Of a DNA stretch of 64,000 nucleotides, positions 1 through 64,000 are shown one piece after another. The DNA comes from Azolla caroliniana. Lineage: Eukaryota; Plantae; Polypodiophyta. The notes beneath the pieces are model-generated. The model did no database searches, was not told where the DNA came from, and saw only the letters and a program-made list of their open reading frames with translations. The position numbers and the translations under genes are program-made. Location: assembly GCA_043228905.1 (NCBI GenBank), contig JBHGNT010000004.1:24552001-24616000 (forward strand). The letters are read 5' to 3'. Position 1 is the stretch's first letter, and the number at the start of each line of letters is the position of its first letter.

Positions 1-749
1 ATTATTATTTTTACTTTTTTAAATAATTAATTTGTATTTATTTTATTTTGTTTATTATCTTTTTTTTCCTTTTCTTTTTTTTAAATGTGTTTGAATGTAT
101 TCATGTATGTATGTATGTTTGTTTGTTTGTTTGTATGTTTGCATGTATGTAGCCATGGAGAGAACGTGTCTTCACAACAATCAAAGCACTAAGCATGAAA
201 TGCGGTCTTCATTCCGAAGAAAAAGATCACCGTCCATGTGATCTTCTTTGACATGCCTATGTAACAATGCATATATTGTGGTTTCATCGAAGTGAAAAAT
301 GCTACATCTAAAAGAGCATATATCATAAAAATAATATACCATGTGATGTCCAATAATTATACACAACATTTAACTTGAGCAAGAACTTCACCACATGAAG
401 TTTTTTTTTTCCAAAAAAAGAATATACTCCATTAGTTAAAACATACACACACTCGATCCCTTTCTTGGGTAGGCCATGCCAAGCCTATCCTATCCTACAT
501 AAGAGATCTAGCTTATTTATCTTACACTTTCACATATGTCTCTAGCCATCCTTTAATACACATCACCTACATTCACTATCCCACATGCCATGTCTTTCAC
601 GCCCCTTGTTCAACTATTAGAAGGGGGGAACAACCATCTAGGTACTTCATACTTCCATAGTATATCCATTCCATTTGCTGCGGCCATTGGTGTAGTACAC
701 CATTGCTTTCAAAAATTCAGCCCCATTAGTTCTACAACATCATTAGTAC

Positions 750-1210
750 TGTCACGGACACACTGAGCGCGGACTAGGATGGAACACGGATGATGGGGCT
801 ACGAGCGACAGATGAACTTGGAGCTAGATGTGATGAGGCTAGGAACTCTAAACGTTATGAGCAACATGGCGGCATGCAAACAGAAATAAAGATCAAGGAC
901 ACAAAGACGAGGCGAAACGAGAATACTAGATTGATGTGTCAATGATTGGTGTTGAATCCCTTGAAAGGGACCAAGGATGTTACAAGTATTTATACAATTT
1001 ACGAGATTGAATATCTCTAGAATATACTCGAGAAATATCTCGAGAATATACTAATGACTAGAATATTCTCGAATGTACTATACACTAGACTCTACAATAT
1101 ATACAAGTTCACAATCGAATGTGGACAGTTCACAAGAGTTTTCATATGGTTAACACAACACAATGTATCGTGTGTGTTAAAAGTTAGAGGTTCGAGTCTA
1201 GACTGTGACA
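750..1210 (-). mobile_element. 3' LTR of a Ty3/gypsy element (461 bp) with adjacent PPT; rest of element lost after ~1300
   Basis: Inverted termini TGTCAC (750) ... GTGACA (1210); immediately followed by ttatcccccctctta, a minus-strand polypurine tract. Confidence 0.75.
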
Positions 1211-1387
1211 TTATCCCCCCTCTTACGCCGCCTTCCCAAATCGGTCTTTGGCTTAAGGGGATAATGTTGATGAAAATCTCTTAGACCACCTCCAAACTAT
1301 TTTCTAAATCCTAGGCAAGGAGTAATCCTCCCAGAAGTATTTTCTAAATCCTAGGCAAGGAGTAACCCTCCCAGAAGACAAGGTATT

Positions 1388-2036
1388 GAACACTAACGAG
1401 CATGAGCAACCATGTGCGGTCCTCGCCCAGGACTGGAAAATGAATACCAACAGGCGTGAGCGACCATGTACGGTCCTCACGGGGAGCACGAACACCAACG
1501 GGCATGAGCAACCATGTGCAGTCTTCGTCGGGAACTGGAACACGAATACCAACGGGCGTGAGCGACCATGTACGGTCCTCACGGGGAACACGAACACCAA
1601 TGAGCATGAGAGACCACGTGCAGTCCTCGACAGGAACTGGAACACGAATACCAACGAGCGTGAGTAACCATGTGTGGTTCTAACAGGGAACACGAACACC
1701 AATGGGCATGAGAGACCATGTTGGTCCTCGCCGAGAGTTGGAACACGAGCACCAATGGGCGTTAGCAATCATGTGCGGTCCTCACCGGGAACTAGAACGT
1801 GAACAACAATAGGCATGAGCGACCATGTTGGTCCTCGCCGGGATCTGGAACACAAACAATAGTTGGAGTGAGTGACCATGTGCAGTCCTCACGGGAGACT
1901 GGAACACGAATACCAATGGGCGTGAGTGACCATGTGCAGTCCTCACAGGGAACACGAACACCAACGGGCATGAGAGACCATGTCGGTCCTTGCCGAGAGT
2001 TGGAACACGAACACCAATGGACGTGAGCGACCATGC
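1388..2036. repeat. Tandem array of ~13 largely alternating 48-bp and 54-bp units (102-bp higher-order period)
   Basis: Repeated gaacacgaa(c/t)accaa(c/t)gggc(a/g)tgag(a/c)gaccatgt.cggtcctc.cggg(aactg); ORF track shows 16/18-aa repeats (NTNTNGRERPCTVLTG). Confidence 0.9.
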
Positions 2037-2039
2037 GGT

Positions 2040-2578
2040 TGTTGTCCGTGGGCCAACATAGTAACATATGTGAATCACAATAGGTATTAGGTAGCAGTAG
2101 GTAAACAATTGAAAGCAATAAGAAGAAGCCAAAATAAACACAGCCGAAAACGTGGAAGAAGAAGGAGCACGCCAGAGAACATCTATATAAGGAGCAGTAG
2201 ATCAAAGGAAGAAGAGAGAGATATAGGAGAGAAGTTTGAGGTTACTGTGTAATTAATCCTACTACAATGTATCTGATACATTTCGACAAATAGCTGTGTA
2301 ACTGTAATCACTACTCATATCATAATCTAAGTAGTGTTGGGTCTATGATTGTGTCATTGTTTGCTTTTAATAATTGTTAAGTAACCTATCTCTCCCTCCT
2401 ATCTCTCCCTATCGTGTATGCATAACCCGGGGTATCCTCTTACGTAATCTGTAGGGTGTCATCCTGTTTCGTAAAAGCAATCTGACCACCACGTACCACA
2501 ATCCTTTGGTCTGATTCCAGTTAGGAATCAAAGGTGTCACCTCCGGAGAGGAGGGCAACACAATTTGGCATGCCCGGT
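2040..2578 (+). mobile_element. Probable LTR 3' part plus PBS of a Tat-like gypsy element
   Basis: TATA-like ctatataag (~2183) and purine-rich R-like tract; ends ...caacaca (2562), followed by tttggcatgcccggt resembling Tat-lineage PBSs; LTR start not resolved. Confidence 0.4.
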
Positions 2579-2584
2579 TCACGC

Positions 2585-3306
2585 TGTCAGGAGCAGTACT
2601 AAGACAGAGAAGTACTGTCAGGAATAGTACTAAAACAGAGAAGGAATTAGTACTAAAAGATGAGGATTAGTACTAAGGGAGGTACTGTCAGGAGCAGTAC
2701 TAAGACAGAGAAGTATTGTCAGGAACAATACTAAAACAAAGAAGGAATTAGTACTAAAAGATGAGGATTAGTACTAAGGGAGGTGTAGAACTATCGAGAG
2801 AATTAGAATTAGAATTAGAATTAGAGTTTTTATCGTCCATAAAGAGGCCAATTTTGACCTATGGGACTAGAGTATACATGTGTTCTTGATATATGTCTCC
2901 TTCCTAAGAAGGGGTATTCATATGTTGAAGCACAAAGTCTCTATGTGTTAATAAACCATACACATATGAGCTCAACCTTCTAGGTGGTGTCTTAAGTATG
3001 GATCTTAAGTTATCACTCCCTCTTAGTATGTCAAGATATCTTGAACGAATTGCACTATATGTTGAGCATGTGAAGAGCAAGTGACATTCATCCTCTACCA
3101 TGGCTTCATTACATACTTGTCTTCAAAATCGTTACATTTTGATACCATGATGCAACTTCAATACCTAACTTGTGAGATCGAGTGCGAAATAGTGTAAGGG
3201 CTCTACGAGCATTGCTACCTATATTGGTAATGAGATAAGGTTGGATATGATCAATATACATTCTTGCTTTATATTGAGACCAACATTCAGGGTTGACATT
3301 TGCAAT

Positions 3307-3348
<42 letters not shown>

Positions 3349-3644
3349 GATAACAAAAGATATATATTATGTTAAGGGAATATACAATAGTGGCTAGGAG
3401 GCTTAAGCCTGGCGTTGAACCGATTTGGTTCGAAATAATGCCTTGTGCCTCCTTTTATAGTGTTCTCAAGAGTACTCCTGAAGTTTCTAGAATGTTCCAG
3501 AGAAATCTGGAATATACATCAATTTTCTATAGTAAAACCTAAATGAAAAATAATATTCTTCGTATCATAACATATAGTCTAATGGTCAAGAGCTCGACCC
3601 ATGTAACATAAAGTCATGGGTTCTAGTCTTGCCATATCATGACA
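2585..3644 (-). repeat. Chromovirus 3' LTR with internal ~100-bp duplication, TAGTACTA sub-repeats, (GA)n tract and nested LINE fragment
   Basis: tgtcaggagcagtactaag at 2585 and again ~2686; catgaca ends at 3644 next to the PPT; the same LTR end recurs at 9583 and 44895. Confidence 0.8.
2800..3310 (-). mobile_element. 5'-truncated RTE/RTEX-like LINE 3' fragment with (CTAATT)n tail inserted in the LTR (GA)n tract
   Basis: C-terminal motif VEDECHLLFTC; homology by eye to 9455-9540; (AATTAG)n on + strand at ~2800-2825; flanked by gagag and (GA)n at 3310-3342. Confidence 0.8.
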
Positions 3645-3711
3645 CTATCCCCCCTTTAAAACGACGAGTGTCACGAGTCGTTTTGGATTGAGGACCCGGT
3701 TTGTCTGGATA

Positions 3712-6700
3712 TTAACAATGGAAATCTTCAAGAAGAGCACAAGAATTGGTCACATTCTCTATTGGTTCCCAAGTATGCTCGTTGGGACTATATCCTAGCC
3801 AATCGACTAAATAGTAGAGCTTGTTGCGAACAATCTTGGAATCGAGGATGGCGGCAACCTCGTACTCATGTCCATCTTCAAGCTCGATCGGGAGTGGAGG
3901 TTGTTTAATATGACCTAGGATGGTGTTGTCTTGATAGGGTTCGAGGAGAAAACTATGAAACACCGGATGTATCCGAAGTTGTGGAGGTAGATCAAAACGA
4001 AAAGCAACATCATTAATTTTTCCGATAATACGGAAAGGACCTAATCGCCGGTAATCCAACTTCTCGCATGGGCGAGTAGTCTTGATGTGTCATCGTAGTA
4101 GCCACGCCCGATCTCCAATGTCAAAACTGGATGGAAGCCGATGACGATCCGCGTAAACCTTGTGTGTTTGTTGAGCTTGTTGTAGATGAGTAGATAAATC
4201 CACTTGTATCTTACGTAGCCGCTCCAAACGATCCTTTGCACAAGGATTTGTAGGTAACTCTAGGGTTTCAAATACACACCACCAGGGGTGATAGCCTGTG
4301 TAAGAATAAAATGGTGTCACCTTTGTCGATGAGTGGACAGAGTTATTATATGCAAATTCGGTGAAGTGGAGAATATTCGCCCAGTCATCTTGATGATAGC
4401 TTAAAAAGCACCGAAGATACTGCTCCAGCATTTGATTTGTTCATTCTGGTTGGCCGTCTATTTGCGGGTGGTAGTCGGAGGAGAGGTTACAAGTGACCTT
4501 AAGCATTTTAAAGAGGTGCTTCCAGAACTTCGAGACGAACTGGGGTCCACGGTCGCTAATGATACTATCGGGAAGGCCATGATGCCAACATATTTCACGC
4601 ATGACAATTTCGGTGGTTTCTTCACTGGAGATTTCCTTAGTACATGGCAGGAAATGGGCCATCTTCGTATATCGATCTACTACTATTAAGATCGCATCGA
4701 ATCCCTTAGAGACTGGAAGATCTGTGATGAAATCTAGGGCAATGGATTGCCATGGCTTGCTTGGAATTGGTAATGGTTCTAATAAACCATATGGATGATG
4801 CCTTGGCATTTTTGCTCTGCAACATGTATCACAAGTCTGAACTAAATCTTCGACAAATTGTCGCATATGGGGCCACTAGAAGGATCGTTGTACTAAATCT
4901 AGTGTTTTAGTACTACCAAAATGCCCAGCTGTATATGTGTCATGAAAGTTTTGGACTACTTGAAGGTGACAAGTACCATTAGGAACATACAAGAGTTTCG
5001 TAAAGAATAGTAATCCATCACGACATTCAAATTGTTGATAATCCGTACTGTTAGGAAACAGGTCCCTCCGGATGGGAAGTGAGAAGAATAGTACTTATGA
5101 GCAAACTCGGCCGAGGCCGAAACCAGATGAGAAGTACCCGGCAAGAGCCGGATGGTGAAGACCCGGTGAGAACCAGATGAAGAGTACCCGACAACGGAAG
5201 ACCCGTTGAGAACCGGATGACAAGTGCTCGGCAAGAGCCGGATGATGCAGGCTCGATGAGGAGTGCTCACCGGATGAAGGGACATATTCATAAATATGTT
5301 TCCTGAGAGTCCATCATGGCTATATTTGTAAATAGCCGAAAAGTCATATTAGTATAAATATGACTTAGGGCAAACTCTTCTTGTGTGTTGTTGTCATTCT
5401 TGTTGGCGCTAGATCAGATAGCGCGTAATAGTGTACAGAGAGAGAGAGAGAGAGAGAGAGAGGAAGAGGTCGTTGCCTCTGTTGTAACTGCCGCCTGTGG
5501 CGAAGATCGAGAGTGTGAGGTCGTTGCCTCCGTGACCTCACTGTTGTAATCATTGTGATATAGTGATAGTTTGGAGTCTGTGGACTCCCGTGGTTTTTCC
5601 CTCTCAGGGTTTTCCACGTTAAACATCATGTGTACTCTTCTCTCCTTTGTGTCGTGTTTTTTTTAATCCCGGTTTTCTGTGTTTGATTCTCAGCTCGGTT
5701 GTGGCCAAACAGTGTTCATCGGAGCGTGTAGTTCCTGTCACGTACCTGGTTGTTGCAACTGTGAACAAGATGCTCGAGAGGGATCAATTTGTGCTAGAAT
5801 GGCTTGGGCGAAAACATCTGTAATCAAGTCCTCACGTATGGTATCGATAACATGGGAATCCAAGGGCATACCGAAGATTTGCGTTGCTTGTAGTCATGCC
5901 AGTCCCAAGATTACTTGCTTTTGGTTGTCGAAAGCCAGCTCGCTAGGACATAGTGTTAGATACGAACGCCATGATAATGCATCTACCTTCCCTTGTTGCT
6001 TCCTCGGACGATATGTAATTTTGAAGTCGAAACGAGTGAAGAATTGGGCCCACCGAGCTTGATGTCGATTTAACACACGAGCATTCTAAAAGTAGGCAAG
6101 GTTTTTGTGATCATTGAATACGACGACTTGATGAGAAGACCCCTCTAGAAAATGCCTCCATTGCGTAAAAGAGTCCACTATTGCTAATAGCTCCTTATCA
6201 TGAATTTCATAGTTGATTTCTGTGGGTGTCAAACTTGCGTGAATGGAAAGCCACTGGATGTAGCTTCTCATCATCACCTTGTTGAGACAGAATGCTACCT
6301 AAGGCGAAATCCGACGCGTCTGCTTCAATGATGAATGGTTTCTCTGGATCAACATGAGCTAAAATAGGAGCTGATGTAAATGCCTTCTTAAGACTCTCAA
6401 AAGCAATGTCCGCTTCTTCAGACCAAACGAACGATTTTCCCTTCTTGGTAAGTTGTGTGAGAGGCAGAACAAGCTTTGAGTAATCCTGTATGAACTTGCG
6501 GTAAAAATTGGCAAAGCCTAAAAAGCTTTGCACATCTCGCAACGAACGCGGAGTCTGCCACACTACCACTGTTTTGACCTTAGCTGGATCCATGGAGATG
6601 CCTTCCGAGGAAATGACATAGCCCAAAAATTCTACCTAGTTGCTCCCGAAACTACATTTTTCCAGTTTTGCATAAAGACCATGTTCTCAAAGTTGTTTTA

Positions 6701-6896
6701 GTACTAACAGTACATGCAAATCATGCTCTTCTTGGGTCTTCGAATAAACCAGTAGATCATCCAAATAGATGATCAAAAAATCTTCCAAGAGATCTCGGAA
6801 TATATCATTTGCCATGTGTTGGAAGACTGATGGCGCATTAGTGAGGCTGAATGGCATGACCGTATACTCGAAGTGCCCATATTTGGTGCGAAACGC
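3712..6896 (-). pseudogene. pol: Gypsy pol pseudogene (RT-RNase H-integrase-chromodomain), multiple stops and frameshifts
   Basis: ORF fragments 3712-4059, 4090-4431, 4441-4866, 5894-6076, 6086-6277, 6207-6626 with canonical motifs. Confidence 0.9.
5049..5740 (+). mobile_element. Solo LTR (692 bp, copia-like) with 5-bp TSD CGTAC
   Basis: TG...CA termini (tgttagg...cctgtca); CGTAC at 5044-5048 and 5741-5745; tataaata, (GA)n and ggtttttccacgttaaa U5-like motif; interrupts chromovirus pol. Confidence 0.88.
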
Positions 6897-8408
6897 TATC
6901 GTGAAGATCCGTCACTACGCGCGGATCGTGAGGCGGAACCGCTGAGGTTCTGGACCGGAAGGATTCAAAGTCGGTACAAGCTTTTCGCGCAAGCTTTAGC
7001 GAGAAAGTACTTAAGATAGATTGGGAAAGAGAGAAGTTGAGATTCAACGATTGAGAGAGATTAATTGAACTTTTATCTTTAGATTTAAGAAACAAGTTAC
7101 ACGATCAATTTGATAACGAATTTCTTCTTCTTAATTTCATAACAAAAAAAAACGTGTTTTTTCTCCTCCCCCTTCCTTCTTTTATAGATGCTCTCATGCA
7201 TATGATGCATGTGAGGGTACAAGACATGCATAAAATGCATGCTTGCCATTTGGCGCTTATGTATTACATGTGGTGCATGATAACCATGTCACTCATTTTA
7301 GCTCTCATGTATGAGAATTTACACGTAAAAGTACAATGATAGAAATATAAATTCAACTAGATGGCATGGCTTAATGGTAAGCCAATTGACGCATAACTCG
7401 GAGGTGCAAGGTTTGAATCCTTACTTGCCCTCCTTGTATATGTATATATGTATATATATTTATATATTTATTTATCTAGTCACCGGACGCCGGTTCGTCG
7501 GTTACCGGTGCCTCGCCGGATGCCGCCGCCTCGCCGTTGCCGGATGCCGCCGGATCACTGGCTCCATTGCCGGTCCGGTTTTGGTTGGCCAAAACCGTTT
7601 ACGAGTAGCTAGCCCACCTCCACTCTTAGTTCAAGTTACCTTGAACTCTCTATGCTCCACACATAGACACAAAGATAATATCTTTTGCTCTACCTTATAT
7701 ATGATGAGAGCCGTATTTGTCGTGCCTATGTGGGATATCTCACAATTTTCTCTTTTCCTTTCACAAACTTTATACCCTCATATCTTGACATTTAGTTGTC
7801 CGTTTCTCGTGTAATAAAGTGCATTCGAAACCTCCATCATTTTGTACTTAGATATTAAATTTATTTAAAATGTTATCTTCACAATTATTGTATTATGTGA
7901 TTCATACTCGATTTTGTACGTTTTATGGGATTTTCACACTATTGCCGACAATCTTCACGACATCCACCCCCACCAAACCGCACGTCCTCCGGTACGTGCC
8001 AAGAAGAGAGAAAGTGAGATTTCGGCTACAGTGACCAATTAGATTCCTCCATGTCTTTATTTACATCCGCCCTATTATGTTCATCGTCGAGGTAATCGAG
8101 GTCAGGATCCTTGTCTTGTCTTTTCTTGAATATCTTTACTCTTTTTCCCGCAATGGGTACGGCCAACCTTGATCCGTCTAGTTCCGCAAGGGGGTATGTG
8201 GCATTATCGTTGGCACTTGTCACCACATACGGCCCGAACCATCTTCTTGTGAACTTCCTTGTTGTACTGTGTTGATTGTCAAGGGTGCTGTCGTAAACCA
8301 AAACCCAATCCCCTTCTTCAATCTTCTTGGGACGAAGTCGATGCCTGTTGTCGAACCGAACTTTGTTCTTTACTCAGGCTGCCTCCATCATCTTTCGCGC
8401 TTTTTCTA
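6897..8408 (-). mobile_element. 3' end of a Trp-primed-group gypsy element: 3' LTR (6897-7962), PPT and integrase C-terminus
   Basis: 12-bp inverted termini t(a)tcgtgaagat...atcttcacgaca; PPT ggtttggtgggggtgga; ORF 8026-8301 VYDSTL...KFTRRWFGPYVV (GPY/F motif). Confidence 0.85.
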
Positions 8409-9582
8409 GCAAAAGATCACTTGGGCAAGCGGGATTTAGACCAAACACTCCACTATGGATCATTTGGTCACAGTGTCAGTACTAATGGAAGAGAGTCGAC
8501 TACATGGAAAGACACTAAGCTTTGGAAAGGAATGGTAGAGATTGACATGGCATTAGAGTACCGAGTTGTTGTTGCACGCCTATATGAACAAGTTAAATGC
8601 CAACTAAAAATGGATAGTGATTCGCAAAGCAGTTTTGAAGTAACATGGGGGTCAAGCAAGGATGTCCACCATCACCCACACTCTTTGGCTTATCTATTGA
8701 TAAATTAGAAGAAGTGATGAATAAGCTAACAAGAGAAGAAGGATTGAATGCACCCAAATTGATGCAACATGTTATCGTATTGCTTTTAGATGTATTGCAT
8801 GCTTTGATTCTAGGTTTTGGGCCGGTTTAAAATCGTATTGCCTTTTCGAGAACCAATGCAACCCAAGAGATGGGAAGTAAAACTAATGTTGTTCAATGCC
8901 ATGGTAACTCAAGTATTGCTTTATGGGGTAGAAGTATGGGGTGGCACCAATCTCTCTTGATGCATGGAATGAGATGGAGAAATTTCAAAAGATGTTTTTA
9001 AGGTGGAAATTAGGAGTTAAATGTACTACCTCTTACCAGGTTATGCTCTTGGAAACTATTGTTCGGGCCATAAAGATATTAGCACTCCAAAGAGTATGTA
9101 GATACATTACAAAAGTCATGAATGTGCCAAATCATCGATCACCGCATCTTGCTTAGAATCTTGAATGTAAGGTACAAAAGAATAATAAGAGTAAAATTCT
9201 CTCATCCAGTTGGGTTGTTAACATAAGAAAATGGTTTAGAATATGGGGTGTGGATGATTTTCTAGAGCTTTTGGGCAATGTTATGCATTATGTAATGATT
9301 GAGGAAAGGTTGGCGGAATCATTAAGGGTGAAGTGGGACGATGTTAAGAGGGCAACGCTAGAATACTACATTACAAATGTCAACCTTGAATGTTGGTCTC
9401 AATATAAGGCAAGAATGGATATTGATTGTATCCAACATGTGTAGAAATGCTCATAGAGCCCTCACACTACTTCACACTCGATGTCACTAGGTATCGAAGT
9501 TGCATCATGGTATCAAAATGTAACGAATTTGAAGGCATGCAAAGTATGCAATGAAAGCATGATAGCGGATGAACGTCATTTG
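8409..9582 (+). pseudogene. Decayed RTE-like LINE RT fragment (copy A of a duplicated block)
   Basis: GVKQGCPPSPTLFGL, LLYGVEVWG; near-identical to 43720-44894. Confidence 0.85.
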
Positions 9583-9640
9583 TGTCCGGAACAATACTAA
9601 AATAGAGAGGGAATTAGTACTAAAAGATGCGAATTAGTAC

Positions 9641-9698
<58 letters not shown>
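9583..9698. repeat. Chromovirus LTR-end fragment plus (GA)n microsatellite
   Basis: tgtccggaacaatactaa...gaattagtactaa matches 2610-2680 and 44895-44960; followed by ~27 GA units. Confidence 0.75.
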
Positions 9699-9728
<30 letters not shown>

Positions 9729-9783
9729 TATATTATCGTCTTCGGAGATCAAATATGACCTATGAGACCAAAAATATTACATT

Positions 9784-12700
9784 TCACGTGATACGTGTGA
9801 AAGTGAGTAGTGACTCTCGATGTTCAAGAACTTTACCAATGAATGTTGCAATCGAGAGTGCACATTGTGGTTGTGAGAGGAATTCATGCAAAGATTGGGC
9901 TCGATCGAAGAGATGTGGAAAGCATGGTCGAATATGATCAAAGGCAGAGCATTGTATCAAAGTGTGATACTCAGACTCGCGAACTTGTTTAGGGCAAAGT
10001 GTGCATAACCGACCACTCTCATCACTTGTACCCCAACGCCCTGTTTCACATCGCAATGCATGTGAGCTAAGTCGCATGGAAGCAATGGTTCGAATGGCAG
10101 ATAACGGTATGGGCTCTAACATGTATGGATGTGTACGATTTCCCCGTTCCGCAAAGAATATGGTTTTGTAGTTAGGTGCAACATGTGTAGTATAATGTGT
10201 GAAGCGTGAGCCTCCACATTTGTCCCATGTCATGATACATTGGCGTTGCAAAAATGCCTCATTTACAGAGGAATCTAATGATGCATCATGAAGCAAGTGT
10301 CTCGCATCCCATCTACCAAACCATTTTTCTATATCTTGCATCCAACCGGAACACAAAATTTTGCTTTTATGCGTCTTTTGGATCTTTTTGCTTGCTTCCC
10401 ACGCAATTCTAGGAAGTCGATGTGAGGGACTTTTTTGAACCTTAAGCATGTATTCAACAACCCTTTCCATGGCCATGATCTCAATGGGAAGCGATCCCGT
10501 CTCAAGGAGGAGGAGGGTGTAGGGCGTTTGTTTCTTAACTTGTAGAAACTTGGTAAGAAAATGCTTTTGGACATTTTCAAACTCTTTCCACATAGACTTA
10601 GGGATGCTACCGCCCCATACTTCCACCCCATAGAGAAGAACTGGTGTCACCAAAGTGTCAAAAAGATATTTCTTGAGGACCCAACACTTAATATCTCCAA
10701 GATTGCATGTGTTCTCAAATGCATAGTATGCTCGTTTGCCCGCCTCTAAGCGGCGTGTAGCACATTCATTCCATCTATGATTTGAAGGAACTTCAAGGCC
10801 AAGATATTTGAAGCTTTCCACACATTCAAGTGGCTCATTGTTGTACATAATGCATGGTTTATCTCTTTTTTGGCTCTTCACAAGCATAATCTTTGTTTTA
10901 GAGCTATTGACACTTAATTTAGTATGCATGCAAAATTTTTCCAATGCCGTCATAAGCTTTTGTGCATCTCCTAAAGTATTTGCAAAAAGCACTACGTCAT
11001 CTGCATATAGCAAAAGCATAATCACAACATTCCCAATGGCAACTTCTTCAACACATTCTTCCTTTGCAAACTTGGTAACCATTTCTTCCAATTCATCAAT
11101 GCATAGACCAAATAGTGTTGGTGAGAGTGGGCATCCTTGCTTAACACCAATAGTGCTTTTGAAAAAATCTGAAAGTTTATCTTTCATGCGCACACAACAT
11201 ATAACCTTCTCATAAATTCGGGAAATTGCAAGCATATATTCACTTGGCACCTCAAGTTCTTCCATTCGCCTCCAAAGATGCTCACGAGGTACCATATCAA
11301 AAGCTTTCTTGAAGTCTACAAAGCAACAATATAAACCTTTACCTCTAAGGCGACTTTCCTCCATTAATACTCGAAGGGTGATAAGGTGATCAATGGTGCT
11401 ATGGTGTTTCCGAAAGCCAGCTTGTCCATAAGCTCTCTTACCACTTTTTTCAGCCCATACACTTATCTTTGATTCCATTATACATCCAAATAGTTTTGCC
11501 ATTAATGAGCCAACCATGATGGTTCGATAATTGTTTACATTATTTATATCTCCACCTTTATGTAAAGGTTTGATCCAATTTGTAGTCCAATCGTACGGCA
11601 TACCATGTTGCAATGCATCATTAAACATATCGCTTATCCATATATGTGCTTCCTTTCCCGTCCATTTGAGCATTTCAGCCTTTATACATTGAAGATCGCT
11701 TGCCTTTCGAGAGGCCAATTTCTTAAGTCCTATGCATATATCTTCAATTGTAAAGAAGGAAGGCATATGTGAAAGAGAACCATAACACATCATCTTTCCG
11801 ACAAGAGATAACTCATATAAATTCTTACAATGCATAGACAAGTCGTGAAGAGTTAAGTCACCATAACTCTCAACACGTTTTCCCTTTAGATTTCCCCAAA
11901 ATTTAGCACATGCATGTGCTTTCTCTTGCGTTTGGATAAATTGTTGAGTAACTTCCCATATTCTTCTCTTTCTTTGAATAAGCCTTTTATACTCATGCAA
12001 ATGCTTTTGGTAATTCTCTTTATCCTTAACTACATCCAAAACCATAAGGCACTTTCGAGCTTCACGACATTCTTTATCAAACCATTTTTTCCTAAGTTTC
12101 TTGGTGCATTTCCAAGATGTGCGGTTGGTCGAAAAACATTTGTTTGTACATGAGAGAATGACTTTCTTGAAAGCTTCCCATTTGCATTCTAGTGTGGCAC
12201 CATGTTGTATCTTTGTCATTTGTAACATATCCTCAACCATCTTGGAATACATGGGTGCTCGCTTAAGGTTCATGCTCAAGTGCGGTTGTTTATTATCTTC
12301 AATAGCCTTCTCACAATCAAACCTATGCATACATTTGAGATCAATACATAAAGGCCTATGATTTGATTCCGGTGTCCATTCACCAAGTGAGAATTTATGT
12401 ATACGATCCAAAATACCTTCGGAAAGTAGCACATAATCAATCACACTATTTCCGTTGTATTTTCTACATGTAAAACCATTAGTGTTGGGCCATAAGGAAA
12501 TACCATTTGCAATAAGCAATCCGGTACTATTGCACATTTGTAGGAGTAGTTTCCCAAATTGGTCCGGATCTTTTTCATCGCTAGAAGAGCGGTTATACAT
12601 TTGCATATCCTCTTGCATCCTTGAGATATGTGGCATGAAAGATTCTTGTGAATCAAGTTGGAAACTTCTTGTACGAGCATTCATGTCACCAAAGACAATA

Positions 12701-13158
12701 ACTTCCCCTTTGGATTTGAAATAAGCAATATCATCTTCTAGATTGGCAAACGGTTGATCTTTATCCAAACAAGCATAAAAGTTAGAATCTTGATGAGGAA
12801 TGTAACATCCAACAACAAAAGTGGGCAAATCATTAGGTGTTTCTATTTTGAGCCATATGTAGCATTTATTTTCATCATTTTTTATGATTGACACATATTT
12901 CTCTATTTCCTTCTTAATCAAACATGCCACCCCTCCTTGTCCTCTTCTTTGTCTTGGATTTTTCTTCCATATCAAAGAGTGTACATTATAGTTTCCTAAA
13001 CCTTGAATCCTTTGAGTATCATGCTCCCATGTTTCAACAAGAAGTGTGATATCCGAGTCATTGGTGAACTCCTCTATGCCAAATCCCGCATTCCATGGGT
13101 ATCCATTGCAATTCCAAAAGCATAGTCGTAAAAGGCGTGGGTTAGTCTCATAGATCAC
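9784..13158 (-). CDS. LINE ORF2: AP endonuclease, reverse transcriptase and C-terminal CCHC-like finger (1124 aa, no AUG start)
   Basis: WNCNG, LVETW, GDMNA, IDYVL, SNHRP (APE); YRTI, FVDFKKAFD, GVKQGCPLSP, LLYADD, KYLG (RT); CTLC..EYH..C. The ORF track start codon is GTG. Confidence 0.93.
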   Translation of the reverse strand: MIYETNPRLLRLCFWNCNGYPWNAGFGIEEFTNDSDITLLVETWEHDTQRIQGLGNYNVHSLIWKKNPRQRRGQGGVACLIKKEIEKYVSIIKNDENKCYIWLKIETPNDLPTFVVGCYIPHQDSNFYACLDKDQPFANLEDDIAYFKSKGEVIVFGDMNARTRSFQLDSQESFMPHISRMQEDMQMYNRSSSDEKDPDQFGKLLLQMCNSTGLLIANGISLWPNTNGFTCRKYNGNSVIDYVLLSEGILDRIHKFSLGEWTPESNHRPLCIDLKCMHRFDCEKAIEDNKQPHLSMNLKRAPMYSKMVEDMLQMTKIQHGATLECKWEAFKKVILSCTNKCFSTNRTSWKCTKKLRKKWFDKECREARKCLMVLDVVKDKENYQKHLHEYKRLIQRKRRIWEVTQQFIQTQEKAHACAKFWGNLKGKRVESYGDLTLHDLSMHCKNLYELSLVGKMMCYGSLSHMPSFFTIEDICIGLKKLASRKASDLQCIKAEMLKWTGKEAHIWISDMFNDALQHGMPYDWTTNWIKPLHKGGDINNVNNYRTIMVGSLMAKLFGCIMESKISVWAEKSGKRAYGQAGFRKHHSTIDHLITLRVLMEESRLRGKGLYCCFVDFKKAFDMVPREHLWRRMEELEVPSEYMLAISRIYEKVICCVRMKDKLSDFFKSTIGVKQGCPLSPTLFGLCIDELEEMVTKFAKEECVEEVAIGNVVIMLLLYADDVVLFANTLGDAQKLMTALEKFCMHTKLSVNSSKTKIMLVKSQKRDKPCIMYNNEPLECVESFKYLGLEVPSNHRWNECATRRLEAGKRAYYAFENTCNLGDIKCWVLKKYLFDTLVTPVLLYGVEVWGGSIPKSMWKEFENVQKHFLTKFLQVKKQTPYTLLLLETGSLPIEIMAMERVVEYMLKVQKSPSHRLPRIAWEASKKIQKTHKSKILCSGWMQDIEKWFGRWDARHLLHDASLDSSVNEAFLQRQCIMTWDKCGGSRFTHYTTHVAPNYKTIFFAERGNRTHPYMLEPIPLSAIRTIASMRLSSHALRCETGRWGTSDESGRLCTLCPKQVRESEYHTLIQCSAFDHIRPCFPHLFDRAQSLHEFLSQPQCALSIATFIGKVLEHRESLLTFTRIT

Positions 13159-13164
13159 TTGTCC

Positions 13165-14034
13165 CTATTTGCCTACATTTCCATCTTTAGGCACATCCTT
13201 AACCTTGTTTTTCAATCTTTCTTCATATGCTTTACGACGAGCATTTTGTTGTGAGATAGTACGATCTTCACTCACAAAGCATTGTGTACCTTTGAGGTAT
13301 ACCCAACTATTTTCGAGTATGATCCGCCGCTTTGTATCATCTGTCATTGTGCATACAATAGGCCTTTCTCCGGAGCGAGTAACACCATGTTTCCCAACTC
13401 GGTGTGCCCCATATACATTCACATCTGACATCCCATAATGCATGCTAAAAAATTCACCAATGGCCTTTCCAAGGGATGCGGGTGTTTCCATACTCTCTTC
13501 TTTAATCCCACGGACGACAATGTTCTTTGATCGTCGTTCGCGTTCTTTCAATTCTCGGACATCTATGCTTTCTATATTCTTCTCTTGATGCATCACATGC
13601 ATATTAGATGAGTTTGATAACACATCCCCACCACATACATCGGCCCATGACTTCGTTGTACATACATTTTTCATCTCACTTACATCCCGCCTCATCGTAT
13701 CCAATTTTTCTTCTTTTAATGCTTCCTTTAACTCAATCTTGTTAAGGCGCTCATTTGTTTCAAATGAAGCTCTTTTACATTCTTGAATCTCTTCTTGAAG
13801 TTTTGCAAACACTTGTTTAAGACTTTCATTCTCAATGACAACACTTTGGAGCTTAGTATTCTCTTTCATTAACATCCTAATCTCTTCACCTTGCTTGTTT
13901 ATGGTTTCTTGAAGAGAAATCAAGTGACTCATAAGCATTTTGTCCATTGCATTAGAATCGAGATTTGTTGGTGATCTCGGCTCATTATCAATCATACCCC
14001 CAAACTTTGCGGCGGTTTTACGAGTATTTGCCAT
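13165..14034 (-). CDS. LINE ORF1 (289 aa): coiled coil plus RRM-like C-terminal domain
   Basis: Heptad-rich N-half; RSKNIVVRGIKE...AHRVG...RPIV...VSEDRT pattern typical of LINE ORF1p; directly upstream of ORF2. Confidence 0.85.
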   Translation of the reverse strand: MANTRKTAAKFGGMIDNEPRSPTNLDSNAMDKMLMSHLISLQETINKQGEEIRMLMKENTKLQSVVIENESLKQVFAKLQEEIQECKRASFETNERLNKIELKEALKEEKLDTMRRDVSEMKNVCTTKSWADVCGGDVLSNSSNMHVMHQEKNIESIDVRELKERERRSKNIVVRGIKEESMETPASLGKAIGEFFSMHYGMSDVNVYGAHRVGKHGVTRSGERPIVCTMTDDTKRRIILENSWVYLKGTQCFVSEDRTISQQNARRKAYEERLKNKVKDVPKDGNVGK

Positions 14035-14294
14035 TGTAGGGACAAACCGTACGGGAAAAGAGAGACAAAGAGGGAAGGAGAGAGAATGTACCTTTCACTC
14101 GATTTAGGGCTTCAAAATCTACCTTCCGTTTGAGGAACCGTGGGGCAAAGATGGCTGCGGATGAAAATGCTCATAACTTCTCACCACGGTAACGGAATTC
14201 AGTAAATGAACATTCTTTAGAAAGCTCTCTCAAAGAGCTTTCCAACGAGCTATAGAACGTAGAAAACGATGGCCGGAGTGAACTTACAGAGAGC

Positions 14295-14297
<3 letters not shown>

Positions 14298-14356
<59 letters not shown>
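14298..14356. repeat. (GA)n microsatellite, right flank of LINE
   Basis: Direct reading. Confidence 0.95.
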
Positions 14357-14359
<3 letters not shown>

Positions 14360-15955
14360 CGGAAAAGTCCTTGGTTTGGACTTATGGTAGATGAAGCTAC
14401 CGATGTAAGCGTAACCAAGAACTTGATCCTTTACACTACATTTGTGGAAGGAAGGAAAGTAAGAACCTCTTATTTGGGGTTACTTGAAGTAGAGGATTGT
14501 ACATCAAACACAATAACAGAGAGAATTTTAGCATTGCTAAAAAAGTGGAAGTTAGATGTTAGAAAATTGATGGGATTTGGAAGTGATGGAGCATCTGTTA
14601 TGGTAGGTACGTCTACATGTGTTGCTACAAGATTGAAGTCATATAACCCATTTATGACTTCATTACATTGTTGTGCACATCGAACAAACTTGTGTGTGCA
14701 AGAGGCTTCAAAGAACATTGAAGTCAAAGAAACATGCAAGCAGTTAGATGCCCTTGTGAATCGGGTGGTTGCACATTTCTCGAGGAGCTCAATGCGCCAA
14801 GGTGAATTAAGTAAGATGCAAGATGCATTGGAATACATGCATTTGCATATTCTTGGGATTGTGAAGACACGATGGCTTAGTCGGCATGGTGCTATCATGA
14901 GGGTATGTGATGTGTATAAACCTTTGATGAAGACTTTGCAATCGCAAAGTGATGCATACAATGTATTCTTAAGTTTAAGAAACTTCAAAGTAGTGTATGC
15001 TTCACTTCCTTGCAAATGTACTTAATATCATGTCAACGTTAAGTATGGAATTCCAAAAGGAATATGTGGATGTGACATGCATTGGAGGTTTTGCTATGAT
15101 AGGCATTGGGGAGATAGAAGAACAATTTCTACATCATGTTATGATGGATCTCAATGGTTTTGAGAATGATAGCTATAATTATTCAATTATTCCAGAATAT
15201 GGTAGAGACAAAGGAATGCTTTCGGTTTTAAGAGATGCTATTAACGGTAATATGTATAAAAGCATCCTCATGGATAGAAGTATTGATGGTGAGGACTTAA
15301 TTGAAGCCATACGATTCCAAACTTTATTTTCTAAGGCATTAATAGAGACAATAAAAAAGAGGCTTCAAGATCCGGTAACCCTTTCCGCATTGAAAATGTT
15401 ATCACCAATGACCATTTCTACCGGATCTACAAGCATTTTAGCACGAAAAACTATGGGTCTTAATGAGTTGAAAACACTTGGAAATTTTTATGGCATTCAA
15501 AAAATGGTAGATGGGAAAGCGTTTTCTCCCATAAATGATAATGATAAATTGTATGATGAATATGCAATTTTCAAAAGGCAAGCTACCACGAAATGGCTTG
15601 GAAGAGATTTCTTAGATGTTTGGGGTATGATAAATTGTAATGATATAGGGAAAGAAAAGCTACCCGAACTTCTAAAGCTTTCATTGATAGGGTTAATTTA
15701 ATGTTCTTCTACAACAGTATGTGAGAGAGGCTGTAGTCACCTAAATCTAATAAAAAATCAGTTTAGAAATAGGCTAAAAAACAATGTGGTTGATGCATTG
15801 ATATGAATATCTATTGAAGGACCTGAACTAGAAGAACATGACTTTAGTGCCAGCATTTTCTTGTGGCGAGAAAGCAAGGCATATCGTCATATTTTTACAG
15901 GAACTTCTCATGAGCATGATGATGACATCGAGGACTTCATAGAAGATATAGATTA
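14360..15955 (+). pseudogene. hAT-family transposase fragment, 5'-truncated, with frameshift (~15000) and stop (15699) (copy A)
   Basis: DEATDVS, SDGASVM, HCCAH, TRWLS, and CERG..LN.IK...RNRL (hAT dimerisation region). Confidence 0.88.
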
Positions 15956-16188
15956 AAACTTTGTAAATTTGATTGATTTTGTTTTGGAACTTTCTATATA
16001 TTAGATCTGATTTGATCTAATATGTTGTTAATGCTACTTTACAAAGGTTTGAAAAGTGAATTCTATTTATAAATTTAGAATTTATTTTTAGTAAATATAT
16101 ATCTTTAGTTTTTGGGATCCAAAATTTTGTGATTGATTTGATTTGGTATTGCACTAGATTTGTTATTGGTATGTAGCCAAAGAAAAAA

Positions 16189-17100
16189 TCAACATGTTCC
16201 GATTGACATTGCCGCTAGTAGGATTGTACTTTCTTCTTCGGATAGAAAAACGTCCTCAAAAGTCTCCATCATTTTCAAATCCTTATCATGATCTCCTCTC
16301 AGGCATGCATTATGTGCCTGCCCACATTCTTGCAGACAATTTTCCACTTGCAACGTGTACTCCGTGGCCTCCCTCTCCACAATAGTCAGCCTTTGAGGCG
16401 ACCCTCCTTGCAGTCCCCGCTGCCCCTCTTCTACTCCCTCACCGTCCATCTGCCATAATGGAAGGTTGGAATGACCTCCCCCAACTTCTTGCTTCCCGAC
16501 ATCTACTTTCCAAACATCTGATTCTCACCACACTCGTGAGTCCTCACTGCCATCAACTGTGAAGATGGTCCCTGCCATACTGCTGGTAGGAGCCCTAATC
16601 TCCTCTTCCATCCATCCCCTCTTATCTGTCTGATTCACCAATTCCTTACATATCCTACCAACTCCTCCATTGATATGTTTCCCTACGTCTTTCCATGTGT
16701 CACTTGTTTCCCTGTGTTCTAAATTCCCAACCTGTTGCTTCTCTTGATCCTTATTCATCATTTGTAGTGCATACCTTGACTCCACCCACCGCACGGCCGA
16801 CACCCTTGCCACCAATACTTTATTTGTTGCCATTGATGCTTTACTACCCTCTGATGGCTCCTTTGCGAACATGTTCTTTTGTAGCCTGCTGCCCTAAGGC
16901 TCCCTTGCCCTCTAATGCCCTACTATTAACCTTACACCCTAATTGAAGGAGACATACCTTACACTTTAGGAGTAGGGAAACTCGACATCGATGTGGTGCA
17001 TTCGGGGCGCTTTGTGCAGCCATAAAACGCTCCATCGCTTCTTCTGACGTTGACTCACTTTAAGTCAAAGGGATCTGTTTCGTTCGGGGCCCTCCCTGCA
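16189..17100 (-). pseudogene. Possible decayed LINE ORF1-like fragment
   Basis: Broken ORFs with a C-x2-CG-x2-H-x2-C knuckle remnant (CLQECGQAHNAC); weak. Confidence 0.3.
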
Positions 17101-17542
17101 ACCCTAAACCCCGCCATGTCTCAGTCGCTCAGTTCCTCATGAATCCAACATTTAGTTGGAGCTTCCTATCCGAAAGAGTTTGAGGATGAACAATAACAAT
17201 AACATATTTTATATATTACATATTACACACATATATTATTATACACACAATTATATACAAATGCATATATACATACCAAACCGAAAAAAATAATCACATA
17301 TTATATATATACACACATATAAAAATTGGATATTACATATCATAAAATCCATATCTATTACACAATATACAAATTTACATACACATACATACATAAATTA
17401 TGTATACATACATACATACATACATACATATAATATATATGTACATACATATTCCACATATCACAATATTTATAGATACTACGGAACCGTACAAACCACA
17501 ATACTTACATATACATATACATACATACACATACACATACAC

Positions 17543-17600
<58 letters not shown>

Positions 17601-17603
<3 letters not shown>

Positions 17604-18260
17604 CGGTGTAAATGGGAGAGTTGTATGGGGGTCCTTACAGGGGCTGAAGTTAACAAGGGAAGGTTGCGCGTAATAGTTAAACCCCCACGGTCATGGATTA
17701 ATAGTGTAGTGTGGCATGGTGTTTCAATGTGTTCGATTTCAACTTGGCACTAACTCTGAATTTTTTGAGGAGATATGGATCATGGTGGCTTGTTTATCGA
17801 TTTGGCACATTTGGACTAGGCGTTGCAAGTTTGTTTTTAAACATCAAAAGCTCCGTAGCAATGAGGTGTTGTTAAATATCTGGTTCGAGCTGGTATCTTG
17901 GTTGCGGGGACAATACCACTCAATTCAGGGGGAATTAGATGCAATTGAAAGAGCTTCGTCAAAGTTTTTGTTGAAATGGGGTAGTTCTCGTATGGGGGTC
18001 AGATCATCATCAGTGCCTATATGGAACTACCAAGCACCCAGATGGTTGTTTCTGCCAATGGCTCTCATTACTGACCAGGAGCTGTAAATATGTATAGATG
18101 TGGTACAAGTTACTTACTAGGTTATAGGAGTTGTTGGGATACTTTTGTTGTAAATGAGGTGGGGACTATGACCACTTTAGCGAGAAGGCCAGAGTGAGGT
18201 TTGCTGAAATTTGTTAGTCTTTGATGTACTTTGTTTGCTAACTAATGCGAAGTAGTCTTT
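17601..18260 (+). pseudogene. L1 LINE extreme 3' fragment
   Basis: IWHIWTRRCKFVF...IWFELVSWLRGQY, homologous to the L1 end at 56075-56530 (LWILWKQRCRRVF...IWSEIVATLKSQY). Confidence 0.75.
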
Positions 18261-18791
18261 TTTTTGGAATATATATATGTGTGTATGTATGTATGTATGT
18301 ATAAATATATATATAATATGTAATTTATTCTTTTGTCTTTGGTATGTATATATGCATTTGTATGTAATTGTGTGTACAATAATATATGTGTGTAATATGT
18401 AATATATAAAATATGTTTGTAAGATTGTGTACATATACATATATGTAATATGTAATTTTTATGTATGTATTATGTATATATGTATGTCAATATATATGGC
18501 TGATTCAAATGTATATGTAGTATGTAATGTATTTATGTAGGTGTATGTATATATATTTATATATGGTAAAACATATTTGTACATATATTTATGTTTAGTA
18601 AGTATGCATGTATAAATGGGTGTAATGTATGTATAAACATATCCATGGATGTAATGTTTGAATGTAGGTATATATGCATGCATGCATGTGTATGTATGTA
18701 TGTATGTATGTATGTATGCTAGCTACTCCAAATTTCACTATTTAATGTTTTCGTATCAAATAGTACACTGGCGAGAGCCAAGAAATGGGAT

Positions 18792-19005
18792 AGAGTTTGA
18801 TCCTACAATAGTTGCTTTTACTAATATATAACCTTTTCTCACTTTCAATATGAATTCTTCTAAGAAGTGTAGAGTTTGATCCTAGAAGAGTTTCTTTTAA
18901 TAATATATAACCTTTTCTCACTTTAAATATGAATTCTTCTAAGAAGTGTAGAGTTTGATCCTAGAAGAGTTGCTTTTAATAATATATAACCTTTTTTCGC
19001 TTTGA
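18792..19005. repeat. 79-bp tandem repeat x~2.7 (second copy 21295-21510)
   Basis: agagtttgatcc at 18792, 18871 and 18950. Confidence 0.9.
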
Positions 19006-19351
19006 ATATTGAGAAAGAGACGTTTGCAGTCAATACAAAAATGCAAATTTAAAAGGTGACAAAGACACCTACACATTTAGTGAGAGAATTTAGTGGTGCC
19101 AATGTGCATGTGTCCAAATCAAATTTAGGTTTGTGAAGGAATGACATTACGTAGTGAACCAAATCCTTAGAAGAAATGAGTAAGTTTAATGAAAATTTAG
19201 TGAACGCTCTACAAAAGACCCCCACACAAAATGAATGAATTAAGTGTTTTGCTTCGTTCATTTATTGGTAATCTAACATTATTCACGAAACATTCATCGA
19301 TTATTCATACAAAGGATCCGCAATCTAGCCACTCAGCCAAATTCACGAGGG

Positions 19352-19870
19352 CTCACTCCAACTCCTAACTCAAGATCTCCTCAAACTTTTGCATAGCCTT
19401 TGCGGAGAGCATCGAGAGAACCTTGATGCCCGTCCTCTCCTGGCCATGCGAGAGGAAGAGGATGACCTCCTTGGGGTAATAGGCGGGACCAGTGTGGACG
19501 GGCTCGCCCCACTCGAAGTCGGACGTGTGGAAGGAAAGCCTGGACCACTGGGAGATGATGAGGCTGGTGTGGGGAATGATGAGGCGGGTGGTGGATGGCT
19601 AGGGGGCTAGAGTCACCTCGAAGAAGTCGATGGCGGAGCGCATGTAGTTGTCGGTCACGAGGGTGATGGCGTCTTGGACGTGCTTCACGGCATTCGACAA
19701 CGGCCTCGCTCTCAGCAGCCCGGATTCCGTGTGTGCGAAAGTGTGGATGATGGCATTGCCCATGAAGCCGCGTGGCAGCGGGGGCGCAAACCTCGTGCGG
19801 CCATCCACCGTGATGAGGAGCTTCATCTTTTGCTCATCCTTCATTCCCATGGCCTCGCTGCGCGCCTTCA
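19352..19870 (-). pseudogene. BAHD acyltransferase (ASFT/HHT-like) 3' fragment, pseudogene 1
   Basis: KARSEAMGMKDEQKMKLLITVDGRTRFAPPLPRGFMGN; frame disruption ~19600; DFGWG mutated to DFEWG; 3' flank homologous to 60070-60340. Confidence 0.9.
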
Positions 19871-19981
19871 TAAATAAATTGGATATTACATATCATATAA
19901 TCCATACCTATTACACAATATACAAATTTACATACACATACATACATAAATTACGTATACATACATACATACATACATACA

Positions 19982-20013
<32 letters not shown>

Positions 20014-20109
20014 ATACATATGTACATACATATTCCACATTTCACAATATTTATAGATACTACGGAACCATACAAACCACAATACTTACATACACACACA
20101 CACACACAC

Positions 20110-20770
20110 ATGCGGTGTGAATGGGAGAGTTGTATGGCAGTCCTTACAGGGGCTGAAGTTAACAGGGGAAGGTTGCGTGTAATAGTTAAACCCCCACGGT
20201 CATGGATTTATAGTGTAGGGTGGCATGGTGCTTCAATGTGTTGGAGTTCGACTTGGCACTAACTCTAAATTTTTTGAGGAGATATGGATGATGGTGGCTT
20301 GTTTATCGATTTGGCACATTTGGACTAGGCGTTGCAAGTTTGTTTTTAAACATCAAAAGCTCCCTAGCAATGAAGTGTTGTTAAATATCTGGTTCGAGCT
20401 GGTATCTTGGTTGCGGGGACAATACCACTCAATTCAGGGGGAATCAGATGCAATTGAAAGAGCTTGGTCAAAGTTTCTGTTGAAATGGGGTAGTTGTCTT
20501 ATGGTGGTCAGATCATCATCAGTGCCTATATGGAACTACCAAGCACCCAGATGGTTGTTTCTGCCAATGGCTCTCATTACTGACCAGGAGCTGTAAATAT
20601 GTATAGATGTGGTACAAGTTACTTACTAGGTTATAGGAGTTGTTGGGATACTTTTGTTGTAAATGAGGTGGGGACTATGACCACTTTAGCGAGAAGGCCA
20701 GAGTGAGGTTTGCTGAAATTTGTTAGTCTTTGATGTACTTTGTTTGCTAACTAATGCGAAGTAGTCTTTT
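20110..20770 (+). pseudogene. L1 LINE extreme 3' fragment (second copy in tandem duplication)
   Basis: Near-identical to 17601-18260. Confidence 0.75.
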
Positions 20771-21854
20771 TTGTGGAATATATATATGTGTGTATGTATG
20801 TATGTATAAATATATATATAATATGTAATTTATTCTTTTGTCTTTGGTATGTATATATGCATTTGTATGTAATTGTGTGTACAATAATATATGTGTGTAA
20901 TATGTAATATAGAAAATATGTTTGTAAGATTGTGTACATATACATATATGTAATATGCAAATTTTATGTATGTATTATGTATATATGTATGTCAATATAT
21001 ATGGCTGATTCAAATGTATATGTAGTATGTAATGTATTTATGTAGGTGTATGTATATATTTATATATGGTAAAACATATTTGTACATATATTTATGTTTA
21101 GTAAGTATGCATGTATAAATGGGTGTAATGTATGTATAAACATATCCATGGATGTAATGTTTGAATGTAGGTATATATGCATGCATGCATGTGTATGTAT
21201 GTATGTATGTATGTATGTATGCTAGCTACTCCAAATTTCACTATTTAATGTTTTCATATCAAATAGTACACTGGCGAGAGCCAAGAAATGGGATAGAGTT
21301 TGATCCTACAATAGTTGCTTTTACTAATATATAACCTTTTCTCACTTTCAATATGAATTCTTCTAAGAAGTGTAGAGTTTGATCCTAGAAGAGTTTCTTT
21401 TAATAATATATAACCTTTTCTCACTTTAAATATGAATTCTTCTAAGAAGTGTAGAGTTTGATCCTAGAAGAGTTGCTTTTAATAATATATAACCTTTTTT
21501 CGCTTTGAATATTGAGAAAGAGACGTTTGCAGTCAATACAAAAATGCAAATTTAAAAGGTGACAAAGACACCTACACATTTAGTGAGAGAATTTAGTGGT
21601 GCCAATGTGCATGTGTCCAAATCAAATTTAGGTTTGTGAAGGAATGACATTACGTAGTGAACCAAATCCTTAGAAGAAATGAGTAAGTTTAATGAAAATT
21701 TAGTGAACGCTCTACAAAAGACCCCCACACAAAATGAATGAATTAAGTGTTTTGCTTCGTTCATTTATTGGTAATCTAACATTATTCACGAAACATTCAT
21801 CGATTATTAATACAAAGGATCCGCAATCTAGCCACTCAGCCGAATTTACGAGGG

Positions 21855-23098
21855 CTCACTACAACTCCTGACTCAAGATCTCCTCAAAATTTTGCATAGC
21901 CTTTGCGGAGAGCATCGAGAGAACCTTGATGCCCGTCCTCTCCTGGCCATGCGAGAGGAAGAGGATGACCGCCTTGGGGTAATAGGCGGGACCGGTGTGG
22001 ACGGGTTCGCCCCACCCGAAGTCGGATGTGTGGAGGGAAAGCCTGGACCACTAGGAGATGATGAGGCTGGTGTGGGGAATGATGAGGGGAGTGGTGGACG
22101 GCAAGGGGGCTGGAGTCACCTCGAAGAAGTCGGTGGCGGAGCGCATGTAGTTGTCGGTCACGAGGGCGATGGCGTCCTGGACGTGCTTCACGGCATTCGA
22201 CAGCGGCCTCACTCACGAAGTCCATGGCAGCTACGCCGTCCAACATGCAATGGTTCAGCTGCAGGCCTAAAACGACCCCACCGCTGTCGTGAAGAAAACC
22301 GTTCCTTAGCGCAATCGGTGCATAGCGCGCGTGAACCGGCTCTTCACGCGTGCATGCCCTTTAATGTATATAATAGGGAATTAGGTACATAGGCATATCC
22401 GGGGGTAGTTAGATTCGGTAGGTAGGAAGTAAATGAGGGAGACTTCTCCCCTCTGAAGCTATAAAAGAAAGGGAGACGCGGGGGAAAAGGGGATCGCGCA
22501 TTGAGGAGGACGAAGTGCTGTCGAACCGTAACCGAACGCTTCTCCTCTGTTCATTCTCCATCGCTCTTCTCTGCAGGATTTCGGGAGGCTCGCGCTGCTT
22601 CGAGGAACGCCCGTGTGCTTCCGGCAGCACCTCCATCCTATCCCCTTTCGTGCGCAGACGAACAGGCATCGGCATCTGTTCGCCGGCCTAGTCGGTTGTA
22701 ACCGCTCGCGTGCTCTGTTGTTTTGTGTCATTTGTTAATATACAAACATTCGTGTCTCTCTGTCTCTGTGTCCATTCGTGTTTTCTGCGTTGACGGGTCG
22801 TGTCCCTGTGTTTCTTTGCTCATACGTTACGGGTCGTCTCTCTCTTTCTCTTTCCCCTCCTATCACCTGCTCTTCGGTTCAAGACCCCGGTGGTCCCGCC
22901 TCGTTTCTCCACGCATGCGCGTAGCAACGCGACACCGCATTGGAAGTTGGTGACCTACGTAGGCAGACATGCAGATAGGTAATTCAGAACAAAAGGAAAT
23001 CAGACAGGTAGCTGCTACCATAGCATATAGCATATTGCATAGCAGAGGAAGGATGGAAGGAAGGAAGGAAGGGGAAGTTACTTGGACGGCCATAAGGG
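21855..23098 (-). pseudogene. BAHD acyltransferase pseudogene 2: end of exon 1, intron and internally deleted exon 2, split by a solo LTR
   Basis: PLMAVQ|gtaactt intron ...gtag|VTNFQCG[LTR]GVVLGLQLNHCMLDGVAAMDFVS, then a jump to RPLSNAV...DFGWG; intron resembles 61249-61327. Confidence 0.9.
22285..22934 (+). mobile_element. Solo LTR (650 bp) with 4-bp TSD CCGC inside BAHD pseudogene exon 2
   Basis: TGTCG...CGACA termini; CCGC at 22281-22284 and 22935-22938; removing the LTR and one CCGC restores colinearity with the intact gene. Confidence 0.9.
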
Positions 23099-26000
23099 TG
23101 TAAGAAATCAAGCAATAACACAAGAGATAGGAAGAAGATAACAGGGAGAGAGAGAGAGAGATCAAGATCCAACAATTGTATTTCTCACATCATATGAATA
23201 GTGGTTACAATGTGTATATATGAGAGAAAGGGTGGTTACAAAAACGTTTTTATAAATGAGGGGTATTTTGGGAAATATTATTTATTACTTTATTTATCAT
23301 AATATGTTTTATTTTTATTCCTAATATTATACTTTATTTTATATTCTAACACCCCCCCATAAAATAAAGTGTTTATTTTTCTTTATTGATCTTGCTAATA
23401 CTAAGACCAATTTTATTACAACAATTCCAATGTTTTTGTTGTGGTACTGGCTTCGTCAAAAAATCCGCCCACATTGTTGTAGTAGATGTATAATGTAAAG
23501 ACATTTCTTTTGCTTCTACCAACTCTCGAATAAAATGATGTCGTGCTCTTATATGTTTATTTTGATCCGTGATCTTTGGGTTGATAGCTAGCTTAATACA
23601 TGACTGATTGTCGCAAAATACTTTGACTTCATTAAGCTTTATGATGTCGAGCTCTTCAATGATCGTCTTTATCCACAATCCTTCTTTTGCCACTAATGCC
23701 GCCGCAACATATTCCGCTTCGGTGTTAGAAAGAGCCACTGATACTTGACGTTTGGTTCTCCATGCAATATGAAAACCATACCAGATGTCGAGCGGGAGGT
23801 ATCAAGATCCCCCCCCCCAATCCGAATCCGTCCAACCGACTAATGGTGTTTGGAGCCAACCATTAATTTGGGACGAATTCCTAGATTGGAAAGACTTGTA
23901 TGTGAGACTGATGTCTTTAGTGTATTGTAGATAGCGAAGAACTCGCTTTAAAGCATTCCAATGAGCTACTCCGGGATTCTGCATAAATCTAGAAAGAAAA
24001 GCAGCTGAGTAAGAAAAATCCGGACGTGTACAACTCACAAGATACCTTATACTTCCAAGGATTTGTCGATAAGGAAGTGTTTTCATGAGTTTCTCTTCTT
24101 CCACGGTCTTTGGACTATCATTGGATGATAGTTTGCACGGTACGGTCATTGGTGTTGCAATAGGTTTGCAATCAGACATCGCGAACTTGTGAAGAATTTC
24201 TTCGACCAACTTTCGTTGCGACATAGTAAGTGTGCCTTCCGTCCTATTCCTTGTTACCTTGATACCAAGGCAATACTCTAGTGGTCCTAGGTCTTTGACG
24301 GGAAACTTCTCCTTGAGTTGATTTATAGCCTTTCGCATTGAAGTAGTAGAGTTTGAGGCAATTGGCAAATCATCAACATACACACCAATGATTACATAGT
24401 CACTTCCTTCTTTACGAATGTACAGATTTGGCTCGGCTTGAAGACGCCAAAAATTAATAGACATAAGAAATGTATGGAGCTTGTGGTGCCACATTCGTGG
24501 AGATTGTTTCAAACCATACAATCACTTATGAAGCTTACACACATACTTTGGGAATTTTGAATCTTCAAAAAATGGCGGTTGTTGCATGAATATTTCTTCA
24601 TTTAAGTCACCATGTAAAAATGCGGTTTCGATATCTAAGTGGTGAAGTTCGAGATTAAAACCGGCCGAAAAAGCAAGCATGACTCATAATGGAACCATTT
24701 TTAGTGTCGGCGCAAATGTTTCTTTAAAATCCACACCAGGAATTTGTGAAAAACCACGAGCGACGACACGAGCTTTATATCTTGTCACTACACCATGTGC
24801 ATCCTTCTTCTTCGTAAGTACCCACTTACTAGATATGACATTGCGATTCTTTGGTCGTGGCACTAAAGTCCATGTTCCATTGCGCATGAGTGCCTCCATC
24901 TCCGTTTGCATCGCCGACTTCCACATTTCACTCTCGGGACCATTAAGGGCTGCTTTTGGAGTGAGATTTATGTCCTCAAGTGGAATATCACCTTCGTTAT
25001 CTTCAATCTCGTCAATAGTCTCCGGTCCGAAGTCGGCCATGAGTGCTTCGAATGGACGTGTGGCTTCCATGATTTCGTAAATATTACGAAATTTTTGCTT
25101 GATTGGTTGCGGCTGATCATCAAAATCCTCATTTGTTGGGTAAGTGTCGGGTAGAGAAGGAAATATATTGACATTAGGTGATGCTTCTGGTGTGAAACCT
25201 ATATGTGGATGACTTAAGTTCACATGAGATTGATTAGTTACACTTTTTCTTGTGTAAAAAGGTGTGAATAGGTTATTATTTGGTGAAGAGTAAATAGGTG
25301 TGAATACATTATTATTTGGTGAAGAATAACGTTGGGGAATTAGTTCCTCAACTGAATTGGATAAGCGGGAAGAGTTGGCGTGCTCCAAAACAGTGTCTGC
25401 ACCTATAAAAGAACTCGCTCCACCTCCCAAGTCCTTACTTCTTCTCGGTGATGGCGTTTCCTTCTGCTCCAATGCTTTGCCGCCACCGCCATCTTGCTGC
25501 AAATCGAGCTTCTCCTGCTGTTGGCCGCGCTGAAGCTGCTGGTGGCTGAGCTGATGATGCTCGTATATTGATTGTTGCCGTGCTTCTGATGGCCGTGTTG
25601 ATGGGGGTCGAGCTGCAGGTCGTTCTGGTCATGCCCGAGCCGATTTTGAAGGTGGCCCACCTGCTCATCATGAAGTTGATCGTCACTCTGATTTTGTGGG
25701 GAATATTGAATTTGTGGAGAATCATCATGCCTATCATGTTGAAAATGACCACTTTCATGTGGATTCATCAGAAATGTTGATGTAGGGGAGCAATGAATAA
25801 ATTCGACTTCTTCATTCTGTCTGCTTTCAGGATTCTTTCTTTGCCATCGACTACCAGCTTTGTTAGGCACCTTTTCTAAATCTTTCACCAATATTGTCTT
25901 TATAAGTTTTGCGATTTGGATGATCTTTCTTTTCATCATCTGTAGCCTGCATGTCGTGTATGTCTTCATTTCCTATGTGATAGTGTAAATCTTCTTTGTA

Positions 26001-27275
26001 TGATGATCTTAATCCTTTCTTGTTAGGGTAGGTCGGATTAGTGTACAAGTAATGCGTTACTCCTTCCTCCTCATCTTCTGCTCGAACATCTGCATGTTTC
26101 TGATTTTGAAACTGCTTCCCGAAACTCCTTGTGATCGGACCACCGTAATTTTCTATTTGTGAAACATTTGGAGTAATTAGATCATCAATCCTTAAATTCT
26201 GTTTAAAATCGCGTACCTCATGTTGTTTTTGTTGTTGAAGTAAACTAATCTCATTGAAGATAACTGATCGACTATAGAAACACTTTTGTGTATGAGGATC
26301 AAATAGCTTGTATGCTTTAACTCCGGAAGCTTCACCATATCCAATAAAAAAGCATTTTCTAGTGTGTGGATCTAACTTCTTCCATTTATCTGCAGGTATA
26401 TGACTGTAGGCGATCGAACCGAACACTCGGAGGTGACCAAGGTTAGGTTTTTGCTTAAACCAGAGTGAATGTGGTGTTTGAAGACCCAATATCTTATGTG
26501 GAGATCTATTTTGCAGGTAACAAGCAGTCGCAACTGCTTCTTGCCAAAATCGAAGAGGCAATCCAGCTACTTGAAGCATACTTCGACTAGCATCTAGGAG
26601 TGCCCGATTCTTGCGCTCAATTACACCATTTTGTTGCGGGTTGTATGGTACAGTATGTTCATGTCTTATTCCATTTTCTTTACAAAAACTGTTCCATTCA
26701 TCACTAAAATATTCCCCTCCATTGTCAGTACGAATAGTCAAAATCTTATGTTGACACTGGTTTTCTACATATGCTTTATAATTTGTGAATGCATTGTATG
26801 CTCCAGATTTCTTCTTCAGAAAGTATAAGATTGTGAATCTTCTGTAGTCATCTATGAATGTAATAAAATACTTGTTACTGTTTATTGATACAGATTGCAT
26901 AGGTCCACATAAGTCTGAATGAATGAGTTGTAGTGGTCTTTCCGTCCTTTTCTGTTTGCTTATTGGAAACTTTTGTCGACATTGCTTGCCGTAGATGCAT
27001 CCCTCGCATATAGATATATAGCTGAATGACTTTGTTGGAATTCCTTCGAATAATTTATGAACTTGACCAGTCTTCATCGCCTTTGGGTTAAGATGCCCGA
27101 GTCGATGATGCCAAAGCATTGTAGGGTCAATAGGTGACGCGCTTGATGCAAATAGGGCTTGTATAGGAGTTTTATCCATCATTTGTAAAGGGTAGAGTCT
27201 TCTAGATTTGGGGCAAGTCACTCTTAACATCTCACCAGTAGGTAATTCATGAGAAATAACCGCAAAATCATTATT
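23099..27275 (-). mobile_element. 5'-truncated Ty1/copia element inserted in exon 1 of BAHD pseudogene 2
   Basis: 3' LTR 23099-23351 (tgtaag...ctaaca) with G7 PPT; RNase H (ALSNTEAEY, CDNQS, ADFLTK), RT (YKARVVARGF, YGLKQSPR, YVDD), integrase (WHHRLGH, HSDLCGP, TDNGGEY, QNGVIER). Confidence 0.92.
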
Positions 27276-28529
27276 GGGTTGATGGACGAGGATGAAGAAG
27301 ATAGGAGCAAAATCCCAACATAAATATAAACCACACACAGAGTGACGTGAATCTCGTTTCTAATAGTATGACATTGTCTTTTTTTGTATATGTATGTATT
27401 CCAAAATGGGCCCAACAATTTTGATGAAACATATCTTCAAATTATGTACAAATGTCAATCAATGTCTGTACCTCCAAAAAGGTGGAGCCCACCTCCCGTC
27501 CCACAAATACACATGAATCTTGTTCCTACACAAATCAATTCTAGACCCTCCTCATCTTATTGCCCAACATGGTTCGGTTTCACACAAATGTGCAGAACAC
27601 ATTAGGAATTCATCCTCTAAAGAAAGGCTTGGGTAGTATCGGCTTTTTTTTTGGCAATCGCTTTGATGAGTTTCTCACGTTTCGTTCGAGGAAGAGGCAA
27701 TACAATACACAAGAGTCCAGTTGCCACAAATGAGTTGCATTGCCACCCACATGCCAAAATTCGCCATAAAAAATCATAAGTAACTTTATTTAAGCAAAAT
27801 TCAAGGCAACTACTTAATGGATATGAGTGTAGGATTAATGGAAATATAGGTGGGTGCGTCCATGTGTATGTTGCATTAAAAAATATCCTTTTTTTCATTG
27901 TCATCTCATAAGCATCAATGTATTGTAAATATAGGTGGGTGTGTCCATGTTTATGCCGCATTAAATATCCTTTTTTTCATTGTCATCTCATAAGCATTAA
28001 TGTGTTAGCCATCTTGGCATTTTATTGTATATGCCAGGCTCCAGCCCATATTGCTTTCAAACAATGGGAACTCAAAACCTAGAACAAGTCAACTTGTGGA
28101 AATTTCTGACATAACCTTTGCGGGCTAACATGGCAAAAAGTAGTAGAGTACCATATTAACACAAAAACTATAATACTATCCTAGTTTTGTGAATGTACAA
28201 TTTTATTGAGATTCAAATTTCTAGCTTCAAAATGGAAACTATGATCAGCGCTAGAGTTTTAATCATTTCTGAAATAAATACTTTACACTCTTCAGTCCTC
28301 CCCCAGTTAATATAGATAGATGGATGCATATAATCAATAAAAACAGTCATGCTTTAAATTCCAGTCAATCCAATTGTAATTTGCCAACAATGGAATAGGT
28401 GTTCGTTCTTGAATATGTCTAGGCATTTTCCAAAACACTGAATTGTTAAATCACATTTAAACCAATATTGACTTAAATGAAGGTATAAAAGGGTAACAGA
28501 TATGACTCTAGAGCGCATGCACCACAATT

Positions 28530-28800
28530 AATGTCAGAAAGGTACCGCAATGGCATACTGCGCACTGGGTCGGTGAATGACGTCAAACTCGAATTCGTGA
28601 TGCAATAGCACCTATCGGGCCCTTTTACCAGTCAATGAGCTTTTAGCCACAATATAGAACAACGCGGCGTGGTCGACGTGAAACGTGAATCTTCGCCCGA
28701 GCAAGTAGTGCCGGAACTGGGTTACGCTAAAAATAAGACTCAAGGCCTCACGTTTTGTTGTTGAGTAGTTGCATTCGGTCTAGGAAAGATTTATTAGATT
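28530..28800 (-). pseudogene. Gypsy RNase H fragment
   Basis: ERNYSTTKREAL...FRHYLLGRRFTFHVDHAAL-like reading; homologous to 34990-35100. Confidence 0.7.
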
Positions 28801-28890
28801 CGATAGCCTTGCCACACGGTTCAAGGAATTATTTCAACGGCATGTACCGTTCAAAGAGCTCCACGTTGCCTATTACTCGGCATGTCGCGT

Positions 28891-31800
28891 TGTCGTGCCT
28901 TTCGGCGCCAGATCGTTGCGTGAGTCGGGTGGGAACCGCTGGGGTTTTGGACTAGGAAGAGGAGAGTTTTAAGGCTAATAAGAATATAAATATGTTGTAA
29001 GAAAGAGTTATAGCAAACTCGTGAATCCCACGAGTGTATAGATTAATCAATATGAATATAAGAATATAAACTTCGGTTGAAAGAGAATGATATAGAATTC
29101 TCGTGAATCCCACGAGTATAGTTTATTAATTGGTGTTTTTTAGAAACATATCCAGTTTCCAAATATTTTTCACACACAATTACATTGTGCTCCCCATCCT
29201 TATGTAGTGATGAGGAAGTCTTAGTAATCCATGCTTTTTCTCTAACTATAGACCCCATGCTTTTCCTATAGATAGACTATATGCTTTATCTAAAGTGATC
29301 ATGCTTTTTCTAACTTGTGCGTTTTTTATCATGCACGCTAGATGTGTATGTGTAGCTTTTTCTTTTGTTATGCGTTTTTCTAATGTTTATCCTAGCGTGA
29401 ATTTACCTTTCTATGTGGGACATCTATGCTTTAACACTAATGAAATGCTAGTGTAATGGTAAGACATTACATTATTAACATGGAGATGCAAGGTTCGAAT
29501 CTTGCCCTAAGCATGTTCCATTTATTTTGCTATTTTCTTCTATTTCTTCATTTTTTATTGAATCTAATACTATATACGTTTTTCACGTAGTGTACAAAAT
29601 ACACTATGACACTCACCCCCTCCAAACCCGCACATCCTCCGGTATGTGCCGAAGTTGTTGGTGTTTGTTAGTCTCCTCCGTCCGGTCTCTACCCGATTGG
29701 TTTCGTTGCCGGCTCGTAGTACCCTCGACTTCTCTTGTTATGTTGACTTTGTCTCTCCATTTGGAGCACATCCATTCTTTCACCCGAACCATTGTCGACA
29801 TCCGATCCACCATAGTCTTCGTTCGCTTTTTGCATGGCCCGCTTGGTCCTTGTCATCCGCGGTAGTATCTTTTCTTGCCCTCTTTCTTTTCTTCATCAAT
29901 CTCGACGTCTTTTCGGATTTTCGGTTTAGTCGGATTAGCTTACTTCCGATTCGGTCTCGTCGGATCGTCTTTCGTTTAGTTCGGCTTCCTTTCCGATTTG
30001 TATTCGGTCGATCCGGACTCGGTTGATCGGTTTTTACCGATTCAGTGCTCTTTCGGGTCGGTTTCTTTTCTTTTCTTTTCGTCCGGATTTGCTTTCTTTT
30101 CTTCGTTTTCACCTGCCTTGTCCGGTTCGACTTTCGGCACTTCTTTCCGTTGTTCGCTACGTAGGTCCTCCGATATGTGCTCGTTGTTTGGTCCTCGTGT
30201 GGTTGTAATGCATGCTTCTTTTCTCGCCGTAGCGCGTGCTTCTTTATTCGCCATAACACGCGTTTCTTTATTCGCCGTAGAGCGTGCTCTGTATTACGCG
30301 CTTCTCCCGTCGTAGACCCGACCTCCGCATTGTCGCACTTTCTTTTAGATTGGAATTTCGGATGGATCATTTTCCATCCGAACCGACTTCCGACTTTACC
30401 TTCCTCGCCGCCATCTCCCGTCTCTCCGGTCTCACGTTGGTTCTCGGACACAACCGCCGAAGTCTCTAGATATTGTTGGCATGAATCCTCGGTATTACCT
30501 TCTTTCGTAGTTTCACCCTTAGCATTCTTCTCGGCTATCTCTTCATCGTATTCGTCGGCTTCGACATTCGTTTTCTCTCCGCCACCTTCCGTCTCTTCGG
30601 TCTCACGTTGCCTTTCGATCGCAACCGCCGGAGTCTCTGGAATCAGTGGTGGGGAAGTCTCGATATGGCAATCCGCCATTGATTCGTCCATAGCCACCTC
30701 CGATTCGATTTCGTCTTTTGTGGCTACCTCCTTAATCACATCCGCTTCACACTCTTTATCTGCATCAATTATGCAAACATCTATTATGCTTACCCCTTTT
30801 TGACCCGATGTCTCGGACACTTGTATCCCGAAATTTCCTTCTACACTTGAATTATCGGCCTTATCCTTCGCCATCGTTCTTTCACAAGACGAGTGGGTGT
30901 CTTGTTCCACTCTTTCTCCCGTGGTACCATCATGTTGTATTTCGGCCTTCATATTGGCTTCATCGTTTTTCCTCAATCGACCATCCTTCATGGGCCATGT
31001 CGTTGTTGACGAGATTCTCAGCTTCCTTTCATCATGTCTTCGGCATACCCTTTCGACTTTAGCCCAATCCTCGGTAAGACCATTCGTACCGTCATCATCT
31101 TCGAGTTCGATCCCAATGTCCATCCTTTCTTTCCGATCGATCGATCTTACGAACATTAAGACTTTATCTTCTCCCACCAATCGTTGTTCCCGCTCCGAGA
31201 GTCGAGCAAGACGATGCTCGAACTCTAGGAATGCTTGTGTTGCACTTCGGTGGGTCTTCTCCGATGCCACCCATTCGTCGAATTTTCGCCGATCTTGTCC
31301 CTTTGATCTCTTGTAATCATATGACTCTCGTAAAGCTTCTTCGAATGACCCCCATGTCGAGTTTTGTTGCCGTATCTTGTGGATTCTCTCTTGTAGCTCA
31401 TCCGTGGCCACCCGATTGAAGGATGTCACTTGCAATCCTTCCGGTATCCCACATCGTATCATCTCCGCCTTGTAGTCACGTAGATAGCGTGACACATCGT
31501 TTCCGTTGAATTGTCCGTTTCGTTGTACGAGCCGCTTTACTGCCCCCGTGATCTCCGACATCACTCGTTGTTCTTGTAGCATCCGCTCGAACATCATCAT
31601 CATCATGTTCATCGCCTCTTGTTGATTCTCCATCTCCTTGCCACCCGCCTTCGCGTCGGGTTCACCAACTGTGTCGTGCCTTTCGGCGCCAGATCGTTGC
31701 GTGAGTCGGGTGGGAACCGCTGGGGTTTTGGACTAGGAAGAGGAGAGTTTTAAGGCTAATAAGAATATAAATATGTTGTAAGAAAGAGTTATAGCAAACT

Positions 31801-32392
31801 CGTGAATCCCACGAGTGTATAGATTAATCAATATGAATATAAGAATATAAACTTCGGTTGAAAGAGAATGATATAGAATTCTCGTGAATCCCACGAGTAT
31901 AGTTTATTAATTGGTGTTTTTTAGAAACATATCCAGTTTCCAAATATTTTTCACACACAATTACATTGTGCTCCCCATCCTTATGTAGTGATGAGGAAGT
32001 CTTAGTAATCCATGCTTTTTCTCTAACTATAGACCCCATGCTTTTCCTATAGATAGACTATATGCTTTATCTAAAGTGATCATGCTTTTTCTAACTTGTG
32101 CGTTTTTTATCATGCACGCTAGATGTGTATGTGTAGCTTTTTCTTTTGTTATGCGTTTTTCTAATGTTTATCCTAGCGTGAATTTACCTTTCTATGTGGG
32201 ACATCTATGCTTTAACACTAATGAAATGCTAGTGTAATGGTAAGACATTACATTATTAACATGGAGATGCAAGGTTCGAATCTTGCCCTATGCATGTTCC
32301 ATTTATTTTGCTATTTTCTTCTATTTCTTCATTTTTTATTGAATCTAATACTATATACGTTTTTCACGTAGTGTACAAAATACACTATGACA
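28891..32392 (-). mobile_element. Complete, very young non-autonomous gag-only LTR retrotransposon (TR-GAG-like), 4-bp TSD GCGT
   Basis: 721-bp LTRs 28891-29611 and 31672-32392 with one mismatch seen; PBS tggtgaacccgacg complementary to tRNA-Trp 3' end; PPT ggagggggtgag; GCGT at 28887-28890 and 32393-32396. Confidence 0.95.
29780..31633 (-). CDS. gag: Gag-derived protein (617 aa) with acidic linker and long Lys/Arg-rich tail; no PR, RT or IN
   Basis: N-terminal ~200 aa clearly homologous to ORF 47888 (RNGQFNG.DVSRYLRDYKAEM.RCGI.EGLQV.SFNRVATD); uninterrupted. Confidence 0.88.
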   Translation of the reverse strand: MENQQEAMNMMMMMFERMLQEQRVMSEITGAVKRLVQRNGQFNGNDVSRYLRDYKAEMIRCGIPEGLQVTSFNRVATDELQERIHKIRQQNSTWGSFEEALRESYDYKRSKGQDRRKFDEWVASEKTHRSATQAFLEFEHRLARLSEREQRLVGEDKVLMFVRSIDRKERMDIGIELEDDDGTNGLTEDWAKVERVCRRHDERKLRISSTTTWPMKDGRLRKNDEANMKAEIQHDGTTGERVEQDTHSSCERTMAKDKADNSSVEGNFGIQVSETSGQKGVSIIDVCIIDADKECEADVIKEVATKDEIESEVAMDESMADCHIETSPPLIPETPAVAIERQRETEETEGGGEKTNVEADEYDEEIAEKNAKGETTKEGNTEDSCQQYLETSAVVSENQRETGETGDGGEEGKVGSRFGWKMIHPKFQSKRKCDNAEVGSTTGEARNTEHALRRIKKRVLWRIKKHALRREKKHALQPHEDQTTSTYRRTYVANNGKKCRKSNRTRQVKTKKRKQIRTKRKEKKPTRKSTESVKTDQPSPDRPNTNRKGSRTKRKTIRRDRIGSKLIRLNRKSEKTSRLMKKRKRARKDTTADDKDQAGHAKSERRLWWIGCRQWFG

Positions 32393-32396
32393 GCGT

Positions 32397-33650
32397 TCAT
32401 ATTAGAGAACTTGGAATTTGAGGGTTTGTTAGTTTACTTCTATTATTCTACTTCTTACTCAAGATATTTTAGGGCTTGGATTCCTTCAACAATGACTTCT
32501 TCGGCATCTCGGTGGTAGTCAACTCGGTAGCCGGTGGCGTAAGGGAGGTTGTAGTGGCACGAGAGCTACTCCGAATCGAGGCAACATAGCCTTTGAAAGT
32601 AGTGAGACTCGGAGCCCACTGGACTCACCTTCGCCGGTTTATTTTAGCACCTTTGATTGATTTATAACCGATTATTGTAATAACCACCGAAATCGTGGTA
32701 TCAAGCCTAGCAATTGTAGAAAGAAAAGAAAAAACCCTCATTTATATCAAAACTTATGTATATTTCCCCATGTCTTTGACTTAATCTCCCACTTCCTCAC
32801 TACTTTTGTCTCCCCAATCCAAGGCCTCGGTGGTCCCGTTCAAGCGACACACGCACGCGAAAATGTTGCGACATTGGTGACCCCAACGTGAAATCCAAGG
32901 CCTCGGTGGTCCCGTTCAAGCGACACACGCATGTGAAAATGTTGCGACATTGGTGACCCCGACGTGAAAGAGCGATAGGGGAGGACGGACACAGATGAAG
33001 AAGATTGCATGGAGATGATGTTGAAGACGATGGTGGATTTCACGAGGGCAAGGCACAACGAAGAAGGAAAAAAAAACAAAAAAACAAAGGTTGACAACCT
33101 TTGGCCCCGCCACATCACTTTTTTCTTTGGCACATGCCGGAGGATGTGTGGTTTGGTGGGGGTGGATGTCATAGTGTGGCGTGTGCACTGTGAGAAAAAG
33201 CGAGGTTCCACGCACATCGCATGAAATAATGTAGAAAAAACTATGAAAGAAAACAAATAATAAGTAACTTGTAGTAGCTTTGTGGTTAAGGCTTAGAAGT
33301 ATATGTAGAGAGGTATAGAGTGTGAGTCTCTCTTCCTACAAATCAAGGAGGATTTTGCTCCCCTTCCATTTTTGTGATAAAAAAATAAAACAATAAAAGC
33401 ATGCAATGTAAAAATAGACGCCTCTTTCCTATATAAGAGGGGAGGAATAGGACTTATTATGGGGTCACCCATTTTGGCTTAGGGGTGTACCACTAGGGTT
33501 TCATCTTCTTCTCCTCTTCTTCTAGGGTTAGGGTTTTGTAGCCTCCCTTTCTCCTTATCCCTTTCTCATTCATCTTTTCTTCTTGGATTAGGGTTTTATA
33601 GCCTCCCTTTCTCCTTATCCCTTTCTCTTTCATCTTTTCTTCCAGCAACG
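32397..33650 (+). mobile_element. TRIM-like remnant: LTR 3' half, duplicated Trp PBS, ~200-bp internal region, PPT, LTR 5' part
   Basis: ...gttgcgaca-t-tggtgacccc(a/g)acgtg at 32875 and 32951 (76-bp duplication); PPT ggtttggtgggggtgga then TGTCAT at 33167. Confidence 0.65.
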
Positions 33651-34424
33651 GGTTAGAATTTCTAGGCTTGACATCACGATTAAGGTAGTTTTTACAACAA
33701 TCATTATGAAATAATCAAAGACTAAAATAATCTAGCGAAGGTGAGTCTAGTGGGCTCCGTGCTCCACTACTTCCGACGGCTATGTTGCCTTGATTCGGAG
33801 TAGCCCTCTTGCCACGACAACCTCCCTTCTGCAATTGGCCACTGAGTTGACCACCACCGAGATACCAAAAATGCCACTGTTTAAGAAATCCAAACCCTAA
33901 AATCTCGAGTAAGAAGTATAATAGGAGCAAAACTCACAAACCCTAAAATCATACATCCTCTAATATGTTGAGGAGAAAAGAAGAAAAGTAGAACCTCTCA
34001 AACCCTAACCCTAGAAAAAAAAGGAGGAGAAAGGGATAAGGAGAAAGGGAGGCTACAAAACCCTAACCCAAGAAGAATATGAGAAGATGAAAACCTATTG
34101 GTACACCCCTAAGGCAAAATGGGCGACCTTCGAATAAGCCTTTTTCGTCCCCTCTTATAGAGGAAAGAGGAGTCTATTTTTACATTGCATGCTTTTATTT
34201 ATTTATTTATTTATCACAAAAATTGAAGGGGAGCATAATCCTCCTTTATTTGTAGGGAGAGAGACTCGAACTATACACCTCTCTACATATACTTCTAAGC
34301 CTTAACAACTAAGCTACTACAAGTTACTTATTGTTTATTGTTTTTTATAGTTTTTTCTACATTATTTTATATGATGTGCGTGGAACCTAGCTTTTTCTCA
34401 CAGTGCACATGCCACACCACGACA
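33167..34424. repeat. Fold-back: two oppositely oriented LTR copies forming ~430-bp inverted arms
   Basis: 33167-33600 is the reverse complement of ~33990-34424 (e.g. tgtgcactgtgagaaaaag / ctttttctcacagtgcaca; ggggtgtacc / ggtacacccc). Confidence 0.85.
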
Positions 34425-34993
34425 ATGTGGTCCACGTGAAACGTGAACTTCACCCGAAAATGGAAGGGGAGCAAAATCTTCCTGTATTTGTAGGGAGAGA
34501 GACTCGAACTGTACACCTCTCTACATATACTTCTAAGCCTCAACAACTAAGCTACTACAAGTTACTTATTGTTTATTTCATACAATGTGCGTGGAACCTC
34601 GCTTTTTCTCACAGTGCACATGCCACACCACGATAGCGTGGTCCACGTGAAACGTGAACTTCACCCGAAAATGGAAGGGGATTTTACATTATTTCATACG
34701 ATGTGCGTGGAACCTCGCTTTTTCTCACAGTGCACATGCCACACCATGACAGGGTGGTCCACGTGAAACATGAACTTCACCCGAAAATGGAAGGGGAGCA
34801 AAATCCTCCTTTATTTGTAGGGAGGGAGACTCGAACTGTACACCTCTCTACATATACTTCTAAGCCTTAACAACTAAGCTACTACAAGTTACTTATTGTT
34901 TATTGTTTTTTATAGTTTTTTCGACATTATTTCATATGATGTGTGTGGACCCTCGCTTTTTCTCACAATGCACACGCCACACCATGACAGCGT
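34425..34993. repeat. Three additional tandem copies of the LTR-end/host junction
   Basis: ccacacca(c/t)ga(c/t)a-gcgt-ggtccacgtgaaacgtgaac ends at 34424, 34635, 34751 and 34989. Confidence 0.85.
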
Positions 34994-36908
34994 GGTCCAC
35001 ATGAAACGTGAATCTTCACCCGGAACTTGGTTATGCTAAAAATAAGACCCAGGGCCTCACGTTCTGTTGTTGAGTAGTTGCGTTCGGCCTAGGAAAGACG
35101 ACGACTTGCGTAGAATATTGGTCGGAACCAACAGGGTTTAGACAATTGCTGCATCAAGACGCTGCGGATCACAATATCTAAGGCATCCATGCACGAATAC
35201 ATGGAACGACTTGTCCCAACGTGGTAGTTGCAGTATAGGGGCATGGGAAATGAGTATTTTGAGGGTGTTAAAGGCCTCTTGTCCGGTTGCAGTCTAGTGG
35301 AATGGCATACGGTGGATGGTTGCATGGAGAGGGCTTGCAAAATCAGCAAGGTAGCGCAAGACCCTACTGTGCCAACACACTTGTCCAAGTAAGTACATGA
35401 GTCCCTTTGTGTTGGTCGGAGGTGGGGCCGCAAGGATTGCATGGACTTTACTTGGGTCGATTGTGATGTCCTACTAGGTAATGATCTGCCCAACCAACAT
35501 CCGCTGGATACCGCAAACACACACTTCAAGGGGATAAGGCGGAACCGGCTGTTGCGATAATGTTGGAGGCATTTATCGAGATGTGCAAGGTGCTCGCCTT
35601 TGGAACCGAAGACCGCGAAGTCATCTAGGAATACCTGCATAAACCCAGGTATGTATTCCTTGAAGATCTCCATTATAATACGTTAAAACGTAGCGGGAAC
35701 AATCTTGAGCCCAAACATCATGACCACGATGACATACCCCCCCCCCCCCAATCTATGACAAAGGTTGTTTTTTCTTTGTCCTCTGGGGCCATGCGAACTT
35801 GGTTATAGCAGCTCAATCCGTCCCAAAATTGTAGAGTTCATGGCCCGCAACTGTGTCGAGAATGGAGTTCGTGTAGGGGAGCAGGAAAGCATCGGTGATC
35901 GTATTTGCATTCAACTTCCTATAATCGACACAGACTCAGATTTTCCCATTCTTCTTCATGACGACTACGATTGGGCTATGCCATGTGGCTATCTTAGCCG
36001 GCCGAATGAACCCCGCACCGAGAAGTTTGTTGATTTCTTCCTTGACCTTTTCGGCGTAATTAGGGTTCATTCTATATTGGCGTTGCTGGATGGGGTTTGC
36101 ATCGCCTTTCAAAGTAATTTTGTGGTGATAAAATTGTGGGTTGAGCCTTGGCATGTAAGTGTGCTACTATATGAAAACATCCTTGTACGACCGTAATAGA
36201 CACTCCACTTGCATTCAAACGGAATCGGGAAGATGCTTTACTACTAGGACTATGCGGGGTGTGCCCTCCGTTCCTATGTTCAGCTCCTCTAGCTCAGTTG
36301 CTTGAACCCTTTGTGATAGTGTTGAGGTCACATTCCAGGTTTGTGGAGGCCTGGTCAAGCTCGGCTAATGCTTGCAGTGAAGGAGAGGGTAACCATTCCG
36401 CATTTAGGGCGGACACAACAGTTGACTCAAACAGTTTTGCATGTTGGTCAAGAATGTGGAGTACGTACTATCTTGAACAATGGTACAAAATCGGAAATTT
36501 CCTCTTGATACACGTCGACGTCCTCTTCTGTCATGCCGTCAAGCATGTTGACTGTTTCGCCACACACTGTAGTGACTGCCTGCGGTGGTGTAGGAGTTGC
36601 GGTCGTGTTGACGCGGGTTTTATGGCCATTTTAGCGGATCGTGAGCCGATTATTCGGCCAGTCCTGCTTGATCTGGGTTGCGCGAAGCCATGGTCGTCCA
36701 AGGAGGAGAGGATATCGACCGTTATCGACCACTACGGAGATTTGGAATGTTTTGTGCCAACGGCTTCACTACACTAGTATCTGCCATGCGGAGATGCAAT
36801 GGGCAATGGGCCCAATCCGAGATGCTGAGGTCACAGCAAGTGGCCTCGCTGATCAGGTTGACTCACGACCTGTCGTCGATGAGAACCCCTTGCACATGTT
36901 GGCCGTTT

Positions 36909-39900
36909 TGATAGTAAGAAAAGGCCAAATATGTTATTTCTTACTATTTACGCATAAGTATAAAAACTAATAGAAATGAGGGTTTCTTGTGCCCCCCCAA
37001 AAAGTTGTTGTGTGTTCTTTTTCCCTCTGTCTGTGTGCTGTTCGACATTTTCTCTACAGGTAAGGCAAAACAGCAGCTCGTCCGTCTCCATCGTTCTTCT
37101 CCAACAGTGGTATCAGAGCTTGGACCTCGTGAGACTGTGTGTGGCAGCAAGCATCCGACCTTTCTGCGTTTCCCCCCTCTGCACATGCTATTTTTTCAAG
37201 ACCTCGATAGAGGTAATATCTAGTACGCTTCTCGTCTGAACATTTCCTTTTTTTGTGTGCCAATCTTTTGGGAAAAAAGAGTAGACCTTTGGTGAAAGCT
37301 AGAAACAGAGAAGACTCACTGTTTCTAGCATACAAAGTGAGAAGTTACAAATAAAAGAACTTGTATTTGGTTTTCCCGATGCTTGCTCACTTGATGTCAC
37401 TTGATGTGAGTTTTTCTTTTGACGTTGAAGTTACGTCCTAGTTGCAGTCCTTTTGCCTTGGCTGATATAAGAGAGAGGTGTTGTCCTCAATCGAACACAA
37501 ATACCTACCCTAGAACACGGTTTGAGTCTAGGTAGTGAGTAGTGTCTCAACTATTGTTAGTTGCTTATATTTGGGATTGACCAAGTTTATTTACCTAGCA
37601 TCCAAATGGCTGCCTCTGAAATGTCTGAGGTTTCAAGTACCTCACGTGGTGGTTCGTTCAATTCCCATAGAAATCACTCTATGGGTGGAAAAGACCACCT
37701 TGAGATCCGTAAATTTGACGGATCCAACTTTGCCCTGTGGAAGAATCAGATGAGAGATGTCCTGATTCAAAGAAGGCAATTAAGAGCTATAAGTGGTGAA
37801 GCCAAGAGACCCCAGGGCATGACCAAGGACGATTGGGAAGAGCTCGATCTCTTGGCAATGTCTACCATAAGACTGCACCTGGCTGACAACGTGTATTTCA
37901 CGGTCTTGGACTGTGACTCAGCTGAAAAGCTATGGACTAAACTATCCAGTACATACGAAAAAGAGACCGCATCAAACAAAGTTTATCTAATGAGAAAACT
38001 TTATGATCTTCGAATGAAGGACAATGACAGTGTCGCTTCTCATTTGAATGATTTTGATGCATTATGGTCACAATTACTGGCTCAGAAAATGATTTTTGAT
38101 GATGAGTTGAAATGTGTATTTTTGTTATGCACTTTGCCTAGCTCATGGAACACTTTTTGCACCGCTATTAGTGCAAGTGCACCAAATGGGAAATTAGTCT
38201 ATAATGACATATGTGGAGCTCTTTTGGGTGAAGAAATTCGTAGAAAATCTGTGATTGCATCACACAATGGAGATGCATATAATGTTTCTGATGTTGGTCC
38301 TCGCAAGAACCAACAACGTGGTAGGAGCCAAACAAGAAATAGTAGTGGAAATGATAGAGGTAGAAGCAAATCTAGGAAGAAAAATATGGAATGTTATTAC
38401 TGTCATAAAAAGGGACACCTTAAGAAAGATTGTTATGCCCTAAAAAATAAGGAGAAAGATAATGCTAGAGGGCATGGTAGACAATCTAGTGGTCCTTCTT
38501 CCTCGGTGGAAATAGAGGAAGTAAATGCAACATGTGATGAGACAGACATCTTGGTCCTAGATGATGTTAGCACACATGCTGGGGTGAACACGGTTTTTTC
38601 CCCATCACATACGTGGTTGTTGGACTCCGGTGCATCGTTTCATGTGACTCCACATAGAGAGTGGTTCACATGTTATGAAGCCAAGTCACTTGGGAAAGTT
38701 CGACTTGGAGACTCACATCAGTGTGATGTGATTGGCATTGGAAATATCTCAATGCATTTTAGTGATGGTTCTCATTTGACCATTAAAGATGTACGCCACG
38801 TTCCTCAACTAACTCGTAGTTTGATTTCCGTTGGTCAGCTTGATGACAACGGATATAAGGTGATGTTTGCCTCTCAATCCTTTCGTATAACGAAAGGAAA
38901 TATTATTGTCGCGAAAGGGAACAAAGTTGGTTCCCTCTACCCTTTATTTGTTAATCAAAAGGAACACTTGTTGGCTGTCACAGAACAGCCAATGACGAGC
39001 ATTTGGCATGGTCGTTTAGGCCACATGTCAAGAAATGGCATGGAAATCCTATCTCGTTATGGCCACTTACCTAAGTTGTCATTCTCTGATTTTGCCTTAT
39101 GTGAGCATTGTCAGCATGGTAAGCAAACAAGAAGTGCACATAAGACCAGTGTTAACTCATCCACTAAACCATTGGATCTTGTCCACACGGATGTTTGTGG
39201 ACCTATGCCCACAAGATCTTTGGGCGGTGCACTATATTTTGTTACTTTCATTGATGATGCCACTAGGAAAGTTTGGGCTTATCCAATTAAGGGAAAGGAT
39301 GATGTATACCCCACTTTCAGAAAATGGCTTAGTTCGGTTGAGCTGGAAAAGGACATAAAGCTTAAGGCCTTACGTTCAGACAATGGAGGTGAGTATACCT
39401 CTCATGAATTTGATGACTTTTGCAAGTCTAGAGGCATTCGGAGAGAGTTTACAGCTCCCTACACCCCTGTCCAAAATGGTGTGGCTGAGAGGATGAACAG
39501 AACCATCCAGGACAGAGTTCTCTATGCTACACCATGCAAACCTCTCGCAAGGTTTTTGGGCAGAAGCTGTTTTAACAGCAGTCCATGTGATTAACCTATC
39601 ACCGAACACAACCATAGGCCTAAAAGTGGCACAAGAGTTGTGGACAGGCAAGACACCTCATTATGCTCATCTTAGAGTTTTTGGATGCGAAGCATATGTA
39701 CACATTCCAAAAACCTTAAGAAAGAAATTAGACTATAAATGCAGAAAATGTATATTTCTTGGTTGCGGAATTGACGGGCAGTTTGGATATCGCTTATGGG
39801 ATCCTGACACACGTACTGTGGTCAGAAGTAGTGATGTTGTTTTTTATGAGAACAAAATGCATAAACAGACCGTGAAGGAGGTAGAAGTGAGGAAGGTTGC

Positions 39901-42063
39901 ATTTAAAGATAGTATGCCTTTTGTTGATGTAAAACAGAAAAATCTCACTGATGTAGATGCTTCTACATGTGGGCAGTCACAAAAACCTGTTATTGGTCAG
40001 GATGAAGATGCCGAAAAAGATTATGCTTAGCACAATGATGTGCAAGATGATGTTTATGCTCATAATGATGATGCTCAGAATGATGTTTCTCATGCACAAC
40101 CTGATGGCACTCAGGTTCAGGATTCATCGAGGAGATCTATGCGTGTCCCCAAGGCACCTAGTAAGTTTTCTGATTATGTAATGCTAACAGATGCCGGTGA
40201 GCCTTCATGTTACAATGAAGCCATATCTGTAAATGACCATGCGAAATGGAAACAGGCCATGCAAAGTGAATTGGACAGCATTTATAAAAATGGTACTTGG
40301 GATTTAGTACCTTTGCCAAAGGACAGGAAAGCATTGCCATGCAAATGGGTATACAAGTATAAGCATACATCTGATAGTGCTTCTCCAAAGTATAAAGCAC
40401 GCTTGGTTGCCAAAGGTTTCAAACAAGAATATGGAATTGATTTTGATGAAACCTTTTCTCCTGTAGTTAAGATGACTACATTACGTATGTTGCTTTCATT
40501 GGCTGCAAATCAGAATTTGGAACTTGTCCAAATGGATGTGAAGACTGCCTTCTTGCATGGGGACCTTGATGAGGACATTTATATGGAACAACCAGAAGGT
40601 TATGAAGTATTGGGAAAAGAACATTTGGTATGTAAACTCAAGAAGAGTCTGTATGGGCTTAAGCAGTCCCCGAGGTTATGGTATCAGAAATTTGATGCTT
40701 TTATGAAGACTCAAGGATATATTAGAAGCAATGAGGATGCATGTCTTTATACAAAAAACTGTTCAGATGAGAGTTTTATCACCTTGATATTATATGTTGA
40801 TGACATGCTTATTGTTGGTAAAAACAAGGATGAGTTATCCTCGTTAAAGAAAAACTTGGGCCAGAACTTTGACATGAAGGATTTGGGAGATTCAAAACAT
40901 ATTCTTGGTATGCGTATCACTCGTGATAGGAGTAAGCGATGCATTTACTTGTCTCAAGCTGAGTACATATCGAAAGTGCTAAAGAGGTTTAATATGGAGA
41001 ATGCAAAGCCGTTGAGCACCCCTTTGCCTACATATGTAAAACTGAGCACATGTGATTGCCCCACATCTGATGAAGACAAGAAATCTATGTCCAAGGTTCC
41101 TTATCAATCCGCAGTCGGGAGTCTTATGTACGCTATGATAGCGACCAGGCCAGACATTGCTTTCGCAGTGGGAGCTGTGAGCAGATTTATGTCAAATCCT
41201 GGTAATAAACATTGGGAGGCAGTTAAACTGATTTTAAGATATCTGTGTGGCACTAAGAATAGGTGTCTATGTTTAGGTGGTGGAAATGTATCCATCATCG
41301 GATATACAGATTCTGATTATGTTGGCTACTCTGACAGCAGAAAATCCACTTCAGGATATATTTTTCAGTTTATGGGAGGTGCGATATCTTGGAGATCTCG
41401 TCTCCAAAAATGTATTGCTCTGTCCACTACAGAAGCAGAGTATGTCGCAGCTAGTGAAGCTTGTAAGGAAGCCGTATGGCTGTCCAGATTAGCTTGTGAC
41501 ATGGGCATATCTAAGCTTGTACCCATACTGTTTTGTGATAGTCAGAGTGCCATTGCATTGGCTAAAAACCCAGTATACCATGCAAAGACCAAGCACATTG
41601 GAGTGAGATATCACTTCATTCGAGAATGCATAGCTGTTGGCTACATCAGTCTTGAGAAAGTTGTTTCTCAAGAAAATGTTGCAGATGCATTGACCAAAGT
41701 TCTACCGCATGAAGCACTAGAGCATTGCTGCCACTTGATGGGGATTACTTAGGTCATGAGATTACACAGTGCTCTTGTAACATACTCATCAAGTAGGATA
41801 TGTAGGTCTTGTTCAATCTTCCCATCAGCTTTGTTGATCCCTAGTTTGGCCTTTTAGTGGGAGATTGATAGTAAGAAAAGGCCAAATATGTTATTTCTTA
41901 CTATTTACGCATAAGTATAAAAACTAATAGAAATGAGGGTTTCTTGTGCCCCCCCAAAAAGTTGTTGTGTGTTCTTTTTCCCTCTGTCTGTGTGTTGTTC
42001 GACATTTTCTCTGCAGGTAAGGCAAAACAGCAGCTCGTCCGTCTCCATCGTTCTTCTCCAACA
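36909..42063 (+). mobile_element. Complete young Ty1/copia element (Tnt1/Tork-like), 5-bp TSD CGTTT
   Basis: 198-bp LTRs 36909-37106 and 41866-42063 (2 mismatches seen); PBS tggtatcagagc (tRNA-iMet) at 37108; PPT agtgggagat; CGTTT at 36904-36908 and 42064-42068. Confidence 0.96.
37605..41752 (+). pseudogene. Copia gag-pol polyprotein with one frameshift (~39520) and one in-frame stop (40028-40030)
   Basis: FDGSNFALW, CYYCHKKGHLKKDC, WLLDSGAS, HTDVCGP, SDNGGEY, YKARLVAKGF, LYVDDM, ADALTK. Confidence 0.92.
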
Positions 42064-43329
42064 CGTTTGACAAGGCAATGTTCATCGCGCAAATTGGGTT
42101 CAATAGGCGTGACTAAGCCACCGTACGAGGTTGAAGTTTCTCCTCCATTTGGGCGCGAAAGCGCGGGACAGGCTCAAGGAGACAACCCAGCGAGAGTGCA
42201 ATATTACAGGGCTCTAGGAGCCGCATGATGTCCTCTGCTTAGAGAGTGTTCACGTCGTTTGTGGCCGACCCAGGCTTGCATTTGGCGGCGCACTTCATCC
42301 TGCGCCTGCCATGTTGTTTCGTGTGTCCGAGACCAAGCCTGGACGATCTGTACATCCGCCGTGATCAAATTGATTGCTGGTCTGTTCTCAGTGGTGGCAC
42401 GTTGCAGGCAGTAGTTCTGAAAATGGCCCGTCTGGCTGTGTGGGAGGGTCTGGTGGGTCTTGTGTCGGTTGCTCTCGGTGGGGCGAGTGGTTGTTGAATC
42501 GAATACATCCTCTAAGGTGGATTGTGTGAAGTCCAGTTGGACGAGGTAAAAGTCCGTAAGGGTAGGCGGATGCCCCAGATATACGTGTTGATCTGGTCCT
42601 CCTCTCGTGCAGGAGTGGGCAACCGTTGCATGCGGCTCTAAAACCTCATGTAATAGTCTCTTATGTCCTCGCCCTTAGCTTGCAATGCTGAGTAATAGGC
42701 AATGCAGAGCTGTTTCACCAGTACACGCCGTTGCAATAATTTCTTGAAGCGTGCGGCAAGGCTATCGAATATATTAAAGGTAGTCAAGGGTTGCACCTTG
42801 AACCATGTGGCGGGTGGGCCATCGAGTGACATACTGAACTTCATCACTTGTGACGCCACCAGATCCGGCCACGCTAGCCGTTGGCCGGTGTGGTTCACCG
42901 TCCATGTGCGGAGGTATGCGCGTAAGTCCTCCTCCGGGTCACTATTCCCATAGAAAATGGAATAAGGGTACCGCATGGCTGCGGCAAAGGAGCAGTGGGG
43001 GAGAGAAGAAGGGGCGTAAATGGGATTGGTGGTGGTGTTCCACAAGTTGTGAGCCGGTGGAAGGGCGCGTGCGGCAAGAGCCAACGGGGTAAGGGGTGGC
43101 GAAGGAGAAACTGAAGATGATGAAAGAAACTTCGTTGCTGGAAGAGAGGGTGTGCAACTTAGTTGAGCCACCGTTTGGTGCGACCACCCGTTCGGTTCTT
43201 CTGCCGGGTTGTGGCCAACTCCCCAAGTCCGGTGAGGGAGGTGGGGCCACTTCTAGTGGTTGCTGTTGTAATAAGTTTGTAAGAGATGGTGTAATGTTGC
43301 AAGCTAGGGTCAGCGATTGGGGGGGAATC

Positions 43330-44894
43330 TGACAACATTCACCATTGGGGCGTTGCATGAAGGTGTGGCTCTTATGGTTGAGAACATTGAAACAACATGC
43401 CCTACATGTATCAATATTGATGACGTCAATAAGGGAATAAAGAAGATGGCGAGTGGGAAAGCAACAGATGTAACCTACGTTTCAAGTGAGCTTTTAAAAT
43501 AAACAAGGCCACATACTCGTCATTGGATAATGATAATTATAGAACAAGTTATAAAACAAGGTTTTCCAAATGATTGGCCTATGAATTCGATTAAATATAT
43601 AGTTTAAAGTTGAAGATAATCAAGTATCACATTATCGTACAATAATGGTGATCTCAACTATTACTAAATTATATAGCACTATTATAGAGCAAAAGACAAG
43701 CACATGGGCTGAAAGTACAAGCAAAAGATCACTTGGGCAAGCGGGATTTAGACCAAACACTCCACTATGGATCATTTGGTCACAGTGATAGTACTAATGG
43801 AAGAGAGTCGATTACATGGAAAGACACTAAGCGTTGGAAAGGAATGGTAGAGATTGACATGGCATTAGAGTACCGAGTTGTTGTTGCACGCCTATATGAA
43901 CAAGTTAAATGCCAACTAAAAATGGATAGTGATTCTCAAAGCAGTTTTGAAGTAACATGGGGGTCAAGCAAGGATGTCCACCATCACCCACACCCTTTGG
44001 CTTATCTATTGATAAATTAGAAGAAGTGATGAATAAGCTTACAAGAGAAGAAGGATTGAATGCACCCAAATTGACGCAACATGTTATCGTATTGCTTTTA
44101 CATGCATTGCATGCTTTGATTCTAGGTTTTGGGCCAGTTTAAAATCGTATTGCCTTTTCGAGAACCAATGCAACCCAAGAGATGGGAAGTAAAACTAATG
44201 TTCTTCAATGCCATGGTAACTCAAGTATTGCTTTATGGGGTAGAAGTATGGGGTGGCACCAATCTCTCTTGATGCATGGAATGAGATGGAGAAATTTCAA
44301 AAGATGTTTTTAAGGTGGAAATTAGGAGTTAAATGTACTACCTCTTACCAGGTTATGCTCTTGGAAACTATTGTTCGGGCCATAAAGATATTAGCACTCC
44401 AAAGAGTATGTAGATACATTACAAAAGTCATGAATGTGCCAAATCATCGATCACCTCATCTTGCTTAGAATCTTGAATGTAAGGTACAAAAGAATAATAA
44501 GAGTAAAATTCTCTCATCCAGTTGGGTTGTTAACATAAGAAAATGGTTTAGAATATGGGGTGTGGATGATTTTCTAGAGCTTTCGGGCAATGCTATGCAT
44601 TATGTAATGATTGAGGAAAGGTTGGCGGAATCATTAAGGGTGAAGTGGGATGATGTTAAGAGGGCAACGCTAGAATACTACATTACAAATGTCAACCTTG
44701 AATGTTGGTCTCAATATAAGGCAAGAATGCATATTGATTGTATCCAACATGTGTAGAAATGCTCATAGAGCCCTCACACTACTTCACACTCAATGTCACT
44801 AGGTATCGAAGTTGCATCATGGTATCAAAATGTAACGAATTTGAAGGCATGCAAAGTATGCAATAAAAGCATGATAGCGGATGAACGTCATTTG
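43330..44894 (+). pseudogene. Decayed RTE-like LINE RT fragment (copy B, longer at its 5' end)
   Basis: GIKKMASGKATD, YRTIMV, GVKQGCPPSP; near-identical to 8409-9582. Confidence 0.85.
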
Positions 44895-44977
44895 TGTCAG
44901 GAACAATACTAAGACAGAGAGGGAATTAGTACTAAAAGATGCGAATTAGTACTAAGAGAGAGAAAAGAGTGTAGAAC

Positions 44978-45020
<43 letters not shown>
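44895..45020. repeat. Chromovirus LTR-end fragment plus (GA)n, the empty site of the intact LINE
   Basis: tgtcaggaacaatactaag...gtagaactcac(GA)n gagcggaaaag, colinear with 9583.. and 14298.. Confidence 0.85.
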
Positions 45021-45023
<3 letters not shown>

Positions 45024-45024
45024 C

Positions 45025-46618
45025 GGAAAAGTCCTTGGTTTGGACTTATGGTAGATGAAGCTACCGATGTAAGCGTAACCAAGAACTTGATCCTTTACAC
45101 TACATTTGTGGAAGGAAGGCAAGTAAGAACCTCTTATTTGGGGTTACTTGAAGTAGAGGATTGTACATCAAACACAATAACAGAGAGCATTTTAGCATTG
45201 CTAAAAAAGTGGAAGTTAGATGTTAGAAAATTGATGGGATTTGGAAGTGATGGAGCATCTGTTATGGTAGGTACGTCTACATGTGTTGCTACAAGATTGA
45301 AGTGATATAACCCATTTATGACTTCATTACATTGTTGTGCACATCGAACAAACTTGTGTGTGCAAGAGGCTTCAAAGAACATTGAAGTCAAAGAAACATG
45401 CAAGCAGTTAGATGCCCTTGTGAATCGGGTGGCTGCACATTTCTCGAGGAGCTCAATGCGCCAAGGTGAATTAAGTAAGATGCAAGATGCATTGGAATAC
45501 ATGCATTTGCATATTCTTGGGATTGTGAAGACACGATGGCTTAGTCGGCATGGTGCTATCATGAGGGTATGTGATGTGTATAAACCTTTGATGAAGACTT
45601 TGCAATCGCAAAGTGATGTATACAGTGTATTCTTAAGTTTAAGAAACTTCAAAGTAGTGTATGCTTCACTTCCTTGCAAATGTACTTAATATCATGTCAA
45701 CGTTAAGTATGGAATTCCAAAAGGAATATGTGGATGTGACATGCATTGGAGGTTTTGCTATGATAGGCATTGGGGAGATAGAAGAACAATTTCTACATCA
45801 TGTTATGATGGATCTCAATGGTTTTGAGAATGATAGCTATAATTATTCAATTATTCCAGAATATGGTAGAGACAAAGGAATGCTTTCGGTTTTAAGAGAT
45901 GCTATTAACGGTAATATGTATAAAAGCATCCTCATGGATAGAAGTATTGATGGTGAGGACTTAATTGAAGCCATACGATTCCAAACTTTATTTTCTAAGG
46001 CATTAATAGAGACAATAAAAAAGAGGCTTCAAGATCTGGTAACCCTTTCCGCATTGAAAATGTTATCACCAATGACCATTTCTACCGGATCTACAAGCAT
46101 TTTAGCACGAAAAACTATGGGTCTTAATGAGTTGAAAACACTTGGAAATTTTTATGGCATTCAAAAAATGGTAGATGGGAAAGCGTTTTCTCCCATAAAT
46201 GATAATGATAAATTCTATGATGAATATGCAATTTTCAAAAGGCAAGCTACCACGAAATGGCTTGGAAGAGATTTCTTAGATGTTTGGGGTATGATAAATT
46301 GTAATGATGTAGGGAAAGAAAAGCTACCCGAACTTCTAAAGCTTTCATTGATAGGGTTAATTTAATGTTCTTCTACAACAGTATGTGAGAGAGGCTGTAG
46401 TCGCCTAAATCTAATAAAAAATAAGTTTAGAAATAGGCTAAAAAACAATGTGGTTGATGCATTGATACGAATCTCTATTGAAGGACCTGAACTAGAAGAA
46501 CATGACTTTAGTGCCAGCATTTTCTTGTGGCGAGAAAGCAAGGCATATCGTCATATTTTTATAGGAACTTCTCATGAGGATGATGATGACATCGAGGACT
46601 TCAAAGAATATATAGATT
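45025..46618 (+). pseudogene. hAT transposase fragment (copy B), with an extra stop at 45303-45305
   Basis: Near-identical to 14360-15955. Confidence 0.88.
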
Positions 46619-46867
46619 AAAACTTTGTAAATTTGATCGATTTTGTTTTGGAACTTTCTATATATTAGATCTAATTTGATCTAATATGTTGTTAATGCTA
46701 CTTTACAAAGGTTTGAAAAGTGAATTTTATTTATAAATTTAGAATTTATTTTTAGTAAATATATATCTTTAGTTTTTGGGATCCAAAATTTTGTGACTAA
46801 TTTGATTTGGTATTGCACTAAAAAAAATTCAACATGTTCCGATTGACATTGCCGCTAGTAGGAACGT

Positions 46868-47143
46868 TGTTACGTTATTACGCGCGTGCGTGGAGAACAA
46901 GGCGGGGCCACTGGGGTCTTGGACCGAGGAATAGGTGAGAAAAGGGGGAGAGACATGCTCACACACGTATAGACAGAGAAGCGCACGGGAACACGCCCCA
47001 ACAACACAGGAGACACGAGTTGAATGGGGAATAGAGTATAAGAACACCAGTGTATGTATATAAATATATGTATGCAGATGACGCGAACGGTTACAACCGA
47101 TCAGGTTGGCTAGACGGATACCGACGCCTGATCACCCACGCGC
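46868..47143 (-). mobile_element. LTR fragment related to the solo LTR at 22285-22934
   Basis: tgttacgttattacgcgcgtgcgtggag... matches the reverse complement of 22660-22934; interrupted by the element at 47144. Confidence 0.75.
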
Positions 47144-47887
47144 TGTCGTAGTGTATTCCACACACAACGTGAAAACCATAAAATAATATATCCGATTTTA
47201 GATACATATAAATAAATAAATAATATATCAAAATATTTATCACGTGCATAGGGCAGGATTCGAACCCTACACCTCCACGTAGATAAACCTCAACGTTACC
47301 ATTGTAATAACTTATCTTTAGTGTTATACATATAGATTTAATACGTATAAGACCTTTATTTACACATACCTTTATTAAAAGGTAAAAATCATGTATTCTT
47401 TAGGGTGTGAATATTTTATTTACACGTGATATTAAAAGTGACTCATGCACATCTAGCGTGCATGAGCCCTATACTTAGGAAATGACAAAGCATCACATGC
47501 ACATTTAGTGTGCATGGACACTTTTGGTGAAAAAGCATGAAGCCATGCTTAGCCTCTTCCATCTTTATATAAGGAGGAGAGAAATATGTATAAGGTTGTT
47601 GATTAATATAGAAGGATTGATCAATCTAATATATTCGTGGGATTCACGAATTTTGCCATCTAAATTACTCTTATAATCTAAATATTGTTTTAAATACACT
47701 AAACTCGTGGGATTCACGAGATTGCTACCTTACTTCTCTTTATACCTATTCTTTACTAGCCTTATTTGTAATTTTCTTTCTCCTAGTCCAAAACCTCGGC
47801 GGTTCCCACCTGACTCACGCAACGATCCAGAGCCGAAAGGCACGATACAGTTGGTGAACCCGACGTGAAAACCCGGGGTGCAAGGAG

Positions 47888-49930
47888 ATGGAAAATCAAC
47901 CAGAGGCTAGCAACATGATGATGATGTTCGAGCGCATGCTACAAGAACAACGCGCGATGTCGGAGATAGCGGCATCAGTGGAGCGGCTCATGCAACGAAA
48001 CGGGCAATTCAACGGGAAAGACGTGTCGCGGTATCTTCGGGACTACAAGGCGGAGATGCTACGGTGCGGAATATCGGAAGGACTGCAAGTGATGTCCTTC
48101 AACCGGGTGGCGACCGACGGGCTTCAAGCAAGCATCCATGGGCTACGACAGCAAAATCTGACATGGGAGGCGTTTGAAGAAGAGCTAAAGAGGACGTTCG
48201 CCATCGAGGATTCCTCCAAGGCGACGCGAAGGGGATTCGAAGATTGGGTGGAGACGCCGGACAAGGGATTGAAGGTCGTTGATGTGTTTTCGGCATTCGA
48301 AAGCCGGTTCGGGAGGTTGTCCGCGAGAGATCAAGCTATCCTTGTACCGAACAAGGTGATCATGTTCTTGCGAGCCGTGGACATCCGGGACCGGAAAGAT
48401 CTCGGAGTGCTCTTGGAGGACACGACCACGGAGAGTGGCCTCACCGAAACATGGGAAAGCGTGCGGGATATCGTCGCGCGATACATGAAGAGGGGGCATT
48501 GGCTTGCCAGCGAGGAAAAGAGGGTTTCGGAACCGATTCCGAAACCGAGAACCGGATTGGAAGACCATCAACCGAGGGCTCGGGAGACTACAACCGAGAA
48601 GGGGATTGATGCATCTACGGTGGAGCAACTATTGAAGGAGATGGAGAATCTGAGTATCGCGATGGTGAAGAAGTCGGATGACCGCCCCACAAGCTCCAAG
48701 TATACGGACCGACGGTGCATATGGTGCGATAGTGCCGAACACGATCGGAGGGATTGCGACGAGCATAAGGAGGCGCTACGGCGGGATCTCATCTACTACG
48801 AGGGAAACCGGATTCATTCGATGGACTCTCGGAAGCCACTCCGACCGAACTTCCGGAAAGGCGGCATGAAGAAGGTGCTCGAGGAGGAATTGGCGGCAAG
48901 AAGCAACTATGCGACAACCGCGGGAATATGTGTTGGGGAGTCATCGAGCGCAAAGACGTCTTTTTGGCCGGAAGTTCTAGAAAACATCGAGAAAACCGAC
49001 ACCAACGAGATCCGAAGTACCGCGGAAGGCGCCTGGGAAGCTACGGGATGGGAGTGCCCTGTCGACAAGAATAACGTATACGCCCTGTGTCAATTGCATG
49101 AGGTGTATGTGGACGAGAAACGACGACGCATGGAGGATGCGGCCGGGCCATCGAAGATACCGGAAAGCTGGAACTCCGGAGGTAAGGGAAAAGAAAAGGC
49201 GACTCCGGCATTCAAGCTCGCCTCGGACATAGAACAACAAACCGACTTGAAAAGAGTGTTCGAGGAAAGAATCTTGGATAGCCGGGTAGATTTCTTGCTT
49301 CGGGAGCTACTCAGAATAGCAAAGAAGGAGTTCCACGATCTTCTCGTGGATCTCGTGAAGCGAAAAAGACAAAGTACGGAGGAAAATGCTCCAAGGGTGA
49401 ATCCGAACACCATTTTAATGAACGACACCGAAGTGGAGGACGAAATTCCGAACTCCCACTATACAAGGCCACATTGGGCACGCGTGACTACGGAGACTCC
49501 GGTCCGAATCGGCAACATCAAAGAACCCATGCTAGCATTGATTGATCACGGATCGGAGATCAACTTGATGTCCAAGGAGTTCTACCGGAAGGGGAAGTGG
49601 CCTATTAACACCAACCATGGATGGAAGATTCGGGCGGCCACCAAAGCAACGGAAGATCTATTTGCGGCTTGTCCGAATGTGACGGTGAAGATCGGGGATG
49701 TCGAGATCGACCAAAATTTCTTCGTGCAAGATGAGGTTTCACATTCCGTCATCCTCGGCCAACCCTTTATCACGGCATCACGGATGGAGACGAAGGTGCT
49801 CGATAGCAGTGCGGCTTTTGCGCGAATTCGGAGCCAAAACGGTGGGAAATCCGTCCAATTCCTAACGGTGCCGGAAAATCACGAAAGGAACAAGAGGGAA
49901 CTCTTGTCCCAAGTGGGAATAGATTTTTAA
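47888..49930 (+). CDS. gag: Gag-protease (680 aa)
   Basis: CIWCDSAEHDRRDC zinc knuckle; protease motifs ALIDHGSEINLM and VILGQPF. Confidence 0.88.
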   Translation: MENQPEASNMMMMFERMLQEQRAMSEIAASVERLMQRNGQFNGKDVSRYLRDYKAEMLRCGISEGLQVMSFNRVATDGLQASIHGLRQQNLTWEAFEEELKRTFAIEDSSKATRRGFEDWVETPDKGLKVVDVFSAFESRFGRLSARDQAILVPNKVIMFLRAVDIRDRKDLGVLLEDTTTESGLTETWESVRDIVARYMKRGHWLASEEKRVSEPIPKPRTGLEDHQPRARETTTEKGIDASTVEQLLKEMENLSIAMVKKSDDRPTSSKYTDRRCIWCDSAEHDRRDCDEHKEALRRDLIYYEGNRIHSMDSRKPLRPNFRKGGMKKVLEEELAARSNYATTAGICVGESSSAKTSFWPEVLENIEKTDTNEIRSTAEGAWEATGWECPVDKNNVYALCQLHEVYVDEKRRRMEDAAGPSKIPESWNSGGKGKEKATPAFKLASDIEQQTDLKRVFEERILDSRVDFLLRELLRIAKKEFHDLLVDLVKRKRQSTEENAPRVNPNTILMNDTEVEDEIPNSHYTRPHWARVTTETPVRIGNIKEPMLALIDHGSEINLMSKEFYRKGKWPINTNHGWKIRAATKATEDLFAACPNVTVKIGDVEIDQNFFVQDEVSHSVILGQPFITASRMETKVLDSSAAFARIRSQNGGKSVQFLTVPENHERNKRELLSQVGIDF

Positions 49931-51906
49931 AGCGGACTATTGCGGAGTGGGGAAGTGATAGTTTGAGAAGCCCTGATACCCCACACAGCAAGAAAACTCT
50001 CGGAGCAAAACATGTACGAATCGGTCCGGATGGGGCATCTACGTACACGACCGTAACCGGAGGATTGAAGAAAGGATACCGACAAGTGGAGGATAAGTTG
50101 CGGTCGGCATCAATAATAAAAGAAGATGAAGAAATCGTGGGGATAGTCGAAGAAGTGTTCTATGAGAGCACGCTACAACGACTTGAAGAGCTTGCGGAAG
50201 ATAAAAGCCAAGGGAACCGGGTAGTCCCGGTGGAATCGGTCCAGATGTACGAGATCATTGCGAAAATGGAGCCGGATACGCTCCGCAAAGAAGAAGCAAT
50301 GGTAAGTACGAAATACAAGACCGTGGAGAAGAAGGTGAAACCGGCCGCAGGACCACTACCCGCCGATAGCGAACAAAAGAGGAAAGAAGTCTCGGGAGAT
50401 CCGACACTTCGGAAGTCCGTGGATATCGGGCATGCCTTCACGGATGAGACCCGAAAGAAACTTTGGATCGGTGGAGGTGGGTTCCTATTACAAAAAGAAG
50501 AAGAACGGTTTCGCGAGATGTTGGAGCAACACGGCAAAGCGTTTGCATTTACATCAAGGGAGATAGGGTGCGTCGATCCAAGAATAGTGGAGCCGATGGT
50601 GATCTTCACGATTGACCATGTACCGTGGAACCTGAAGCCGATTCCGGTGCCACAAGCACATATTCCGAAAGTCATTGACTTGCTCAAGGAGAAGGTGGCG
50701 ATAGGGATTCTAGAGCCATCAACTGCTCCGTACTCAAATCGATGGTTTACGGTTCCGAAGAAGAATGGGTCACTCCGATTTATCCATGACTTGCAACAGG
50801 TGAATAAGGTCACGATCCGGAACTCAGGAGTCGGTCCGATAGTGGACGAATTTGCGGAAGCTTTTGCCGGTCGTGCGATATACTCCATCGGAGACCTATA
50901 CTCGGGGTATGACCAATTCCAACTAGCCGTGGAGAGCCGAGACATCACAACCATGCGAACACCAATAGGATTAGTCCGAATGTGCACACTACCACAAGGA
51001 GCGACAAACTCGGTTGCTCATATGATGAACGCGATGAACAAGGTGATTCGAGACTGCATTCCGGAGATAACGATGCCGTTCCTCGATGACATTCCGATGA
51101 AAGGATGCGCGGTAGAGGAAAAAGATGAGACTATGGATGATCGGGGATGCCGGAAGTTCGTGGTCGACCATATTCATGATTGCGAGAAAGTGTTGCGAAA
51201 GCTAGAAGATGTGCACCTAACAGTTTCCGGGGAGAAATTGGCATTCGGGCAAGAAGAAATATTGGTGGTCAGACATCTATGTGGGCCCTACGGCCGAAGA
51301 CCGTCACCAACAAAGATCGATGCGATTCAAGCTATGGAGGAAGTATGTGAATCAACATCCGAAGTCCGAAGGTTTCTCAGTGCATGTGCATTCTATCACA
51401 TATGGATTCCGCACTATGCACATATAGCGGACCCGCTCTACCACTTGTTGCGGAAAGGTAAGAAATTCGAATGGAAACCGGAACACACCAAAGCCATGAA
51501 GAAATTGAAGAAGACACTTCGGAGGGCGGAAGCACTTAAGAAGCCGAGCTACGACCAATCGATCATAGTAACGGTTGATACAAGTCCAACCGGTATCGGG
51601 TGGGTCATAAATCAAGCCGACTCGGATGGTTCGCGGTATCCAATCCGATTCGGAGCAAAGGTTCTCAACGAAAGGCAACGTGGATATGCACAAGTCAAAA
51701 GAGAACTGTGGGGAGTCGTGTCGGCGATAAAATCGGATCGGGATTATTTGATCGGAGCCGAAGTGGTGATCGAGACGGATTGTCTTCCGATACTCGGGAT
51801 GATGCGGTGTTGTACGATACCGGATGTAGCTATGCTAAGGTGGGTTGCATATGTCAAGTCGCTTAATCCGGAGGTTCGACACATCTTGGGAAGGACAACG
51901 CGGTAG
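49921..51906 (+). CDS. pol: Pol (RT-RNase H) in the -1 frame relative to gag-PR; disrupted at ~51900
   Basis: WFTVPKKNGSLR, DLYSGYDQ, LPQGATNS, FLDD, VDTSPTGIG, ETDCLP; frame open from 49921. Confidence 0.85.
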   Translation, partial: RFLKRTIAEWGSDSLRSPDTPHSKKTLGAKHVRIGPDGASTYTTVTGGLKKGYRQVEDKLRSASIIKEDEEIVGIVEEVFYESTLQRLEELAEDKSQGNRVVPVESVQMYEIIAKMEPDTLRKEEAMVSTKYKTVEKKVKPAAGPLPADSEQKRKEVSGDPTLRKSVDIGHAFTDETRKKLWIGGGGFLLQKEEERFREMLEQHGKAFAFTSREIGCVDPRIVEPMVIFTIDHVPWNLKPIPVPQAHIPKVIDLLKEKVAIGILEPSTAPYSNRWFTVPKKNGSLRFIHDLQQVNKVTIRNSGVGPIVDEFAEAFAGRAIYSIGDLYSGYDQFQLAVESRDITTMRTPIGLVRMCTLPQGATNSVAHMMNAMNKVIRDCIPEITMPFLDDIPMKGCAVEEKDETMDDRGCRKFVVDHIHDCEKVLRKLEDVHLTVSGEKLAFGQEEILVVRHLCGPYGRRPSPTKIDAIQAMEEVCESTSEVRRFLSACAFYHIWIPHYAHIADPLYHLLRKGKKFEWKPEHTKAMKKLKKTLRRAEALKKPSYDQSIIVTVDTSPTGIGWVINQADSDGSRYPIRFGAKVLNERQRGYAQVKRELWGVVSAIKSDRDYLIGAEVVIETDCLPILGMMRCCTIPDVAMLRWVAYVKSLNPEVRHILGRTTR

Positions 51907-52099
51907 CGGATGTGTTATCAAGGGCTCGGTTCAGAGACGACATAACCGAATCGGATAATGAAGAAGTTTCCGAAGACTACTTCACGTCGGAGCACATATG
52001 CCGAGTGAACGTAATCCGAGAATTCCGGGAAGAAGAATACGAGGGAGAAAGCTTGATGATCAGAAAGATGTTACAAGAGGCCGAGGATTCAACAAACAG

Positions 52100-55000
52100 G
52101 ATAGCCCACAAACTCCACTCATGGATGTGGACCACTATTCCATCCCTGGAAATGACTAGATGTCTAAATGGTGAGTGCTCCCCACTCACGACCTGTTGTA
52201 CAAAGCACCAGGAACAACTGGCAATCTCCCACCCCATTCCATGAGTATGAAGAGTATAACATGGAACGCGCAAGGACTCAAAAGTAGACTAGACCAGCAA
52301 AATAGATGGAAACTGAGAAGCGATCTTGAAGGATATTTACTAGGGAGTGGTGCTGACATCATCATGTTGCAGGAACACCACCTCGATAGCACACAGTTAA
52401 AGGAAGTCGGAGACCTTCTACCAGGATCATGGCGAACGATTTGGGAGCTAGTAATTGGGGAGGGTGGAAATCATGGTGGTATTTGCACTTTGATTCGGGA
52501 ACATCTAGCCCAATGCTTAATAAACCAAGAATCACTTATCCCTGGTAGGGCACATTTTTGCACGTTGGCCATCCAAGGGCAACGATGGAACTTCATGAAT
52601 GTTTATGCTCCAAATAGCAGAACAGAAAGAGCAACATTCTGGGACCGCATCCGCCTACAAGTAGTGGGTGCGGAAGAGTGGTGCATTGGAGGGGATTTTA
52701 ATATGATCGAATCCATTCACGATAGCTCCAACAACAACCCCATAGTTCTACAAGGAAGGGAACATAAACAATGGGAGAAGCTATGTGTCCACCTTAACCT
52801 GCGAGACATCTAGCATTCTGCCAACTTCCAACGAAAAAGGGATTCTCTCCTATTCTCCCGATCAGACGGGCGGAATAGGGACCCACCCTATCTCGCATTG
52901 ATTGCATTTATGTGGGGGAGGCTCTAGAAGTGAAGGGAGGGTGGTGTCGCATAACTCCAGGCATGACTTTCTCTGACCATTACCCGGTAGCCGGTCATTT
53001 TCAATTGCACCGAAAATGGGGCCCATTCCAAACTCACATCCCACACACTATTTACACACTTATAGACGTGAAGGACCAACTATCCAACCAATGGTCATTA
53101 CCCATCAATGGCTCATCAGCATCAAACAAACTTTTAGCTAAATTAACAAGAGTTTCTACTCTCCAACATGAGATTGTCAAGACCAGAAGCAAGGATGCTC
53201 AGGAGAAGCAACAGAGGACAAAACGGGGATTAATAGCCTTATAACGACTCCAACAGAGATACTCGTCCTATATTTGGATCGCAGGATAGGTCACCACAGC
53301 CAAACAGGAACTTAGCATGGCGGAAAAGGAAATATATGACATGGAGTTTCATGGAAGCATGGCGCGATGGATTCGAGTAGGGGACAAAACCACAAATGAA
53401 TTCTTCTGCTCCAAAGGCCCGAGGCACACTAGAACTGTGATGCGCAGCCTCAATCGAGAGGATGGAATGACCACTAAGAATGGCGACGAAATGAGGAATA
53501 TTGCCACAAGGTATTATAGCCGCCTACTTACCGAAGACATTATAGCTACAGGGGAAGACATAAGAGATGATATTATCCTCCAAAGCATACCCGAGAAAGT
53601 CACGCCGGAAATGAATACTTGGCTCGTGCATCCCCTATCAATCATCGAGATATGGGAGGCCCTCACTAATTTAGATGTCGATAGCTGCCCCGGAATTGAT
53701 AGTCTCACCCCCGCACTTTTTCACATGCCTTTGGGGCACTATTAAAGAAGACCTCCTCCAGGCATATGAGGAGATCATCACCTCTGGAAGCATGCCGGAG
53801 GAATTTGGACAGGGGATGATACATTGCATTCCTAAAAGTGGCGGGAATGCCAACGACATTAGCAAGTGGCGGCCCATTACTCTTCTCAATACTATCTATA
53901 AGTTGCTCGCAAAAATCATGGCACGTCGTTTAACTCCACTTCTCCCTCAACTCATTCATCTATCGCAAACAGGTTTCATTAGAAATCAGAGTATCCTAGA
54001 CAACATCTTCTCATTCTGGGAAGCAGTAGCCCTTGCCAAGCGTACCAACAACAAGGTAGCGGTGGTGCTACTAGACTTTGAGAAAGCATATGACAGGGTA
54101 TGCTGGAACTTTCTAGAAAGTGTGATGAGGAAACTTGGCTTTCAAGAGACATGGATCAAAGGCATTACAGGATTTTATAGGAATGGTAGCAGTTGCGTTT
54201 CGCTGGCAGGTGAAAAGGGGCCCTTTTCCGAATATCCCGACCTGTACGGCAGGGATGCCCACTAGCTCCATCCTTATTTCTATTATACGCCGAAGCACTC
54301 CCTTGCTTTCTCAACTCACGGCATCTCAACCTACGTGGTCTTCCCGTACCTCATTCTCACCAAAGCATCCTGGATATAGAATTTGCGGATGACACAGCAA
54401 TCTACCTGCAAGGGGACTTGGAAAACCTCCAAAAGCTAGAAAGTGGGCTAGCTGTATTTTGCAAGAGATCCAACGCCATGATCAATTGGCACAAATCCTA
54501 CGCAATATAGCTCTCTTAGGAAACACATCCGGCGTGGCACCCCCACCCCGCTTTCAAATGGATCAATCAAGGAGCGAGCACCAAATATTTGGGTTTCCAA
54601 ATTGGTTTCAACATACCGTCAGAGACTATGATTGCACCTGTTATCCATTTCATTCGACAAAAGTTGATACATTGGAGCTCGAAAAAATTGTCGCTAGTGG
54701 GTCGCATCATAGTGGCAAATCAGGTACTACTCGCAACAGCATGGTACAGTCTCTCATGTTGGACAATCTCCAAGTATTCATCAGATTCAACGACTAGTCC
54801 GCAACTACATTTGGTCTGGTAAGGAAGACCAGGTAGCTCGCGCCAAGGTGGCGTGGCCTATACTCATAGCGCCTAAGTCGAGAGGGGGATTGGGTCTTAT
54901 TGATCCCCTTTCACAATCAAAAGCCTTACTTGCTAAATTTGTGGTGCAAGGACTCCAACCAAGAAATGATTGTTGGAAAATGCTACTGAGGTTACGTTTC

Positions 55001-56590
55001 GCTTACTTTAGGCCACGAAAAGGGGTCAATTGGGCCCCCCAAACGGGATGGATTCTAAACATGGATCTCAAACCTAGTTTCTCCCGCCAATTGGAGGATA
55101 GATTCAGTGCATCCATGTGGAAGGCATGGTGTGACATTCGTCGAGGGCTCAAGTGTGATCAACCAAGATCCGAACCTGCCTGGCTCAGTCAACGTATCCT
55201 ATGGAACCCATGTCTCAAGGATGAATCTAATCAACTACTAGGATCACGTAAGGGGTTGTCATGGGGATACATTGCAGAAGGTCCAGGAAAAAGTATAGAA
55301 TGTTAGCAACGGTTTTATGTCAATGCCACTACAAGATCAGGCGAACAGACTCCATGGAATCAGGGGCGGATGGACTATGAGAACGGAAATCATTAACGCT
55401 CTACTAATTAGGGAATCTGCTACTCAAAGGATGACAATGGAGAAATGGATAGGCCACGAGGAGGAGGGATCTCTAATCCCGAGAGGTAGGGGACCACCAG
55501 ACAGACTCAAAGGCTCTGAATTGCGAGACACTGAGACACCAACACAGAATAACGCAATTCGAGTACTCGTGTATACTGGTCATAAATGGATTGTAGATCC
55601 TGATCCAATCAAAGTACAACCCGATTGGCATATATGTACTCATGAAAACACATGGCTATGTAAGGTCAGTTGGGACCCTTATGGACATGGTGTGATCCCT
55701 ACGCAGGGCAAGGAAGCAAACCCATCCCTTTCTTCCAATTCACAACTAGATTGGGTCGCCACATTCTAGCTGCTCAAGCGGCCCAAGAACCGGCTGCTGC
55801 GAAGGTCTGGCACACATTTCAAGTTCCTTCCACAATAATCACCAAGTTTTGGCAGAAAATCTGGAAACAACAACACGCGATGCATATTACCACGTTCCAA
55901 TGGCTATTAATACACAAGTCCCTACCGGTGGGAGCATGGCAACGTGGGAACCTTAGCTCTCCTAATTGTGTGGAGTGCCCACATGCAGTAGAATCCATAT
56001 GACACTCTCTGTAGGACTGCCCAACGTTCCATCGAATATGGCAGGGGGTTGGCCACTTGTTGTAATTATGCCAGGTGCAAGGCTCAATCAAGTGGGGAAA
56101 TATATGTTGGCTATCATGGCAAGCTGCAATTGGCAGATATGAGCATCAGGAGGAGGGGATGACTTTGGTGATAAAAGCACAAGTGGTCCTTTTCTCCTCA
56201 AGCGGCAATGTCCACTCCAGCCCTCTTAATGACAAATCTCAAGAGGTGTTGGAATTGGTCAGCCCAATAACCCTTTGGATTCTATGGAAACAACGATGTA
56301 GGCGAGTCTTCTCCAACCAAACCGCACATCCAACAAGGTTACTACGAGAGATATGGAGTGAAATTGTAGCCACTCTGAAGAGCCAATATGATGGCCTTAA
56401 GGGCAGCTATGAGGGAGTTGAAAGACAACGAATAGCCTTCATCCAACACTGGTCATCCTCTCCCTTTCTTGAGTTGGGAAGCATCCACATAAGATGGAAC
56501 TATCACGTCCCTTCAGGGATTTATACATAATCGTCTCATTTGTAAAACTTTATAACTAATGGAAGGAGTTTTTTTTTGGAAAAAAAAAAC
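52100..56590 (+). mobile_element. Decayed L1-clade LINE (ORF2 with many stops and frameshifts) with A-rich tail
   Basis: ITWNAQGL, LQEHH, NVYAPN, GGDFN, SDHYP (APE); WRPITLLN, LDFEKAYDRV, FADD (RT); GGLGL; zf-RVT-like end; poly-A at ~56580. Confidence 0.9.
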
Positions 56591-59500
56591 AAACAAATTA
56601 TGTATATCATAAACTAATTGATAGCCATAGGTATGTGTGAATTTTAGAAAATGCTAGTAAAGAATGCAGAATCGCAAGATCCAATAGGTGGTGGCAAAGT
56701 GTAGTACAACTAGGGTGGCAATCTCATATTCCTTTCAAATCTTATGTTGTGCTTGTTTTGCAAGTTTCAGAGGAACATACTTGACATTGATTTATCAATT
56801 GTACAATAACAAGGGTTATTTGGAAATTTATGTCTACAATGTGACCCTCTACAAGTAGAGGGTCAAAATCCTCATATCAATGGGTGTATGTTCATGGTAG
56901 GTACAAGAATTCCTTCTCCGCAGTTTGAGATATCTTTTTAGTATCTAAAATATTGGAGATTATGACATGGTTGGTGTATGTGGAATGGTTTTGTTTTTTT
57001 ATCCTCAAATATAGGCTTCAAAGACACGTTTGACAATAAGAAGGCATATTGATATCGCAGTTCTCCTTATTTGAGACTTCAAGGAGATTGATAGGATGAT
57101 TTAGGTATTTGTTTATTGGCAGTGCATCATGTCCATCGTTTGCAATGGCCTTTGCCTCATGGGTCTATATGGTCTATAGTACGTAAAATTGGTGTTCGTC
57201 TAGCATAACATTCGTTTTCCTACGTTGGAAAACGAATGTGAATGTTTTCTTTGTTTTTCCCATTTTTTAGGCTTATTTACCTCATAATAAATAGTTAATC
57301 CAAAAGTATGGTATTTATCATTCTTTGAGGGTGTTTTTCTTACGCGAATGCACGTATGGTACGTATGGTTCATACTATGATATGGTTCATAATGATGTAT
57401 CTAGAGACGAGGGATAGCAAGTACTCAATGGGTTAAGCACCTACTTCAAATAGGATGATAGGATAGGGTGCAATTAATAAAAGTGTATGCTTTACCATAT
57501 ATATATATATAGATATATATATATATATATATATAAGAGAGAGAGAGAGAGATTAGAATATTATAGAATAGATATTTTATCATCCATGATAATGCCAATT
57601 TTGACGTATGGGACCCAATCAACATATCATCTTGTATGTGACTTCTTCCTAAGAAAGGGATTACTAGTATGTAGTAAAAACTCTCGATGTGAAAATAATG
57701 CATAAACATGTGTTTACCCTTCTTGGTAGAAAGCTAAGTATGATGCTATGGAGTCTTATGTATGTGTGAAATAACAAACCAAACTTGACCTACGTAGTTG
57801 GGTTGATAGCAAATCTGACATTAGTTTTGGACAAGAGCTATTGGCAATCCAATAGGCCTTTCCCACGTTATTTAGGGATATACTCAAAATCAATATCAAG
57901 GTACGAAAGTGACTAATTTTGGTTGGATACTTTGATTCCCACTAGATTTGCGATCTTGAGGACTAGTCTAACTCCAAAAAAAATGTTTTTTTCACAACTA
58001 TCAATGGTATCTTCCTAAATAGGCAGGAAGGAGTTGAGTGTCTTGATTCCTCAATGGAAGTGGACATGAATTACGGATGTGGCTAGCTATGCAAGATATA
58101 AGGAGGCATGACTAAAGAAGCTCCTAGCTAAAATCATAATGCCAATTGCGGAGGCCATCGAAATAATGGCTAAAGTTGCATTACTATCACAAAAGAACAT
58201 GGTGTTCCCTCAACTTATTGACTTCATAGAAGAGGTAACAAAGAGAAAGTGTGACAAATTATGATATAGCAAAGATAAGAGTAAAAAATTGATTCTCCCT
58301 ATAACAAGAAGGTTCCATTATACAATTTATAGGATTACAAAATGTGGGGTTCATACCAAACAAATGAAATGAAAAACATATTCATTTGTGAATGGTGTTG
58401 GCATCCTCAAATAATAACATTGCAAATAATAGTCCACAAATGGGGTGAGATTTGAACCCATCACAAAATTTAGAGGAAAAAGCTATGGAGGAATAGGTCT
58501 GATGATAAAGGTGATCTCACACCTCCAATTTCAGTGTTGTGTTTGGAAGCTGAAGACATACATTAGAGTGTTTTTATTTTGGATAGGATGCAAGGCAAAA
58601 AGTTAAAGATGTGGAGCCATGAAAAAAGTGGGTAATTTTGCATAAGGTGTGAAAATGGTGTGTGATTTTGACATGTAAGAAAATATGTGTGTGCATTATA
58701 ATTTATGATAGAGCAAGAAAATAAGAGTGAGGTTTTAGGATGTGTTTGCATTGAATGCGGTAAAGTTCAATTCTCACAAGAAAGAGATCTCCTTAGCGTA
58801 GCAGGTTTCAATTGTATCAACTTGTTGCACACAATACTTCAATTTCGAAACTCCATTTAAAGCATGAGGCATTGCTATTTTGATATCTTGTTTTACTCAA
58901 AGTGGGTGCAAGAGTAGATAAAAGGGGAGAGAGAGTAAAGAGAACAAGTTAAAAGGTAAAAAGGTAAAGGGGAGGGAGGGAGGTTCATAGTTCTCTCTTT
59001 TAGATGAAATGTGATAATATTATGTTCAATCCTCATGTTGTCAAGCTATCCAAACTTTATGAATCATCCAAGTGTTCTTGAAATTAATGAATCGTATGGT
59101 GTTTTATGCTATTGAAACATAAAAAATTGCCGGGTTCCTTATTTCAATTTAAAGAGAAGTAGATAGAGTGGGTGGTGGAAAAGCCTCTTTTCTTCATGGA
59201 TAAAGCAACCTACCATAATACCATTTAATGCTTGAAAAGACAATCTGGAAAAGACAAAGAAACTACATATTTATGACTTGGGTATACATAGACATTCCAA
59301 GTTCCAACTATAAAGAGAAATAATAGAAGAAAGAACTCATATATCTTTGGCAAAGACAAAGAACTACATATAGCCTTTGTGATCCTTGCTGTTATGATTT
59401 GACATGTTGCCTCTACATTGTGCACACATATTACCTTTGACATGTTGCCTCTACATTGCGTATATTGCATGCAGCATACATATTGTTACCTTTTTTATTT

Positions 59501-60372
59501 CACTAACCCCTATGGACACGGACAAAGTATCAATTGTGTGGTTCATCAACAACACTTTAAACTATTTACCTAGTGGAGGACTTGCTGGGTAAGTCCATCG
59601 CCCCTTTTAGAAAAGGGATTACCAAAGACACCCAAGACACATTCACATTCAAAGTAAGATATTCATTTATTTTGTGCTTTTGTGTGCAAACCATCTTGTG
59701 TATGCTTTCATGATATTTTCATGGGGTTTTTTCACCACAATTTTGCAATGTCTTAACAAATGTGAATTACCCTGCATCCAAAAGTACACGCAAGTGATGG
59801 TTGTCCATAGCTTCCCAGAATCGACTTGTTTGTGTCAAGGTTCCACTAGGGAAACACATGAGAATAGAGTTTTTACATAGAGCTTGATAAAGCTGTGAGT
59901 TTAGTTGTGTGTGTAGCTTCATCCAAGACGTTAGTCGGGCGTTGCTTTGATGAAGGCACAAAGTGAATAGCTTCGTTGAAGATAAGGGTAAAAAGCATAG
60001 ATTTGTCAAAGGCAAGAATTCCATGAATATTCTATACAACAGCAATTTTCTAATGTTTGCAAATTAGGGTGGTCATGGATGACATTTTGAAATGAATCAA
60101 ATCCTTAGAAGCAATGAAAAAATTTATTGAATACCACGGTAAACAACCCATACAAGATTAGATAAATATTGGTAGATAGATCCAAATGAATGAATCAACT
60201 GTTTTCATTCATTCATTTTGATTGGTAACCTAACATTTTACACCAAAACATTCATCGATTAGAAAGCTAAAAATTCAAAGATCGAAAATCACAAGGACTC
60301 TTTCAGAATCACAAGGATCGGCAATCTGGCCACTCATTCGGATTGTATCGGATTAGATTCATGAGGGCATGC

Positions 60373-61789
60373 TCAATCCATCTCCGGCTTCAAAATCTCC
60401 TCGAACTTTTGCATCGCCTCGGGGGAGAGGCCCAAGAGCACATTGATGCTCTTCCTGCTTTTGCCGTGGGAGAGGAAGAGGACGACCTCCTTCTCGGGGA
60501 GGGTGACGGGGCCGCTGTGGATGGGCTCGCCCCACCCGAAGTCCGAAGTGTGGAAGGAGAGCCTGGACCAAGTGGTGATGATGAGGCTGGCAGCAAGGGA
60601 TGGGCGGGCACGGGTCACCTCGAAGAAGTCGATGGCCGAGCGCATGTAATCATCAGTCACGAGGCCAATGGCATCCTGGACATGTCGTACCGCATTCGAG
60701 AGCGGCTTCTCTCTCAGCTGCCCAGCTTCGGCAAGCGCGAACGTGAGTACGATGCCATTGCCCATGTAGCCACGGGGGAGGGGGGGCACAAACTTGGCAC
60801 GGCCGTCGACCGCGAAGAGGAGTTTCGTCTTCTGCTCCTCCTTCATGTCCATGGCCTCACTGCGTGCCTTCCATACCAGGCCCGAAAGGGCCTCGAAGGT
60901 GGAACACTGCCTGGGGAGCGTGCCATCGGCCATGGCCTTCTTCTTGAGCCGCTCCAGGCTTTCGGGTGAGAAGCAGAAGGAGCGGTGGACCATGTTGTGG
61001 GCATCCAGGGATAGGTCCTGCAGAGCCGAGAGGTCCTCGATCTCTTGGAATTCGGTGTGCGGGTGGTTGATCTGGGGCGGGACTCGGGCGGCGAGGATCG
61101 ATCTGTCGAGGCTCGGAGGGTTGGAGAGGGGCAACCCGCGGGCGGTTTCTGCCCACGAGTTCACGAATTCCATGGCAGCGATGCCGTCCAACATGCAATG
61201 GCTCATCCCCAGACCTAAAACGAACCCTCCGCATTCGAAAGTGGTCACCTACACAGACCCAGAGATTATTAATTTACATAGCATAGCATAGCAGAGGAAG
61301 GAAGGAAGGGAGGGAGGGGGAAGTTACTTGGACGACCACCGGGGGTATGTCCAGGATGGTCTTGACGTCCGGGACCTCGTAGACCAGCTTGCCGAGCCTG
61401 GCAGGTTCGGGCTTGGTTAGGTCGCCCAGGTCAGAGACGGAGCCGGTAGCCTCGGCCTCCACGAAGACCACGCCTTGGCCGTAGCAATGCACGTTGAGCT
61501 TCCCTTCGGCGCTGATGCCGAGCCTGCCGGCGAGCGGGTAGTAGTAGTTGAGGACCTTGGCCAGCGACTCCCTCAGCACCAGGCTCGGAGGATCCTTGGT
61601 CGCCTCTGCAGACCCCGGGGCCGGCGCCTCGAACATGTAGACTGTTTTCACAGTCACAGCGATGTTCTGGTCCAGGTTGCTGAGGAAATAGACGAGATTC
61701 TCTGTGGGCTCAGAGGGCGTCACGAGGCTGGGCTCATGGAGCTTCACAGTGAGGAGGTCCGCAGGCAGGGGGGCAGCTTCGGCACCCAT
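60373..61789 (-). CDS. BAHD acyltransferase, ASFT/HHT-like omega-hydroxyacid/fatty alcohol hydroxycinnamoyl transferase; exons 61789-61328 and 61248-60373 (445 aa)
   Basis: [18 protein letters not shown], catalytic HCMLD (HxxxD), DFGWG; 79-bp GT-AG intron at the conserved VQ|VT position; open frame; strong recalled similarity to Arabidopsis ASFT motifs. Confidence 0.93.
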
Positions 61790-62023
61790 AGCTAGCCCAA
61801 ATTAGTACCTACCCCCACACCTCCTAGGTCTGTTTTCTGCTAACCAGCCCTCGATCGATCAGTTTCTTCCTGGATTTCTGCGAAAATCGCTTCCTTCAGC
61901 AGCACCTCTACTGACTCTGCTACTCAAGCCCTTCCTCTACAGGGCTTCTCGCTAGAATGCTACTCAGACAAACCTCACAGTTCTCTGCTCTTCTCTGCTC
62001 TGCACTGCACTGCCTTTACATGC

Positions 62024-62034
62024 TTATTATATAC
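62024..62034 (-). promoter_or_regulatory. Probable TATA box of the BAHD gene
   Basis: gtatataataa on the minus strand ~240 bp upstream of the ATG. Confidence 0.5.
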
Positions 62035-64000
62035 ATGATTTGATGGAAGGGGATGAAGATGAAGACAGGGATTGGAGGGGTTCAGAAAAGCCTGCAGGCG
62101 CCCATGTGAAGGGCTACACTACAGTCCATTGATTGGATAAGACGGCCATTACTGCACCTTCTTTAATGCCGAAAGATCAGAGAGAGACAGAGAGACACAG
62201 AGCCAAGGAAGGAGTAATGGAAGCTCACCTAAAACACACTCAAAGTCTGGCATCGAACTCGGGACCTCCAAACCACATACCAACCCACCCCCCATCTCTC
62301 TTTCTACATATGTGTAAGGCTGTATATGTGTTGGATTCACACTTTGTGTGTGTGTGTGTGTGTACGCTCGCATTTTTCACCTTCTATTCGTGCACCGTCC
62401 GGTTTTGTCCCTGTCAACGAATCCGCAAACACCTCAATCCCAATATAAACAACACACATACACATACATCTTGATAGATAGCATTACGTTGATGAGCCAC
62501 AACAGTGGAATCTCGTTACCCCATTCAAGACCATATAACAAATCAAGGGGATATACGCACATAGATAGATTGGAGCCCCTTACCTTCCTTATCATTAGCC
62601 AACACCTTTGTATGTCGACGTACGCCCCCTTTTTCTTTGGGTCAGAACATATGCGAATGTGTGACAGGTTTCTCCGTTGAAGTGAGGGTCGGACTGACCA
62701 TGGCGTTAGCTCTCAAACTCAAGAGGATAATATAGCTCCTATGTAGTAGTATAGAGTTCGTCTTTTTTTCTACCAATGGAAAAACAACATGTCTGTGATT
62801 TCGTACTAATCTAGATGGGCCCCTCTTTTGTACCTGTAATTTTGAAGAGTTCTCTTTGAAACATGAATCAGTTGTTTATGCATCGACAATCAATTATATT
62901 GTGTGTCTTTGTTAGATCCTAAATACAATCAATCTTACACGGAGTGTTCTTATCATGGACCAATACTTGAGTGCCAACATTGGCTCACCTTCGTGTGGAT
63001 TGGAAGCTTCCCAATGAGGAGAATGTTACATTTAGGGCCAAAAGCAAATTGAGCAAAGCAATCTAGAAGTTCTTCGATTACTTGTGTTGAGGAGATGCTT
63101 TGCATTGTTTGGGAACCCTACCTCCAACAAAAGTATCAAAGAAATCCATATTTCTCAAGACATCTCCCTATTCATGGATGTCGCTCCCACATGGTTAGGT
63201 TTCACACAAATACGAGGATCATGTTAAGAATTATTCATCACGCTTTTGAGGAAACTCCAACAAAATAGGCTAAGTTGAGTGCCACAAATCAATTGCGTTG
63301 CTGCAAGTTGACAATTTGACATTTTTTACACTATTCGTCATAAAAATTCATAAGCTACTAAACATAATAGGTACTATGTTTAACTAAGAAGGTGAATTTT
63401 TTTTACCATAAAACATATGCTCCATTGGTATTAATAAAAAGCCCGGAGGCAGTATAGAAGGTGAATTGTGAACTATATGGTTCTTTTAAATGGTGGTTTC
63501 ACATTGATTGCAAAATAAAAGAAGCAGAAGTTTTAGCTTCGAATGAGGGCATTTATTGTGCAATAACAAATAAAATCAAGACAAGCCGATCTAAAAAATC
63601 TTCTAATTTCAATACAATCAACAATCTTGCTTTTTTTCATCTACCACTTTGGTTCTTTGTGAACACTATCTTTGTTTTCAGAAAGCCCATTACTCTCTTG
63701 TGCTTTAACACCTTTGTGAACTTTGTGTATCCAAAATAGCCCAAAGTTTTGATGAAACATGTCGTCAAATACAATATCAATATCTTCGCTTCACATTCAT
63801 GTGGATTAAGCCGAATTTTTGTGATTCTTTGTTTGTACAAGGTCTTATTTGGTTTAGAAGATAATTCTTCAGAAGTAACCAGAGTTTCAGTCGTAACTGT
63901 ATTGTCGCCAGAACCTAGAAGTTCTTTTAGACGACTCACATGAAAGACTGGATGAATTCCGACACCATCGGGAAGAGCGAGACGATAGGCTGATGACCCA

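What the first reader, a model, noticed from the sequence alone, without database searches (positions are those of the whole stretch)
29447..29530. tRNA-like Pol III (A-box/B-box) modules inside LTRs of about six different gypsy families
Seen in sequence: tRNA-spaced A and B boxes occur within otherwise unrelated LTRs. TAGTGTAATGG (29449) ... GGTTCGAATC (29492) is followed by TTTT and is present in both LTRs of the gag-only element. TGGCTTAATGG (7367) ... cataac ... gaggt ... GGTTTGAATCC (7410). TAGTCTAATGG (3575) ... GGTTCTAGTC (3619). GGTTCGAGTC (1189). A perfect GGTTCGAATCC on the minus strand at 47256-47266. TAGCTTAGTTG...GTTCGAGTC on the minus strand at ~34263-34320, mirrored at 33272-33330. 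In five of the six families the module is antisense to the element, mostly within ~120 bp of the U3 end. Established: Cassandra TRIMs carry 5S rDNA Pol III promoters in their LTRs, and TFIIIC-bound B-boxes act as insulators. Inference: both chromoviral and non-chromoviral gypsy lineages here may keep tRNA-derived Pol III units as antisense promoters, silencing barriers or tRNA-fragment decoys. I do not recall this being described as a shared LTR feature.
Basis: partly seen in the sequence, partly recalled or inferred. Interest (0 to 1): 0.82.

Follow-up and report, generated by a model that had tools for sequence, protein, structure and literature searches.

The report
tRNA promoters inside full-size retrotransposon LTRs
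Many full-size jumping genes of a seed-free plant (probably a fern) carry, mostly back to front in their end-repeats, the two promoter boxes of a tRNA gene at tRNA spacing while the rest of the tRNA has decayed; these boxes likely dock the tRNA-gene transcription machinery, which would help keep the element's own promoter open.

Summary
Real and far above chance. Strict A+B boxes 31-34 nt apart occur 7 times in the window (0.07 expected), all in LTRs. The six families reduce to two gypsy lineages: four Phygy-like, two Tcn1-like; one (1189) has only a B box. In related metagenome elements the module is in 15 of 33 Phygy-like LTR groups (24 hits vs 0.65 shuffled), mostly antisense in U3, sometimes 2-3 per LTR. 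Across 22 distinct modules the A box, AGGT (44-47), B box and spacing are kept; anticodon arm and flanks sit at background identity and no tRNA stem covaries. So it is a family-wide, selected DNA motif, not a tRNA, a primer complement or a sporadic SINE. Best reading: a TFIIIC/TFIIIB docking site acting in cis on the LTR's Pol II promoter (barrier or open chromatin); binding, transcription and function are untested. Closest known: Helenus TRIMs (short, non-coding, sense in the consensus sequences seen). My literature searches found no report for autonomous plant elements. Other scan notes report LTR-borne tRNA-like promoters in fungal and animal genomes; a look-up by sequence found none.

The parts
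29449..29502 (+). tRNA-type promoter module (A box 29449-29459, B box 29492-29502, 32 nt apart) in U3 of the 3' LTR of the gag-only Phygy-like element; antisense to the element; B box 120 nt from the LTR start
29525..29528 (+). TTTT 22 nt after the B box, possible Pol III terminator
32230..32283 (+). same module in the 5' LTR of the gag-only element
28891..29611 (-). 3' LTR of the gag-only element (721 nt, 99.9% identical to the 5' LTR); GCGT at 28887-28890 is one copy of a 4-nt NCGN-type target duplication
   Evidence: NCGN rule from PMC6317226 passages
31672..32392 (-). 5' LTR of the gag-only element; GCGT at 32393-32396
31650..31667 (-). primer-binding site (assignment to tRNA-Trp is recalled, not from a call)
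29780..31732 (-). 650-codon stop-to-stop frame, gag-like (no Pfam hit; its start matches the gag of the 47144 element at 79% DNA identity)
29612..29650 (-). polypurine tract and pre-PPT motif shared by the Phygy-like elements at 7960 and 33157
29332..29351 (-). second conserved LTR box between module and Pol II promoter (90% identical between the gag-only and 47144 LTRs); likely a Pol II regulatory site
47256..47309 (-). module (A box 1 mismatch, perfect B box) antisense in U3 of the 5' LTR (47144-47847, +) of a gag-pol Phygy-like element (PBS 47852-47869; RT and RNase H in 49807-51906)
7367..7420 (+). module antisense in a 1064-nt Phygy-like LTR (6897-7960, -) sitting in a Tcn1-like RT; the only stretch that aligns with the gag-only LTR
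3575..3629 (+). module antisense at the very start of the 3' LTR (~3311-3644, -) of a Tcn1-like chromovirus; B box ends 15 nt from the LTR terminus
3718..3864 (-). chromodomain (PF00385, E 1e-13) of that element, aromatic-cage residues present by eye
1189..1199 (+). B box (no convincing A box) ending 10 nt from the start of a second Tcn1-like LTR (750-1209, -), which follows a PPT and a remnant resembling a chromodomain tail
34262..34316 (-). module in SENSE orientation in U3 of a Phygy-like LTR; local tandem copies at 34500-34554 and 34827-34881
33275..33330 (+). sense copy with broken B box in the same family's LTR (starts 33157), whose PBS (32950) and PPT are only ~200 nt apart

Best explanation
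These are tRNA-derived A- and B-box promoter modules fixed in the LTRs of many autonomous Phygy-like and some Tcn1-like gypsy retrotransposons, and they are likely kept by selection as DNA docking sites for TFIIIC and TFIIIB, which would act in cis as a barrier or open-chromatin anchor beside the LTR's own Pol II promoter. Shown: family-wide presence, tRNA spacing, conservation limited to the boxes and AGGT(44-47), loss of all stems, position mostly in outer U3 facing away from the TATA box, extra copies in some LTRs. Inferred from known Pol III biology: TFIIIC binds (high odds, ~0.85) and recruits TFIIIB to the AT-rich DNA upstream; any ~90-nt Pol III RNA would be a by-product. Inferred and untested: that the benefit is protection or activation of the Pol II promoter (~0.5 given binding). 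Origin: probably a few old tRNA-gene or SINE-head captures spread between lineages by LTR recombination.
For: Chance excluded (24 hits in 50.6 kb of LTR segments vs 0.65 shuffled; 8 hits, 4 distinct and all at threshold, in 265 kb of internal DNA). Mean pairwise identity over 22 non-redundant modules: A box 0.65, B box 0.78, positions 44-51 0.59 (G46 22 of 22, not part of the score), anticodon arm 0.34, flanks 0.30-0.36; 19 of 20 stem/register tests show no Watson-Crick excess (best: acceptor, p 0.02 uncorrected). With positions 56-57 unscored, the B-box CpG appears as CA (tolerated, by recalled consensus) in 10 and TG in 2 of 22 (p 0.04). In four public DNA runs the commonest letter repairs the window's own defects: G at 3624 (B box; 89-114 contigs per run, ~94-99% of depth) and G at 29486 (AGGT; 27-85 contigs, >99%). 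Upstream 40 nt are 76% AT vs 59% for LTRs. Both orientations and 2-3 copies per LTR occur (L037, L040, L075), as expected of a cis element. Product-independent barrier and insulator effects of TFIIIC/tDNAs are established in yeast and human (passages of PMC12409998, PMC4228148).
Against: No binding, transcript or reporter data. About half the LTR groups (16 of 33) lack even a relaxed match, so it is dispensable. A and B conservation is partly built into the search. Modules are related by descent (non-box identity up to 0.75 between groups), so 22 is not 22 independent events. TFIIIC alone needs only a B box (ETC sites, PMC12409998); keeping the A box, few internal T4 (1 vs 4.2 expected) and a first T4 at +22 to +29 in 9 of 22 point to real transcription, which may be the selected trait. 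Pol III complexes can also repress nearby Pol II promoters and block read-through (PMC4228148), and Pol II must cross the 3' LTR copy to finish the genomic RNA. No tDNA barrier is documented for plants in the review passages read (PMC9540200).
Confidence: 0.45

Rival explanations
1. The module is a working Pol III gene and its short RNA, or the act of transcription, is what is selected (antisense regulator of U3/PPT, small-RNA decoy or trigger).
For: A box and 32-33 nt spacing kept; AT-rich upstream; T4 nearly absent inside the module and first T4 at +22 to +29 in 9 of 22.
Against: No conserved RNA sequence or fold between the boxes; T4 within 60 nt in 14 of 22 vs 12 expected from local composition; in Tcn1-like LTRs the transcript would run off the LTR end into PPT or host DNA; CAA near the start in only 6 of 22; both orientations occur.
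Confidence: 0.2
2. Neutral relic: old SINE or tRNA insertions carried along by successful LTR families.
For: Absent from 16 of 33 groups; SINE capture is the origin proposed for Helenus (PMC10886601); some copies are broken (33275, L011, L033); Egag vs 47144 LTRs are only patchily more alike over the module (0.95, 0.70, 0.45, 0.75 in four 20-nt bins vs 0.66 overall).
Against: Boxes and exact spacing persist while the middle and flanks fall to background; the module is the only alignable stretch between two LTRs; CpG decay is one-sided; family majority letters are intact.
Confidence: 0.12
3. The Pol III complex damps the neighbouring Pol II promoter (tRNA-gene position effect), so the element limits itself.
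For: tgm silencing is listed among extra-transcriptional Pol III effects (PMC4228148 passages); modules lie about 100-300 nt from the TATA matches.
Against: The same paper reports such effects as modest genome-wide; the Tcn1-like family looks abundant in the runs laid (1858-4593 contigs each).
Confidence: 0.1
4. The antisense copy in U3 of the genomic RNA pairs with the primer tRNA and helps priming or strand transfer, like the Ty3 5'-3' bipartite PBS (PMC4974528 passages) or the tRNA-like stretch in HIV-1 U3-R (recalled; paper not held).
For: Mostly antisense (16 of 24 hits) and near the 3' end of the genomic RNA; the boxes are complementary to D and T loops of any tRNA.
Against: Module positions 59-73 match the primer's 3' end read from the PBS at only 3-8 of 15; all these Phygy-like elements share one PBS type yet their modules differ widely; sense copies exist; Tcn1 elements are reported to lack a tRNA PBS (PMC6317226); fixed spacing with free sequence is not what pairing selects.
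Confidence: 0.05
5. Landing pad: LTR-bound TFIIIB attracts Ty3-like integration of further elements.
For: Ty targeting to Pol III genes is established (PMC4228148 passage); two earlier scan notes report this in fungal genomes (unchecked).
Against: None of 12 element ends in the window lies within 100 nt of an A box (nearest 118-165 nt are the carriers' own LTR ends); Phygy-like elements follow an NCGN rule.
Confidence: 0.05

Closest known systems
Helenus TRIMs / TRIMp3 (Kojima 2024, PMC10886601; read parts 1-4 of 6 of the text, searched passages, and supplement passages)
   Same: tRNA-derived sequence inside both LTRs, conserved at A box (TRGCY..YGG) and B box (GGTTC), not a functional tRNA, not a primer; one plant case (Selaginella).
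   Different: Helenus is 311-1263 bp, non-coding, and sense in the consensus LTRs seen in the supplement, with Pol III proposed to make the genomic RNA. Here the module sits in 0.3-1.5 kb LTRs of gag-pol elements beside a TATA box, is mostly antisense, may be present 2-3 times, and even the four sense U3 copies meet T4 within 25-39 nt.
Cassandra and Ajax TRIMs (5S rRNA promoter in the LTR; as described in PMC10886601)
   Same: Pol III internal promoter captured in an LTR.
   Different: Type 1 (5S) promoter in short non-autonomous elements; here type 2 (tRNA) in autonomous elements.
tDNA and ETC-site barriers/insulators of yeast and human (passages of PMC12409998 and PMC4228148)
   Same: Proposed mode of action: product-independent effect of bound TFIIIC (with or without TFIIIB) on neighbouring chromatin.
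   Different: Host loci, shown experimentally; here carried on a mobile LTR in a plant, function untested, and the A box is kept unlike ETC sites.
tRNA-derived SINE heads (SINE2; general knowledge and PMC10886601 introduction)
   Same: Boxes kept, cloverleaf lost.
   Different: Modules are integral to LTR families and move by LTR replication; very diverse middles rather than one SINE family.
Phygy and Tcn1 gypsy clades (Neumann 2019, PMC6317226 passages; Novikova 2010, PMC2864245 passages)
   Same: NCGN 4-nt target duplication and no chromodomain hit (Phygy-like); chromodomain with aromatic cage (Tcn1-like).
   Different: Described from moss and Selaginella; Novikova found no Tcn1 in ferns by PCR. 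The passages read mention no tRNA-like LTR module.

Membership tests
Helenus / TRIMp3 | tRNA-like sequence with A and B boxes inside both LTRs | tested here: met
   29449 and 32230
Helenus / TRIMp3 | short (about 1 kb or less), non-coding TRIM | tested here: not met
   3.5-kb gag-only element, gag-pol element at 47144, pol-bearing loci; even the 33157 derivative has ~0.9-kb LTRs
Helenus / TRIMp3 | promoter oriented and placed to transcribe the element | tested here: not met
   16 of 24 hits antisense; sense U3 copies meet T4 within 25-39 nt
Helenus / TRIMp3 | PBS, PPT and target-site duplication | tested here: met
tRNA gene | cloverleaf detectable by ARAGORN or Rfam; stems pair | tested here: not met
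   0 genes in the window and in 47 of 80 loci scanned; no tRNA hit at E<=10 in the window or 9 loci; no stem covariation
Type 2 Pol III promoter | A box and B box at tRNA spacing | tested here: met
Type 2 Pol III promoter | AT-rich upstream region, CAA motif, T-run terminator (plant tRNA genes, PMC13578239 passage) | tested here: inconclusive
   AT 76% vs 59%; CAA 6 of 22; T4 within 60 nt 14 of 22 vs 12 expected
Type 2 Pol III promoter | TFIIIC/TFIIIB binding and Pol III transcription | not testable with these tools
   needs ChIP and small or nascent RNA data
SINE2 insertion | sporadic, copy-specific insertion | tested here: not met
   in both LTRs and across contigs of four runs
SINE2 insertion | 3' tail and own target-site duplication | not tested
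   none obvious in the flanks printed; no formal search
tDNA/ETC chromatin barrier | blocks heterochromatin spread in a B-box-dependent way | not testable with these tools
   needs reporter and chromatin assays
Phygy (non-chromovirus gypsy) | NCGN target preference, short element without chromodomain | tested here: met
   GCGT on both sides of the gag-only element; no Chromo domain listed for the 120 pol homologues shown
Phygy (non-chromovirus gypsy) | RT-RH-INT tree placement with reference Phygy elements | not testable with these tools
   no reference set on hand; hence 'Phygy-like'
Tcn1 chromovirus | chromodomain with aromatic cage after integrase | tested here: met
   (cage residues by eye); element at 750-1209 keeps only a tail-like remnant
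Tcn1 chromovirus | no tRNA PBS (self-priming) and tree placement | not tested
   5' ends of both elements are not in the window

The most novel reading that the evidence does not exclude
Autonomous gypsy retrotransposons of seed-free plants carry a portable tDNA-type chromatin barrier: captured tRNA promoters, swapped as cassettes between chromoviral and non-chromoviral LTRs and sometimes multiplied, recruit TFIIIC/TFIIIB at the outer edge of the LTR to shield the Pol II promoter from host silencing. It would be a Pol III-based anti-silencing device in a retrotransposon and a natural tDNA insulator in plants.
Probability: 0.3. Interest if true: 0.85.

Novelty: new variant of a known kind. Interest (0 to 1): 0.62.

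Why it matters
Pol III promoters in LTRs were known from miniature elements that use them to make their own RNA; the Helenus paper argues autonomous partners must rely on Pol II. Here autonomous elements of two distant gypsy lineages keep such promoters where they cannot make the genomic RNA, which points to a product-independent use of the Pol III machinery by a transposon. If bound, these abundant LTRs would scatter TFIIIC sites over a plant genome and give a direct test of whether tDNA-type barriers work in plants (natural pairs of sister families with and without the module exist, e.g. L046 vs L043).

Tried and rejected
No genome held for the window, so no genome-wide family set. ARAGORN and Rfam: no tRNA (Rfam hits were simple-repeat artefacts). 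Viral contigs: nothing by pattern or protein. Sequencing runs: no RNA holder listed; this says nothing on expression; X20, labelled RNA by guess, was flagged probably DNA. Summed contig depth is higher over the modules than beside them, but the tool states that contig depth cannot rank parts of a stretch, so I use only the letter tables (11 and 22 rows not shown). RT tree is the quick tree only, no reference elements, midpoint root; used only to show that module-bearing families lie in several clades. LTR grouping is imperfect: L037/L047 are joined by shared pieces; L046/L047, L036/L038 and L012/L017 are split though near-identical in RT; 5' anchors marked 'maybe' and segments capped at 1.1-1.5 kb may hold non-LTR DNA. 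tRNA isotype of origin could not be assigned. Search for the HIV/Ty3 analogy returned 0 papers; two papers were not held; PMC5911963 passages gave nothing. Rejected: functional tRNA, primer complement, sporadic SINE, landing pad, Helenus membership. Look-up of earlier findings by sequence: nothing.

Full report
Setting. The window is nested retrotransposon DNA of a seed-free land plant. The host acyltransferase's nearest named relatives are fern proteins (Adiantum, 71-73%) ahead of seed plants (up to 69%), with no moss, liverwort or lycophyte protein among the 120 of 899 hits listed; a fern is likely, a hornwort is not excluded, and an earlier scan note on this genome says 'likely from mosses' (unchecked). 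No assembly was available.

Observation. All quoted boxes are at the quoted places. A strict A box with a B box 31-34 nt downstream occurs 7 times, against 0.07 in shuffles, and all 7 lie in LTRs. ARAGORN and Rfam call no tRNA. The 1189 site has only a B box, the 33275 copy is broken, and the 7367 module is 551 nt into its LTR.

Which elements. Four carriers (28891-32392 gag-only, 47144 gag-pol, 6897-7960, 33157/34434) share a pre-PPT motif; three of them show one PBS type; the gag-only element is flanked by GCGT, matching the NCGN rule reported for Phygy (PMC6317226, passages). Named pol homologues are Riccia proteins at 50-65%. Two carriers (3311-3644, 750-1209) are Tcn1-like: the first has a chromodomain, the second a remnant like its tail. 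So six families are two distant lineages. A copia LTR and four other LTR-like stretches lack the module.

Is it family-wide? Contigs of four DNA runs were laid on two LTRs. Where the window copies deviate, the commonest letter is the tRNA-promoter letter: G at 3624 in the B box (89-114 contigs per run) and at 3612, and G at 29486 in AGGT (27-85 contigs); no other B-box change is among the rows shown (11 and 22 rows hidden). The modules are therefore not copy-specific insertions.

Relatives. A metagenome scan with a pol alignment kept the best 80 of 163 confirmed loci, 70 of them from one series of assemblies, so breadth across plants is narrow. With an untrained consensus score there are 24 hits in 50.6 kb of LTR segments (shuffles 0.65, max 3) and 8 hits, 4 distinct and all at threshold, in 265 kb of internal DNA. 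Among LTRs seen for at least 350 nt from their start (plus 5 from the window), 15 of 33 groups carry a strict module, 2 more only AGGT+B, and 16 none; the one long LTR from another source (L044) has none. Carriers fall in several clades of a quick RT tree, interleaved with non-carriers. Two inserted LTRs (L028, L072), Tcn1-like by a modest match of L028 to the 3311 LTR (72% over 64 columns), carry an antisense module within 40 nt of the start. By my reading of TATA matches (by eye where several or none matched), 15 distinct Phygy-like modules are antisense upstream of TATA, 4 sense upstream, 3 sense downstream and none antisense downstream: 18 of 22 point away from the Pol II promoter.

What is conserved. 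Over 22 non-redundant modules (of 31), identity is 0.65 in the A box, 0.78 in the B box, 0.59 at 44-51 (A44 19, G45 20, G46 22, T47 20 of 22; unscored positions), 0.34 in the anticodon arm and 0.30-0.36 in flanks. D, anticodon and T stems pair no better than partners taken from other modules; the acceptor stem is marginal (p 0.02, one of 20 tests). Between the 6897 and gag-only LTRs only the module aligns. Blind to positions 56-57, CG 9, CA 10, TG 2, CT 1 (p 0.04 for CA vs TG): deamination is accepted only on the side the recalled B-box consensus tolerates. This is the pattern of a protein-read DNA motif, not a folded RNA. Caveats: box scores are partly circular and modules are related.

Transcription signals. 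Upstream DNA is AT-rich (76% vs 59%). T4 lies inside 1 of 22 modules (4.2 expected); the first T4 is at +22 to +29 in 9 of 22, but 14 within 60 nt is near the 12 expected; CAA is seen in 6 of 22. A Pol III unit is plausible, a defined product is not.

Mechanism. TFIIIC binds B boxes tightly and A boxes weakly, and tDNAs and ETC sites act as TFIIIC-dependent barriers (PMC12409998, passages); Pol III complexes also phase nucleosomes, repress nearby Pol II promoters, block read-through and guide Ty integration (PMC4228148, passages). The module cannot make the genomic RNA here: most copies point outwards and sense U3 copies meet T4 within 25-39 nt. Outer-U3 position, either orientation, extra copies and neighbouring Pol II-type boxes fit a cis-regulatory cassette. 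I put 0.45 on a TFIIIC/TFIIIB-bound barrier or activator, 0.2 on the RNA itself, 0.12 on a neutral relic, 0.1 on self-damping. Primer pairing as in Ty3 (PMC4974528, passages) is unlikely: positions 59-73 match the primer end at 3-8 of 15. No element end in the window lies within 100 nt of an A box (12 ends), against a landing pad.

Known systems. Helenus TRIMs carry tRNA-derived LTR sequence with the same box conservation (PMC10886601, parts 1-4 of 6), but are short, non-coding and sense in the consensus LTRs I saw (supplement passages). The author states that 'not a few LTRs' in Repbase resemble part of a tRNA but analysed only TRIMs, so some autonomous cases may already sit unremarked in Repbase. 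It resembles Helenus in make-up but fails its size, coding and orientation features. Searches (open-access library only; listings and abstract starts) found no report of this in autonomous plant LTR elements; passages of PMC9540200, PMC13578239, PMC2864245 and bioRxiv 10.64898/2026.03.01.708851 (its supplements not seen) mention none. Earlier scan notes describe LTR-borne tRNA-like promoters in fungi and animals, one judged a passenger and two landing pads; they are unchecked leads.

Verdict. A real, previously unreported (as far as searched) variant of small-RNA-promoter LTRs, with good sequence evidence of selection on the boxes and no functional data. Interest 0.62.

Noticed in passing
L028:3970-4060, L072, L021, L033, L037, L043, L047; window 7235-7265: A block of CATGCA repeats with GCCA(A/C)(A/T)TGGC is shared by Tcn1-like and Phygy-like LTRs next to the module; it resembles RY plus G-box/ABRE-type Pol II sites (recalled). 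L028's LTR matches L040's over 179 columns at 65%, suggesting cassette exchange between lineages.
   Followed up: partly
window 6897-7960: LTR looks chimeric: its outer ~330 nt resemble module-free L012/L016/L017 LTRs, the rest resembles L021, L033, L037 and L047.
   Followed up: partly
window 32393-35100: Rearranged cluster of one LTR family: inverted copies, a PBS duplicated in 76-nt units (32816-32967), only ~200 nt between PBS and PPT, and tandem copies of LTR start plus host flank that triplicate the module.
   Followed up: partly
window 62249-62267 (-) and 58448-58458 (-): Lone B-box-like motifs outside LTRs, one with AGGT about 450 nt upstream of the acyltransferase gene; no A box.
   Followed up: no
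window 1150-1180: Self-complementary stretch (TTAACAC...GTGTTAA) just upstream of the lone B box in the first Tcn1-like LTR.
   Followed up: no
window 60373-61801 (-); fragments 19341-19869 and 21854-22360: BAHD acyltransferase gene (PF02458) like omega-hydroxypalmitate O-feruloyl transferase; nearest named hits Adiantum 71-73%, seed plants up to 69%; fragments lie in a 2.5-kb tandem duplication.
   Followed up: partly
window 8408-9699 / 43720-45019 and 14318-16223 / 44982-46863: hAT-like DNA transposon (DUF4371) in two copies 97.5% alike, one split at an AG microsatellite by a LINE (9784-14094, endonuclease + RT).
   Followed up: no
window 36908-42063: Copia element with 199-nt LTRs 99% identical and frameshifted pol; no module in its LTR.
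   Followed up: no
L075, L035, L033: AGGT+B box duplicated on its own (L075 at 288, L035 at 112) and an L033 module with about 11 nt deleted between the boxes.
   Followed up: no
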